Below are positions 1-64,000 of a stretch of DNA of 64,000 nucleotides, piece after piece. The number at the start of each line of letters is the position of its first letter. Positions within the stretch are counted from its first letter, which is position 1. The DNA is taken from the NCBI GenBank assembly GCA_009103225.1, contig RHPI01000772.1, forward strand, positions 446,558-510,557, in the 5' to 3' direction. Under the pieces are notes generated by a model that was given only the letters and a program-made list of their open reading frames with translations, was not told the DNA's origin and did no database searches. The stretch comes from Chlorokybus atmophyticus. Its lineage: Eukaryota; Plantae; Mesostigma and Chlorokybus algae. The position numbers and the translations under genes were made by a program.

Positions 1-2730
1 CTCGCTCGCTCGCAGTCAGACTGTCTGTGTGCAACCTGGTGCAAACTTGGTTTCTGTTGCTGTAGAGCGTCATGCGCATGTGCGCACCGTCCTATGCCGT
101 GGGGTGAGCTGGGCGACAAGGAGATGGGCTCCACCTCTCTTGGCACATGCACAGCCAATGAATACACTCACGTCTAGCACACATACATGCATGCACATAG
201 ACACCTGCTCATTTGCAGGCATCCCCCCCCTCTTCTCTGGCGTGAACTCTGAGCTCACATCACGCACGTACGCGCGCACACACACACACACTTAACTGAA
301 CTGTTTGCGTGCATGTGCGTGCCATTGCTGTTTGTGCTGCTGTACAAGGGCGACAAGCAGTTGGTCTCCACCTCCTCCAGCACTACACTAAGGTAGAGTG
401 ACACGCACACGCACACATGTGGCTTGTACATTGTCCTTCATTGTCATGCGCATATTCTACGCGGACACAGACACATGTGCAAGCATGAGCACGCGCTTTC
501 ACGCACAGTCACATGTGGCCATGCGGACAACTGTGTGCCTGCACACACGCAACCATGCGAGCACACACGCACCAGCATGCAACTGCACACATGAGTGCAT
601 GCGGGTGTCCATCGCAAATGATGATGCAGCACCCCCCTGCTGCTGCCTGTCTTTGCTAACAACGCCACTGGCAGCGTGTATGTGCATGTGTTTGTAATTC
701 ACGGGCTGAGCCTGTCAGTTTTACACACACAAGCACATTCACGCTGTAGTGGCCTGACCCCGCTGTCGTGCGCACACGCGCATACGCGTGGTGGTCACCT
801 CCTCTGGCAGCACCGCTGGGGCGGGGGTGGCCTGCCTTGCCTACACATCCACTTCAAGCCTGATGGTGAGCACAAGGACATGTTTTTGTTAATGATGTTG
901 TTGTTGTAAGCGTGCAGACATGAGTTGTACTGTGATTGTTCATCTTGCGCTGCAGTCGAAGTCGAAGGCGAGCGGTAGCATTTGACGGCCGTTCACGGCA
1001 CCACAACAGAGCAAGGTGGCATTGTGTTGACTGTAATGATCTCAAAAGTTAGGTGTGTGTGCATGTGGGCACACGCATACGCACATGCGCGCGCGCACAC
1101 ACATTTGGAAAAAGGGCGCGCTGACTGACTCGCAAGCACGCATGCGCGCATGCACAACAAATCCCCAGACACATGCACGCAGGCGGGACCTTGAGGATGG
1201 GACCATTCTCAACAACGGTTGACAGGCTAGGTCCTCGCCAACCTCTCCTTGGGGAAGCCTACTACTCTACTCCATCTACTTTACTCTAATCTACTGTACT
1301 CCATCGCTGCAGGTTTTTAGCCTCCTCGCCGATAGTGGTAGTGTGTAATAGTGTGCGCACGCGCATACACACAAATGCACGCATGCATATACCAATTGTA
1401 CACACCTGCCACTCGGCTACGCACACGCACACACAACGTGTATATCAATGCGTGTCAGTCAATAGCAACGTAGCATGCGCGCTAATATTACATAAACTCC
1501 TTCTGCCACACAGCTATACGGTATATGCTGGGCTGGGTGTACGTTCAAGCCCAAAGTATCAATCAACAAGCTTTGGTTCCAAAGAGCTCACTTGACTTTG
1601 ATGTTGATGGCAGTGTTACTGTAACATAGATTGCATATTGCAAATCGAACAGTTGTCGATTGAATGCTAATTGTAATTTGGGTCAACAAAAGCGTTTTCA
1701 CACGTATTGTACACGTATTGTACAATGTGACAAGCATGCGTATACTTAACTGACAGTTTGCATGGCCTTTATATTGCATGATGAGAAAAATTGCATGTTT
1801 ATGCACAAGCTCTGTAGCAAAGTATTACATATATCGTGGATGCACTTTGCTCACAAGAATGTATAACGATCACCGCGGAAAACTGCATGAAAGTGGATGT
1901 GACCACTACAAGGAGCTTGCATTGTTAACGTATTTGCAAGCAACAATGCTGCAAATTTAAAACTTTTGTAATTTGTTACAAGTTGATTGTGCTAATACAC
2001 ATACATTTATGACATGGTTGTAAGCAATGTATACAAAGTGTACAATGCATGCAAAGTACTACGATGGAGGTGTGCTAAACGTATAACAATCTTTTTTACT
2101 ATGGAAATTACAATTGCTGTAAAATTGTGAAGTATAAGCCTGTACCATGCGTATGCCATCATCATTCGTATTTACATACGAACGCATGCATGTCATGCAA
2201 ATTATTGTATACTAAGAATGTTACCTTTTTATATGCACAGCTACAACTAATTATACATGAAATCAATAAAGACATGTATAAACAACGGCATTCAAATGGC
2301 AATGCTGCGATTGAGAACTTTGAAGCTCAGCATTTTTGCTGTGCAACTGCAAATGGTCCGCTGAAGTTGTTATGTGTGCACGCGTCATGCAAATAGTGAC
2401 TTTGCGAAAATCGCTAACCCTGTTCCGGTTACTGGCGGTCAGGCCATTGAGACGTTAGCAATTAATAACGGAGTATTGTGACGTTGCACCATTGAGCCTT
2501 CTAAGAATTGGTGGATTCGTTGCTATTTTGCCCCGACGAACATGCGCACGAATTACTCCGTACAATCCCCGATGACCGAGTTTCGGGGGGCCCTTCGGGC
2601 CCTCAACCCACAATTTCACTTGTCAACCCCCTCGAGCGAGTGAATCAAAACCATCAGGGGTTAGGGTTAGCGGTGACTTTGCGGAAGTCGCCAACCCTAA
2701 ACCCCTGACAAACCTGTACTTATATGCATA

Positions 2731-3154
2731 CAGTCTAACCTCGATAAGTGCATACCATCGGGAACGGGCTTATGTATGCACTTATCGCGTTTATGCATCC
2801 TCATTAGGTGCATAAATTATGCACCCGCTTTAAGTGCATATATTATGCACTTAAAGCGGCATAAGTGCATAATCTATGCACTTATTGAGTAAACCTAATC
2901 CTGAATTACGTTGTAACGTGTATGACCGTAACTATAATACACTGTAATTATAACTTGTCTGTAACTTAAGCGTAACTCAGCTTGATAAGTGCATAGACAC
3001 ACCAAAGGTTAGGCATCTCAAGGTATGCATTTATCGATAAATGCATATGCTCTTAACGCACAGGTCTTCCCCCTGAAGACGTCGGTGATGGCCGAATTTA
3101 TGCACTAAACGCGGATATGCACTAATCGAATATGCACTTATCGAGGTTAGACTG
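2731..3154. mobile_element. MITE, Tc1/mariner-pogo-like, 424 bp
   Basis: Perfect 24-bp TIRs CAGTCTAACCTCGATAAGTGCATA; TA duplicated at 2729-2730 and 3155-3156; empty site GCATACTC in the duplicate copy near 57137; many internal ATAAGTGCATA/TATGCACTTAT motifs. Confidence 0.93.
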
Positions 3155-4294
3155 TACTCTTAAGTACGCAATTTTCACTTACAGTGTCATTAACGTATCC
3201 AGACTAAGTCTCAAGTCTTCATAGTTAAGTGATGATTGCTCAGTCATAAGCTAATGGCTAGTTTTGTTTATAAAGTGACCAAACGCGGGGTAAGTCAACT
3301 CAAAATGGATCAGCTAGTACAGGCTAATGCACTGGTACTAGGTGCCTACTAACACTAACTCACAACTGCTCAATGTCGCGTGGGACCCATGCCAATAGCC
3401 GGGGTCGATGCATGGTTGTAGGCATAGCTGAGTGGAATGCTCCCTACTGCTGGTAGCGCGGGAATGTAGACTGGCTGTAGGCATTCAGGAGAAGGTCGGC
3501 CTCTCCTGGACGGGTGGCGTGACAATGTGATGGTCATCGCTTGTGTATAGGGAATTCATCAAAGAAGAAATCAAAACCTGTTTTGTAAGGTGGACCTTGT
3601 CATGCCTTACGAGCTCGTGCGTTATGTTGTCGGAACCCTTTGTCCCTAACATGCTATGCATCATAAATGTATAGGTATGCGGGTGTAACAGTCACCCTAA
3701 CCATGGAAACTCACACATTCGCATTCGCAAATGGCAATAAATATGGTACACGCTCTGCTACACTGACTTAGGCGATATGTATGTAACCTGCTCATATATA
3801 AAGAAATTAACAGGCTGAATGCAAAGTGAATAGATGTATCAATCAAATTGCCAGCATGTGTGAACTTACACAAGAGAGATACTGACATATGCACACTGAA
3901 TGATGACAAACAACAACTGATAAAGCTTAGGGATCAATTGCACAACGCAAGCAGTCAAGCACAAGTACATACACACACTCAAGCAAAGCCAGCATGCATA
4001 TGCAAGCACAGAGAGGACCAGACTCATAATATGGCAGAACAGCTGGGTTACTCCGTTTTCACTTGAACACTTGCTGTCTCAGTAAGAAACTATACATGTG
4101 CATATAATATTTATATGTCCGAGCTTGCAACTCGCTGTTACACTACCAACCGTTAAGCTAAGGACCTGTAATGCCACGGACGTACTTCTTCCAAAACCTC
4201 CCGCTCTTCCTTGCGCCTTTTTAGCTGCGTGCCGAGTTTCCTGCAATCATGTCTGCGGGCTTCCGCTCTGGTCAGTGCGCCATGTTAGCAGCGC

Positions 4295-4791
4295 TGTAAC
4301 ACGTGGGCTCCGGCTAGTAGGCTATGATAGCCAAAGACGTTACCATGAGTGAGGTATGTCACAATTTATCCCAAATTGTGACAGTCCTCCCAATTTAACC
4401 CATGGGTTCCTCATTATCCAATTCAGTACTTATTAGCCCATGTCGTCGTGGTCACGGCCATACCACGACCAATCTGCCCGCGGCCTTTTGGATCCGGCCA
4501 TCCTCACCGCGCGACCGCTCACGCGGCCATACTATGGCCGCGTGGCGCCGAGCCAGTTTGACCTAGTAGGTCAAACTGGCTCGGCTCGCAGGTTGCAAAC
4601 CTGCGCCCAGCCTAGGGCAAGCCGCCCCAAATGTTTTTTGCCCTTGGATCTGCCTTAGTCCCCTACGGGAATTGAACTTGAGACGTCAAGCTTCGTTACC
4701 ATTGTAACAAGTGGGCTCCGACCACTAGGCTACGGTAGCAAAAGACACTACCGTGAGTGAGGTCTATCACAATATATCCCAAATTGTGACA
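4295..4791 (-). mobile_element. TRIM-like miniature LTR element, 497 bp, with 89-bp terminal repeats
   Basis: Direct repeats 4295-4383 and 4703-4791, each TGT...ACA. Minus strand: TGGTAACGAAGC (PBS-like, resembles iMet TGGTATCAGAGC) follows one repeat and GGGAGGAC (PPT-like) precedes the other. Flanks AGCGC/GGCGT may be a decayed 5-bp TSD. Confidence 0.7.
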
Positions 4792-5878
4792 GGCGTGGCC
4801 TTCCTCCGCCTGCCATGTTGTACCGCTGATGCTGTTCCTCGAGATCGACCACTATGCTCGGTATATGTTTCTCGCTAATGAGTGTACACTGGCTGTTACA
4901 ATCAGCCGAGGTCATTCGATATCGAGGTTCCCTCACATAATAGCTGTCGTGCCTTACGAGCTCGTGCATTATGATGTTAAAACCCTTCGTTCAAACACGC
5001 TATGCATTATAAAAGTATACGTGTGCGGGTGTAACAGTCACCCTGACCATCAAAACTCACACGTTGGCATTTGCAAATGGCAAAAAGTATGGTACACGCT
5101 TTGTTATCTCTGATTTATGCTATATATCTAACCTGCTCATGTGTAAAGGAATCTACAAGCTACCTCCCTGTAAAAACCACAGGCCCTCCAAGCATTTAGA
5201 AATTTCGGTTCTCATTGGTTGTAGGCGGGCTTTCCTTGAAGCAGCTTTGCATCGGTCACAAAACCACTTACCATTGGGTACATCAGCCAATGGTTCTAGC
5301 AATTAGAAAATGTGCCAACCGTCCTGGCACGCGTCACACAACAGCATCACATTGTCACGATCAATGCTACCGCATCCTTCATGGTGGTGACTGCGCAGGG
5401 GGCGAAAGGTCTTTGTGCTCGGGTCGTTGCCATCCTCTACCATGGGTAGATAACACAGGGCACCTTCTCCATGTGGTCTTTTATGGTAGCACCGATGCGG
5501 TCTACTAACTCAAGCCCGCCCTCTGGTGGGACCTTCTTGACCTTCAAGATTTGCCGACCGGTCCCCATCTGCAAGGTGTTCTAGGTGGCGCAATGTCGAT
5601 AGACGTTGTCTTCTGCTTTAAACTTGTGGATGCGCGGTTGATGCCACTGCACACACGCTCATACCGCCCGGTGTCGCGGTGTTGTGCAACTTGCAAGTTG
5701 GCCATATCCATGGGCATTAGCCGCCTGAACAGTTCTATGCGTAGACAAAGAGCAGCTAGCATGGTGGCCGGTGTCTCGATGCTCACCACATGTCCCACCC
5801 GTCATCGAACGCGCAAAGGAAGCAAAGGCTCTCCGCCAAATAAAAGAAAGTACGAACTGAGAGACCGCAGTGCCTTGT

Positions 5879-7532
5879 CACCAATACAAATGGCCTCCCA
5901 ACAGTTCGGCCTTGCCCACAAATCAAGTAGAGATCCAGCTATAACTTAATTAGGGATCCATATGCAAGCAACATATCCATTTTTGCACTCTTTGCGGCTG
6001 CAGCCACAACTTTGTTTGGTATCGAGCTGCCATTAAGGTCAACTAGCTGGTGTGCATTGAGTTTGGTATCCGTCTTTTTTTGAACTTAATAATAGCCACA
6101 TCTTAAATTAATTTTTGGTTAGATCATGTATCAAGATTAATCTTGATGCGTGATTTAACCAGAAATGTTATGGCCGCAATTCGTGGCGAAAAACCAAAAG
6201 AGCCACAGTACACATGGTTTTTGTCTCGCCATCGCCGAGTTTCGAACCTGCGCGGCAGGATGTGTTGGGTTAGATCATGTAAGATTAATCTTAATGCGTG
6301 ATATAACCAGAAATGTTATGGCCGCAGTTCGTGGCAAAAAACCACAAGAGCCACAGCAAACGGGTTTTCGTCTCACCATCTTTAAGGTTCGAACCTGCGC
6401 GGCAAAACCTGGTGGTGTATCAAGCAATATCATATGACCTAGCATGGACCAGCTAGACTACGACGACACGAGACGCACTGCAACGCGTTTGTAAAGCATC
6501 TAGCCTATATTAACTGCTTCAAATTGTCTCACGTGCCGCAACGCATGCACCAACAGCTGCTTACAACGGCATTATCGGTATATGTATATATATGTATATA
6601 TGTATATACATATATGTATATATACATATATATATATGTACATATATATAGTCATACATAGAAATATATGGTTATATATACATATATATATACCGCGGTA
6701 TTAATATATATATAGCACTTGTATCAAACAGATAAAGGTAAAGGCGGATTTTACCACTATATAGGTGACTTGGGGAGGGAGACTTTGTTCAACTTACCGT
6801 TTGTCCAATCACAGCGCGACATTACCGGCTAATGTTTGCATTATGCGCTCTACGTCACCTGCTGCCGCAAGGTTGGTTGCGGAGTTCTGGTCAAGTCTTT
6901 ACATGTTTACCTCATGTGCTACCACAGTTTACCAACGATTATACATGCAAGTTGCAGCCTTCTACTCGCTTGCCCCGCGGCCTGCTACTAGCAGGCCACG
7001 GGGCAAGCCATGCATAGGCCGCGGGGTTGAACCGGCAATTTGGCAATGATAAGATCATAAAATTATTATGGTTTGTAACAATGGAAAGATCGATCCTAGC
7101 GTTCCGAGTTTGTTAAGTATGAAGTCTTGTACCATTGTTGGAACTGGTCACAATTATAAAGATGATGTGTACAGCTTTAGCATGCAACGTGAATGCATTC
7201 TAATGTTATCGTCGAGTCCTCAATTGTGTTGAGGAAAAGACGCATTGTTAACGAATTGTTCACAACTGTAATTGCGACTTACACAAGTCTTTCTCACGGC
7301 CTGAACCCTTGATTACATAAGAACCGAATCCTGTACATTGATGGAGATCCGGTACTTACGATCGTCACCGGCGGATTGCCGTTTGTGGCAGGTCGCAATA
7401 AAATTCCGGCTGCAGCTACAACATATGTACGGATCCGTCATAATATCTACGAAATCCGCAAATAATGTCCGGCTTCGTCCATGACAAAGTTGCGGATCAA
7501 ACCTTATATGCCGAAACGCATTTCTACCGACA
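5879..7532. mobile_element. Non-autonomous TIR element family X, copy 1 (CACTA-like by termini and TSD length)
   Basis: Decayed match to family TIR CACCGGTRGAAATGG at both ends; TGT at 5876-5878 and 7533-7535 (3-bp TSD); interrupts the el0 integrase; internal (TA)-rich tract and ~150-bp tandem duplication at ~6120-6410. Confidence 0.65.
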
Positions 7533-7717
7533 TGTCGCGTGCATCGGTAGCCTAAGGCCAGCCAAGTCCCAGTCGCGGTTGTCGTGTTGTCAACAGTACT
7601 TGCGTAAGGCCTTCCTCACGATGTACACTATACGCTCCGCCAACCCATCCCCTCGCGGATGATTCCACGAGGTGCGCCGGTAGTTAATGTAAGCCTTTGG
7701 TAGGAGCTTATCAAACT

Positions 7718-8765
7718 TGTCGGGGGAAGTCAAGGGTCACACTGTTTCGGGCCGCTGCAGGGAAAGTCATGCGTGCTGGTCCTAGTGCTGCAACATGTTA
7801 TAACCTGCGGCAAAAGTAAAAGATAACCCAGCTTGTATGGCGAGGAGTGCTTGGTGGAGCTGCTCCACTGTTGCTGAACACGGACATGTGGAGGCGGTGT
7901 CTTCCTTAGTATACATGCTGTGCTGTAGCACACAGTCAACAAGCCACTACTATAGGTAGTGGCTGCTTACACAGTTCTTTGCATGAGCGGAAAATTTATT
8001 CCATTGTTAAGTGAGGTGAATGAGCAAGCAACACGTGGATACTATGCCCTGACTGATGACGACAAGCACACTGCAACCCGGCACACCAGGCCCACAGCGA
8101 TGACAAGCACGATGCACACGCGAGCATGCACAGGCTATCACACAGTGAGGGGGTTCTTGATAACCGGGATGGCGTGTTCGTAGTTCAAGTCGTTTCACAA
8201 GCTCTTGGTTTTCTCACTCACAGTGTCACCAACTGATCCGGTGAACAAAGTGACTACTTATACAAGTCAAATCATGACTGTTCAGAACATAAGCTAACGG
8301 TCATACGGAGGCTATTTTCACAGCGATTATCACTCGATGTAGAACACAACTTATAACTGAACAGTTACGCGCGGTGCCTATGTGGGCTATGGTCGTGAGC
8401 TACCTTGAAGTCATGACCTAGCTACTGGTCAGGGACGCGCGCGCGTTGGTGTGTCGATAGGCCGGGCGACGGTTTTGATGTAGACATGCCCGATGAAGGC
8501 TGGTATGTGTGGGCACCAGGCATGACAGCTGTCGGGTCGGGGGAAGTCGAGGGTCACACTGTCTCGGGCCGCTGCAGGGAAAGTCATGCGTGCTGGTCCT
8601 GGTGCTGCAACATGTTGTAACCTACGGCAAAAGTAAAAGATAACTCAGCTTGTATGGCGAGGAGTGCTTGGTGGAGCTGCTCCACTGAAGCTGAACACGG
8701 ACATGTGGAGGCGGTGTCTTCCTTAGTATACATGCTGTGCTGTAGAACACACAGTTAACAAGCCA
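7718..8765 (-). repeat. Element 1 3' terminal block B1 (8765-8530) - GC - A2 (8527-7934) - B2 (7946-7718)
   Basis: B1 and B2 are near-identical; A2 matches A1 at 20179-20769; purine tract AGGGGGG (top-strand 8766-8772) immediately precedes B1. Confidence 0.92.
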
Positions 8766-8809
8766 CCCCCCTGAGCTTCTGGAGAGGTTCTAGCTTTGGA
8801 GCTCAACTG

Positions 8810-11800
8810 CTAACGCAGGTGAGGAGGGCCGTTGGTGCGGCAATCGTCGCACCAGTACTTCTCCATGGGTATTGCGTCCAATGGGGGCTCCAGACAGTAG
8901 CAATGCAGGCCCTTGTTACAGCCATTGCAGAGCATCGTGAGTGCGTTATCGCCGGCGCTGCCGCAGCGTTCACATCGTGTGCTGCGGGCGGGGCGAGGGT
9001 ACTGGATGCGCGCGAAGCCTGCTACGTAGGGGAGGTGACATGGCGCGCAGTTCACCACGTTGTCTTTCAACCCCTCGCCATTCTAACCAAGAAAATCCAG
9101 CACTCCTGTGGGGTACACCTTGAGTACCTTGTAGACGGTGCAGCCCACGGAGGTGTCGAGCGTGTCTTTAGTGGCTGTCATGCGGTAGGCACCAACTTGA
9201 AACCGCCGTTGGCGCTCCTTGTAGAAGCCGCTTCACACGCGCTCGTAGCGCAGAGTGTCACGGTGCTGTGCAATGCGTAGGTTGTGGAAGGCCATCGGGA
9301 CGGTGTGCTTGAACAGCGTGGCACGTGTGGTGATGTCGTGGTGCATCCAGTCGGGATCGTCGAGGTTGTCCATCACACGGTCTACTTCCTGCTGTGCACG
9401 AAAGGGAAGCAACGGCGGACGCCCAAACAGCAAGTAGTATGGGCTGTACTCGCGCAGCGCCGCCTGCTTCGACAATCGGTAGCCAAGAGCCACCCACGGA
9501 AGGTGGTCGTCCCAGGTGTTCTTCTCATAATCCAGCATGTACTCGCGCAGTGCCTTCTTGATAGTCTGCACCGTCCGCTCGGTGAAACCATTGGCTTAAG
9601 AGTGGTCACGCGAAGTACGGCGATGATCGATGTAGCATATGTCCAGCAGAGTGTCGAACTCCCCTCTGAACTCAGTGCCTTGGTCGGTGATGACCTCAGC
9701 GCAGCTGCCGAACTGGCTGAGGACATGGAAGAGGAAAGCTTGAGCCACCCCCTTGCTGCTCTTGTCGGGTAATGGCACCAGCTCCACCCATTTAGAGAAG
9801 TGCTCGATCATGACCAGGATGTAGCGGTTGCCCCGCGCCGAGGGTGCCAAGTCTCCCAAGATGTCGAGTCCCCAACGGTAAAACAGCCAGAGATGGGGAG
9901 AGGGTGCAAGGTGTTGACATACACACGTGCAAGTGACACGCCAACAACATCAACACAAGAGTATGACTGCTACTGCCGCCATAGCATACGCACACATGCT
10001 ACATCGTGACCTCTCATCTTCATTGCAACAAGTCTGGGCTTTATACCCCGCCAGTCTCTACACACGTCTACGTTGGCAAGCACCGCGTGCGCTATACTCA
10101 GCCGATTGCTGTTCTGTAAGCTACGCTGTGTAGCTCACAACTAGAGCTTTTCAATAAGCTAAGCCACGCCTGCTAAGCTTACGTATCCACGAAGCTACGC
10201 GATTTCTCCCAAGGCTCTACCAAGCAGCCTGGTCCGGAGTCCGTCATGACTCGACCGTCTTGCTAAGTCTGGAGCCCACGCGCTTCTTCCTGGTACCTTC
10301 GACCCTCGACTCCTGTATAAAGGGCAAGCTGACCGGATACAAGCATCACCTATGTAATACCTTCAACACTCCCACGCGGGCAGCTTGTCCTTCAACATCA
10401 GCTCCTCCATTACTCACGCACACCGCTTACTCTTACGCAAGCCTTTACCTTTTTTTCTCACGCCTCCATGCTTCTCGTGGATGACCTTAAAGTCATTCAC
10501 TTCCACAGCAACTCGAGCCTCATGGTTGACCACCAACCTTGCTTTTTGCTGTACATACATGTTGCCTTCATGCACCCGCTGCATCTGTCCTCGTTGACAG
10601 TGCCTCCGCCTCTGGTATCAGCCCATGACTCCTCTAGTCAACTTGCTTTCCACCACTTGCAGCTCCCACGGGCTCCGCAATCGCAACCTACTTGTGCCTT
10701 CTTGTTGCTCATGACCTTGTGGTATCTTGCAACTCCATCATCAACCACCCTTGTCAATGCAGCAACCTTGCGCACACCATGGCCATTTTCATGTCCATGT
10801 CCACATGCTTCTGCGTATAGCCTCCAAGCTTCACGCCTCCAGGATGCTCCATGTCCAGCTTCCAAGTGATCACGCTTCCAGGATGCTCATCACGCTTCCT
10901 CGCATGCACCTTCAGCCAAGCACTCCACATGCTTCAACCAAAGTACCAAGCACTTTACCATGCTTCACCAAGGACTGCCCTCGCTCCCCTTTTCGGAAGC
11001 TCCATCAAACACTCCACCGTGCTCGACCTCAAGGGTTGCCATCTGCTCCCCTTCCTTCCACCAAGCACATCAACGTGCTTACCACGGGTTGCCTCTCGCA
11101 TTCCTTTAAGCGCTTCACCACGCTCCACCAAATATTCCTCGCACTCAGCAACACGAGCTGACATCTTCAGCTCCCACGTATCAAGGGCGCCTCCTCTTCC
11201 AAGTACTTCATGTACTCTTCTTCAGTCAACAGAAAATCTCCATCATCTCCTCCTCTTGGTCCATGTACTTCCGCATCTCCTTGTGGGCCACTAGTAGCTC
11301 CATCTTCACACTCCAAGTGTTGTAGTCGTCAACGTCCGGTAGTCCAATCGCAATCTTCAAGCTGTCCATGCTGGTGGCCTTGGTTGGTTGCCCTCTCTGC
11401 TCACAGACCTCACAACCCCACACTACCACAAAGCAATACCAGCTATACATACAATTGTAACACACTCCATCAACCTACACAAGCATGTGTGGGCCCATAA
11501 CCTGTTGACATACACACGTGCAAGTGACACGCCAACAACATGAACACAAGAGTATGACTGCTACTGCCGCCATAGCATACGCACACATGCTACATCGTGA
11601 CCTCTCATCTTCATTGCAACAAATCTGGGCTTTATACCCCGCCAGTCTCTACACACGTCTACATTGGCAAGCACCGCGTGCGCTATACTCAGCCGATTGC
11701 TGTTCTGTAAGCTACGCTGTCTAGCTCACAACCAGAGCTTTTCAACAAGCTAAGCCACGCCTGCTAATCTTACGTATCCACGAAGCTACGCGATTTCTTC

Positions 11801-12150
11801 CAAGGCTCTACCAAGCAGCCTGGTCCGGAGTCCGTCATGACTCGACCGTCTTGCTAAGTCTGGAGCCCACGCGCTTCTTCCTGGTACTTTCGACCCTCGA
11901 CTCCTGTATGAAGGGTAAGCTGACCGGATACAAGCATCACCTATGTAATACCTTCAACACAAGGTGGCGCTGCGTGTGTTGAGGCTGGCACGTACCATAT
12001 CACACTGCTGGCAGCGATTGACGAACCCCTGCACCTGTTTGGACAGCCCATACCACAAATATTGCGCCCTTACCAGGCTGACGGTACGCTTGACACAAAA
12101 GTGCCCAAGCTCCGTGTGGAGGGCAGCGATGATGCCCTCGTGTGTGGCTG
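8810..12150 (-). pseudogene. Element 1 integrase (HHCC, DDE core) plus C-terminal PHD finger; split by the Copia insertion and by nonsense codons
   Basis: HTELGHFCVKR...CQQC; IEHFSKWVELVPL...ITDQGTEF; CERCGS...LCNGCNKGLHCYCLEPP...YWCDDC. Confidence 0.93.
9912..11959 (-). mobile_element. Non-autonomous Ty1/Copia-derived LTR element, 2048 bp, nested in the element 1 integrase
   Basis: 457-bp LTRs at 9912-10368 and 11503-11959 with TGTTGA...TCAACA; 5-bp TSD CAAGG; minus-strand PBS GGTTATGGGCCCA (11502-11490), the half-tRNA-iMet type of Drosophila copia; PPT GTGGGGAG; gag N-terminal remnant DDYNTWSVKMELL. Confidence 0.93.
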
Positions 12151-12559
12151 GTGTAGGCACCTCTTTGTCCTCTTTCTGGACGCGGCGGTACACTTTGTCA
12201 TCCGCCCGCCGGCAGTGGTGGGTGCGCTGACTGACACGATCTTTCTCTCGTGCACTCATGTTGGAGGGAAGCTGGCCACTTTCAAGGAAGGAGAGTGATA
12301 GCTTGTCCAGCCAAATGTCCCGCCTGGTGTCGGTGGGTGCCAGCTCGGTGTCGTCAACTTCAATGTCGACCGCGTGGACGTCCCTTTGTGGTGTGGTCAC
12401 TGTGGGGTCACTAGCCTCAAAGGCAGGAACCTCCTCTGTCGTTGAGGTGGTGTTGATCTGGCGCCCTGACCGTGACGCAGCAGCAGCAAACATGGCCGCC
12501 ATGGTGGGAGCTGCTGCTGCGAGGCCGAGCTTGTGCCGAGCTCCGGTTGCATCGTAGGT

Positions 12560-13900
12560 ATTGCGGTGAGGGTTGCGACTGAGGCCATCAGTGTTCTGGT
12601 TGGTGAGGCCGGCGCGGTGGTCGATCTCGAAGTCATACTCCTGCAGCAACAAGGCCCAGCGAGCAAGTTTTCCTGTCAGATGTTGGTTGGTCATCAACCA
12701 CTTGAGTGGCTGATATTGATGATCAGCTGGAATTGTCGACCAAAAAAAAAAGGTCTGAAGAAGGAGATAGCCCATACTGCAGCGAGGCACTCCCCCTCGT
12801 AGCTGCTGTAGTTGGCCTCAGCGCTGTTGTTGCTTCGGCTGGCGTATGACGCCACCCGCTCATTCTTGTTCTCATCGTGCTGTACCAGCACAGCCCCCAT
12901 CTCAAGTTTGCTCCAGTCGGTGTGGAGGATGAAGGGCTTGTTGTAGTTAGGACGTTGCAGATTGGGAGCGGTGGTGAGCCTGCCCTTTAGCTCCTCAAAC
13001 GCAAGCTGTTGTGGCCCCTTCCACGCAAACTCCACCTCCTTCTTCAGGAGCTCGTTGAGGGGTCGCGCGATCTTTGCGAAGTCCTTCACGAACCGGCGAT
13101 AGTAGTTGGCAAGGCCCCAAAAGGCACGCAGACGCGTAAGGTCTGTGGGAGCAGGGATAGCCGCCCAAGCCTCCACCTTTGCCTGCTGTACGTACACACC
13201 GTGGGGCACAATCATGTGCCCTAGGTAGGGTACCTTGCGAGTGAAGAAGGTGCACTCGTCGGGGTGCACTGTCATCCCCACCCCCTTGAGTCTTTCCAGC
13301 ACTTGCTCGATGTGCTGCAGGTGCTCGTCGTTACTGCGACTGAAGATGAGAATGTCGTCAATGTAGCATTGCGAGGAGTCTAGCTTCTTCAAGGCTTTAT
13401 CCATGACGCGCTGGAACTTGGCAGGAGCGTTCTTCAGTCCGAAAGGCATGACCTTCCACTAATACAGCTGCCGGTTGCCCCAGAAAGAGGTCTTGTGCTT
13501 GTCCTCCTCCTTGATGGCGATCTGGTTGTACCCTTGTCGCATATCCAGGATGCTGAAGATGGTGCAGTCTGCAACATCATAAATGATACCCTCCGCAGTA
13601 GGCATTGAATACCTGTCTTGTTTGATATTATTGTTGAGGGGGCAATAGTCGCCGCACATGCGCCGGTCTGTCCAGTTGCCTGCTGAATCCTTTTTCAGGG
13701 GCATGACGGTCGCGGCCGCAAAGTCCGATGTGGACTCCTTAATCAGGCATGCATCTAGCAGAGCCTTGCACCTCTGCTCCACCAAGTCTTCTTCTAACTT
13801 GGAGACTCGGTACTGTCGTCAAAACGCCAGTTCGGTATCCACCAACTCGATGTCCATCTAGTAAACTGAGCAAACACCCAGTTCCCTTACGCTGAAACTA
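12560..13900 (-). pseudogene. Element 1 reverse transcriptase and RNase H (Ty3/Gypsy type), disrupted
   Basis: FSILDMRQGYNQI, MPFGLKNAPAKFQRVMD, YIDDILIFS, LHTDWSK, SYASR..EANYSSYEGECLAAVWA. Confidence 0.95.
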
Positions 13901-14169
13901 AACTGATTTCTTCACTTGTTGAGGAGAGCCTCCAATTGTTCTCGCGTCTGGCATGTAGTTAGTGGTCGAATGGCATGGGACCAAGAGGTGGCATTGGCGA
14001 CCACTGGGATGTCCTCCACAGTGACTGGTGCCTGCTCCTCCATATGGGCGATTTCGAGGGCGGTGTGTGCCGCTTTGATCTCTTGCACGCGATCGGCCCA
14101 CCCCTCTGCCAGGTGTTCGAGCTTTTAAGAAGGACACATGGCGGTCTTGGAGAGCAAAGCACATTTCCA

Positions 14170-15115
14170 ATAACCATACCATGCTGTTCTGATCCATGGC
14201 ACGTCCCAAAAATTGGCATTGCTGACTGTCGGTCAGCGTGGAACCTGTAATACTGCCTAGAGAGAAGCCCATGGGGCGTTCGCGCTCACGTGCGTTGGGT
14301 TCCTCCAGCTGGCTTGTGTTGGAATCCAACACCATGCCTGCGCCGTGGTTGCGGAAGGCGTATGATCCTGGGTAGGACACCAGCGTGGGAGAGCGCACGA
14401 CGTGGTTGCCCAGGCTGGTTGCATTGGTAGAAGTGGTGGTGATCGCGTCGGGTGACTGGTTGTGCAGTTCAACCAGAGTCCAGTATAGCGTCGACTGTCA
14501 GAATGCGTGGACGACTGTTGTGCAGATATTCAGCAGCAAAGAGATCTTCGACTGTTGTCAGGTTGGTCCACTTGGCGCGGACGCGACAAGCACGGTAGCC
14601 ATGCCGCGCTGCGTTAATTTCAAAGAGGATGCCCCAGTGAGGAACACACCGGTCAGAAGCTGTTGGTTACGTGATGGCGCTTATCGTCCTCTGAGTGCAC
14701 ATTCTCGATGATGTATCCTGGAGGCCTGGACAGCTAGTTGCTCTGCAGAATTCTGATGACACGCATCAGTTCCCAAAACCGTTATGAGCAAGGATCGGCG
14801 AGCCCTTGGCCGCTGCCTGCTATGAAGTGTCCTTGACACTCCCATCCTGCTATTAAGAAGTCGATGTTGCCCACCGCTTGGAAGTGATCCGCAGTGATTA
14901 CACGGATGTCCTGTGGCAGTGCCTTCAGACTGCTTTGCAGTGCCGATAGCGGCAGTCGCTGCGGGTAGCAATTGTGTAGGTGGCGCAGGTGGTGGCCCAG
15001 GGCAATCTGTGCGTGTGGATCAGGGTCACAATAGAAGTACTTGGTGACCGTCGCGCCAGTGTTGAGAACAGCGGCGAGGCCACTACGTATTCCTTCGAAT
15101 AGTTCGAACACGGTT
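14170..15115 (-). pseudogene. Element 1 C5 cytosine DNA methyltransferase domain, disrupted
   Basis: Motif I-like FELFEGIRSGL, motif IV IAGWECQGH, motif VI YIIENV (~14700), motif X-like LGRAMD. Confidence 0.88.
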
Positions 15116-15599
15116 ATGCCTTGTTGTCGCCGGATTATGTAAAACTCCACTACTCCAGTGGCCACCTGGTGTTGTTCCTGGACAGCAACTTGGTCCATGT
15201 AGAGAGCGAACCATGAAGTGAGCCGCGGTGTAGTGAATAGCAGATGTGCGACCACCTGTGCGCGCCAGCGGCGTTCCGCTGGTTGCTGATGGGCCACTTC
15301 CTCAGTGGCATCTTCCTTAGACTCGTTGTATGGGATAGGAGAGTCTTGGTCCGCGTTGTGGGTGACCACCGTAGATGATCTGTCCGTGGTTGTCGAGCCC
15401 GACCTGTGGGTGGCTGTCGCAGCTGACCTGTCAGTGGTTGCCGACAACGACCTGTAGGTGGCTGTTGCAGCTGACCTTGGGTGGGAACGAGTGCGGGCCA
15501 CCAACTCGAGAGGTAGATATCCTTGAACCTCTCCGTCCTCCTCATCCCAATGAGGACGAAAGCAGGCCTTTTCTGTCCAGCAGTCCAGCCCCATGCCAA

Positions 15600-15960
15600 C
15601 AGGGAAGTTGAAGTCATGTCCCAACAACAGGTCGAAGAATCCTGCGTCGGTGACCACATAGTTCTGTATGACCTCGGTATTGTGGGACGGGTCCACTCCT
15701 GTCAAGCGCATGCAGAGGGCTTGCTTGGTGGTAATACCCATCACCTTGTCACGGCTGCCGGTTGCGGAGTCGAGCACGTATGGGCACGGCATCAGCTCAG
15801 CACTGGTGATGCCAAGGTCACGTGCGAGGTAACGTCCGATGATGACAGGCTGGGCGCCAGAGTCCAGCATCACCCGCTTGGGTGCTTGCCCATTGATCAT
15901 GACATGCTTGCTTTGGTTGGCGATCATGGCCGCGTTGGCGTGGATGCGCAGTCGCTTGAA
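15600..15960 (-). pseudogene. Element 1 retroviral-type aspartic protease
   Basis: RVMLDSGAQPVII active-site motif and downstream DLLLGHDF. Confidence 0.88.
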
Positions 15961-16243
15961 TTGTCGGTAGCGTGTGCGTGGGGTGTCTGCTGTTGCAGTC
16001 TCCTCTGGTGGTGTCAAGCGCAGTGCGGCAAGCGCCCCTCGCTCAACTGGGTCTTGCGCACTTTCTTGACCGCGGCCTGGCCCAAACCGTCTTGCTTTGG
16101 CTGTTGATAAGCACGCTGTGGCCTGGGTGCCGGCGGCGCTGCCTGCGGCTGTCCTGGTTGTAGCGCCGGGGGATTGCGTCTCTGTGTGGCCGGGGTCATT
16201 CCTGGCAGCGCGGCCAGTGGGGAAAAACTGGAGCACCGGGTGT

Positions 16244-19200
16244 TTATGGGCCCGCCTCCTGTGCGGCCTGTTCTTCCACATAAGTCCAGCGCACTGCATG
16301 AGCTGCCTCCCTGACCAGTGTACCTTCCCATGTGGCTGTTGGGTTGTTGATCACGTCACTCCAGCGGTGATTCTGAGGCTTAGGCTGGAGATACACTGCG
16401 CGCAGAAGCCGCGCTCTTACATCGTGGGTGATGGTGGGGACCCTTAGGATCCCTGCCATGTAGGCATCCCATCTGCCATTGACCACTCCCACCTCCAACA
16501 CCGTTGTTGCTCGCGCCCGCACAGTGAGGTAAATCTCTGGCTGTTGGACATGCTGCTCGTAGGCAGATGCGATGCGTCTGCGCTGCCGCGCTGCTTCCAC
16601 CTCTGGCAACCCCGGTATGGCCTCTTGTACTCCTTCTAAGGTGTCAGTGGCTGTCAAGGCAACCTCGTTATAGGCTTGCCGTAGTGAACGCAGGAAGGCG
16701 CCCAACCAGAACAATCTGGTGCTGAAGGCGAACAGGGGGACTGCGGGGTGATTGGTGACTAGCCAAGTCACCAGTCTTGCTCGAGCTGCATTACCACCTT
16801 CTCGCATTCCCAGCATCCGTCTCAGACCGATGCCTTCTTGTCGGTGCAGCATGGTTGCTTGTTGCAACAGGGCAGTATGTAGTTGCTATTCCTCGATTGA
16901 ACATGCTCCATCTCGTTGTGTCCACCCTTGCGGTGTGAGGTAGCCTCTCCCTGGATCCCGTTGATCTTTAGGCAAGTCTTCCAACAAGGCGGGTAGCAGG
17001 GCGATCAGCCCTCTGGTTTGTTGGGCCAGCGCCCTCATCTGGTCACCATTGGGCCCACCGACGAAAGGTGTTGTACTGGATGCTGGGATAGCGACTGTTG
17101 ATTGAAGAACGCCAGCGTGAGGATCGGCAAGGGCGTGCGCTCTTGCGTCGATTGCCGCCGCTTAAATCTGTCGCCAGGTGAATGCATGTTTCAGCGCGGT
17201 GTAGCGCTCATGACTTTGAATGGTATTGAGGGGCCTCAGTGCTTCGTCGTCACCCAGAGGCATGTCGGCTGTATCAGCGATGTGCTGCTGTACGTTGGGT
17301 TGCCGGTCCCTTATATGTGTCCGTGGGTTGGGCTCAAAGGGTTGATGACAGACTGGTGCGGGTTGGCATGGCGCCATCTGCATATCGTTGTGCAGAGTCC
17401 AGAATAACTGCAGTGCCAGCTCCAATACAACGGGCGTTCTGACAACGAAGACACGGCCTCGCATGGGAGGTGCCATGCCGGCGAGGATTTCATCCTCCAG
17501 ATGTCGCTGAGTCTGTTCTGGCAGCGTGTGATATTCAGGCAGTGGGAAGACTCGATCACTGCGTTCAATGCGTGTTGTGCGCTCCCCTCCGCGCCCAAAA
17601 GTAATGGTAGTGGGATCTGCCCCACGTACGATGGTCTCCCAAGCACGCTCAGCTTGCTGACCTCGCGGGACAGCCTGAGTGACGTCGAGGGCGGGCAATG
17701 TAGCTGAGCGTGTTGCTGCAGCGGCAGCAGGCTCGACGATGGCACTGTCCGTGGTGGCGAGAGTGCCGCTCAATGGCGCGAGAGTGGTCTCAAAGCCTGG
17801 TGGCACAGGTGATTCTGCGGTTGGAGCGGGACCGGTGCAACCTACTGCTGCAGGGTCGGTGACAGCAGTAGCTGTGGCCTGCATGCTCACCAGTGTGGGC
17901 GCGACGATGCTCACTGTAGACTAGTTTCTGGTGAAATTGGAGCAGTTGCTGCTAGCGTTGACGGAGTTGACGTCGTAGCCGGTGTGACCGTTGCGGTTGT
18001 TGTAGTACCACTGGTGGCTTCAGAGGAGGTGGCTGCTGACGATGTTGCGGCTTCCCCTCGAACTCGCCGGAATGGTTGAATATGCAATGGAGTGCTGGTG
18101 TCTCTCGTGCGCTTTGGAGCCATCAGTGCCCACCGGGCAGAGCAGCAGGCGCGGTAGTCCTGCTCCTTGTCTTCCTCCAAGCGTGCCATACGTGCCATGA
18201 GGGCAGCCATATGGTCATCAGCTGGCGGTTGGGCTGGAGCCTTGGCGGCAACAGCAGCAATGCGCGGACGTTTTTCCAGTCCCTTACGCTGAGGAGGGCG
18301 ATTCTTCCCCCTGTAGCCTTGCTCTTCCTTGCGAGCATTGGCGTAGTTGTTAGTGTGGTTATGGCCTCCGGTGTGATTGCTGTTGTAGCCACAAGAGTTG
18401 TTGCCGTTGTGGCCTCCAGTGTTGTTGCTGTTGTAGCCACCAGCGTTGTTGCCGTTGTGGCCTCCGGTGTTGTTGCTGTTGTAGCCACCAGAGTTGTTGC
18501 CGTTGTAGCCACCAGAGTTGTTGCCGTTGTGGCCTCCAGTGTTGTTGCTGTTGTAGCTGTTGACGGGTCTCAACTCGGGGAACTTGCCAGCAGACTGACC
18601 CCAAATGGCCTGTTTTGTGACAGTAGTCGCAGGCCAGAGTTGAGCACTTTTTGGTGCACTCCTTTTTGTAGTGCCCATGCCGTCCACAGCGATGACACAG
18701 CACAGGGGCAAACAAAGCAGTATGCGCTGACCGTTTCCCTTTGTCACGTGCTGGTGGAGCGTCGCGGCCACGTTCGCGGCGCGGAGGCTCGACAATCGTG
18801 CTGGCTATAGGCCGTGAGGCGCTGCGGTTGGTGTCCAGCACTGCTTTCTTATACACCAAGCGCTTATGGATGGCTTGTGCAGTCTCGAAAGAATCTTTGA
18901 GCGTGTAGCCAAGGGGCCTGCTGTAGTTCAGGGTCAGGCGCGTCGACTCGCTCAGGGTGGCATCCAACTCATTGACATATACCACTGCAGCCGCCTCATC
19001 GCTGACAATCTTGTAGTCAGTGTCCTTCAACAGCCCTTCCGGTCTGAAGTACAGGCGTAGGGGGTCCTCATTGGGCTTGCGCCGGAACCGCCTCAACTCC
19101 TCCACTTTGCTAGTGGTCTGCGGTGAGAAGGTGCGACGAAGTACAGCGTATAGATCCTTGAGTGGAGAGTCAGAGATGGCAGCACCTACAGTGATGGCTG

Positions 19201-19969
19201 CTGCGCGCAGTGCAACTGACCCGAGGGTGAAAGCACTGCCTCCCGCACGAGAGCCAGGTGTTGCCATAGGTAGGGGCGTGCCCACCTCAACGGCTGCAGT
19301 TCGTTGTTTTTCAAGGATGGCAGCAGAACGGTCCAGGATCCGGGCCCGTTGCGCGGCCGTCTTGATCTCAATTTCTGCAGGGGTCTGGTTGACGATCACC
19401 AACTCCGGTTCCTCCTCCTCTGCTCTGTCAATGGCTGCCGCTATGGACACCCCGATAACTGCAGCGGGAGTGGCAGGTGGAAAGATGGCTGCTGGACTGG
19501 TAGTGATGCAGGTGCTATGGTACTGGCGAGCTCGCCATAACCATCAACTCGATGCGGTTCAGCAACAGACTTCCAGACATCATGTGCTTCATGGTCAAGA
19601 TACTGAGCAGCAATGTGAAAAGAGATCTCATCTGACCAGTCTTTGTTCTTCAGAGCCTGCTGTCGCATCTTGGAGTGGAACTTGATGATGAATTCGTCCA
19701 GAGAGGTAGTGCCAGCACGTTCGGAGGAAGCGCAGGGACGTGGTTGAGCTGGAAGACTCCATCTCGTAGTCGTCACTATCGGACGAGAGTGGGGAAGCTC
19801 GATGCCGTGGAGTGGACAGGAACGAAGTGAAGTCGGAGATAGCACGCGAGCCCCTGCTGCTACGATCGCTGCTCCCGTCGCTGATCCGCTCGTAGGTGAG
19901 GTTGGAGGTTGGGCTCCAGCTGCTGAGGTCACCCTCGTCTAATGGAGAGAACGGGGTGGGCCTGCTCAT
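16244..19969 (-). pseudogene. Element 1 Gag-like ORF (two CCHC knuckles, Gly/Asn repeat) and long unassigned domain; frameshifted
   Basis: Starts MSRPTPFSP; CHRCGRHGHYKKEC and CDYCHKTGHLGSVC; colinear homology with 32792-36728. Confidence 0.85.
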
Positions 19970-20178
19970 ACAGCTAGTCCAAAGGTGAAAGTGTATGCAG
20001 GGTAGAGTGTTTGTGCTCTACCGCCTGTCTCGATGCCGCTACCATTTACCACACTAGTGCTTATGCGCACTATGTAATATAGTGATAACGAATGCCCAGG
20101 GATGTGTCCCCATATACAGACTGCACTATCTAATGCAGAATGCAACGCACTCACTTGAGCAAAGAGGGTGACACTGTG

Positions 20179-20769
20179 AGTCAACAAGCCACTACTATAG
20201 GTAGTGCTGTTTACACAGCTCTTTGCATGAGCGGAAAATGTGTTACACTGTTAAGTGAGGTGAATGAGCAAGCAACACGTGGATACTATGCCCTGACTGA
20301 TGACGACAAGCACACTGCAACCAGGCACACTAGGCCCACAGCGATGACAAGCACGATGCACACGCGAGCATGCACAGGCTCTCACACAGTGAGGGGGTTC
20401 TTGGTAACCGGGATGGCGTGTTCGTAGTTCAAGTCGTTTCACAAACTCTTGATTTTCTCACTCACAGTGACCAACTGATTCGGTGAACAATGTGACTACT
20501 TATACAAGTCAAGTCATGACTGTTTAGAACATAAGCTAACGGTCATACGGAGGCTATTTCCACAGCGATTGTCACTCGATGTAGAACACAACTTATAACT
20601 GAACAGCTACGCGCGGTGCCTATGTGGGCTATGGTTGTGAGCTACCTTGAAGTCATGACCTAGCTACTGGTCAGGGACGCGCGCGCGTTGGTATGTCAAT
20701 AGGCCGGGCGATGGTTTTGATGTAGACATGCCCGATGAAGGCTGGAATGTGTGGGCACCAAGCATGACA
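20179..20769 (-). repeat. Element 1 5' terminal repeat A1
   Basis: Matches 7934-8527; begins TGTCATG and ends TGGCTTGTTGACT on the minus strand; no B sequence outside it. Confidence 0.92.
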
Positions 20770-20870
20770 ACTCCCCTTTAAACTTGGTCCCTTTAATTGT
20801 AAGGACCTCAGCACATGCCCCAAATTGGCTAAGCACGTTGCAACAAGCTTTTGTGTATTATTGTGCAGTG
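20770..20870 (-). pseudogene. Continuation of the el0 integrase on the far side of element 1
   Basis: Minus strand reads NVLSQFGACAEVLTIKGTKFKGE and joins in frame to FDKLL at 7717. Confidence 0.82.
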
Positions 20871-20900
20871 CACAAGGGCAAAACCCTGCTCTCCATGTTG

Positions 20901-22424
20901 CACTGGTAGAATTGGGTTTCGGCAAATCAGGTTGAATCCGCAACTTTGTAATGGACGAAGCCGGACGATTTGCGAATTTCGCTTATTGCATGACGGATCC
21001 ATATATAGGTTGTAGCTGCAGCCGGAGTTTTATTGCATCCTGTCACAAACGGCAATCCGCTGGTGACGATCGTAAGTACCGGATCCCCAATAATGTTGAG
21101 GATCGGTGTTTACATAATCAAGGGTTCAGGCCGCGAGAGACTCTTGTGTAAGTTGCAATTACAGTTGTGACCAATTCGTTAATAATGCGTCATTACTTCA
21201 TAACGCAATTGAGGACTCGACGATAACAGTAGATTGCATTCAAGTTGCATGCTAAAGCTGTACACATCATTAAAATTGTGACCGCTTCCATTAACGATAC
21301 GAGATTTCATACTTAACAAACTCGGAACGCTATGATGGATCCTTCCATTGTTACAAACCATAATAATTATACGACCTCGTCATTGCCAAATTGCCGGTTC
21401 AACCCCGCGGCCTATTGATGGCTTGCCCCGCGGCCTGCTAGTTGCAGGCCGCGGGGCAAGCAAGTAGAAGGCTGCGACTTGCATGTATAATCATTGGTAA
21501 ACCATGGTAGCACATGAGGTAAACATGTAAAGACTTGACCAGAACTCCGCAACCAACCTTGCGCCAGCAGGTGGCGCAGGGCGCATAATGCAAACATCTG
21601 CCGGTAATCTCGCGCTACGATTGGACAAAACGGCAAGTCGAACAAAGTCTCCCTCTCCAAGTCACCTTCATAGTGGTAAAATCCACCTTCACCTTTATCT
21701 TTTAAACACAAGTGGTATATATATATAGACATACCGCTGTATGTAAGTATATATGAAATATATTCAAATATGTATGTATATTTATATATGTATATATGAC
21801 TATATATTTATATATGTCTATATGTACATATAAATATACTTAAATGGATATATACATATACCGGTATTGCCGTTGTATGCAGATGTTAGTGCATGCGTGA
21901 TACATGCATTGCGGCACGTGAGACAAATGAGGCAGCCGTTAGGTTATATGCTCCACAAACGCGCTGCAGGGTGTATCGTGTCGTCGTAGTCTAGCTGGTC
22001 CATTGCTAGGTCATATGCTGTTGCTTGATACACCAAGTTCTGCCGCGCAGGTTCAAACCTTAACGATGGTGAGACGAAAACCCGTTTGCTGTGGCTCTTT
22101 TGGGTTTTCGCCGCGAACTGCGGCCATAACATTCCTGGTTAGATCACGCATTAAGATTAAGTTAATCTTTTTAATATAGAATATAACCAAAAATAAGTTT
22201 AAGATGTGGCCATTATTAAGTTTAAGAAAAGACGGATACCGAACTTAATATACACCAGCTAGTTGTCATTAATGGCAGCTCGATACCAAACAAAGTTGTG
22301 GCTGCAGCCGCAAAAAGTGCAAGAATGGATATGTTGCTTGCATATGGATCCTTAATTAAGTTATAGCCGAATCTCCAATTAATTTGTGGGCAAGGCCGAA
22401 TGTTGGGGGGCCATTTCAACCGGT
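20901..22424. mobile_element. TIR element family X, copy 2 (inverted relative to copy 1)
   Basis: Reverse-complement homology to 5879-7532; ends CACTGGTAGAATTGG and CCATTTCAACCGGTG; TSD not preserved. Confidence 0.65.
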
Positions 22425-24978
22425 GGAGTAGGGGAGAATGGTGCGTGTACAAGAGTTATTATGCTGTCGTTTGCTTATGCATTGGGTGTGAACCACAGCA
22501 ACATGTATGATATCCTTCAACGCATCTTACATACTCCAACCGTCGGGCTATTGCTGCCTACGCCACTGTCACTACTTGCCTTCCTCCTACTGATACACAC
22601 GCATGCAAGTATTCGTATTATCATCTGCACCATGGCAATGGTTGCTCGTTAGCCTCTACATCGTTGGTGACAGCAGCAGCAGCAGACCAACTGAACTCCC
22701 CCTTTTTCGCCCCACCGCTCACTCAAAGTCTCTCCGCTCATCTTCAACGCAGTGCAATCACCATGCCCGGCAGCACTGCGTAATAAGGATATGAGTAGCT
22801 GTTGCGCAACATTGTAACATGCAGTGGCCCATTCCACCATGCGCAAGGCTGGTCGAGTGGGCCACCGGTTGTTACATGAAAGGAGAGGATATAGGTGATC
22901 TCCGTCTGCACGATCCGCTGACTCAATAGCTCGATCTACTTATGTCAAGCAATGAAACCTTATAGCCCTTAATATATACAAACTTACATATATATAAACA
23001 TACATGTATCCGCGTCACGCTTATAGCAGGGAATTCTCTACGCAGTCAAGACTATTTTTATGCCCATAGCTGTTGGCAACCTGAAGCAGGCAGTACATGT
23101 CAGTGGCGGTCCCCACTCAAATTCATGCCACTTAAGATTGAAATGTAATTTGGGTTATGATGGCTTATCGAATCAAGTTGTATCAGTATGTAATATATTA
23201 GCGCCACTTGAGGAAAGCACAAGGAAAGCACAGCTTGCGTGCATGCACGTCATTGCATGAGATTGCATCATGACACGATGTGTTTGCACACTATTAAGGT
23301 GTTTTATTAACAACCCAACTCGGTTAAAAAACATTTACAACTTGCCACGCTTGTTAACAGATAACGAGCAGATTAGGGTTGGGAGATATGTAAAGTCAGC
23401 TGGCGGCCACAGTCGCACTGCCCACTTGCTGGCGGTGACTAATTGTGGCATACAGTTGGTTGGTCATGCGCTGTGGGTTTGTGGGAGTGTTGCTGGTACC
23501 CACAGGTGCGTTGCTAGCAGGGGGTTTGGGCCAGCCCCTTGCGGCCTTACTTGCTGCTGCTTACTACTTGTTGCTTGTTGGTTGCCAACGGCAAGCATAG
23601 CATTTGCTCCATATGATTGTAGCATGCGTGTAAAATCACTGCGTATTTTTTATATTATGATTAATGTACAATCTACCCTCGCTTTTGTCATGTCCGTTAA
23701 TAAAACAACCCCGCCATATGTTGGACGCAAATGTTATGCGACCGATGTCCGTCTGCTCCCATGCCTTACTGCACGCACATAAGCCCCGCTCGCATAGTGT
23801 AGCTACACTATGCAACACACAGCTAGCGGCTGGCTGTGTGTTGCGTGTGATTCGGCTGTTGACCATGTTTGATGACGCAGTAACTATAGCGTGTAATCAA
23901 TTAGCGTTACATGGGGGGAGTGGATTAGTTAGAACGAGGGTGAGTAGTGGCGGCATGTCTTTGGGGTATGGGGCCTGCCCCGACCTCGTACCGCCAAGAA
24001 CGCGGCCGATTTAACCACTAACTGTGCTGCAATTGCATCGAATCCCCAGCGATTTTGGGTCGCTGTTGATCAGCAGTTGCCGCTGAATTAGTTTTCAGCA
24101 TCTTTTACGCATCTCAGCAATGATTGGCCAAATCGCTGCCTTTTTGAGCAATGGCTGTTGTCACCGTTGCGATCGCATTTGATCAAATTCAAGCGTGACC
24201 AAATGGTGGCCTAACGATGCAAATTTTCGTTTAGTTGAATCTTAATGTTACGGTAATTTAGGTTAGCATTATTTTGATGGTTGTAACCTTGGCATTACTG
24301 ACTGAATATTTTAGCACGTACCGTGGCCTAAACGTTATGTTAATCATTAAGTTTTAAAACGCTTAACTGCAGGTTGCTAGCCATATTGCACCATATTGCA
24401 CCATATTGCAACAGATGTGCTTCATTTTGCAACACATCTCAGATATCAACATGTATCATTGTATCTCCATATTTATTAACATTATTTCTGTTACACATCG
24501 AAAATGATCAACCTGCAGCCATAAGCGGCCACATATGCAGAACTGTGCTTAATTTTACATTTTATGGCATGCGTTTTAACAATTGGATGTGCTTTGGACG
24601 GCCAGGATTGTTTAGGCAGATCTAACGGTGTAACGCTTGTACTCGCCGCCTAGCCAATAAGTTGCCAATTGTTGCCTTCTTGCTTGTTTGCACTGTTTTG
24701 TGGCCTGTGTTCTACCCTAGACATATACCGTACTGCCATGAAGTACTCGTTATGTTTTGTTTGACCTTCTGTCATGTGGGCAATAGGCATCGAGCACGGT
24801 GCTGTGGCTGTCAACGAATGAAAAAAAACTCATACAGTTCGTATCAGTACGGTATCTTGGAAAGTACTTTGCCCAGGAGTCCAGGGAGGAAGGCACGCGC
24901 GGTACTAGCGCGCGTGCTACGGGGCATGTCGCGGCCGCCATCATTGATTCTTGCTGTCAGTGGCGGTGTGGTGGTCGG

Positions 24979-25974
24979 TAGTGTTGGGTGCTAACCAGTT
25001 GACTATTAATCAAGTGAATAAGGTTAACGTTAACCATTATCAGAGGAGGGCAAAGGTTATCGGGTTAGCGGGTTACGTTGAATTACACTTACTTCCCAAT
25101 TACTCTTGCACGACATTAAGTGTAATTCGCTAAGTTACGTAATTCAGTTTTAATTATAATATGAAATGCAGTTTGTGTTACGACACATGAAATACCTGGT
25201 ACCTTGTGATGCGAGTTGTAAGATCTCTTCATAGTATATCGTCGATCCTTTTTAAAAATATGCGGTAACATGTGGTACGTACCTTTACTTACATCCGAAT
25301 ACATGTACATCTACATATATAAGCAAGACTGTATGTACGTTGCATAATACACATATGTAAATGTGTATGTGTATTAATATACACATGTGAATAAATCAAG
25401 TCCATACATATCATGGACATGAAAAGGTTTATACATATATTATATATAGTTATGTATATTATTATTTATTTATACATATGTATAATGTACAAATGATAAA
25501 ATAAAACATTCATGTATGTGTGAGATGATGTGTTTGATGCTGATGTCCATGTGAATTATAAGCATGTATGTATTGTGTACATGTATTATTGCAAGCAAGT
25601 AATTGCGTTGTAAGATTCTTTTATCACATACGTAATCAAATCTCGATACATGTTTAAAGTTTATTCAGTTTATTCACAATGGGTCACTTGCACAAGCGCT
25701 TAATGTAAGTAGGTACGTATATGTGTGAACATGACATGATCATTATGGTCATCACATACACATCATATATTATGCAAACATATGGGCATTATTTTGCGAA
25801 AATAATGAAGTTGCTTAAAACCATGAACTTGCACCAGCTGCAAAGACCTCATCAAGAGCTATCGTTGGCGCCTACTTTCACCGCAAACTGTGACCGTATG
25901 AGAGATTAACCTGGCGTCAACATTAACCTAGTAACCACTAACCGGCCCCTGCAGGTGGTTAATGCCCAACACTA
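24979..25974. mobile_element. AT-rich non-autonomous TIR insertion (hAT-like termini) upstream of gene copy 1
   Basis: Imperfect TIR TAGTGTTGGG(TGC/CAT)TAACC; absent from the paralogous promoter near 52790; flanks GTGGTCGG/GTGGGTGG may be a decayed 8-bp TSD. Confidence 0.65.
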
Positions 25975-26192
25975 GTGGGTGGCGAAAGAAAGTCGGGGTT
26001 TGGGCGTTGGTAGCGTTTGGGGCGCAGGGTGCGGTGGTGGCTGTCTGTGCATGCTGAGTTGGGGGGCGAGGGGCGCTGATGTGACACGTTGCCTGCCTGC
26101 CTGCTTGCAACGCCCGGAGCCTCTGCGGGACGCCAGCAGAGTGGGGGTGCGTTGATAGTAACAGAGTGAGTGCCGTGCTGCTGCGCCGCTGT

Positions 26193-26466
<274 letters not shown>

Positions 26467-26647
26467 TGGTGCCTAGCTCCGCGCATGTTGACCCCCGCAC
26501 TGCGAGCTTGGTAATGATTGTGAGCTCTCTGCAGTTGCCCGTGTGTGTGCACGCCCGCACTCATTTCACCCCTTACTTCTTTCAGCAAGAAGCGTGTGTG
26601 GAGGACCTTGCGGCTCTGACACGACAACAGGGAGTGCGCAAGCAAGC

Positions 26648-29600
26648 ATGGCGCTGATGCGCGTGGCGGCGGCGCTGCTGTTTTTGCTCGCCCAGCCCCT
26701 CTCCGCTGGTGAGAAGGACTGCGAGGCATTGCGCGTGCCTCGTACTTCTGCTTGGTCAGTCCGGTTTGGTGGCAAGTGAATGCATGCACAAGTGCAATAC
26801 AAAAAATGGATGAAGCTGGATGGCGTGTTTGGCCAACACTCTGGCAGCATTGTGGCAAGGTTGTAGTACTTTTGTCCCAGTGCATTCATCGATGGCAGCA
26901 ATCAACATGACATAGAGAGGCGTCATGCATGAAACATGGACATGCACATGAGCATAAACAGTCAAGCCCCCCCTCCTTTCCCTCCTCGTCAAAGGAAAAG
27001 AAGGAGGCTTTCTCTCTTTGCAGCTGTGTGCAGTGTGTTGGCTTTCTTCTTGTATTGCACCAGTTGCTAGCCACGCTTTCTGGTGCTGACAACTTGAACT
27101 ATGTGTTGTGCAGCTGCCACGGCTGTGATCTCTGGACGACTGTTTTGCGACAAGTGCAACAGCGGCATCCAAGTCCCCATCTCGCGCGGCGAGGTATGCT
27201 TCGGTGCTAAGAGCAGGCAAGTCCCCTCAGCAATGGGTGGCCAGGACCAACTGAGTCAAGGCTCTCTATATGTCCACGCGTTTGCAACATATTTCTCTAT
27301 ACATGTGCGAGAGAGCGAGCCCAATTACTTCTAGTTGATGTCATGCATGTGCAGGTGACGCTGAATTGCACAACGTATGTCCTACTCTTTGACGGGGATA
27401 ATTATACCTACGGGGACCATTCGGTGTTGTTGCACTCCAGCCAGTCGACCATTACAAGTGCAGATGGCACATTCAGCTTCCCCAATGTCTATATGACAGA
27501 CCAATACGTGGAACGCGTGAAAAACACCTCCGTGCTGCCTTATTATGACGACTACTACAGTGTGACCTTCCCAGTGCACTGCGACGTGTATGTCCCTGCA
27601 TCAGCGCCATGCACTGCTGCGGCCATCGCATACCCTATCAGCAACAACGTTAACTGCACAAGCCAGCAAGGAAGCTATTCACAGGGCCCTTATGCCTCTT
27701 CCCCAAGCCTCGCCTCTGTGGACGATCCACAGGATGCCTCCACTTATGCCCTTGGCAACTTTTGCCTTGCGCCGGCGCAAACACCTGTACCACCGACGTG
27801 CCCATTCCCTTCCGTTGCGCCCTCGCTGCGGCGGCTGTTCTACACCAAGCCCGTCCCCGCCGGCAAGCAAGCGTATTATGACGAGTTTGGAAGGAGGTTG
27901 GAGATTGCCTTCTGGAACGATGCAACTGGCCGTAGTGTGACGGTGCTTGAAGCCTGCACCTACCCTTACTCTCCCCACAGCGTGGAAGCTATCGGTAGTA
28001 GCTATTACGGTTACGCTGGCAACCTTCAAGTCGTAGGAGGTACGTGTATGAGAGACACAGATGTGCGCAAATGAAACAATGCCAGGATGCCTGCTTGGAC
28101 CTTGAGAGCGTATGCAATGGCAGAGAACCTTTACTTCTTGGGGCGCAACTGCTCCACTCGCGCCGTGGGGGTGTTTCGCAAGCCTGCGGCATGGCATCCT
28201 GACCGCTACCAGCGCAGCTCGCACTTTGCTCAACCCGTTCTCATCAATTCCAACTACACTTACTACGATACGTTTGCTGTTGATGTGGATGGTGAGACAG
28301 CTTGCTTGGGACAGTGCGAGGGAGCGCAATGCATTGTACAGGCATCTCATGGCTCTCTTGTGGTGATGCAGATAGCGGAAAGGAGTACGTGTACTTTGCG
28401 GGTCTATATCCGGCTGGAGATGGCATCTCGTATGTCACGCATTTTGCCGTACAGACTGCCACCTGGCCCGAGGCGGTCGTCCTGGATGTGTATGAAGATT
28501 ACCAGTACACAGGCGAAAGAAGCCCGGGATATTCATGGGATGCGTTGCACAGCATTGTTGTCGATTCCTCAGGTGCGTGTGTGACAGCACAGATGCAAAA
28601 AGTGTGTGATTCACCATGCTTGTGAGCAACTGCTGGTACCACCACCACCACACACACACATACCAGCGCAACCAAGCACGTGCGCACGCGCATTCTTTGC
28701 AAAATTTTGACTTCTAAGCCTAAACCATGCGATAAGACTCTTACATGTGCTTGTGTATTATGTGGCTTGCAGTGACGCCGCGCAGGGTGTGGTGGGCTTG
28801 GGAGGAGAATTACGCGTTTCCTTCTCCAACCTGCTCCGTCAGCTACGGAGCCATCTCTCCCGATCATCGCTCGATTACCAACCAGCAGCTATGGGATTTT
28901 TGTGTCAAGTTTATGTCCTTCGACCAAGGTGCACATGCGAATGCACGCACGTGCACCGGCGCAAAACTGTGATCCATAAACACTGCTAACCACATGGTTG
29001 ATGACGACAGTACACAAGAGGCTGTTTGCGTTGCACTATGGCCTTGATTTCTTGCGTGATGGGCTACTGCTGTCGGTGTTCAACATATCCGGAGAAGGGC
29101 CCGTGCCCATCCTCAGCAGTCGCCCACTTGGGTTGCAAGTGGACGCCATAGCATACTACGCTCCAGCGAGTAAGCCTTGTGCCCCCCCCCCCCCCNNNNN
29201 NNNNNNNNNNNNNNNNNNNNNNNNNNNNNNNNNNNNNNNNNNNNNNNNNNNNNNNNNNNNNNNNNNNNNNNNNNNNNNNNNNNNNNNNNNNNNNNNNNNN
29301 NNNNNNNNNNNNNNNNNNNNNNNNNNNNNNNNNNNNNNNNNNNNNNNNNNNNNNNNNNNNNNNNNNNNNNNNNNNNNNNNNNNNNNNNNNNNNNNNNNNN
29401 NNNNNNNNNNNNNNNNNNNNNNNNNNNNNNNNNNNNNNNNNNNNNTCCCCCCCTTCTGCGTTCCACCATGCGCTCTCACCCTCCCCTCTTACATCTACAA
29501 TTGTCAACGCAGACTACCTTTTCTTCAGCGCGATGAACGTGTTGAACTTGGACAGCAGCGATGCAACGGCGTACGTGGAATTGTCACAGCTGGTGGGCAA

Positions 29601-29751
29601 GGCGGAGCTTGACGCTTGTCTTGCAGTTTCTGGCAGCAGCGATGAAGACAAGCGCAAGCCGTGTGCTGCGACAGGGGTTGCCACTCATGGCAACCGTCCC
29701 GTGCACATTGTGACTCCCCCCCCAGGCGGCAGCATCGCCCTGTTCTATTAG
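26648..29751 (+). CDS. Multi-exon gene for a predicted secreted protein: signal peptide, Pollen Ole e 1-like N-terminal domain, Pro-rich linker, possible beta-propeller-like region. Inferred exons 26648-26708, 27114-27193, 27355-28039, 28124-28291, 28342-28572, 28773-28928, 29011-29169, 29513-~29751 (3' end uncertain)
   Basis: GT-AG junctions with consistent phases give one open frame: MALMRVAAALLFLLAQPLSA|AATAVISGRLFCDKCNSG...VTLNC...TSADGTFSF, resembling the Ole e 1 pattern G.V.CD.C...V.L.C...T..DG.F. Exons are conserved in the inverted paralog. Confidence 0.72.
29196..29445. other. Assembly gap (250 N) inside an intron next to a poly-C run
   Basis: N run. Confidence 0.99.
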
Positions 29752-31986
29752 CTGATGGTGAGTGCATGCTTCCTCGTGCACCAGTAATTGCGTGGTCGCC
29801 ATGCTCACAAATGCAAATGTTTGCAGGGGATAAGTGGACAACCATGGCTCCATCATGTCAACCGCTAAAGGCTGGCCTTAGCGTGTATACAACCGCGTAC
29901 GCAACCAAGTCATACATGGTGTGTTGCATGCTAGTCACCTCCTTGCCCTACAAGCGTTATGCCTCCAGAAACAAATGTTTCACAAAGTGTTTGCATGCAA
30001 TCATGCATGCAAAAGCAAGCATGCGTGTGTCCGTGTGTGCGGGAGGGGGGAAAGGGGGGGAGGGGCATACCTGAGGTAGGCTAGGCCAGGTGCATTCGCG
30101 ACGGCAAGGGCAAAAAGCGCCGCCGAAGCAGCAGCAGGTGTGAGACCGTAATCATGGCTGCACGCAGCCCCACTGCAGACTGCAGAGCAAGCAAGCATTA
30201 GCATGAAGGCGGGACAGCAAACACAAATGCACACAAGCGACACTGTATTGTATACATGTAATCTCTTTCTATCAACATTAAGCATACATACGCCTGATGG
30301 AGTGTGCCATCAAAGTCCCCATCGGGCATGACCACATGTACACCACTCGTTTGTTAATAAGCAATGCGTGTGTGGCAGCACATTGTAATAGTGACAGCTG
30401 AGAGTGTTTGGGGTGGATGATAGACTCTCAATTGTCTGCGCATACATGTGGCGTCACGGTGCTATTTTCTCACACACTTTGCTTGGCCATGGGTCACATC
30501 TAAAAAGGACTGCAAACACCATGGGTTCAACCTGAGACCAACTATAGCCTTTGGATAGGTCCACCATCCGCCTTTTAGAATGTGTCTTAATTAACTTTGA
30601 TGGGTTCCGTACAGACAAGCGATGACTATGACATAAACACAGATAAGGCACGGTCCTTTAGTCATGTTATGAGAGATCAGGAGTCCCAATCTCATGTCTT
30701 GGCAAGACTCGACTATCAGTGCACATTTCTGTAAGCAAGATGTGAGCAACGTCCACAAGGCCATGGACAGTAGTGCGTTTTTCGATAACAAAAACGCAGC
30801 AAAAAATGCGGAGCAGCTAGGCTACGCATGCAATTCTTACAATTACGTGTTTGTTACTAGGAACAAACACACAAGCCGAGCCCGCACAAGCACTCGACAC
30901 AACTATGGCAAGAGAGTGTTGGTAAGTTTCGTCCATTCGCATGGGTTGGCGATGCGACGGCAACGGCACTGGCAAGCTAGCACAGGGGCACAGAGCGGGT
31001 ATAGAAGAGTCCGACAAGAGAGTCTAACAACTTTCCCAAGTGCGGCACCTGCACGATTGTAGCAACCATTGGCACCGACAGCGACACCACCACTTGCAGC
31101 GGCGGCAAACACGNGGGGGGAGGGGGACATGCAGCAGCAATCAACATTGGGCTAGTGGCAACGCCACCAGCACCTGCAGCAACGACACGTGCAACACCAT
31201 CAGCATTAGCAGCAGATGCAACAGCGCGTGCGACACTTCCAGCGTCAGTCGCGGCATCAGCAGCAGCACCCACGAGCCCTGCGGAGCGGCAACATCAGAG
31301 CAATGATTTGCAGTTGCTCGTTGACAGTGGTAATAGCGAGCGCAGGCGACGGTGGTAATAGTGCTCGCAGCCACGGCCATTCGCCTCACCAAAAGACGAT
31401 AAGACGACGCGGTCCCCACTACGGCTGCAGCGGATGTTGCTGCTTTGACTCACGAGGATGTTGTGTAGTGGTTGTACGCGTGTGTAGTAGAGTTGATAGT
31501 GAGTTGTAATACCGCTAGCCCATGAACCCTTGCGTTTCCATGTAATACACATCATCATCATAATTGCGGTGGCGGACGATGTGATCTATGTGGACGTCCG
31601 CCTGTCCGCGGCTGAGTTAGCGTTGCATACCACTGCATGTTAAGATTGCCGTGTTTGTGCCGCATATGCTCGTGAGGCAGCACCAGCAGCGGAGGCGCGC
31701 TGCACGCCAGTGGTGCCGCCCCCAGCAGCTGCGTGGGTGTGGGTGCGGAGCCAAAAGCGCTCTTCACATGTGATCGACTTGTTCGGTTCCACCTATCAGA
31801 TGGCATGATGTGTCCTGCGGCGTGGTGGAGACCCCGTCCCACCACTTCGTCGAGTGTGCATACTAGCAATGGTTTCGTGGTGATTCCTTCTAGGAGGTGA
31901 ATTCTTCTCTCCTTCTCTTCTTGCTGTTTTTCCGCCCTCCTTGCCCCACTTCCAGAGGGCATGCATTGCGCATGCTGTGGGGCAAG

Positions 31987-32580
31987 TGTCATGCCTATCG
32001 CCCAAGCATGCCAGTCGTCATCGGGCATGCCTACAGCGAGACCCTCGCCCGGCTTACTAGCATGGCGACCCGCGCGCGTCTCTGACCAGTAGCTAGGTCA
32101 TGTCTCTAGAGTAGCTCATGACCATAGCCTACGTAGGCACCGCGCGTAGCTGTTCAGTTGTGAGTTCAGTTATAAATCAGGTTCTATATCGAGTGGGATT
32201 TCCTGTGGAAATAGCCTCGATATGACCGTTAGCTTATGTTCTGGACATGAGTTGACTTGTATAAGTAAGCACAGTGTTCACCGGATCAGCTGGTGACACT
32301 GTAAGTGAGAAAGCTAAGAGCTTGTGAAGCGATACGAAACACGCCGTCTCGGTTCCCAAGAATCCCCTCACCGTGTGAGAGCCTGTGCATGTTTTTGTGC
32401 ACTGTGCTTGTCTTTGCTGTGAGTTTTTGTGTACTTGGTCGCGGTGTGCTTGTTGGCATCAGTCAGGGCATAGCATCCACGTGTTGCTTGCTCATTCACC
32501 TCACTGAACAGTGTAATTTCTCTTCCACTCATGCAAAGAACTGTGTAAACAGCACTACCTACAGTAGTGGCTTGTTGACT
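31987..32580 (+). repeat. Element 2 5' terminal repeat A1
   Basis: Near-identical to 42220-42821. Confidence 0.95.
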
Positions 32581-32791
32581 TACAGTGTCACCCTCTTTGC
32601 TTACGTGAGTGTAGTTGCAGGCTGTACATCAGCATCGCAATCTGTAGTTGTACACATCGCAGTGCAGTGCTGTCACCGTCAGCGCATAGCGCGCACAAGC
32701 GCTAGTGTGTTGGGTGATAGCAACACTGGAGATCCCATTGTAGAGCACAAATACTCTACCCTTCATCCACTTTCACCATCGCATCAGCTGT

Positions 32792-35700
32792 ATGAGCAGG
32801 CCCACCCCTTTCTCGCCAATAGAAGAAGGGGACCTCAACAGCTGGAGCCCAACCTCCAACCTTACCTACGAGCGCGCAAGTGAAGGGAGCGATTTCCGTA
32901 GCAGCAGAGGCTCACGCCCCGTTTCCGGCTTCACCTCCTCTCACTCCACTCCTCGACAACGAGCATCTCCACCACCGTCGGACAGTGACGACGAGGAGAT
33001 GGAGCCTTCCAGCTCAACCAACTCCCTACGCTTCTCCGGACGCCCTGGCACCACCTCACTTGACGAGTTCATCATCAAGTTCCACTCCAAGATGCGGCAG
33101 CAAGCCCTCAAGAGCAAGGATTGGACAGATGAGGTATCGTTTCATGTGTCCGCTCAATACCTTGATCACGACGCACATAATGTGTGGAAGTCCGCCGCTG
33201 AGTTGCACAAGATTGATGGCTATGGCGAGTTGGCCAGCACAATAGCCTCCACGTCACTGCATAGCCCATCGGTTACTGTCCCTGTATCAGCGGCCCCGCC
33301 AGCCTTAGTCACGGGTCTCACTCTAGCTGCAGCCATGGAGAAGGCAGAGAATAAAGAAGTTGAGGTGGTAGTGGCCTCGTTGACTCCTGCAGAGATCGAA
33401 AGCAAGAAGGCCGAGCGCCGGATCAGGATACTCAACCGCACCGCTGCCATCATCAGGGAGCAACAAGAGGAGCAGCAAGCTGCAGCGTTGGAGATGGGTA
33501 CGCCCCTGCTACCAACACCGAACTCGCGTGCTCCAGCGGGAGGCAGTGTTTTCACCCTCGGCTCAGTGGCATTGCGTGCACCCGCGCTTACGGTGGGCGC
33601 GGCCATGTCGGACTCCCCGTTGAAGGACCTCTACGCCGCACTCCGGCGCACCTTCCCACCTCAAACCAACAGCAAGGTGGAGGAGTTGAGGCGTTTTCGA
33701 CGGAAGCCCAATGAGGACCCTCTCCGACTGTATTTACGGTTGGAAGGGTTGCTTAGGGACACTGATTACAAAATCGTCAGCGAGGAGGCGGCAGCAGTGG
33801 TGTATGTGGCCGAGTTAGATCCCACCCTGAGTGAGTCAACGCGCCTGACGCCGAACTACAGCAGGCCCCTCGGCTACACCCTCAAGGAAGCTTTCGCAAC
33901 TGCACAAGCCATCCACAAGCGCGCAGTGTATGAGAAAGCGGTGCTGGACACCAACCGCAGTGCCTCGCGGCCTATGGCAGGCACAAGTGCAGAGCCTCTT
34001 CGGCGAGACCGCAGCCGAGAGCCGCAAGGCATCCACAACAAGGATAAACGGTCAGCTCATGCTGCCCTTGTGGCTCCAGTGCTGTGCCACCGGTGTGGTC
34101 GACATGGCCACTACCAAAAGGAGTGCACCGAAGATTATGGCAACCTTGTGTGCGACTACTGCCACAAGACGGGACACTTGGAGACAGTATGCTGGCTCGA
34201 GTTCCCTGAGCTGCGGCCCTCTATTGGCTACAACAACGGCAACAACGCTGTTGGCTACCGCGGCAACAACAACAACAACAACGGGGGCTACAACAACAGC
34301 CACCACGCTGGCGGCTACAACAACAGCAACAACGCTAGTTGTCGCAACAATGGCAACAACGCTGGTGGCCACAACCGCAACAACAACAACATTGCTGGCG
34401 CCCGAGAAGCTGGCTACAGAGGGAAAAACCGCCCTCCATAGCACAAAGGATTTGAGGGACTTCCTCGCGCTGGAGCTGCTGCTGTAAAGGCACCAGCCAA
34501 CCCACCAGCTATTAACCAAGTGGCAGCCCTGATGGCGCGCGTGGCACAGCTGGAGGAGAATAAGGAGCAGGACTATCAAGCCTGCTATGCTGCTAGGTGG
34601 GCACTGATGGCACCAAAACGGGATAGGGACACTCCCACGCCGTCACGCGTACAACCATCAAGACGTGCGCGCAGAGAAGCTGGCGCGTCGTCAACATCGG
34701 CATCGTCGGACGCCACAAGTGGTGCTGCCTCGGCAGCCACAACCACCGCTGGGACGACGCCGTCGACGACACCGTCGGCGTCCACACCGACCACGACAGC
34801 AGGTGTCAGCACTTTTGGCACCACGCTGTCCCCGGTAATGGAGAGCACCCACGCCGCAACAACCATGGTCGTTGGGTTCGTAAGTGGTGAATCCACCACT
34901 CCTGCCTCCATCGACAGCGACCACATCGGCCGCAACTGCTGCCACCCTCACAGCCGCCACCTCAGTAACGACGACTGCTGCAGGTGCCACCACCATCGTC
35001 TCCAGTAGTGCTGCCACACCCACTGCGCCACTTCCTGAGATTCGAACAGCACCGCCACCAGCGCTTGACGTCACACAGCAAGTGCCACGCGGACCACAAG
35101 CAAAACGCGCCTGGGCGTCGGTTCTACGCAATGTGGAGCCCACCACCATTGCGTACGGACCAGGGGGGCAACGCACCACGCGCGTGGCACGCGATGATCG
35201 CATCTTGCCCCTACCACCTCCAGAGTACCACACGCTGCCGGAACCCACACAACAGCAGCTGGAGGATGAAATCCTCGCCGGCACTGCGCCAGAAATGAGG
35301 GAGCGTCTCTTCGGGGTCACCTACCGGCGACCTGCAGTATTGGAGCTGGTCATTCAGTTGTTCTTGGCATTACACGCACAATTGCAAGGCGCACCCAGTC
35401 AAACGCGGCAACCCATGCCCGCTCAACAGATTGACTTCGAGCCTTCGCCACTGGACCCACTCGGACTTCAGCGCCACAAAATACAAGACCTCGTGGTCAC
35501 CATGTTAGACATCGCGCTGGGCACTGATCCCGCTCTCCGGGGGCTCACTCCAGGCAGTCGTCAAGAGCGTTTCTCGGCTCTCGAACAGGCACATCGTTAT
35601 CAGGTGGACTAAGCTGCCCAAGTGGACGCTCGCCGACGGGCGTACGAAGCCGCACACGCCGTTATCGTACCAACCGTAGCTTCGACAGATGTTGCCAGCG

Positions 35701-36728
35701 CCTCCACAACGCTGACAATAGGGTACTCCACGGCAGTCGCCATCGAACAGCCAGGGCAAGCAACTGTTGCAGACCAAGCGAGGGCGTTGGCACAATTGAG
35801 GGGGGTAATCGCCCCGCTGCTGCCTTCTTTGGTCGAAGACATGCCCGAGGATCAACGCGATGCAGTGCGAGGGTACCTCACCCCGCAAGGGGACACCACA
35901 AAACGAGGAGGAGCTGGTATGGTGGGGGAGCAACAACTCCGTACCGCACTCATCCGGCAAGCAGTCATGTTGCACAGGCCTGAGGGCAACACGTTGAGAC
36001 AGATAATGGGGATGCAAGAGGGCAGCGCCGCTCGTGCCCGTCTCGTGACATGGCTCGTTGCCAATCACCCTACTGTCCCCCTGTTTGCCTTTGGCAACCG
36101 AGCATCATGGTTGGGGGCGTTCGTTCGTTCGCTGCGCCAAGCATACGACGAGGCTGCCACCACAGCCCCGGACACGCTGGAGGGAATGCAAGAGGCAATG
36201 CTGCGGCTGCCAGGGGTGGAAGCCGCACGACAACGGCGGCGCATCGCCATTGCTCATGAGCTACACGCACAGCAGACTGACCTCCAGCGCACCCTACGCG
36301 CGCGCGACATGACCGTGCTCGATGTGGGAGTGGTACAAGGAAGGTGGGATGCCTATATGGCAGGGATCTTGCGAGTCCCCACCATCACTCACGACATGCG
36401 GCGACAGCTACTACGCGCCGTATACCTGCAGCCCATGCCTCAATATCATCATTGGATCGACACGGACACCGAGCCCACGGCCACGTGGGAAGGGACGTTG
36501 GTCAGAGATGCAGCTCATGCTGTCCGATGGACGTACGCCGCGGAGCAAGCTGAACGCGAGGCAGGCCCACAAACAGCGGGGCCGCCGGGGTTTCCTCCAC
36601 AGTCATTGGGTACACCCGCGGGCATGATTCCATCTTCGCAAAGGCGGCATCCACTTGCGCCGCCACCACAACCAGCGCCAGAACCTCCAGCACTGAGGCC
36701 CCCCCGTGTCTACCAACCACCACGCTAA
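32792..36728 (+). pseudogene. Element 2 Gag-like ORF with two CCHC zinc knuckles, followed by a Thr/Ala-rich linker and a long unassigned domain; premature stops and one frameshift
   Basis: CHRCGRHGHYQKEC, CDYCHKTGHLETVC; stops at 34439, 35610, 36726; homologous to element 1. Confidence 0.87.
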
Positions 36729-36800
36729 GGTCGGTTCGGCAGAGGGAGAGAGCAAGGAGGGGGTTCTCCGGACCCAGCAGGCAGAGGAGCTCTGGCTGCA

Positions 36801-37331
36801 ATGCGCTCAGCACCCCCAGCTGAGAGAACAGAGGCAAAGGTGCAGACAGCTCGTATGAAGAGGCTGCGTATCGACGCCAACGCTGCCATGGTGGCCAACC
36901 AAGGCAAGCACGTTACCATCAACGGCCTGGCACCCAAGCGAGTAATGTTGGACACCGGAGCACAGCCTGTCATCATCGGGCGCTTCCTCGCGCAGTCTCT
37001 CGGCATAACCAGCTCCGACTTGGTGCCTTGCCCGTACGTGTTGGACACTGCCACAGGTAGCCGAGATAAGGTGATGGGAGTCACCAGGGAGGCCTTCTGC
37101 ATTCGGTTGACAGGGCTGGACCCAACCCACACAACCGAGATTGTCCGGCAATGTGTGGTCACCAATGCCGGCTCCTTCGACTTTTGCTTGGGCAGGACTT
37201 CAACTTTCCTGTGGGCATGGGCCTCGATTGCTGGACAGAGCGAGCGTGGTTTCGGCCACATTGGGGATGAGGATGACGGGGAGGTGCAGGGTTTCCTGCC
37301 TCTCGAGTTGGCCTCGCGCACGCGCGCCTAG
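36801..37331 (+). pseudogene. Element 2 aspartic protease
   Basis: RVMLDTGAQPVII (DTG at 36951-36959). Confidence 0.9.
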
Positions 37332-37679
37332 CGCAGAGTGGCTGCCGTGGCCACACGCAGCCACGCCCGCACACGGCAGGCTGCAATGGCCACATACGAC
37401 GGCGCTCGGACGCAATTCGCTGCTGGTGCCACGGTCCCGTGTCGGACCGTCGACTCCTCTCCCACCCCGTACAACGAGGAGCAGGAGGATGCCACCGTGG
37501 AAGTGGCATTACAAGACTCAGCTGAACGGCGCTGGCGTGCACAGGTGGACGCACACATCTTGCTCAGCCATCCATTGATCACCACGCGCTTCCCCAACTA
37601 CCGAAGCCACATCAAGGTGCAGGACCACCATATGGTGGCCACCGGAGTGGTGGAGTTCCACACCTCTCGCAGGCAGCAG

Positions 37680-38640
37680 GGCATCATAGTGTTGGAGCTG
37701 TTCGGAGGCATTGGCAGTGGTCTTGCTGCGGTCCTCAACACAGGGGTAAAGGTTGTCAAATACTATTACTGCGACCCGGACCCACACGCTCAGATAGCCC
37801 TGGAACACCACTTACGCCAACTGCACGAAAGGTATTCACGTCAAATACCCCTCTCGGCGTTGCAAGGCAGCCTCAAAGCATTGCCACAAGACATCCGGCT
37901 GATCACTGAGGATCACCTACTGTCCCTAGGCAACGTCGACCTGTTAATAGCTGGGTGGGAATGCCAAGGGCACTGCAGGGCAGGGGCACAGCCTCGAAAA
38001 CCCTCGCTCCGGGCTGTTTTGAGAGCTGATGAGAATCATCCACCTCCTTCAACACCACCAGATCTCCAGACCCCTGGGGTACGTCATTGAAAATGTGCAT
38101 TCAGAGGACGACAGGCGTCCGCACGTGGTCTTCAGCTACCGACAAGTTTGCTCCATTCTAGGGCACCCACTCAAGGTGAACGCTGCACGACATGGCTCGC
38201 GCGCACATCGTGTACGTGCCAAGTGGACAAACTTGGCCACCGTGGAAGAACTCATGACCGCAGAATACACGCGCAGCGCTCGGCCGCGCGACCTGCTGGT
38301 CAGTGACATCCTTGACCCCGGCCGCACAGCACAACCTGTCCTGCGTCATGACCACCACCACTTCTACCCGTGCAATCAGCCAGGGCAGCCCCGTCGCGCA
38401 CTGCCCACATTGGTGTCCTACCAAGGCTCCTACGCATTCCGGAACGGTGGTGATGGGATGGTGTTTGATGCGACCACCAACAGGTTGAAGGAACCCAACG
38501 CGCGCGAACGTGAACGCGCCATGGGATTCTTCCCCAACAGCATCACGGGTTCATCGCTGACAGATAGTCAGCAATGCCAGCTGCCTGGCCGCGCCATGGA
38601 CCAAAACAGCATGGTATGGTTGCTGGAGCTTGGCTTCGCA
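37680..38640 (+). pseudogene. Element 2 C5 cytosine DNA methyltransferase domain between protease and RT (one frameshift near 37985)
   Basis: Motif I VLELFGGIGSG, motif IV DLLIAGWECQGH, motif VI YVIENV, motif VIII AHRVRAKWTN, motif X-like GRAMD. Confidence 0.92.
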
Positions 38641-39080
38641 TTACAAGACTGCCACGTGTCCTTCAAGGATCTCGAACACTTGGCTGGGGGGTGGGCTGAT
38701 CGCGAAGTCGACACCAAGGCAGCTCACACAGCCCTCGAGGTGGTCCACATGGAGGAGCAAGCAGCAGTGACAGTGGAGGACATTCCCGTGGTCGCCAACG
38801 CAACCTCCTGGGACCATGCCATTGGCCCGTTGGCCACAAAAGACACTCGAGAGAAGCTGGAGACTCTCCTCAACAATTGGAGGAGCCAATTCAGCTTCAA
38901 TGTGAAGGAATTGGGGACATGCTCAATGTACCAGATGGACATCGAGCTGGTGGACACTGAGCCGGTGTTCCGACGGCAATACAGGCTCTCCAAGTTGGAA
39001 GAGGACTTGGTGGAACAGAGATGTAAGGCGCTGCTTGATGCAGGCCTTATCAAAGAGTCCACATCGGAGCAGCAACCGTC

Positions 39081-40210
39081 ATGCCACTGAAGAAGGATTC
39101 AGCAGGCAACTGGACAAAGCGACGCATGTGTGGCGACTATCGCCCCCTCAACAACAAGACCAAGCAAGACAAGTACCCCATGCCCACAGCGGAGGGTATC
39201 TTTAATGATGTGGGAGACTGCACAGTCTTCAGCATCCTGGACATGCGTCAAGGGTACAACCAAATCGCCATCAAGGACGAGGACAAGCACAAGACCTCCT
39301 TCTGGGGCATCCGACAGTTGTACCAATGGAAGGTAATGCCGTTCGGGCTGAAGAACGCCCCCGCCAAGTTTCAACGCGTCATGGACAAGGCCTTGAAGGG
39401 GCTGGACTGCGCGCGGTGCTACATCAATGACATCCTCATCTTCAGCCGCAGCAGCGAGGAGCATCTTCAGCACATCGAAGCGGTGCTGGAACGACTCAAG
39501 GGAGTGGGGATGACCGTACACCCTGACAAGTGTACCTTCTTCACCCACAAGGTGCCGTACTTAGGGCACATGATTGTGCCCCATGGTGTGTATGTGCAGC
39601 AGGCAAAAGTAGAGGCTCTGGCAGCTATCCCTGCCCCGACAGACCTCACACGTCTGCGCGCTTTCTTGGGACTTGCCAACTACTATCGCCGGTTCGTGAA
39701 GGACGTCGCGAAGATCGCCAGACCCTCAACGAGCTACTGAAGAAGGAGGTGGAGTTCGCATGGCTTGAGCCGCAACAGCAGGCCTTCGAGGAGCTGAAGA
39801 GCAGGCTCACCAGCGCTCCCATCATTCAACGTCCGGACTACGCCAAGCCTTTCATCCTTTACACCGACTGGAGCAAGCTGGGGATGGGAGCGGTGCTGGT
39901 GCAGCACGATGAGAACAAGAAGGAGCGGGTGGTGTCATACGCCAGCCGAAGCAACAACAGCGCCGAGGCCAACTACAGCAGCTACGAAGGGGAGTGCCTC
40001 GCTGCAGTGTGGGCCATCTCCTTCTTCCGACCTTTCCTCTTTGGTCGACAGTTTCAATTGATCACCGATCATCAGCCCCTCAAGTGGCTGATGACCAACC
40101 AACACCTGACAGGGAAACTTGCTCGATGGGCCCTGCTGTTGCAGGAATACGACTTCGAGATCGACCACCGCGTTGGCCTTACCAACCAGAACGCCGATGG
40201 CCTCAGTCGC
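39081..40210 (+). pseudogene. Element 2 reverse transcriptase and RNase H
   Basis: RMCGDYRPLN, YPMP, LDMRQGYNQI, MPFGLKNAP, YIND (YIDD in element 1), FLGLANYYRRFV, YTDWS, ITDHQPLKWL. Confidence 0.96.
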
Positions 40211-40626
40211 AACCCTCACCTCAGCACCAACGACGCAACTGGAGCTCGGCATGAGCTCGTCCCTGCAGCAACAGCCCCCACCATAGCAGCCATGCTGCTG
40301 CCGCGTTGCGCTCAGGGCGCAAGACCAACACCACGGCCTCAGCAATAGCAGAGGAAATTCCTGCCCTTGAGCCAAAAGACTCTGCTACAACCACACCCTT
40401 GGGAGACGCCCACGCAGCCGACATTGACGTCGATAACACAGAGCTGGCGCCCACTGACACCAGGCAGGACATATGGCAAGACAAGCCATCACTCTCCTTT
40501 CTTCAAAGTGGCCAGCTTCCCTCCGGCATGAGCGCCCGAGAGAAGGACCGAGTCAACCAATGCACCCGTCACTATTGATGGGTAGGTGACAAGCTGTATC
40601 GCCGCTTCCACGACGAAGACAAGGAA

Positions 40627-41931
40627 GTGCCGACCCCGGTCACGCGCGAGGGCATCATCACTTCCCTCCACACTGAGCTTGGACACTTCGGTGTCAAGCG
40701 TACAGTCAGCCTAGTGAGGGCACAATATTGGTGGTATGGATTAACAAAACACGTGCAGGGGTTCGTCAGCCACTGCCAACAGTGTGACATGGTGCGCGCC
40801 AGCCTCAATACGCATAGCGCCACCTTGCACCCACTCCCCATCTCCGGTCTCTTTTATCGATGGGGACTCGACATATTGGGGGACTTGGCACCCTCAGCAC
40901 GTGGCAACCGGTACATCCTGGTCATGATCGAGCACTTCTCCAAATGGGTGGAGCTGGTACCATTACCCGATAAGAGCAGCAGGGGGGTGTCTCAAGCCTT
41001 CCTCTCTCACGTTCTCAGCCGATTTGGCAGCTGCGCCGAGGTCATCACTGACCAAGGTACTGAGTTCAGAGGGGAATTCGACACCCTCTTGGACAATTGT
41101 TACATCGACCACCGCCGTACCTCGCGTGATCACCCTCAAGCCGACGGCCTCGCCGAGCGTACAATACAGACCATTAAGAAGGCACTCCGCAAGTACGTGC
41201 TGGAGTACGAGAAGAACACTTGGGATGATCACCTCCCGTGGGTGGCCCTCGGGTATCGATTGTCAAAGCAGGCGGCTCTGCGGGAGTACAGCCCGTACTA
41301 CCTGCTGTTCGGGCGACCACCATTGCTCCCCTTCCGTGCGCAGCAGGAGGTGGATCACGTCGTGAACAACCTCGACGACCCTGACTGGATGCACCACTAC
41401 ATCACCACGCGCGCTGCGCTTTTCGAGCACACCGTCCCCATGGCCTTCAACAACCTGCGCATTGCGCAGCATCGCGACACGCTGCGCTACGAGCGCGTAC
41501 GCAGCGGCTTCTACAACGAGCGCCAACGGCGGTTCCAAGCGGGGGACTTTGCCTATCGCATGGCAGCCACCGTAGACACGCTTGACACCTCCGTAGGCCG
41601 CACCGTCTACAAGGTACTTAAAGTGTACCCCACAGGGGTGCTGGACCTCCTTGGTTAGAACGGAGAGAGGTTGAAGGACAACATGGTAAACTGTGCGCCA
41701 TGTCACCTTCCTTATGTAGCCGGCTTCGGGCGTATTCAGCACCCTCGTCCCGCGCGCAGCACACGCTGTGAACGCTGCGGCAGCGCCAACGACGACGCAC
41801 TCATGATGCTCTGCGATGGCTGCAACAAGGGCCTGCATTGCTACTGCCTGGAGCCACCTCGGGACGCGATACCTATGGAGGAGTATTGGTGCGACGATTG
41901 CCGTACCAACGGCCCTCCTCACTTGCGCTAG
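40627..41931 (+). pseudogene. Element 2 DDE integrase with C-terminal PHD finger (in-frame TAG at 41656)
   Basis: H..LGH...C..C; WGLDILG, ITDQGTEF, DGLAER; C4HC3 CERC..CDGC..H.YC..WCDDC. Confidence 0.95.
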
Positions 41932-41976
41932 CAGCTGAGCTCTGGAGCTGGATCCTCCTCCAGAGCCCAGGGGGGG

Positions 41977-43039
41977 TGGCTTGTTGACTTTGTGTGCTAC
42001 AGCACAGCATGTACACTAGGGAGAACACCGACTCCACCTGCCCGTACTACCCAGCAGCAGCAGACCAGCTGCACAGAGCACTTGTCACCATGAGGGTTGG
42101 GGTCATCTTTTGCTTTTGCTGCACGTTGCACAGGTGGCGCAGCAGCATGTCCAGCAGGCATGGCTGTCCATGCAGCTGTCCAAGACAGCGTGACCCTCGA
42201 CTCCCCTCGACCCGACAGCTGTCATGCCTATCGCCCAAGCATGCCAGTCGTCATCGGGCATGCCTACAGCGAGACCCTCGCCCGGCTTACCAGCATGGCG
42301 ACCCGCGCGCGTCTTTGACCAGTAGCTAGGTCATGTCTCTAGAGTAGCTCATAACCATAGCCTACATAGGCACCGCGCGTAGCTGTTCAGTTGTGAGTTC
42401 AGTTATAAGTCAGGTTCTATATCGAGTGGGATTTCCTGTGGAGCCTCGATATGACCGTTAGCTTACGTTCTGGACAGTCATGAGTTGACTTGTATAAGTA
42501 AGCACAGTGTTCACCGGATCAGCTGGTGACACTGTAAGTGAGAAAGCTAAGAGCTTGTGAAGCGACTTGAAACTACGAAACACGCCGTCCTGGTTCCCAA
42601 GAATCCCCTCACCGTGTGAGAGCCTGTGCATGTTCTTGTGCACTGTGCTTGTCTTTGCTGTGAGTTTTTGTGTACTTGGTCGCGGTGTGCTTGTTGGCAT
42701 CAGTCAGGGCATAGCAATCACGTGTTGCTTGCTCATTCACCTCACTTAACAGTGTAATTTCTCTTCCACTCATGCAAAGAACTGTGTAAACAGCACTACC
42801 TATAGTAGTGGCTTGTTGACTTTGTGTGCTACAGCACAGCATGTACACTAGGGAGAACACCGACTCCACCTGCCCGTACTACCCAGCAGCAGCAGACCAG
42901 CTGCACAGAGCACTTGTCACCATGAGGGTTGGGGTCATCTTTTGCTTTTGCTGCACGTTGCACAGGTGGCGCAGCCGCATGTCCAGCAGGAATGGCTGTC
43001 CATGCAGCTGTCCGAGACAGCGTGACCCTCGACCCGACA
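41977..43039 (+). repeat. Element 2 3' terminal block B1 (41977-42217) - GC - A2 (42220-42821) - B2 (42809-43039)
   Basis: Direct sequence comparison; purine tract AGGGGGGG at 41969-41976 precedes B1. Confidence 0.95.
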
Positions 43040-43744
43040 CAAGCTTTTCCCACTTGTCTTATGCATATGGTACATGTGGCTCTCCCGGAATCGCTCATGC
43101 TTCAACAACGTTTCCTCTTCCACTCTTTGCAAACATCATGCTGATGGCTAAGGGAGATTGGCACCGAGTGCTCCCCTTAACTAGCTCAAACAACAAACGC
43201 TTGTTCGCCTTCCAGTAATAAAAACCCACCTGGGGCAGAAGCGACCTACTGTGTTCCTCTTCTTGGTCCCTCCCATTCCCTCGTGTTTCCTGGCATTCCC
43301 TCCCCTCCCCTCGGCTAGAAAACCTTAACTAGCTTGCTATCTTCATTAATCTTCGCTCACGCTATACCCATCATAGCTACTCATCATGTACTTGCATTTC
43401 AGCATGTGCATGTGTAGCCAGCTCTCCTTTCGCAACTCCTAAACTCTGCCTTCGGGCCCCTTAATCAATTGCATTTTGTGTGCAAAAAGGGAAAAAGAGA
43501 GAAGGCTCTATGAGCATGGCATGATTTGGATTGAAGGTTTGAAAAAGCCCACGAGGAGCACCGCAAGGCCGTCAATGACGCATCACAATTGAGCAAGAGA
43601 GTGGCAACTGCTGTGAAGATTTTTGCAGCTGTCATTCGCCCTCTGATTTGAAAGACAAGCATTAATGAGAGTAGCACAGCTTACAGTCTTCGTTTTTGAG
43701 CAGGGGGGGGGGGGGGCGGGGGCACCACCTCACTTGACGAGTTC

Positions 43745-43878
43745 NNNNNNNNNNNNNNNNNNNNNNNNNNNNNNNNNNNNNNNNNNNNNNNNNNNNNNNN
43801 NNNNNNNNNNNNNNNNNNNNNNNNNNNNNNNNNNNNNNNNNNNNNNNNNNNNNNNNNNNNNNNNNNNNNNNNNNNNNN
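43745..43878. other. Assembly gap (134 N)
   Basis: N run. Confidence 0.99.
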
Positions 43879-44204
43879 GGGGGCGGGGGGCGGGCTATTA
43901 ATTTGGGGACTGTTGCCACGTATTGTTTGCTTGGTATGCGCGTACTTCTGTAAGTACTTGAAGTCTATGTGCGACAGCAAGGACAAAAGCGCGTTCTTGC
44001 AAGTCGCGACAACCTGCAGACCAGCATAGCTAGTTTGAACAAAGTGCCTGAAGCTCAGGTTACACAGATGAGTCTTACGGAAGATTACGCCACGAGTCAC
44101 CTCCGCCTCCACCAAGTCAACACGCACTGAGTCACCTCCCATTGATGGCCGGCTTTTAAATCATCCGCCACCGACGCCCTCTTTGCAGCAAGAGCTATCA
44201 CACA

Positions 44205-44330
44205 AGATTTTGAGAAGTGCAGCAGCACCGATGACCACGCGCTAATAGTGTTGTGCAACGGGTGTGACAACGGCATGCACTGCTATTGCCGGGACCCTCC
44301 TCTTTGCATGGTCCCAGTGAAGGTTGCTAG
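44205..44330 (+). pseudogene. Isolated PHD-finger remnant, probably from another family member
   Basis: EKCSSTDDHALIVLCNGCDNGMHCYCRDPPL, homologous to the element PHD. Confidence 0.7.
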
Positions 44331-45201
44331 TGTGACAACTGTCGCACCCATGGATCATCCTGAGGCGAGAGTGAGTCACTCTCGCTCCAATAGGCCCTCT
44401 CAAGAGCGCGGGTGCTACAAAATGAGGGGTTTCCACTGGGTCACATCAGCAAAAGGCGCTGATGGTTGAGGAATTAATATGAATTTATGCTACAATCATA
44501 ACTGCGGGTTAGGTTATGGGCACGGAGGAGGTCAATTCTTTGTTGGGGTGGCGTGATCGTTGCTATGGGAAATAGCATAACCCACACCGCGAGTGGGGAG
44601 TTTGCAAGCATGGAGTGGGGAAGCAGCTTCTGGAGGTGCCCTCACTTTTATTGATATCTTAGTTGTCGAGGTGAACGTCCATTACAAATCATCAAGGTTC
44701 TAAGGCGTGGAACATGTGCTCTGCGTCTTACAGGGTGCCGCGAGTTTAAAGGGTGTTAAGCTGCGCTAGATTCTTGAAAGGTTTACGCCTATGTCGGACT
44801 GACTAGTTTTACGAGAATGCGCTTGGTATTGCAACATCAAGCTTCTTCTTGGCTCTGAGCTATCATCGGTGTGGGTGTCTGATGTGTCAAAGAGGTTGTC
44901 CTCGCCTTTAAATTATTATTAAAAGTTATTCTCAAGGCTGCATATGGTAACATAGAGGGGCCCCTAGTCACATCCATACTCAGCCTGACATTATGCAAAT
45001 ACCAGCACCTGCAGCAAATCCAATACATTTACCCTAATGCTATGGCTAAGGGGGCTGGAACTATGTGCAAAGCAGGCAGGTTCAAACTGTGGGCGACATC
45101 ATCATGCTGCCAAGTTCCCATAAGGGGCCACTGGCTAATTCCCCTCAGTTAAGAGGGAACTTCATGGCATGCATGTTCTAAAGTACTAGCTGACTGTACA
45201 T

Positions 45202-48143
45202 CACCGGTAGAAATGGGTTTCGGTAAGTCAGACTGGATCCGCAACTTTGTAATGCACGGAGCCGGACATTATTTGCGGGTTTTGCAAATTTCACGGCGGA
45301 TCCGTAAACACGTTGTAGCTGTAGCCAGATTTTTGTCAAGACCTGACACAAACGGCAATCCGCCGGTGACGATCGTACGTACCAGATCCCCAACAATGTT
45401 GAGGATTGGCATTACTTTATTAAGGGTTCAGGTTGTGAAAAAGACTTGTGTAAATTGTAATTGGGATTGTGACTAGTTTATTAACAATGCGTTCACTCCC
45501 TAACGCAATTGAGAACTCGACGATAATATGTAAATGCATTTAACTTACATGCTGAAGTTGTAGACGACATCATTAAAATTGTGACCGGTTCCATCAGCGA
45601 GAGTTCATGCTTAACAAGGTTAAAACGCTAAGTTCGTTACTTTTCCATTGTTACAAACCGTAATGTGTTTTGTCGACCTCACCCCGTGGCCTATTCATGG
45701 CTTGCCCTGCGGCCTGCACCAGCAGGTGACGCATGGAGCTTAATGCAAACAGCTGCCGGTCATTTTGCGCTATAATTGTTCAAAATGGCAAGTAGATCGA
45801 AGTCTTCATCCCTAAGTGGTAAATTCCACCTTCACCTTTTTTCCTACAACAAGCCACTGGTACCGGTAGTTGTGCCTGTATGTATATGTGTGTATATATA
45901 TATATACATGTCTATACTATGTATTTATGTATACAACTAGCGGTGCGGCTGATTGGGCGGGACTGGGGCGGCCGGGAGGCCGGCATTAGGGCACAAAGAC
46001 ACATCACACGCGCACCACAAGAGCCATCACATACGGCACCCGCGACTACTTGCCTGCCGCCCATACCGCGCAGCCCGCCTGCCTCTGATTGGTTAGGCGG
46101 CAATTATCAGCTTTCGTCCATTCGCTTTATGGAACAGATTTTACCCTTTAATAGCACATCCCCCTGTCATGCAATTGCTCAAAGTATATGCGAATGAACA
46201 ATAGATTCATTCACATTGAGCACATCATGCACGATGTTAATAACTGTACTGTACAACGCACACATATGCGTCATGTGGGCGTTGTATTGTACAAGTAATG
46301 TTTCAATGTGATCAGGTACAACTGTGTACTTGTACTGTATAGTCTACCCCCTTTAAGAGCATACTGTTTATCCTTTAAGATCGTATGCTCTTGGCTGGGT
46401 TATGCTCTTGGCGTCTAAGCATAATATGCTCTTGAACAGCCAGAGCATATATATGCTATAAACGCGGATTCATTACGCCCATCTCGCCCATTACGTCACG
46501 CGCATCACGTCGATGTTGCCATCACATTCATTACGCTAGTTACGCGTCGCACTTTACCCATCACGCCTTGCCCATCATGCTCATCACGCCTTATGCCACA
46601 CCCGTCATATGCTACTCCCTCGATGTTTAAAATATGCACAATTGAACTTGCAAGACTTTTATGGAAAAAAATATGTTCTTTACGGTTAGTCATATTTTCT
46701 TAAGCACTAACGTTTGCCTATAAACTCTTTGGTAATCTCAAATTGTGCCCCCCGGGCCATCACACAACCAGGTGCCCGCGATTGGAAGATTATCGGGGCC
46801 GAACAACGCCCCGGCCCCGCCTGTCTGATTGGCTATCAGCCTTTGACTGTTCGATCTGTTCAACACTTGACCGTCCTAAACGCATCCACGTCATGCAACT
46901 GCTCATATATACGCCAAATAAATATGAGTAAAAAATGAGCACAACAAGGTGCACATGTGGCGGCACATTATTTCATATGGTATGGGCATGTAACACACTT
47001 ACTAAGGTAGTAAATTAAACAATAACATTTTGACCAGGTTACGTGCAGCGGTTCACAGTGCATAACGCAAAGGCTACGAATAGCAAAATAATGCTAACTT
47101 TAAACGCCTTATCGTTATATTTTAACTAAACGGCATATAGCGCCGTTGGACCATCGTTTAATTGTATAAACTATATAGCACATGGTGTGTAATTTTGTTA
47201 AGGGCTGTTGCCACAAAAAGGCAAAAAAATGCCATTATTTGCAAATATACTCATAAATATTTCGAAGGCATCTCAACGGCAACGCCATTCCTAATGGCAA
47301 GTCCGAGTACGGGCTTTGGGCGCTAACTTCGTGACAGTTAGCGATAATACACGCGCGTTTTGGGTGGTACGAGGTCGGGGCGGCCCCCCTACCCCAAACT
47401 TCTGCCGCCATCATTAACCATCACTTTAATTGTTTCACACCCTACCACTTAACACCAACCATTAACCGCTAACATAAAAGGGGCAGGAAACATGGCTTGA
47501 GCCGAATTAATAGTATGCATGCCGGTAGTTGCAACTACACATAAGAAACGTCGTACAGTACACGTGTATGTATACACGTACCGTGTATTTACATAATGCC
47601 GATGTATTCAGCTGTTGGTGCATGCATCGCGTAATACATTATTGCAAACATCTGGCTTAAAGGCAGCCACTGCTGAAGGATAAACAGTATGATGTGCAAC
47701 ACGGCCCTGACCAACTCGTGTCGTCATAGTCCAATTGGTCAATGCCTAAGTTATGTATAGTTGGCTTACCGTCTTGGCCGCTATACCCGCGCAGGTGCAA
47801 CTTCCGGTGGTGTAGCAATCGCTTGTTGGTGATGCATACTTTGTTTTTGCCGCAAGCTGCGGCCATGTCACTAGGATCCATCTCCTTAATGCGCGATCTA
47901 ACCAACCGGAAATTATCAAAGGATGTGACCATTGTTAAGTTCATGAAAAGACGGACCGAACTTAATGCACGCCATCTACTTTACCTTGATGGCTGCTGGA
48001 TACCGAACCAAGTTGTAACTAAGGCAGGCAAAGAGGCAGAAAGTAGTACCTTGATTGCCATCAGATACGTAATTTAGTTATGGCTGTATCTCTGACCAAG
48101 TTGTGGTCAGAACCAAACTATTGAGGGGCCATTTCCACCGGTG
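45202..48143. mobile_element. TIR element family X, copy 3, split by a ~1.6 kb unrelated insertion at its TA-rich tract
   Basis: TIRs CACCGGTAGAAATGG / CCATTTCCACCGGTG (14 of 15 match); 45202-45850 and 47560-48143 are homologous to the two halves of 20901-22424. Confidence 0.65.
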
Positions 48144-49001
48144 CAAGTGGAGATGTGCTTGTAGAGAACTCCTCTTGAAGTTGCCATGATGGTGGATCTA
48201 CCTGCAGGCTATGGCAGGGCTTTGGTTGAACTCATCATGTTTGCAGTCCTGTAAGATGTGAACCATGGCCAAGCAAAGTGTGTGAAGAAATGACACCATG
48301 ACGCCACATGCATGCGCAGACAATTGAGAGTCTATCATCCACCCCTGGCGCTCTCAGCACTACTATGGCACTATTACAATGTGCTGCCACACAAGCATTG
48401 CATATTGACAAACGAGTGGTGTACATGTGGTCATGCCCAATGCGGACTTTGATGTCACAACACTCCATCAGGCGTATGTATGCCTAGTGTTGATAGAAAG
48501 AGATCACAAGTACACAACACAGTGTCGCTTGTGTGGGTTTGTGTTTGCTGTCCCGTCTTCGTGCTAATGCTTGCTTGCTATGCAGTTTGCAGTGGGGCTG
48601 CTTGCAGCCATGATTGCGGTCTCACACCTGCTGCTGCTTCGGTGGTGCTCTTTGCCCTTGCCGTCGCGAGTGCACCTGGCCTAGCCTGCCTCAGGTATGC
48701 CCCTCCCCCCCCCCTCCCCCCCATCACGCACACACGGACACACGCGCGCTCTTTTGCATGCATGATAGCATGTACTTTGTGAGGATTTGTTTCTGGAGGC
48801 ATAATGCTTGTAGGGCAAGGAGGTGACTAGCATGCAACACACCGTGTATGCCTTGGTTGCGTACACGGTTGCCTGCAGGCTAAGGCCAGCCTTTAGCGGT
48901 TGACATGATGGAACCTGGTTGTCCACTCATCCCCTGCAAACATTTGCATTTGTCAGACCACGCAGATAAATGTGCACGAGGGAGCATGCGCTCACCATCA
49001 G

Positions 49002-52000
49002 CTAATAGAACAGGGCGATGCTGCCGCCCGGGGGGGGAGTCACAATGTGCACGGGACGGTTGCCACGAGTGGCAACCCCTGTCGCAGCACACGGCTTGCG
49101 CTTGTCTTCATCGCTGCTGCCAGAAACTGCAAGACAAGCGTCAAGCTCCGCCTTGCCCACCAGCTATGACAATTCCACATACGCCGTTGCATCGCTGCTG
49201 TCGAAGTTCAACACGTTCATCGCGCTGAAGAAAAGGTAGTTTGCGTTGACAATTGTAAATGTAAGAGGGGAGGGTGAGAGCGCATGGTGGAACGCAGAGN
49301 NNNNNNNNNNNNNNNNNNNNNNNNNNNNNNNNNNNNNNNNNNNNNNNNNNNNNNNNNNNNNNNNNNNNNNNNNNNNNNNNNNNNNNNNNNNNNNNNNNNN
49401 NNNNNNNNNNNNNNNNNNNNNNNNNNNNNNNNNNNNNNNNNNNNNNNNNNNNNNNNNNNNNNNNNNNNNNNNNNNNNNNNNNNNNNNNNNNNNNNNNNNN
49501 NNNNNNNNNNNNNNNNNNNNNNNNNNGGGGGGGGGGGGGGCACAAGGCTTACTCGCTGGAGCTTAGTATGCTATGGCGTCCACTTGCAACCCAAGTGGGC
49601 GACTGCTGAGGATGGGCACGGGCCCTTCTCCAAATATGTTGAACACCGACAGCAGTGGCCCATCACGCACGTAATCAACACAAACAGCCTCTTGTGTACT
49701 GTCGTCATCAACCATGTGGTTAGCAGTGCTTATGGATCATAGTTTGCGTCGGTGCGCGTGCGCGTGCGTGTGTTCACATCTGCACCTTGGTCGAAGGACA
49801 TAAACCTGACACAAAAATCCCAGCTGCTGGTTGGTAATTGAGCGCTGATCGGGAGAGATGGCTCCGTAGCTGACCGAGCAGGTTGGATGCGCGCCATATG
49901 GATCCTGCCAACCCCACGACACCCTGCGCGGCATCACTGCAAGCCCCATAATACACAAGCACATGTAAGAGTCTCATCGCATGGCTTGGGCTTAGAAGTT
50001 AAAATGATGCAAGGAATGCACGCGCGCGAACGTGCGCATGCGCGTGCTTGCGTGCGCATGTATGTGTGTGTGTGTGGTGGTGGTGGTGGTGGGTGGGTGG
50101 TGGGGTGGTGGTGGGGTGGTGGTGGTGGTGGTGGGGGAGGGGGCGAGCGTGTGCACATGTGAGTGTATTTATGAATGTGCGTGCGCGCGTGACTGTGTGC
50201 GCATTCGCGGGCGTGCATATGTGCGCGCGTGTAAGCCTAAGCGTGAGCTTGAGGGTGTGTGCGCGTGCGGGTGTGCATGTGCGCAAGCACGCGGTCATCA
50301 CGGTCGGAGATGAGAGTGGGGACTTCTTCTTAGCAGCCCCACCCCCCGTGCCCCTCCGTGGGTGCCCACATTTCCTCTCTCCCAATGCCCGCTTCCCTCC
50401 CTGCTGCATTCTAAGGACCTGCTACACAAAAGCAATACTACCAGCAGTTGCTCACAAGCATGGTGAATCACACACTTTTTGCATCTGTGCTGTCACACAC
50501 GCACCTGAGGAATCGACAACAGTGCTGTACAACGCATCCCATGTGTATGCATATGGGGGTCTGTAGCCTTCATACTGGTAATCTTCATACACAACCAGGA
50601 CCACCGCCTCGGGCCAGGTGGCAGTCTGTACGGCAAAATGCGTGACATACGAGAATCCATCTCCAGCTGGATATTGAGCCGCAAAGTACACGTACTCCTT
50701 TCCGCTATCTGCATCACCACAAGAGAGCCATGAGATGTCTGTACAATGCATTGCGCTCCCTCGCACTCTCCCGAGCAAGCTGTCTCACCATCCACATCAA
50801 CAGCAAACGTATTGTAGTAAGTGTAGTCAACATTGATAAGAACGGGTTGGGCAAAGCGCGAGCTGCGCTGGTAGCGGTCAGGATGCCATGCCGCAGGCTT
50901 GCGAAACACCCCCGCGGCGTAATTGGAGCAGTTGCGCCCCCAAAAGTAAATGTTCTCTGCATGCATTGCATACGCTCAAGGTTCAAGCAGGCATCCTGGC
51001 ATTGTTTCATATGCGCACCTCTGTGTCTCTCACACACGTACCTCCTACGACTTGAAGGTTGCCAGCGTAACCGTAATAGCTACTACCGATAGCTTCCACG
51101 CTGTGGGGAGAGTAAGGGTAGGTGCAGGCTTCAAGCACCGTCACACTACGGCCAGTTGCATCGTTCCAAAAGGCAATCTCCAACCTCCTTCCAAACTCGT
51201 CATCATACGCTTGCTTGCCGGCGGGGACGGGCTTGGTGTAGAATAGCCGCCGCAGCGAGGGTGCAGCGGAGGGAAATGGGCACGTTGGCGATACAGGTGT
51301 TTGCGCCGGTGCAAGGCAAAAGTTGCCAAGGGCATAAGTGGAGGCATCCTGTGGATCGTCCACAGAGGCGAGGCTTGGGGAAGAGTCATAAGGGCCCTGT
51401 GGATAGCTTCCTTGCCGGCTTGTGCAGGTAACGTTGTTGCTGATAGGATACGCTATGGCCGCAGCACTGCATGGCGCTGATGCAGGGACATACACGTCGC
51501 AGTGCACTGAGAAGGTCACACTGTGGTAGTCGTTATAATAAGGCGCCACGGGGGTGTTTTTCGCGCGTTCGACTTGAGCATATTGGTCTGTCATATAGAC
51601 ATTGGGGAAGCTGAATGTGCCATCTGCATTCGTAGTTGTCGACTGGCTGGAGTGCAACAACACCGGAGGGTACGCATAGTAATATTCATCCTCGTAATAA
51701 ACATGGACATACGTTGTGCAATTCAAATGAAAAAGTGTGGACATATGGGGAGCCTTGACTCAGTAGGTCCTGGCTCTCACCCACTGCTGAGGGGATTTGC
51801 CTGCCCTTAGCACCGAAGCGTACCTCGCCGCGCGAGACGGGGACTTGGATGCCGCTGTTGCACTTGTCGCAGAACAGTCGTCCAGAAATCACAGCCGTGG
51901 CAGCTGCACAACGCATGGGTGAAGTTGTTGTCAGCACCAGAAAGCGTGCCTAACAACTGGTGCGATACAAGGAGAAAGCCAACACACTGTCATGCAAGAA

Positions 52001-52370
52001 GAGGAAGCCTCCTCCTCCTTTTTCTCTGAAGACAAGGGAAAGGAGGGGGGCTCCGAATGTTCATGCTCATGTTTATGTCCATGTTTCATGCATGTCGCCT
52101 CTCTTTGTCATGTTGACAGCTGCAACTGGATGAATGCATTGGGACAGAAGTACTACAACCTTGCCACAATGCTGCCAGAGTGTTGGCCAGACACGCCATC
52201 CAGCTTCATCCATTTCTTAAACTGCACTTGTGCATTCACTTTGCCACCAAACCGGACTGACCAAGACCAGAAGTACGAGGCACGCGCAATGCCTCGCAGT
52301 TCTTCTCACCAGCAGTGAGGGGCTGGACGAGCAAAACCAGCAGCGCCGCCGCCACGCGCATCAGTGCCAT
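49002..52370 (-). pseudogene. Inverted paralog of the 26648 gene; damaged (lost intron-2 acceptor, paired frameshifts, premature TAA at 49563-49565)
   Basis: Exon-by-exon homology, with ATG at 52370 and MALMRVAAALLVLLVQPLTA; flanking homology ~24700-30580 vs ~53000-48190. Confidence 0.75.
49300..49526. other. Assembly gap (227 N) in the intron homologous to the 29196 gap
   Basis: N run beside poly-G. Confidence 0.98.
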
Positions 52371-52555
52371 GATTGCCTGCGCACTCCCTGTTGTCGTGTC
52401 AGAGCCGCAAGGTCCTCCACACACGCTTCTTGCTGAAAGAAGTGAGGGGCGAAATGAGTGCGAGCGTGCACACACACGGGCAACTGCAGAGAGCTCACAA
52501 TCACCACCAAGCACGCAGAGCGGGGGTCAATACGCGCGGAGCTAGGCACCAGCAG

Positions 52556-52597
<42 letters not shown>

Positions 52598-54259
52598 GCA
52601 CGGCACTCGCTCTGTAACTACCGACGCACCCGCGCTCTGCTAGCGGCCCGCAGGCTTCGGGCGTTGCAAGTAGGCAGGCACCGTCGCATCAGCGCCCCTC
52701 CAACTCAGCATGCATAGCCGCCGCCGCACGAGCCACAGACCACCACCTCCGCACCCTGCGCCCCAAACTCCCTCCAAATCCCCAACTCACCCACCGACCA
52801 CCACACGACCCGACACTGAGAGAAAGAAAACAATGATGGCGGCCACGACATGCCCCACGGCACTGCGTACTGTCCAAGGTACATGTTCCAAGGTACGTGT
52901 TGTACAACCTACCCCTGCTGTGTTGCATGATATACGCTGGAATACGTCGCCATAGCAAAAGTCTCTCAGGGGGATCGTTGTCCGCCCTATATACGCATCG
53001 CACACGCATGCCCAGTGGGGGGATTCCCCCACACGACGGAAGGGCCATCAGTTGGCCATCACACATCAGCTGGGGTAAAGCCGTCGTTTCCTTGGGTTGT
53101 CCGGGTCGCTGTCCGGCAAAGCCGGTCTACGCCGACGTGGGGGTTTTGGATGTCGAGAGTCTACGCTGACGCTGCTGTTGTTGACCGTGCAGATGTCTGC
53201 GCGGACCGATCTGTTCTGTCGATGCTGATCCGCGTGACCACCCCGAACTACGAGCACTTTGGTCGGCGGTCGTAGCAGCGGTTGGCTGACCATCTCGCAT
53301 TGAGGCAAACGGGTTGCATTTGCCGCCGTCAGTGTCGACATAGGCAGGCTGCCTATGGCATGCCATAACCCTGTCTGGTGGTATACCAACCGTAGTCTAC
53401 GCTTAGTTTACTACCTGACAGCGTACGATGTCCTGCACCCGCTCGGGCCTCTCCAATTCATTCACTCAGACGCCGTAGAGTGGAGTGCATTGCAACGGCT
53501 CAGATCGCGGTGCAGAGTGAATTTCGCGACTTCACTCTCTATCACTTGAGTGATCATTTGTGATCACCATGTTGAACACACCGTTGGCTTCTGCCGGCTG
53601 CTGTAGCCAGAACTATGGCTACGGGGTGCTAACATTAGCGGCGCTGATAACTCAGAGCAGGCGGTTGCTTGTTTGAGTAATGTGGCCGTTGCAGCCGCTT
53701 GGTGCTGGCTCTGCAGGCGGCTATGGCGACGGCGGCGGCGGCATGGACGCCCCTCGACCTCCCCACCTGGAATCCCAATCTACGTTTGTGCAGCCTACTA
53801 ATTCAATCCAATCTCCCTCGGTCAGGTCAGGTCCAACCTGGCATCAGCATCCTGGCCTCGACATAATTGCCGGTGTGGTTCTTTTTCTCAGTCTGCAGCG
53901 CATATTGCAAGCACGTTCGTTGTGTTGCACATTGCCGGTACCTTCAACACAGCTGCACGCACTGACCATGCTCTACATGTACTTAAGCCAGCAGACATGC
54001 ATCCAGACAAGTGCACATGTACACGCCACTCATTGAGCCGTAGACATCACTCGCGACAAAGTCACATCAAGTACTTGACCCTCGCGGCGAACCGTTACCC
54101 GGTTCTCAACAATGCGCGGAGACACAAACTTATGCACGCAACCGCATGCAAACAGGTAGGCGTGCAAGCACACAAACACGGGCGCGCCCGCATGCAGTCA
54201 GCCCATGCACTCACATGCCCATGCCAAACATGCGCCCACAAAGCATGCACATCAACGCA

Positions 54260-54459
<200 letters not shown>

Positions 54460-57400
54460 NGTTGCTGTATAGCGTCATGCGCATGTGCGCACCGTCCTAT
54501 GCCGTGGGGTGAGCTGGGCGACAAGGAGATGGGCTCCACCTCTCTTGGCACATGCACAGCCAATGAATACACTCACGTCTAGCACACATACATGCATGCA
54601 CATAGACACCTGCTCACTTGCAGGCATCCCCCCCCTCTTCTCTGGCGTGAACTCTGAGCTCACATCACGCACGTACGCGCGCACACACACACACACTTAA
54701 CTGAACTGTTTGCGTGCATGTGCGTGCCATTGCTGTTTGTGCTGCTGTACAAGGGCGACAAGCAGTTGGTCTCCACCTCCTCCAGCACTACACTAAGGTA
54801 GAGTGACACGCACACGCACACATGTGGCTTGTACATTGTCCTTCATTGTCATGCGCATATTCTACGCGGACACAGACACATGTGCAAGCATGAGCACGCG
54901 CTTTCACGCACAGTCACATGTGGCCATGCGGACAACTGTGTGCCTGCACACACGCAACCATGCGAGCACACACGCACCAGCATGCAACTGCACACATGAG
55001 TGCATGCGGGTGTCCATCGCAAATGATGATGCAGCACCCCCCTGCTGCTGCCTGTCTTTGCTAACAACGCCACTGGCAGCGTGTATGTGCATGTGTTTGT
55101 AATTCACGGGCTGAGCCTGTCAGTTTTACACACACAAGCACATTCACGCTGTAGTGGCCTGACCCCGCTGTCGTGCGCACACGCGCATACGCGTGGTGGT
55201 CACCTCCTCTGGCAGCACCGCTGGGGCGGGGGTGGCCTGCCTTGCCTACACATCCACTTCAAGCCTGATGGTGAGCACAAGGACATGTTTTTGTTAATGA
55301 TGTTGTTGTTGTAAGCGTGCAGACATGAGTTGTACTGTGATTGTTCATCTTGCGCTGCAGTCGAAGTCGAAGGCGAGCGGTAGCATTTGACGGCCGTTCA
55401 CGGCACCACAACAGAGCAAGGTGGCATTGTGTTGACTGTAATGATCTCAAAAGTTAGGTGTGTGTGCATGTGGGCACACGCATACGCACATGCGCGCGCG
55501 CACACACATTTGGAAAAAGGGCGCGCTGACTGACTCGCAAGCACGCATGCGCGCATGCACAACAAATCCCCAGACACATGCACGCAGGCGGGACCTTGAG
55601 GATGGGACCATTCTCAACAACGGTTGACAGGCTAGGTCCTCGCCAACCTCTCCTTGGGGAAGCCTACTACTCTACTCCATCTACTTTACTCTAATCTACT
55701 GTACTCCATCGCTGCAGGTTTTTAGCCTCCTCGCCGATAGTGGTAGTGTGTAATAGTGTGCGCACGCGCATACACACAAATGCACGCATGCATATACCAA
55801 TTGTACACACCTGCCACTCGGCTACGCACACGCACACACAACGTGTATATCAATGCGTGTCAGTCAATAGCAACGTAGCATGCGCGCTAATATTACATAA
55901 ACTCCTTCTGCCACACAGCTATACGGTATATGCTGGGCTGGGTGTACGTTCAAGCCCAAAGTATCAATCAACAAGCTTTGGTTCCAAAGAGCTCACTTGA
56001 CTTTGATGTTGATGGCAGTGTTACTGTAACATAGATTGCATATTGCAAATCGAACAGTTGTCGATTGAATGCTAATTGTAATTTGGGTCAACAAAAGCGT
56101 TTTCACACGTATTGTACACGTATTGTACAATGTGACAAGCATGCGTATACTTAACTGACAGTTTGCATGGCTTTTATATTGCATGATGAGAAAAATTGCA
56201 TGTTTATGCACAAGCTCTGTAGCAAAGTATTACATATATCGTGGATGCACTTTGCTCACAAGAATGTATAACGATCACCGCGGAAAACTGCATGAAAGTG
56301 GATGTGACCACTACAAGGAGCTTGCATTGTTAACGTATTTGCAAGCAACAATGCTGCAAATTTAAAACTTTTATAATTTGTTACAAGTTGATTGTGCTAA
56401 TACACATACATTTATGACATGGTTGTAAGCAATGTATACAAAGTGTACAATGTATGCAAAGTACTACGATGGAGGTGTGCTAAACGTATAACAATCTTTT
56501 TTATTATGGAAATTACAATTGCTGTAAAATTGTGAAGTATAAGCCTGTACCATGCGTATGCCATCATCATTCGTATTTACATACGAACGCATGCATGTCA
56601 TGCAAATGACTGTATATACCAAGAATGTTATCTTATTATATGCACAGCTACAACTGATTATACATGAAATCAATAAAGACATGTATAAACAACGGCATTC
56701 AAATGGCAATGCTGCGATTGAGAACTTTGAAGCTCAGCATTTTTGCTGTGCAACTGCAAATGGTCCGCTGAAGTTGTTACGTGTGCACGCGTCATGCAAA
56801 TAGTGACTTTGCGAAAGTCGCTAACCCTGTTCCGGTTACTGGCGGTCAGGCCATTGGGACGTTAGCAATTGATAACGGAGTATTGTGACGTTGCACCATT
56901 GAGCCTTCTAAGAATTGATGGATTCGTTGCTATTTTGCCCCGATGAACATGCGCACGAATTACTCCGTACAATCCCCGATGACCGAGTTTCGGGGGGCCC
57001 TTCGGGCCCTCAACCCACCATTTCACTCGTCAACCCCCTCGAGCGAGTGAATAAAAACCATCAGGGGTTAGGGTTAGCGGTGACTTTGCGGAAGTCGCCA
57101 ACCCTAAACCCCTGACAAATCTGTACTTATATGCATACTCCTAAGTACGCAATTTTCACTTACAGTGTCATTACCGTATCGAGACTAAGTCTCAAGTCTT
57201 CATAGTTAAGTGATAATTGCTCAGTCATAAGCTAATGGCTAGTTTTGTTTATAAAGTGACCAAACGCGGGGTAAGTCAACTCAAAATGGATCAGCTAGTA
57301 CAGGCTAATGCACTGGTACTAGGTGCCTACTAACACTAACTCACAACTGCTCAATGTCGCGTGGGACCCATGCCAATAGCCGGGGTCGATGCATGGTTGT

Positions 57401-57578
57401 AGGCATAGCTGAGTGGAATGCTCCCTACTGCTGGTAGCGCGGGAATGTAGACTGGCTGTAGGCATTCAGGAGAAGGTTGGCCTCTCCTGGACGGGTGGCG
57501 TGACAATGTGATGGTCATCGCTTGTGTATAGGGAATTCATCAAAGAAGAAATCAAAACCTGTTTTGTAAGGTGGACCT

Positions 57579-60500
57579 TGTCATGCCTTACGAGCTCGTG
57601 CGTTATGTTGTCGGAACTCTTTGTCCCTAACATGCTATGCATCATGAATGTATAGGTATGCGGGTGTAACAGTCACCCTAACCATGGAAACTCACACATT
57701 CGCATTCGCAAATGGCAATAAATATGGTACACGCTCTGCTACACTGGCTTAGGCGATATGTATGTAACCTGCACATATATAAAGAAATTAACAGGCTGAA
57801 TGCAAAGTGAATAGATGTATCAATCAAATTGCCAGCATGTGTGAACTTACACAAGAGAGACACTGACATATGCACACTGAATGATGACAAACAACAACTG
57901 ATGAAGCTTAGGGATCAATTGCACAATGCAAGCAGTCAAGCACAAGTACATACACACACTCAAGCAAAGCCAGCATGCATATGCAAGCACAGAGAGGACC
58001 AGACTCATAGTATAGCAGAATAGCTGGGTTACTCCGTTTTCACTTGAACACTTGCTGTCTCAGTAAGAAACTACATGTGCATATAATATTTATATGTCCG
58101 AGCTTGCAACTCGCTGTTACACTACCGTTAAGCTAAGGACCTGTAATGCCACGGACGTACTTCTTCCAAAACCTCCCGCTCTTCCTTGCGCCTTTTTAGC
58201 TGCGTGCCGAGTTTCCCGCAATCATGTCTGCGGGCTTCCGCTCTGGTCAGTGCACCATGTTAGCAGCGCTGTAACACGTGGGCTCCGGCTAGTAGGCTAT
58301 GATAGCCAAAGACGTTACCATGAGTGAGGTATGTCACAATTTATCCCAAATTGTGACAGTCCTCCCAATTTAACCCATGGGTTCCTCATTATCCAATTCA
58401 GTACTTATTAGCCCATGTCGCCGTGGTCACGGCCATACCACGACCAATCTGCCCGCGGCCTTTTGGATCCGGCCATCCTCACCGCGCGACCGCTCACGCG
58501 GCCATACTATGGCCGCGTGGCGCCGAGCCAGTTTGACCTAGTAGGTCAAACTGGCTCGGCTCGCAGGTTGCGAACCTGCGCCCAGCCTAGGGCAAGCCGC
58601 CCCAAATGTTTTTTGCCCTTGGATCTGCCTTGGTCCCCTACGGGAATTGAACTTGAGACGTCAAGCTTCGTTACCATTGTAACAAGTGGGCTCCGACCAC
58701 TAGGCTACGGTAGCAAAAGACACTACCGTGAGTGAGGTCTATCACAATATATCCCAAATTGTGACAGGCGTGGCCTTCCTCCGCCTGCCATGTTGTACCG
58801 CTGATGCTGTTCCTCGAGATCGACCACTACGCTCGGTATATGCTTCTCGCTAACGAGTGTACACTGGCTGTTACAATCAGCCGAGGTCATTCGATATCGA
58901 GGTTCCCTCACAAAATAGCTGTCGTGCCTTACGAGCTCGTGCATTATGATGTTAAAACCCTTCGTTCAAACACGCTATGCATCATAAAAGTATATGTGTG
59001 CGGGTGTAACAGTCACCCTGACCATCAAAACTCACACGTTGGCATTTGCAAATGGCAAAAAGTATGGTACACGCTCTGCTATCTCTGACTTATGCTATAT
59101 ATGTAACCTGCTCATGTGTAAAGGAATCTACAAGCTACCTCCCTGTAAAAACCACAGGCCCTCCAAGCATTTAAAAATTTCGGTTCTCACTGGTTGTAGG
59201 CGGGCTTTCCTTGAAGCAGCTTTGCATCGGTCACAAAACCACTTACCATTGGGTACATCAGCCAATGGTTCTAGCAATTAGAAAATGTGCCAACCGTCCT
59301 GGCACGCGTCACACAACAGCATCACATTGTCACGATCAATGCTACCGCATCCTTCGTGGTGGTGACTGCGCAGGGGGCGAAAGGTCTTTGTGCTCGGGTC
59401 GTTGCCATCCTCTACCATGGGTAGATAACACAGGGCACAATTCTCCATGTGGTCTTTTATGGTAGCACCGGTGCGGTCTACCAATTCAAGCCCGCCCTCT
59501 GGTGGGACCTTCTTGACCTTCAAGATTTGCCGACCGGTCCCCATCTGCAAGGTGTTCTGGGTGGCGCAATGTCGATAGACATTGTCTCCTGCTTTAAACT
59601 TGTGGATGCGCGGTTGATGCCACTGCACACACGCTCATACCGCCCGGTGTCGCGGTGTTGTGCAACTTGCAAGTTGGCCATATCCATGGGCATTAGCCGC
59701 CTGAACAGTTCTATGCGTAGACAAAGAGCAGCTAGCATGGTGGCCGGTGTCTCGATGCTCACCACATGTCCCACCCGCCATCGAACGCGCAAAGGAAGCA
59801 AAGGCTCTCTGCCAAATAGAAGAAAGTACGAACTGAGAGCCCGCAGTGCCTTGTCACCAATAGAAATGGCCTCCCAACAGTTCGGCCTTGCCCACAAATC
59901 GAGTAGAGATCCAGCTATAACTTAATCAGGGATCCATATGCAAGCAACATATCCATTTTTGCACTCTTTGCGGCTGCAGCCACAACTTTGTTTGGTATCG
60001 AGCTGCCATTAAGGTCAACTAGCTGGTGTGCATTAAGTTTGGTATCTGTCTTTTTTTGAACTTAATAATAGCCACATCTTAAATTAAATTTTCGTTAGAT
60101 CATGTATCAAGATTAATCTTAATGCATAATTTAACCAGAAATGTTATGGCCGCAATTCGTGGCGAAAAACCAAAAGAGCCACAGTACACATGGTTTTCGT
60201 CTCGCCATCGCCGAGTTTCGAACCTGCGCGGCAGGATGTGTTGGGTTAGATCATGTAAGATTAATCTTAATGCGTGATATAACCAGAAATGTTATGGCCG
60301 CAGTTCGTGGCAAAAAACCACAAGAGCCACAGCAAACGGGTTTTCGTCTCACCATCTTTAAGGTTCGAACCTGCGCGGCAAAACCTGATAGTGTATCAAG
60401 CAACATCATAATGACCTAGCAATGGACCAGCTAGACTACGACGACACGAGACGCCCTGCGACGCGTTTGTAAAGCATATACAAACTGCTTCAATTGTCTC

Positions 60501-61645
60501 ACGTGCCGCAACGCATGCACCAACAGCTGCTTACAACGGCATTATCGGTATATGTATATATATGTATATATACATACATATATATAGTCATACATATAAG
60601 TATATGGTTATATATATATATATACCGCGGTATTAATATATATATAGCACTTGTATCAAACAGATAAAGGTAAAGGCGGATTTTACCACTATATAGGTGA
60701 CTTGGGGAGGGAGACTTTGTTCAACTTACCGTTTGTCCAATCACAGCGCGACATTACCGGTTAATGTTTGCATTATGCGCTCTACGTCACCTGCTGGCGC
60801 AAGATTGGTTGCGGAGTTCTGGTCAAGTCTTTACGTGTTTACCTCATGTGCTACCACAGTTTACCAACGATTATACATGCAAGTTGCAGCCTTCTACTCG
60901 CTTGCCCCGCGGCCTGCTACTAGCAGGCCACGGGGCAAGCCATGCATAGGCCGCGGGGTTGAACCGGCAATTTGGCAATGATAAGATCATAAAATTATTA
61001 TGGTTTGTAACAATGGAAAGATCGATCCTAGCGTTCCGAGTTTGTTAAGTATGAAGTCTTGTACCGTTGTTGGAACTGGTCACAATTTTAAAGATGATGT
61101 GTACAGCTTTAGCATGCAACGTGAATGCATTCTAATGTTATCGTCGAGTCCTCAATTGTGTTAGGGAAAAGACGCATTGTTAACGAATTGTTCACAACTG
61201 TAATTGCGACTTACACAAGTCTTTCTCACGGCCTGAACCCTTGATTACGTAAACACCGAATCCTGTATATTGGAGATCCGGTACTTACAATCGTCACCGG
61301 CGGATTGCCGTTTGTGCCAGGTCGCAATAAAATTCCGGCTGCAGCTACAACATATGTACGGATCTGTCATAAAATCTACGAAATCCGCAAATAATGTCCG
61401 GCCTCGTCTATGACAAAGTTGCGGATTAAACCTTATATGCGAAACGCATTTCTACCGACATGTCGCGTGCATCGGTAGCCTAAGGCCAGCCAAGTCCCAG
61501 TCGCGGTTGTCGTGTTGTCAACAGTACTTGCATAAGGCCTTCTTCACGGTCTACACTATACGCTCCGCCAACCCATCCGCTCGCGGATGATTCCACGAGG
61601 TGCGCCGGTAGTTAATGTAAGCCTTTGGTAGGAGCTTATTAAACT
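57579..61645 (-). mobile_element. Duplicate of the el0 relic, including TRIM copy (58270-58766) and family X copy 4 (59855-61460)
   Basis: Colinear with 3598-7717; ORFs 59278-59628 and 59520-59897 show integrase C-terminus/PHD similarity. Confidence 0.8.
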
Positions 61646-64000
61646 TGTCGGGTCGGGGGAAGTCAAGGGTCACACTGTTTCGGGCCGCTGCAGGGAAAGT
61701 CATGCGTGCTGGTCCTAGTGCTGCAACATGTTATAACCTGCGGCAAAAGTAAAAGATAACCCAGCTTGTATGGCGAGGAGTGCTTGGTGGAGCTGCTCCA
61801 CTGTTGCTGAACACGCACATGTGGAGGCGGTGTCTTCCTTAGTATACATGCTGTGCTGTAGGACACACAGTCAACAAGCCACTACTATAGGTAGTGGCTG
61901 TTTACACAGTTCTTTGCATGAGCGGAAAATTTGTTCCATTGTTAAGTGAGGTGAATGAGCAAGCAACACGTGGATACTATGCCCTGACTGATGACGACAA
62001 GCACACTGCAACCCGGCACACCAGGCCCACAGCGATGACAAGCACGATGCACACGCGAGCATGCACAGGCTCTCACACAGTGAGGGGGTTCTTGATAACC
62101 GGGATGGCGTGTTCGTAGTTCAAGTCGTTTCACAAGCTCTTAGTTTTCTCACTCACAGTGTCACCAACTGATCCGGTGAACAATGTGACCACTTATATAA
62201 GTCAAATCATGATTGTTCAGAACATAAGCTAACGGTCATACGGAGGCTATTTTCACAGCGATTGTCACTCGATGTAGAACACAACTTATAACTGAACAGT
62301 TACGCGCGGTGCCTATGTGGGCTATGGTCGTGAGCTACCTTAAAGTCATGACCTAGCTACTGGTCAGGGACGCGCGCGCGTTGGTATATCGATAGGCCGG
62401 GCGACGGTTTTAATGTAGACATGCCCGATGAAGGCTGGTATGTGTGGGCACCAGGCATGACAGCTGTCGGGTCGGGGGAAGTCGAGGGTCACACTGTCTC
62501 GGGCCGCTGCAGGGAAAGTCATGCGTGCTGGTCCTGGTGCTGCAACATGTTGTAACCTACGGCAAAAGTAAAAGATAACTCAGCTTGTATGGCGAGGAGT
62601 GCTTGGTGGAGCTGCTCCACTGTTGCTGAACACGGACATGTGGAGGCGGTGTCTTCCTTAGTATACATGCTGTGCTGTAGAAAACACAGTTAACAAGCCA
62701 CCCCCCTGAGCTTCTGGAGAGGTTCTAGCTTTAGAGCTCAGCTGCTAACGCAGGTGAGGAGGGCCGTTGGTGCGGCAATCGTCGCACCAGTACTTCTCCA
62801 TGGGTATTGCGTCCAATGGGGGCTCCAGACAGTAGCAATGCAGGCCCTTGTTACAGCCATTGCAGAGCATCACGAGTGCGTTATCGCCGGCGCTGCCGCA
62901 GCGTTCACATCGTGTGCTGCGGGCGGGGCGAGGGTGCTGGATGCGCGCGAAGCCTGCTACCTAGGGGAGGTGACATGGCGCGCAGTTCACCATGTTGTCT
63001 TTTAACCTCTCGCCATTCTGACCAAGAAGATCCAGCACTCCTGTGGGGTACACCTTGAGTACCTTGTAGACGGTGCGGCCTACGGAGGTGTCGAGCGTGT
63101 CTTTAGTGGCTGTCATGCGGTAGGCAAAGTCACCAACTTGGAACCGCCGTTGACGCTCCTTGTAGAAGCCGCTTCACACGCGCTCGTAGCGCAGAGTGTC
63201 ACGGTGCTGTGCAATGCGTATGTTGTGGAAGGCCATCAGGACGGTGTGCTCGAAAAGCGTGGCACGTGTGGTGATGTCGTGGTGCATCCAGTCGGGATCG
63301 TCGAGGTTGTCCATCACACGGTTTACTTCCTGCTGTGCACGAAAGGGAAGCAACGGCGGACGCCCAAACAGCAAGTAGTATGGGCTATGCTCGCGCAGCG
63401 CCGCCTGCTTCGACAATCGGTAGCCAAGAGCCACCCACGGAAGGTGGTCGTCCCAGGTGTTCTTCTCATTATCCAGCACGTACTCGCGGAGTGCCTTCTT
63501 AATAGTCTGCACCGTCCGCTCGGCGAGACCATCGGCTTAAGAGTGGTCACGCGAAGTACGGCAATGATCGATGTAGCATCTGTCCAGCAGAGTGTCGAAC
63601 TCCCCTCTGAACTCAGTGCCCTGGTCGGTGATGACCTCAGCGCAGCTGCCGAACCGGCTGAGGACATGGGAGAGGAAAGCTTGAGCCACCCCCTTGCTGC
63701 TCTTGTCGGGTAATGGCACCAGCTCCACCCATTTGGAGAAGTGCTCGATCATGATCAGGATGTAGCGGTTGCCCCGCGCCAAGGGTGCCAAGTCTCCCAA
63801 GATGTCGAGTCCCCAGCGGTAAAACAGCCAGAGATGGGGAGAGGGTGCAAGGTGTTGACATACACACGTGCAAGTGACACGCCAACAACATCAACACAAG
63901 AGTATGACTGCTACTGCCGCCATAGCATACGCACACATGCTACATCGTGACCTCTGCTCTTCATTGCAACAAGTCTGGGCTTTATACCCCGCCAGTCTCT
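61646..64000 (-). mobile_element. Element 3: duplicate of the element 1 3' end (B-A-B, PHD, integrase) with the start of the same Copia LTR at 63853
   Basis: Near-identical to 7718-10059; palindrome GACAGCTGTC at 62459-62468. Confidence 0.93.

Follow-up and report, generated by a model that had tools for sequence, protein, structure and literature searches.

We found that a lineage of Ty3/Gypsy-type retrotransposons with split direct repeats, a single repeat A at the left end and B-A-B at the right end, is spread over green algae, liverworts, and mosses. Two members, called elements 1 and 2 here, lie in the window, by which we mean the whole 64,000-nt stretch of Chlorokybus atmophyticus DNA that was analysed. 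The repeat unit set by reverse transcription in these elements appears to differ from the unit set by integration.

A first-pass annotation had claimed the split layout of element 2, its TG...CA-type ends, and a 4-bp duplication (CAAG). Repeat search and direct reading upheld all three, and its coordinates were right to within 1-2 bases (Table 1). The outer ends of the element read TGTC...GACA. Repeat A1 contains the 3' part of U3 followed by R and U5, and its first 9 nt are conserved in Klebsormidium and moss families. A2 and B2 overlap by 14 nt, a segment (p) that is both the last 14 nt of A and the first 14 nt of B and is present in a single copy at the A2|B2 junction (42809-42822). In the predicted cDNA, p is a terminal redundancy. 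We rejected p as a tRNA-type primer site, reasoning from its sequence that the continuation mismatches the conserved T-arm.

Element 1 is an older, diverged member with the same layout. Its flush flanking repeat is AGT, with the fourth base mismatched. The two elements are only 80-85% identical in A and B (15-20% diverged). Therefore, they are two diverged members with one layout, and the earlier claim that the layout is a property of the family and not one rearranged copy also held. Within each element, the A repeats have diverged as much as the B repeats (A1/A2 and B1/B2 identities of 97.8% and 98.7% in element 2 and of 95.8% and 96.1% in element 1). Therefore, both repeat pairs date from insertion. 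A third B-A-B (61651-62701) is inside a 97-99% segmental duplication of window positions 1-10000 and is therefore not an independent insertion. ORFs flanking element 2 had no Pfam match.

Table 1. Features of elements 1 and 2 (window positions)
Feature	Position	Strand	Basis or remark
Element 2, A1-internal-B1-GC-A2-B2	31987-43039	+	Repeat search and direct reading
Element 2 left target-site duplication, CAAG	31983-31986	+	Direct reading; same as 43040-43043
Element 2 repeat A1	31987-32581	+	Starts TGTCATGCC, the left integrase end
TATA box TATAAGT, mid-A	32260-32266	+	Direct reading; 32 nt upstream of self-primer
Self-primer segment GGTGACACTGTAAGT, presumed transcript start	32292-32306	+	Complement of 32578-32592
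p, last 14 nt of A and first 14 nt of B	32568-32581	+	Direct reading
Self-priming primer-binding site ACTTACAGTGTCACC, right after A1	32578-32592	+	Complementarity and folds
gag ORF with CCHC zinc knuckle	32792-34441	+	Pfam zf-CCHC, E = 0.0012, narrowly below curated cut-off
Aspartic protease	36801-37331	+	Pfam Asp_protease_2, E = 8e-8
Reverse transcriptase	39081-39740	+	Pfam RVT_1, E = 1e-31
RNase H, Ty3/Gypsy type	39530-40348	+	Pfam RT_RNaseH, E = 1.5e-38
Integrase, H2C2 zinc domain and DDE core	40627-41658	+	Pfam Integrase_H2C2 and rve
C-terminal PHD finger	41659-41931	+	Pfam PHD, E = 5.5e-10
Polypurine tract ending in seven G, abuts B1	41962-41976	+	Direct reading
Element 2 repeat B1	41977-42217	+	5' part of U3; last bases GACA
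Junction J, perfect palindrome GACA-GC-TGTC	42214-42223	+	Right-end and left-end integrase sites abutted
Element 2 dinucleotide GC between B1 and A2	42218-42219	+	
Element 2 repeat A2	42220-42822	+	Repeat search
Element 2 repeat B2	42809-43039	+	Last bases GACA, the right integrase end
Element 2 right target-site duplication, CAAG	43040-43043	+	Direct reading
Element 1, layout as element 2	7718-20769	-	Repeat search and reading
Element 1 repeat A1	20179-20769	-	
Element 1 primer-binding site	20167-20180	-	
Element 1 G-run	8766-8771	-	
Element 1 repeat B1	8530-8765	-	
Element 1 palindrome J	8524-8533	-	
Element 1 repeat A2	7934-8527	-	
Element 1 repeat B2	7718-7946	-	
3' end (B2-A2-J-B1 onward) of element 1 duplicate	61651-64000	-	Repeat families; runs off window

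Element 2 is a genuine Ty3/Gypsy-type retrotransposon with gag, protease, reverse transcriptase (RT), RNase H, integrase, and a PHD finger. Its Pfam domains run protease-RT-RNase H-integrase along 36801-41658, which is the Ty3/Gypsy order. The best solved relative of the RT is Ty3 RT (4ol8, E = 8e-48). The third-best solved match (8r0s) is deposited as "Enzymatic polyprotein", and we take it to be a caulimovirus RT. The integrase matched the PFV and Ty3 integrases in the PDB (~3e-19), and its catalytic residues D82, D142, and E177 (D,D35,E) are invariant in the lineage alignment. The first-pass description of a Gypsy-like RT/RNase H and an HHCC-DDE integrase was borne out. There is no chromodomain at the integrase C terminus, where the PHD finger is the module instead. 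In element 2 the PHD finger is in the integrase frame but severed by a stop codon (41656-41658); in relatives the two are in one protein, and PF00628 was recorded for most of them. The RNase H frame of element 2 differs from the RT frame. Therefore, this copy is decayed; element 1 is decayed too.

The absence of a recognisable recombinase, also claimed earlier, held. Element 2 has 20 ORFs of 120 aa or longer, counting both strands, and Pfam searches of these found no tyrosine recombinase at E values up to 0.1. None was listed for the called genes of related loci, and Pfam found no methyltransferase domain in the element 2 ORFs. This bears on a recombinase explanation, in which the elements are mobilised like PAT, Ngaro, and TOC, through a circle and a tyrosine recombinase that is supplied in trans or has been lost, with the integrase as a passenger. 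In its favour, those elements are classically recognised by an A1-internal-B1-A2-B2 layout (PMC4157794, PMC8969392). However, our elements have 4-bp duplications and TG...CA-type ends, whereas recombinase elements lack duplications (PMC8969392). The missing recombinase and methyltransferase domains and the invariance of the catalytic integrase residues across the lineage also count against it, and we consider it very unlikely.

The architecture of elements 1 and 2 was also found in Klebsormidium, Riccia, a JGI contig, and 29 non-redundant moss-metagenome loci, in which B-J-A|B lies 3' of the integrase. Independent copies have 4-bp duplications flanking A1...B2 (ATGT, ACCT, ACAT, and AAGG), and CCAA and TACA are further duplications in relatives. 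Another 22 loci have A-internal-B only; these could be recombinants, a second integration product, or the result of short-read assembly collapse. A-B-A-internal-B was not seen at any of 10 five-prime ends.

Three signals that the first-pass annotation had missed are a polypurine tract before B1, a self-primer site after A1, and a palindromic B|A junction. Together they explain the A...B-A-B layout. Immediately before B1, a G-run is likewise present in element 1, Klebsormidium, L003, Riccia, Closterium, and all moss loci. The primer-binding site is a perfect 15-nt complement of the self-primer segment (32292-32306 and 32578-32592), and the two are paired in both MFE and centroid folds, as are their counterparts in relatives. 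Elements 1 and 2 differ by a compensatory change in this pairing (TGAG/CTCA). In the main moss family, most copies pair over 10-16 nt, but in three of the ten examined the match is 8 nt or out of register. The pairing spans 17 nt in two of three copies of the L084/L070/L061 family (none in L061) and 11 nt in Closterium. The self-primer position, with complementarity of 11-17 nt, is shared by four families whose sequences are unrelated, with pairing weaker or absent in some decayed copies. The TATA box is conserved in element 1, and an equally spaced TATAAAA is found in the moss family, so that box and primer segment are 32-33 nt apart in two families. The pairing and the TATA box suggest Tf1-like self-priming, an inference from sequence alone; the transcript start, primer release, and minus-strand start are unmapped. 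The palindrome J has three occurrences in the window, each of them at a B|A junction, versus 0.06 expected by chance. It is invariant in all lineages examined, from Klebsormidium to mosses, and its variants match the expectation for CHG deamination.

Some loci were less complete. L003 and Riccia L087 end cleanly in B-J-A|B, but A1 was not detectable within reach, and L072 has B-J-A without a detected B2. In Closterium L086, the tract, a 16-nt B1, the palindrome, A1/A2, and the self-primer match are all present but B2 is missing, and this copy is likely to be broken or nested. Calypogeia locus L002 was a tangle of nested and inverted copies and was rejected because it held no clean element. Volvox africanus L085, with a 41% identical integrase, has no polypurine tract, palindrome, or B-A-B.

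Could these be ordinary Gypsy elements whose long terminal repeat (LTR) is A, with B1/B2 arising by secondary duplication, a nested solo LTR, or assembly error? LTR-finding software would match A1 to A2. However, the two diverged copies in the window share the layout, as do dozens of loci across several plant lineages, the duplications sit outside B2 and not A2, A by itself has no CA end, and the junction palindrome is conserved. This reading is already contradicted and is all but excluded. The outcome that the first-pass annotation had named as refuting its view, that most copies would have two full LTRs, was contradicted: relatives in several streptophyte lineages show the split layout. Its suggestion of an undescribed structural class is supported as probable but is not proven. 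In the full-text literature searched, we met no account of a Gypsy element that combines a DDE integrase with split repeats, a scope that excluded Repbase, Dfam, theses, and the REM1 (PMC1291216) and TOC1 (PMC454463) papers.

Given a polypurine tract before B1 as the signal for plus-strand priming, a self-primer site after A1 as that for minus-strand priming, and the rules of strand transfer, we infer that the LTR defined by reverse transcription is B-GC-A. The predicted cDNA would be (B-GC-A)-internal-(B-GC-A). Each provirus end, TGTC... or ...GACA, is one half of the 10-bp palindrome inside this LTR, and the A2|B2 join sets the end of U5 against the start of U3. On this basis, the integrated copy is LTR-internal-LTR in circularly permuted form, with the opening at the palindrome.

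We propose that the right end of the cDNA would be joined to a left end, either its own or that of a second cDNA. The 14-nt redundancy could guide this step in the window family, and in the moss family the join would be blunt or use 2-nt microhomology. In the LTR copy beside the primer-binding site, the integrase would cut both strands of the palindrome to leave CA-3'OH ends, and these would be inserted with a 4-bp stagger. In effect, B would leave the left tip of the cDNA and reappear at the right end of the provirus, and each new generation would inherit the junction via the internal B-GC-A in the RNA. As a precedent, the PFV and HIV-1 integrases have been shown to cut a palindromic junction between LTRs (PMC1180852, PMC1905944). 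On balance, we lean toward this model, in which joined cDNA ends and cleavage of an internal palindrome take the place of the tips of the DNA copy, but it is inferred and has not been demonstrated. Transcript ends, cDNA ends, and circles are unobserved, and the joining, cleavage, and insertion steps are all deduced from sequence. One objection is that a two-LTR circle has two identical palindromes, yet only one of two possible products was seen; reasons for this asymmetry can only be suggested. The 22 A-internal-B loci, the relatives without a detectable A1 or B2, the restriction of p to one family, and the decay of both window copies also weigh against the model.

The A|B join varies between copies, which favours the joined-end model. 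The 14-nt p is specific to the window family. Moss joins have a 2-nt overlap or are blunt, with the two states scattered over the tree, and the added bases differ between L084 and L063. A tree test of the two states gave 6 changes versus a shuffle mean of 5.9, on a star-like, poorly resolved tree in which two sister pairs are the same insertion seen twice. This is compatible with the join forming anew at each insertion, but the test has little power and that remains only a possibility.

Alternatively, RT alone might make the final linear DNA, by an extra homology-guided transfer via p or an end-to-end template jump. Plus-strand synthesis would continue beyond the U5 end to add B and the palindrome, and the integrase would process only the palindromes nearest the tips, with no closed circle and no host end-joining. 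Hepadnaviruses use a short terminal redundancy for comparable strand transfer. In the window family the 14-nt identity of the U5 end and U3 start is exactly at the expected transfer point. Furthermore, this route predicts A-internal-B-A-B (extended) and A-internal-B (not extended) but never A-B-A-internal-B, which fits the classes seen. However, other families overlap by just 0-2 nt at the join, extension on one side is assumed and not derived, and the heterogeneity of the joins fits end-joining at least equally well. An RT-only route is possible but less likely.

Another alternative is an episomal one-LTR open circle, transcribed to terminally redundant RNA as in caulimoviruses, with integrated copies as occasional by-products. 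A-internal-B-A-B would be the sole integrated form able to restart the cycle. A-internal-B with its half-palindrome bounds behaves as a circular genome linearised at J, such copies are common, and 8r0s is among the best RT matches. However, the DDE integrase is intact and conserved with its PHD finger, the copies are many, dispersed, and flanked by duplications, plant-virus movement and coat proteins are absent, and gag is of the retrotransposon type. This makes the episomal reading unlikely.

Returning to the joined-end model, a bolder version is that this is an ancient, streptophyte-wide Gypsy lineage with obligatory integration via a joined-end (circle-junction) intermediate, its DDE integrase opening an inherited LTR-LTR-type palindrome. 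We hold this only tentatively and think the odds are slightly against it. If true, integration through a circle junction, a pathway long abandoned, would have a natural example, and the lineage would be the DDE-integrase counterpart, perhaps the forerunner, of a split-repeat layout not yet known outside tyrosine-recombinase elements.

The lineage meets the Ty3/Gypsy criteria of a DDE integrase with an N-terminal zinc domain, a short duplication, and TG...CA ends, but not that of two equal bounding LTRs, having A only on the left and B-A-B on the right. Of the criteria for the DIRS order (PAT/TOC, Ngaro, and VIPER), split repeats are met, but a recombinase and an absent duplication are not. Elements of the PAT/TOC/kangaroo and Ngaro/VIPER types share A1-internal-B1-A2-B2, an internal B1|A2 junction that carries joined termini through RNA, and an implied circular or joined intermediate (PMC4157794, PMC7192593). 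However, they encode a tyrosine recombinase and often a methyltransferase and make no target duplication, whereas our lineage combines a DDE integrase and 4-bp duplications with a polypurine tract and a self-primer site.

Tf1/Sushi-type elements (Tf1 of S. pombe and the Tcn1 clade in mosses, PMC6317226) share the Gypsy domain order, the lack of a tRNA-type primer site, and a transcript start that pairs just downstream of the left repeat. The Tf1 integrase too must remove extra bases from cDNA 3' ends. However, Tf1-type elements have a chromodomain and a pair of equal LTRs with the integrase ends at their tips, whereas this lineage has internal integrase sites, a permuted provirus, and a C-terminal PHD finger. 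Retroviral two-LTR circles (PFV and HIV-1) resemble it in having abutted CA...TG half-sites that can be cleaved on both strands to give 3'-processed ends (PMC1180852, PMC1905944). There, the junction exists only in a by-product circle of disputed role in replication, whereas here it is built in, inherited, and strictly conserved. Circle-junction DDE transposition of the IS3/IS30/IS911 type uses abutted ends as the active substrate, and the short terminal redundancy of the hepadnavirus minus strand closes a linear replication product. The enzymes and hosts are unrelated, and these likenesses are analogies only.

The rule that the integrase acts on the tips of reverse-transcribed DNA underlies both the understanding of LTR retrotransposons and their detection by software, which expects paired equal LTRs with the duplication just outside. 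This lineage systematically violates it, and in the genomes of plants and algae elements of this kind will go undetected, be given wrong boundaries, or be classified as DIRS. The lineage also frees split direct repeats from tyrosine recombinases, a point relevant to the unresolved origin of DIRS, PAT, and Ngaro from LTR elements (PMC4157794), and it offers a natural system for asking if an integrase of the retroviral type can operate from a palindromic junction that lies internally.

A possible further link is to Gypsy-7a_cRei/REM1 of Chlamydomonas, which is likewise a Gypsy element of the green lineage and has a PHD finger. The phrase "LTR subparts", used in the Chlamydomonas paper, means no more than the LTRs. 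Gypsy-7a_cRei/REM1 differs in that two LTRs are described and the PHD finger is listed before the integrase. We treat the link as a lead and not a result, but one described trait looks as a very short B would.

Two Ty3/Gypsy-type retrotransposons in the window, elements 1 and 2, end in split direct repeats instead of paired LTRs. The first-pass annotation had claimed the order A, internal region, B, A, B for a Gypsy element and had suggested that this might be an undescribed class. That layout held on repeat search and direct reading (see the table), and the overall reading is supported: the finding is real, and the structural description of the element is secure. The termini of element 2 are TGTC...GACA, with CAAG at either flank, and identity is 97.8% between A1 and A2 and 98.7% between B1 and B2. 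Element 1 has its parts in the same order, with identities of 95.8% (A1/A2) and 96.1% (B1/B2) and a flush flanking repeat, AGT. The A and B repeats of the two elements diverge by 15 to 20%. Therefore, the elements are diverged relatives and not one rearranged insertion that was copied. Within each element the A pair and the B pair are equally diverged, so both arose at insertion. A third B-A-B, at 61651-62701, lies inside a direct segmental duplication (window 1-10000 and 54400-64000, 97 to 99% identical) that takes in the 3' end of element 1. It is therefore a second copy of that end and not an independent event.

Coordinates of the two elements and of the repeats of element 2
Feature	Coordinates	Strand	Length	Basis
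Element 1	7718-20769	-	13,052 bp	
Element 2	31987-43039	+	11,053 bp	repeat search, direct reading
A1, element 2	31987-32581	+		repeat search, direct reading
B1, element 2	41977-42217 (dinucleotide GC next)	+		repeat search, direct reading
A2, element 2	42220-42822	+		repeat search, direct reading
B2, element 2	42809-43039	+		repeat search, direct reading

The greater length of element 1 is due mostly to an internal tandem duplication of ~1.6 kb at 9912-11802 (9912-10211 is 97% identical to 11503-11802). In element 2, 10 nt of B1 are missing from B2 (42190-42217 versus 43020-43039), through slippage between two copies of a short CTCGAC repeat directly ahead of the GACA end.

Pfam placed the domains of element 2 in the order gag ORF with a CCHC knuckle, aspartic protease, RT, Gypsy-type RNase H, integrase, and PHD finger. 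The integrase has an H2C2 zinc domain and an rve core, with the PHD finger C-terminal and in frame. The nearest solved structure to the RT is that of Ty3 RT (E = 8e-48), and those nearest to the integrase are the PFV and Ty3 integrases. When the integrase is aligned with 15 relatives, residues D82, D142, and E177 do not vary. No tyrosine recombinase or methyltransferase was matched by Pfam in element 2 ORFs of ≥120 aa on both strands. By its proteins, the element is a member of the Ty3/Gypsy group and is not DIRS-type, but it lacks the two equal LTRs that define the group. Element 2 is a decayed copy because its pol is split among several frames and a stop codon lies between integrase and PHD finger. 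Two regions of ~2 kb each, 34500-36800 (between gag and protease) and 37340-39080 (between protease and RT), contain long ORFs with no Pfam domain; similar unannotated ORFs occur in relatives (locus L004, 5525-7060). Near gag, both elements also have coding repeats with a 24- to 27-nt period, rich in AAC and GGC codons (34231-34391 in element 2 and 18325-18564 in element 1), and the array is longer in element 1.

The cis signals are placed precisely with respect to the repeats. In element 2, a purine tract whose last seven bases are G runs right up to the start of B1. The junction of B1 with A2 is a perfect 10-bp palindrome, GACA-GC-TGTC, and its halves match the termini of the integrated element exactly. 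The window contains three occurrences of the palindrome, all at B1/A2 junctions, against a chance expectation of 0.06. The final 14 nt of A are also the initial 14 nt of B (a shared segment we call p), and this segment is present in a single copy where A2 joins B2. Also, the 15-nt segment 32578-32592, which begins three bases short of the A1 end, is perfectly complementary to 32292-32306 within the central part of A. This pairing is retained in element 1 with a compensatory change (TAAG/CTTA to TGAG/CTCA), and in the predicted leader it closes the minimum-energy and centroid folds alike. A TATA box lies 32 nt upstream of the mid-A segment in element 2. In Tf1-type self-priming, the primer for minus-strand synthesis is the 5' end of the transcript itself. 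The pairing and the TATA spacing are the signature of such self-priming, as read from sequence alone. A TGTAA motif, which resembles the chlorophyte poly(A) signal, is found ~25 nt before the A end in both elements (32540-32548 in element 2). If it is used, R would reach nearly to the A end and U5 would be hardly more than p.

The integrase ORF has relatives at ~55% identity in Klebsormidium nitens, the liverworts Calypogeia and Riccia, Closterium, Volvox africanus, and many metagenome proteins, most with a C-terminal PHD finger. Klebsormidium (L001), a JGI contig (L003), and Riccia (L087) share the order G-run, B1, palindrome, A2, B2. A metagenome contig scan yielded 80 loci, chiefly from moss-associated samples, and duplicates of the same insertion were removed before counting. 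The integrase was followed by B-palindrome-A-B at 29 loci, by B only at 22, and by a truncated B-A at 2. None of the 10 five-prime ends seen had A-B-A ahead of the coding part; each was a single A. Where contigs contained both ends, A1 lay ~7 to 9 kb upstream of A2. In relatives, A1...B2 is flanked by 4-bp duplications (ATGT, ACCT, ACAT, and AAGG), and clean duplications also flank 2 of the 22 A-internal-B copies (CCAA and TACA). A1 or B2 was undetected in some relatives, and none of the cis signals was found at the Volvox locus. Two pairs of metagenome contigs, L011/L019 and L023/L048, have common flanks (94% and 99.9%). Each pair is a single insertion seen in related genomes or samples, which can help with dating but adds no independent evidence. 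At L071, the sequence downstream of a related integrase-PHD gene is broken up at 8430-8870 by plant-type telomere repeats, (TTTAGGG)n.

The palindrome and the initial 9 nt of A are conserved in all these lineages, whereas neighboring sequence is not. Variants of the palindrome in old moss copies have AC, GT, or AT where GC is usual, the transitions expected from deamination of a methylated CHG site. The self-primer pairing has a constant position among families with quite different sequences. Among main moss family copies, most pair over 10 to 16 nt, and 3 of the 10 examined have 8 nt or an off-register pairing. In a second family the pairing is 17 nt long in L084 and in L070 and was not found in L061; in Closterium it is 11 nt. 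TATAAAA lies ~33 nt upstream of the moss self-primer segment. B is always shorter than A, at 16 nt (Closterium B1), 73, 113, ~175, and up to 241 nt (the window).

Reverse transcription rules set the LTR as the stretch from polypurine tract to primer site. The positions of these sites therefore predict an LTR of B-GC-A and a cDNA of (B-GC-A)-internal-(B-GC-A). The integrated copy is a circular permutation of these predicted parts: the left B is absent, and a B follows the right A. At the A2/B2 join, the U5 end is set against the U3 start. Polymerases extend 3' ends only, so the second strand of B2 cannot arise from the minus strand passing its own 5' end. B2 must then be the left-terminal B of a cDNA, joined to a right terminus. 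This is a deduction from sequence, and the way of joining is not shown.

We propose that the integrase recognizes the palindrome half-sites and not the cDNA tips. It would cleave each strand of the palindrome just 3' of CA, in the LTR copy adjoining the primer site, and the resulting ends would enter the target with a 4-bp stagger. Cutting of palindromic LTR-LTR junctions has been demonstrated for the PFV and HIV-1 integrases (PMC1180852, PMC1905944). Transcription of the internal B-GC-A would hand on the junction, the terminal B2 would provide the right-hand integrase site, and A2 would provide the 3' R needed by the transcript. These roles would explain why A-internal-B-A-B is the smallest viable provirus. 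We consider joined ends with internal cleavage the best-supported inference, with moderate confidence. A circle with two LTR copies would hold two identical palindromes, but just one of the two possible products was found. The chosen palindrome might be the one nearer the DNA tip, B being always shorter than A, or the leader might supply extra binding sites. The 22 A-internal-B copies could be B1 × B2 recombinants, products of a cut at each palindrome, or the result of short-read assembly collapse.

In the main moss family, the A/B join is blunt (...CAAT + ATACATG) or has a 2-nt AT overlap (...CAAT + ACATG), and one third of the copies have other small irregularities there. In contrast, the boundary between G-run and B1 is uniform. 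The two main join states are scattered on the copy tree (6 changes versus a shuffle mean of 5.9), but this test is weak because the tree is star-like. In the second family, the joins of L084 and L063 differ by bases resembling a remnant of the polypurine tract. Such heterogeneity resembles that of two-LTR circle junctions and fits joins that form afresh with every insertion, although this is not proven. In the window family, both cDNA tips would carry p, and annealing or a homology-guided strand switch may close the molecule.

Split repeats of the form A1-internal-B1-A2-B2 are held to mark tyrosine-recombinase retroelements, which lack target duplications (PMC4157794, PMC7192593, PMC8969392), and TOC1 is considered a nonautonomous member of these (PMC9940879, PMC5613634). 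For plants, a survey based on canonical full-length elements attributed self-priming solely to the Tcn1 clade (PMC6317226). The full-text literature searched, which did not cover Repbase, Dfam, or theses, contained no account of a Gypsy element that combines a DDE integrase with A...B-A-B. The nearest hint is Gypsy-7a_cRei: according to a figure legend (PMC9940879), the last 8 bp of its right LTR are missing from its left LTR. Judged by the legend alone, this element could have the same architecture with a very small B.

Element 2 is bracketed by a large inverted duplication (26421-30305 and 48460-52597) with arms 91 to 98% complementary. ORFs in the arms had no Pfam match. The structure might be either an element with long TIRs or a segmental duplication in inverted orientation. 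The window also has long arrays of a simple repeat with an 8-nt period at 26089-26700, 6553-6730, 21751-21876, and 60521-60668.

Follow-up and report, generated by a model that had tools for sequence, protein, structure and literature searches.

A conserved internal palindrome as the likely integrase attachment site of a split-repeat Gypsy element in Chlorokybus atmophyticus

In LTR retrotransposons and retroviruses it is a linear cDNA that is inserted by its ends; circular forms are regarded as dead ends or, for HIV-1, as a back-up (PMC4372172). The palindrome at the 2-LTR junction is cut by integrase tetramers in HIV-1 (eight bases) and by the integrase of foamy virus (six bases), and circles of this kind are able to insert (PMC1905944, PMC4372172). 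This is a back-up route, and its palindrome arises from ligated cDNA ends (PMC1905944, PMC4372172). Split direct repeats in the order A1-B1-A2-B2 are known from the tyrosine-recombinase retrotransposons PAT, TOC and Ngaro (PMC4157794). KnitGypsy-Dnmt3 of Klebsormidium nitens combines an A-B-A-B layout with Gypsy domains and a DNA methyltransferase (DNMT), as given in one figure-legend sentence that offers no mechanism (PMC5890265), and the Gypsy-DNMT3 group is mentioned only in passing in the available text of a 2026 preprint (10.64898/2026.05.21.726589). Tf1/Sushi and Tcn1 elements have a primer site complementary to the predicted 5' end of their own RNA and use no tRNA; they insert as LTR-internal-LTR, mostly with chromodomains (PMC4600332, PMC6317226).

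Where a DDE integrase and split repeats occur together, which molecule is inserted, and where is it cut? The literature covered, with Repbase Reports and most subscription journals outside its scope, gave no account of integration through an internal palindrome, nor of the palindrome or self-primer of such elements. The A-B-A-B layout with Gypsy domains is already published; new here are a self-primer inside A, predicted cDNA ends at B...A and a conserved palindrome with a fixed spacer.

Layout and coding content of E2

E2 is a ~11-kb Gypsy element with the layout A-internal-B-A-B, at 31987-43039 of the window (the whole 64,000-nucleotide stretch of C. atmophyticus DNA analysed). All features of E2 lie on the plus strand. 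It ends in TGTC...GACA and is enclosed by a 4-bp target-site duplication (TSD), CAAG, whose left copy lies at 31983-31986 and whose right copy lies at 43040-43043. Repeat A1 (31987-32580) starts with TGTC, probably holds the end of U3, R and U5, and shows 13 differences in 590 aligned nt from A2 (42220-42821). B1 (41977-42217) and B2 (42809-43039), which differ at 3 of 231 nt, both end in GACA. Short tandem CGAC-containing repeats precede the terminal GACA of B (42180-42217; 1960-2003 in related locus L002) and are possible integrase binding sites; one copy of B in L044 stops at an inner unit of this kind.

The gene order is gag-PR-DNMT-RT-RH-DDE integrase-PHD, and the copies in the window are decayed. 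A gag-like frame with a zinc knuckle (32744-34441) matches PF00098 at E=0.0013, just under its cut-off. Frames without assigned function follow (34884-36728), with no Pfam family and a best Atlas score of 0.75, which gave no lead; the frame at 35613-36725 likewise has no Pfam match and no Atlas lead. The aspartic protease (36729-37331; PF13650, E=1e-7) is succeeded by a frameshift-broken, DNMT3-like C5 cytosine methyltransferase (37560-38640), with weak PDB matches to DNMT3C/3A/3B (E 0.02-0.9) and no PDB match in its second half. This frame is 50% identical to a frame of L008 that bears PF00145 (E=1.8e-13). Reverse transcriptase and RNase H (39039-40348; PF00078, PF17917) survive in pieces. 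The integrase (40579-41658) has H2C2 and rve Pfam domains and the triad D98, D158 and E193 of the frame, and a PHD finger (41659-41931; PF00628, E=5.5e-10) lies 3' of it, after a stop codon in the E2 copy. No tyrosine recombinase family of Pfam was found in 11 forward pieces, in 11 further frames in or beside E2 on either strand, or in 7 long frames of L008, L029 and L033. The searched frames of E2 and its relatives contain no chromodomain either; the PHD finger stands behind the integrase.

E2 differs from PAT, TOC and Ngaro, whose repeat layout it shares (PMC4157794), in lacking a tyrosine recombinase and in having a DDE integrase in Gypsy order, a protease, a purine tract and a 4-bp TSD. 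The intact D,D,E triad and the 4-bp TSD at TGTC/GACA also bear out a sequence-only reading of this locus, which had assigned its ends to a DDE integrase acting at CA. Of the Ty3/Gypsy features, E2 shows the PR-RT-RH-INT order, the DDE integrase, TG..CA ends, a TSD in the 4-5-bp range, a primer site and a purine tract, but not two whole terminal LTRs abutting primer site and purine tract; it is a Gypsy element by its proteins and not a canonical one by its structure. With KnitGypsy-Dnmt3 it shares the Gypsy domains, the DNMT3-like methyltransferase inside pol (a weak PDB match if taken alone) and the DIRS-type repeat layout (PMC5890265). Proteins of K. nitens are the best and 15th integrase matches (55% and 47% identical), and named relatives occur in Klebsormidium, Calypogeia, Closterium and Pseudoscourfieldia. 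By domains, layout and best integrase matches, E2 is probably a new member of the Gypsy-DNMT3 group. On ends, TSD, palindrome, priming site and mechanism the available text on KnitGypsy-Dnmt3 is silent (PMC5890265).

Two related elements lie nearby. E1 (7718-20769, minus strand) is a second subfamily, ~80% identical and of the same layout, inserted in the integrase gene of E3 with a TSD, AGT, of 3 nt, or of 4 nt with one T lost. The 3' part of E1 is duplicated at 61646-64000 (minus strand). E3, an older third family, is represented by its 3' part with integrase-PHD remains (3598-5800, minus strand); its integrase reading frame runs on across the empty site of the E1 insertion (7718/20770). An ordinary LTR element at 9912-11960, within the integrase gene of E1, has TG..CA repeats of ~458 nt that are 97.6% alike and a 5-bp TSD, CAAGG, and provides a canonical contrast to E1 and E2 in the same window. 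A TRIM-like mini-element (4295-4792) in A2 of E3 consists of two 90-nt TGT..ACA repeats 408 nt apart. The window further holds a segmental duplication of ~10 kb (56-10059 and 54461-64000; 97-99% identical) beside a GA microsatellite, which may be an assembly haplotype; an inverted duplicate (26421-30568 and 48188-52597; 85-92% alike) of an intron-containing coding region with two frames without a Pfam family; and a dispersed repeat family (5888-7528, 20901-22449, 45202-45839, 47895-48163; 73-86% alike) that interrupts E3.

Relatives were gathered with a profile of 37 integrases, which gave 487 metagenome stretches; the best 80 of the 487, mostly from low-GC hosts and of two families, were kept. 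The viral sequence collection yielded no relative. In L033 (4860-11402) and L049 the methyltransferase lies between RNase H and integrase rather than before the reverse transcriptase, and extra coding sequence follows the PHD finger. L029 has no methyltransferase match and keeps a near-perfect palindrome. L008, L029 and L033 retain open pol frames and are naturally intact in this respect.

Self-priming and the predicted cDNA ends

The site directly 3' of A1 (32578-32592), at the boundary with the internal region, is a perfect 15-nt complement of GGTGACACTGTAAGT at 32292-32306, the predicted RNA 5' end, and none of 20000 shuffles reached 14 nt. A TATA-like box, TATAAG (32260-32265), lies 32 nt before this self-primer. 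Among the best 80 of 487 stretches, 7 of the 13 loci with A1 and leader have the same arrangement in unrelated sequence, with a complement of 11-17 nt placed 26-34 nt below a TATA box; the complement is shorter than 11 nt in the other 6, which are decayed. L008 has a complement of 16 nt and L031 one of 14 nt, while no self-primer was found in L030 and no clear one in L029. In two public runs, contigs (4 of X1 and 2 of X2) carry the 11-nt core of the E2 primer site after A. In E1 the self-primer sequence was located in A2 (8216-8230, minus strand), as the complement of 20167-20181; the pairing differs from that of E2 by a compensatory A-T to G-C change, and the A1 copy of E1 lacks 2 nt. The 15-nt complement with its compensatory change is, at the level of sequence, the signature of Tf1-type self-priming. 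What sets E2 apart from Tf1/Sushi and Tcn1 is its PHD finger, its DNMT and its split LTR.

The possibility that TGGCTTG.. is a tRNA primer site was rejected, since the sequence does not resemble a tRNA 3' end and the self-complement accounts for the site; the window contains no tRNA gene for comparison. The complement ends in AGT in 4 of the 5 families compared and in ATT in the fifth (32303-32306; L008, L031, L079), possibly a signal for the priming cut.

These features predict the ends of the cDNA. The TATA box and self-primer, 160-305 nt inside A in E2 and the related loci, would place the RNA start within A, so that the cDNA would read B-A-internal-B-A, as the sequence-only reading had it. 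That reading had also placed a purine tract before B1, and a run of seven G (41970-41976) does lie directly 5' of B1, where it is predicted to set the left cDNA end. With the self-primer in A and the purine tract before B setting the cDNA ends at B...A, the true LTR would be B-GC-A. The linear cDNA is thus predicted to run from purine tract to primer site as B-GC-A-internal-B-GC-A, with a right end at 32578-32592 whose exact position is fixed only within the 11-15 nt range of primer lengths, and its ends would differ from those found inserted.

The palindrome and the two repeat junctions

The sequence-only reading had described the B1/A2 junction as the right end of the element, GC and its left end, and end comparison agrees. 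GACAGCTGTC at 42214-42223 (no strand) consists of the B end (..CCCGACA, the same as the right end of E2 at 43039), GC and the A start TGTCATGCC (the same as the left end at 31987). Exact copies in the 64-kb window lie here, at 8524-8533 in E1 (no strand) and at 62459-62468, against a chance expectation of 0.07, and 0 of 100 shuffles reached 3 copies. The recurrences were correctly located, but the third is no independent insertion: its segment duplicates 3155-10059 at 96.9% identity with an identical right flank, and the three exact matches therefore represent two insertions. A further copy with one transition had been proposed at ~4940-4948. This is a real junction, that of E3, where the purine tract (5163-5169), B1 (4945-5162), the junction GACAGCTATT (4939-4948), A2 (3817-4942) and B2 (3598-3816, ending in GACA) follow one another on the minus strand; it has two transitions against the 10-mer and one only in the 9-mer originally quoted. 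Palindromes of 10 bp of any sequence number 140 in the window and are common as such, and the signal lies in position and conservation, not in mere presence. GACAACTGTC at 44334 was rejected as a further junction, since it sits at the end of a PHD coding remnant and at no repeat junction. A hairpin at the start of A was likewise rejected as a general feature, being significant in only 1 of 6 sequences.

Four public runs hold related DNA, as assembled contigs too short to phase A and B or reach the ends; an X2 contig with a depth of 59.7 covers the B1/A2 junction of E2 without any difference. Across families whose integrases are 43-63% identical, GACA-GC-TGTC was exact in 6 of the 9 sequences compared and carried 1-2 changes in the other 3. 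The A and B repeats of those families have no blastn match outside the junction, save one low-complexity stretch of 20-33 nt. Related loci totalling 801 kb contain 5 exact matches, each of them downstream of an integrase. Within 600-2000 nt 3' of the integrase, no clear palindrome was seen in L016, L018, L030, L049, L068 and L076, and four further loci were too short.

How constant are the two junctions within a family? After removal of same-site loci from the best 80 of 487 stretches, the purine tract is followed by B-A-B at 23 sites, 17 sites stop after B1, A2 runs into foreign DNA at 3 and B1 is eroded at 3. In the main related family the palindrome has a 2-nt spacer at all 20 of the 20 unique sites (GC 6, AC 6, GT 4, AT 3, TC 1; two rows scored after a 2-nt shift of the printed register), and 19 of the 20 are GC or its transition products. 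The A2/B2 junctions of the same 20 sites comprise 11 different 14-nt strings, some of which may be point mutations. Most form a graded series in which A has lost 0-4 nt, and larger deletions occur as well; such a ragged join resembles the scar that end-joining would leave. In E2, A2 and B2 are joined through a 13-nt overlap, TGGCTTGTTGACT (42809-42821), which also ends A1 (32568-32580) and starts B1 (41977-41989), and B1 of E1 reads TGGCTTGTTAACT, a 12/13 match. The earlier proposal that joining proceeds through this overlap may hold for E2 and is not supported as a rule, for the best-sampled relatives join A2 to B2 with 0-3 nt and have no 13-nt overlap. In 11 of 18 copies (L001 and L052, incomplete, excluded) the B1 nearest to B2 is that of the same copy, and own B1/B2 pairs share 120 minority alleles, against 50 (maximum 79) in 300 permutations. 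This likeness would be expected if B2 were remade from B1 in each round; it can also stem from gene conversion or kinship.

TSDs were compared in the 9 related loci of the same 80 stretches that retain both ends. They are exact and 4 bp long in L019, L034, L079 and L027, have one mismatch in L020 and L022 and are absent from L039, while the ends of L024 and L025 are eroded.

Insertion through the palindrome and the order of events

Fixed spacer, conserved palindrome, TSDs and ragged A2/B2 join together make it likely (a probability of about 0.8) that the integrase cuts at the internal palindrome and that the original cDNA ends are joined by end-joining. Read from inserted copies, the palindrome would be an integrase attachment site moved from the cDNA ends into the LTR; that it is so, and is cut in a circular copy, we hold to be an evenly balanced proposition. 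The RNA would start ~305 nt into A1 and prime its own reverse transcription as in Tf1, and ordinary LTR reverse transcription would then give linear B-GC-A-internal-B-GC-A, whose ends are not attachment sites. End-joining of these ends, over 13 nt in E2 and 0-3 nt elsewhere, would leave the A2/B2 scar. Integrase would nick both strands after the CA of GACA-GC-TGTC, yielding two CA-3'OH ends with 2-nt 5' overhangs, which would be inserted. Ends of this form have the shape of processed retroviral ends. In copy-out paste-in elements of the IS3/IS30 type a DDE enzyme cleaves a circle where the element ends abut across a 2-3-bp spacer; unlike E2, these are DNA transposons without reverse transcription, and their junction is made by the transposase.

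The proposed cut resembles retroviral 2-LTR junction cleavage, where the DDE integrase likewise acts on an internal CA..TG palindrome and its cleavage product is competent for insertion (PMC1905944, PMC4372172). In E2, by contrast, the LTR itself encodes the palindrome, away from the point where the cDNA ends would be ligated, and cutting there seems to be the only route. The CA-NN-TG form that the sequence-only reading took for that of 2-LTR circle junctions in general fits the six-base foamy-virus junction and not the eight-base one of HIV-1.

The inserted products limit how symmetric such a circle can be. Among both-ended copies in the window and the best 80 of 487 stretches, 7 are A-internal-B-A-B (L019, L020, L022, L034, L079, E1, E2), 4 are A-internal-B (L024, L025, L027, L039) and none is the mirror product A-B-A-internal-B (0 vs 7, p=0.016, in a small sample); 15 of the 17 single-B copies have no visible 5' end, which keeps the sample small. 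A two-repeat circle holds two palindromes and would be expected to give the mirror product as often, and its absence speaks against the symmetric circle of the sequence-only reading. A preference for the upstream palindrome has to be added ad hoc. Speculatively, the upstream copy may be favoured through becoming double-stranded ~9 kb of synthesis before the downstream one, since plus-strand strong-stop DNA would complete the upstream LTR well before plus-strand synthesis has covered the intervening 9 kb. One-repeat circles would yield frequent A-internal-B copies. Over a 900-nt stretch, the divergence of single-B and two-repeat copies is 0.074 and 0.071 (p=0.88; 18 and 15 copies of the main family, excluding the second family and copies with indels there), and the two kinds are intermixed on the tree. 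Equal age and mixing fit copies that arose on insertion, one-repeat circles being one possible source, and single-B copies may also be later B-by-B deletions or assembly collapses. At L008 (8546-9040), L031 (1452-2305) and L029 (1-9171), purine tract, B, palindrome, A and leader follow one another with a single repeat; these are collapsed assemblies or one-repeat circles, and the L029 contig has identical 123-nt ends.

Must a circle come before integration? The inserted structure is the same if the integrase cuts the upstream palindrome in linear cDNA and inserts both of its halves, after which host repair connects the loose ends of A and B with no circle involved. The junction, TSD and priming evidence fits this order equally well, and deletions across A2/B2 (L021, L034, L055) agree with it. 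In L044 and L064, A2 lacks a following B2 and gives way to foreign DNA where the cDNA is predicted to end, and joining after insertion fits these two better. The cost is a double-strand break to be repaired at every insertion, and the same upstream preference is required; A-internal-B with a clean TSD, as in L027, would need added circles, double cutting or later recombination. Joining first, into a circle, is an even call, and cutting first is doubtful. The uncut attachment site and integrated circle of the sequence-only reading are in keeping with the palindrome retained across distant families, the tendency of B2 to copy its own B1 and the ragged A2/B2 join, although cutting followed by repair would produce an identical structure.

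That the palindrome is never cut is improbable. On this account extra template jumps would yield a linear cDNA that already reads A-internal-B-A-B and has ordinary ends. The palindrome would be a mere master copy from which both ends are regenerated; its conservation and the missing mirror product would then be explained, and the inserted ends and TSD do look ordinary. However, no priming site defines TGTC or GACA, both of which abut host DNA, while purine tract and primer site define the ends of B and A, and there would be no need for the spacer to be fixed at 2 nt, as it is in 20 of 20 sites, unless the two halves were engaged at the same time. Slightly less probable still is a cycle like that of PAT and Ngaro, with which the repeat layout agrees (PMC4157794, PMC5890265): an RNA spanning A1 to B2, with B1/A2 as template for a new B/A circle junction, an inherited A2/B2 and a DDE integrase in place of the tyrosine recombinase. 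The TATA box and self-primer within A, the purine tract before B1 and an A2/B2 join that is ragged and not inherited all speak against it. A repeat-rich and nested window might suggest an assembly artefact, or ordinary LTR elements nested by chance. Both can be dismissed: the layout recurs in two subfamilies and one older family of the window as well as at 23 unique sites from other hosts, TSDs enclose whole units, a public-run contig crosses the junction and the layout is published for K. nitens (PMC5890265).

If the integrase does cut at the internal palindrome, these elements would provide a natural system with internal cutting as the normal route, testable by one point mutation, and would explain a repeat layout published without a mechanism in the available text (PMC5890265). 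An internal cutter with site specificity that inserts circles may likewise be of interest for genome engineering. Programs that find LTRs expect paired terminal repeats and would likely miss or misfile a high-copy green-plant clade of this kind. In its widest form, which these sequence comparisons leave tentative and a little short of even, a widespread green-plant Gypsy clade would prime itself, circularize its cDNA and insert only via a hard-wired internal palindrome, with circles as the obligatory substrate. DIRS-like split repeats would then arise without a tyrosine recombinase, and there would be a second way to split direct repeats.
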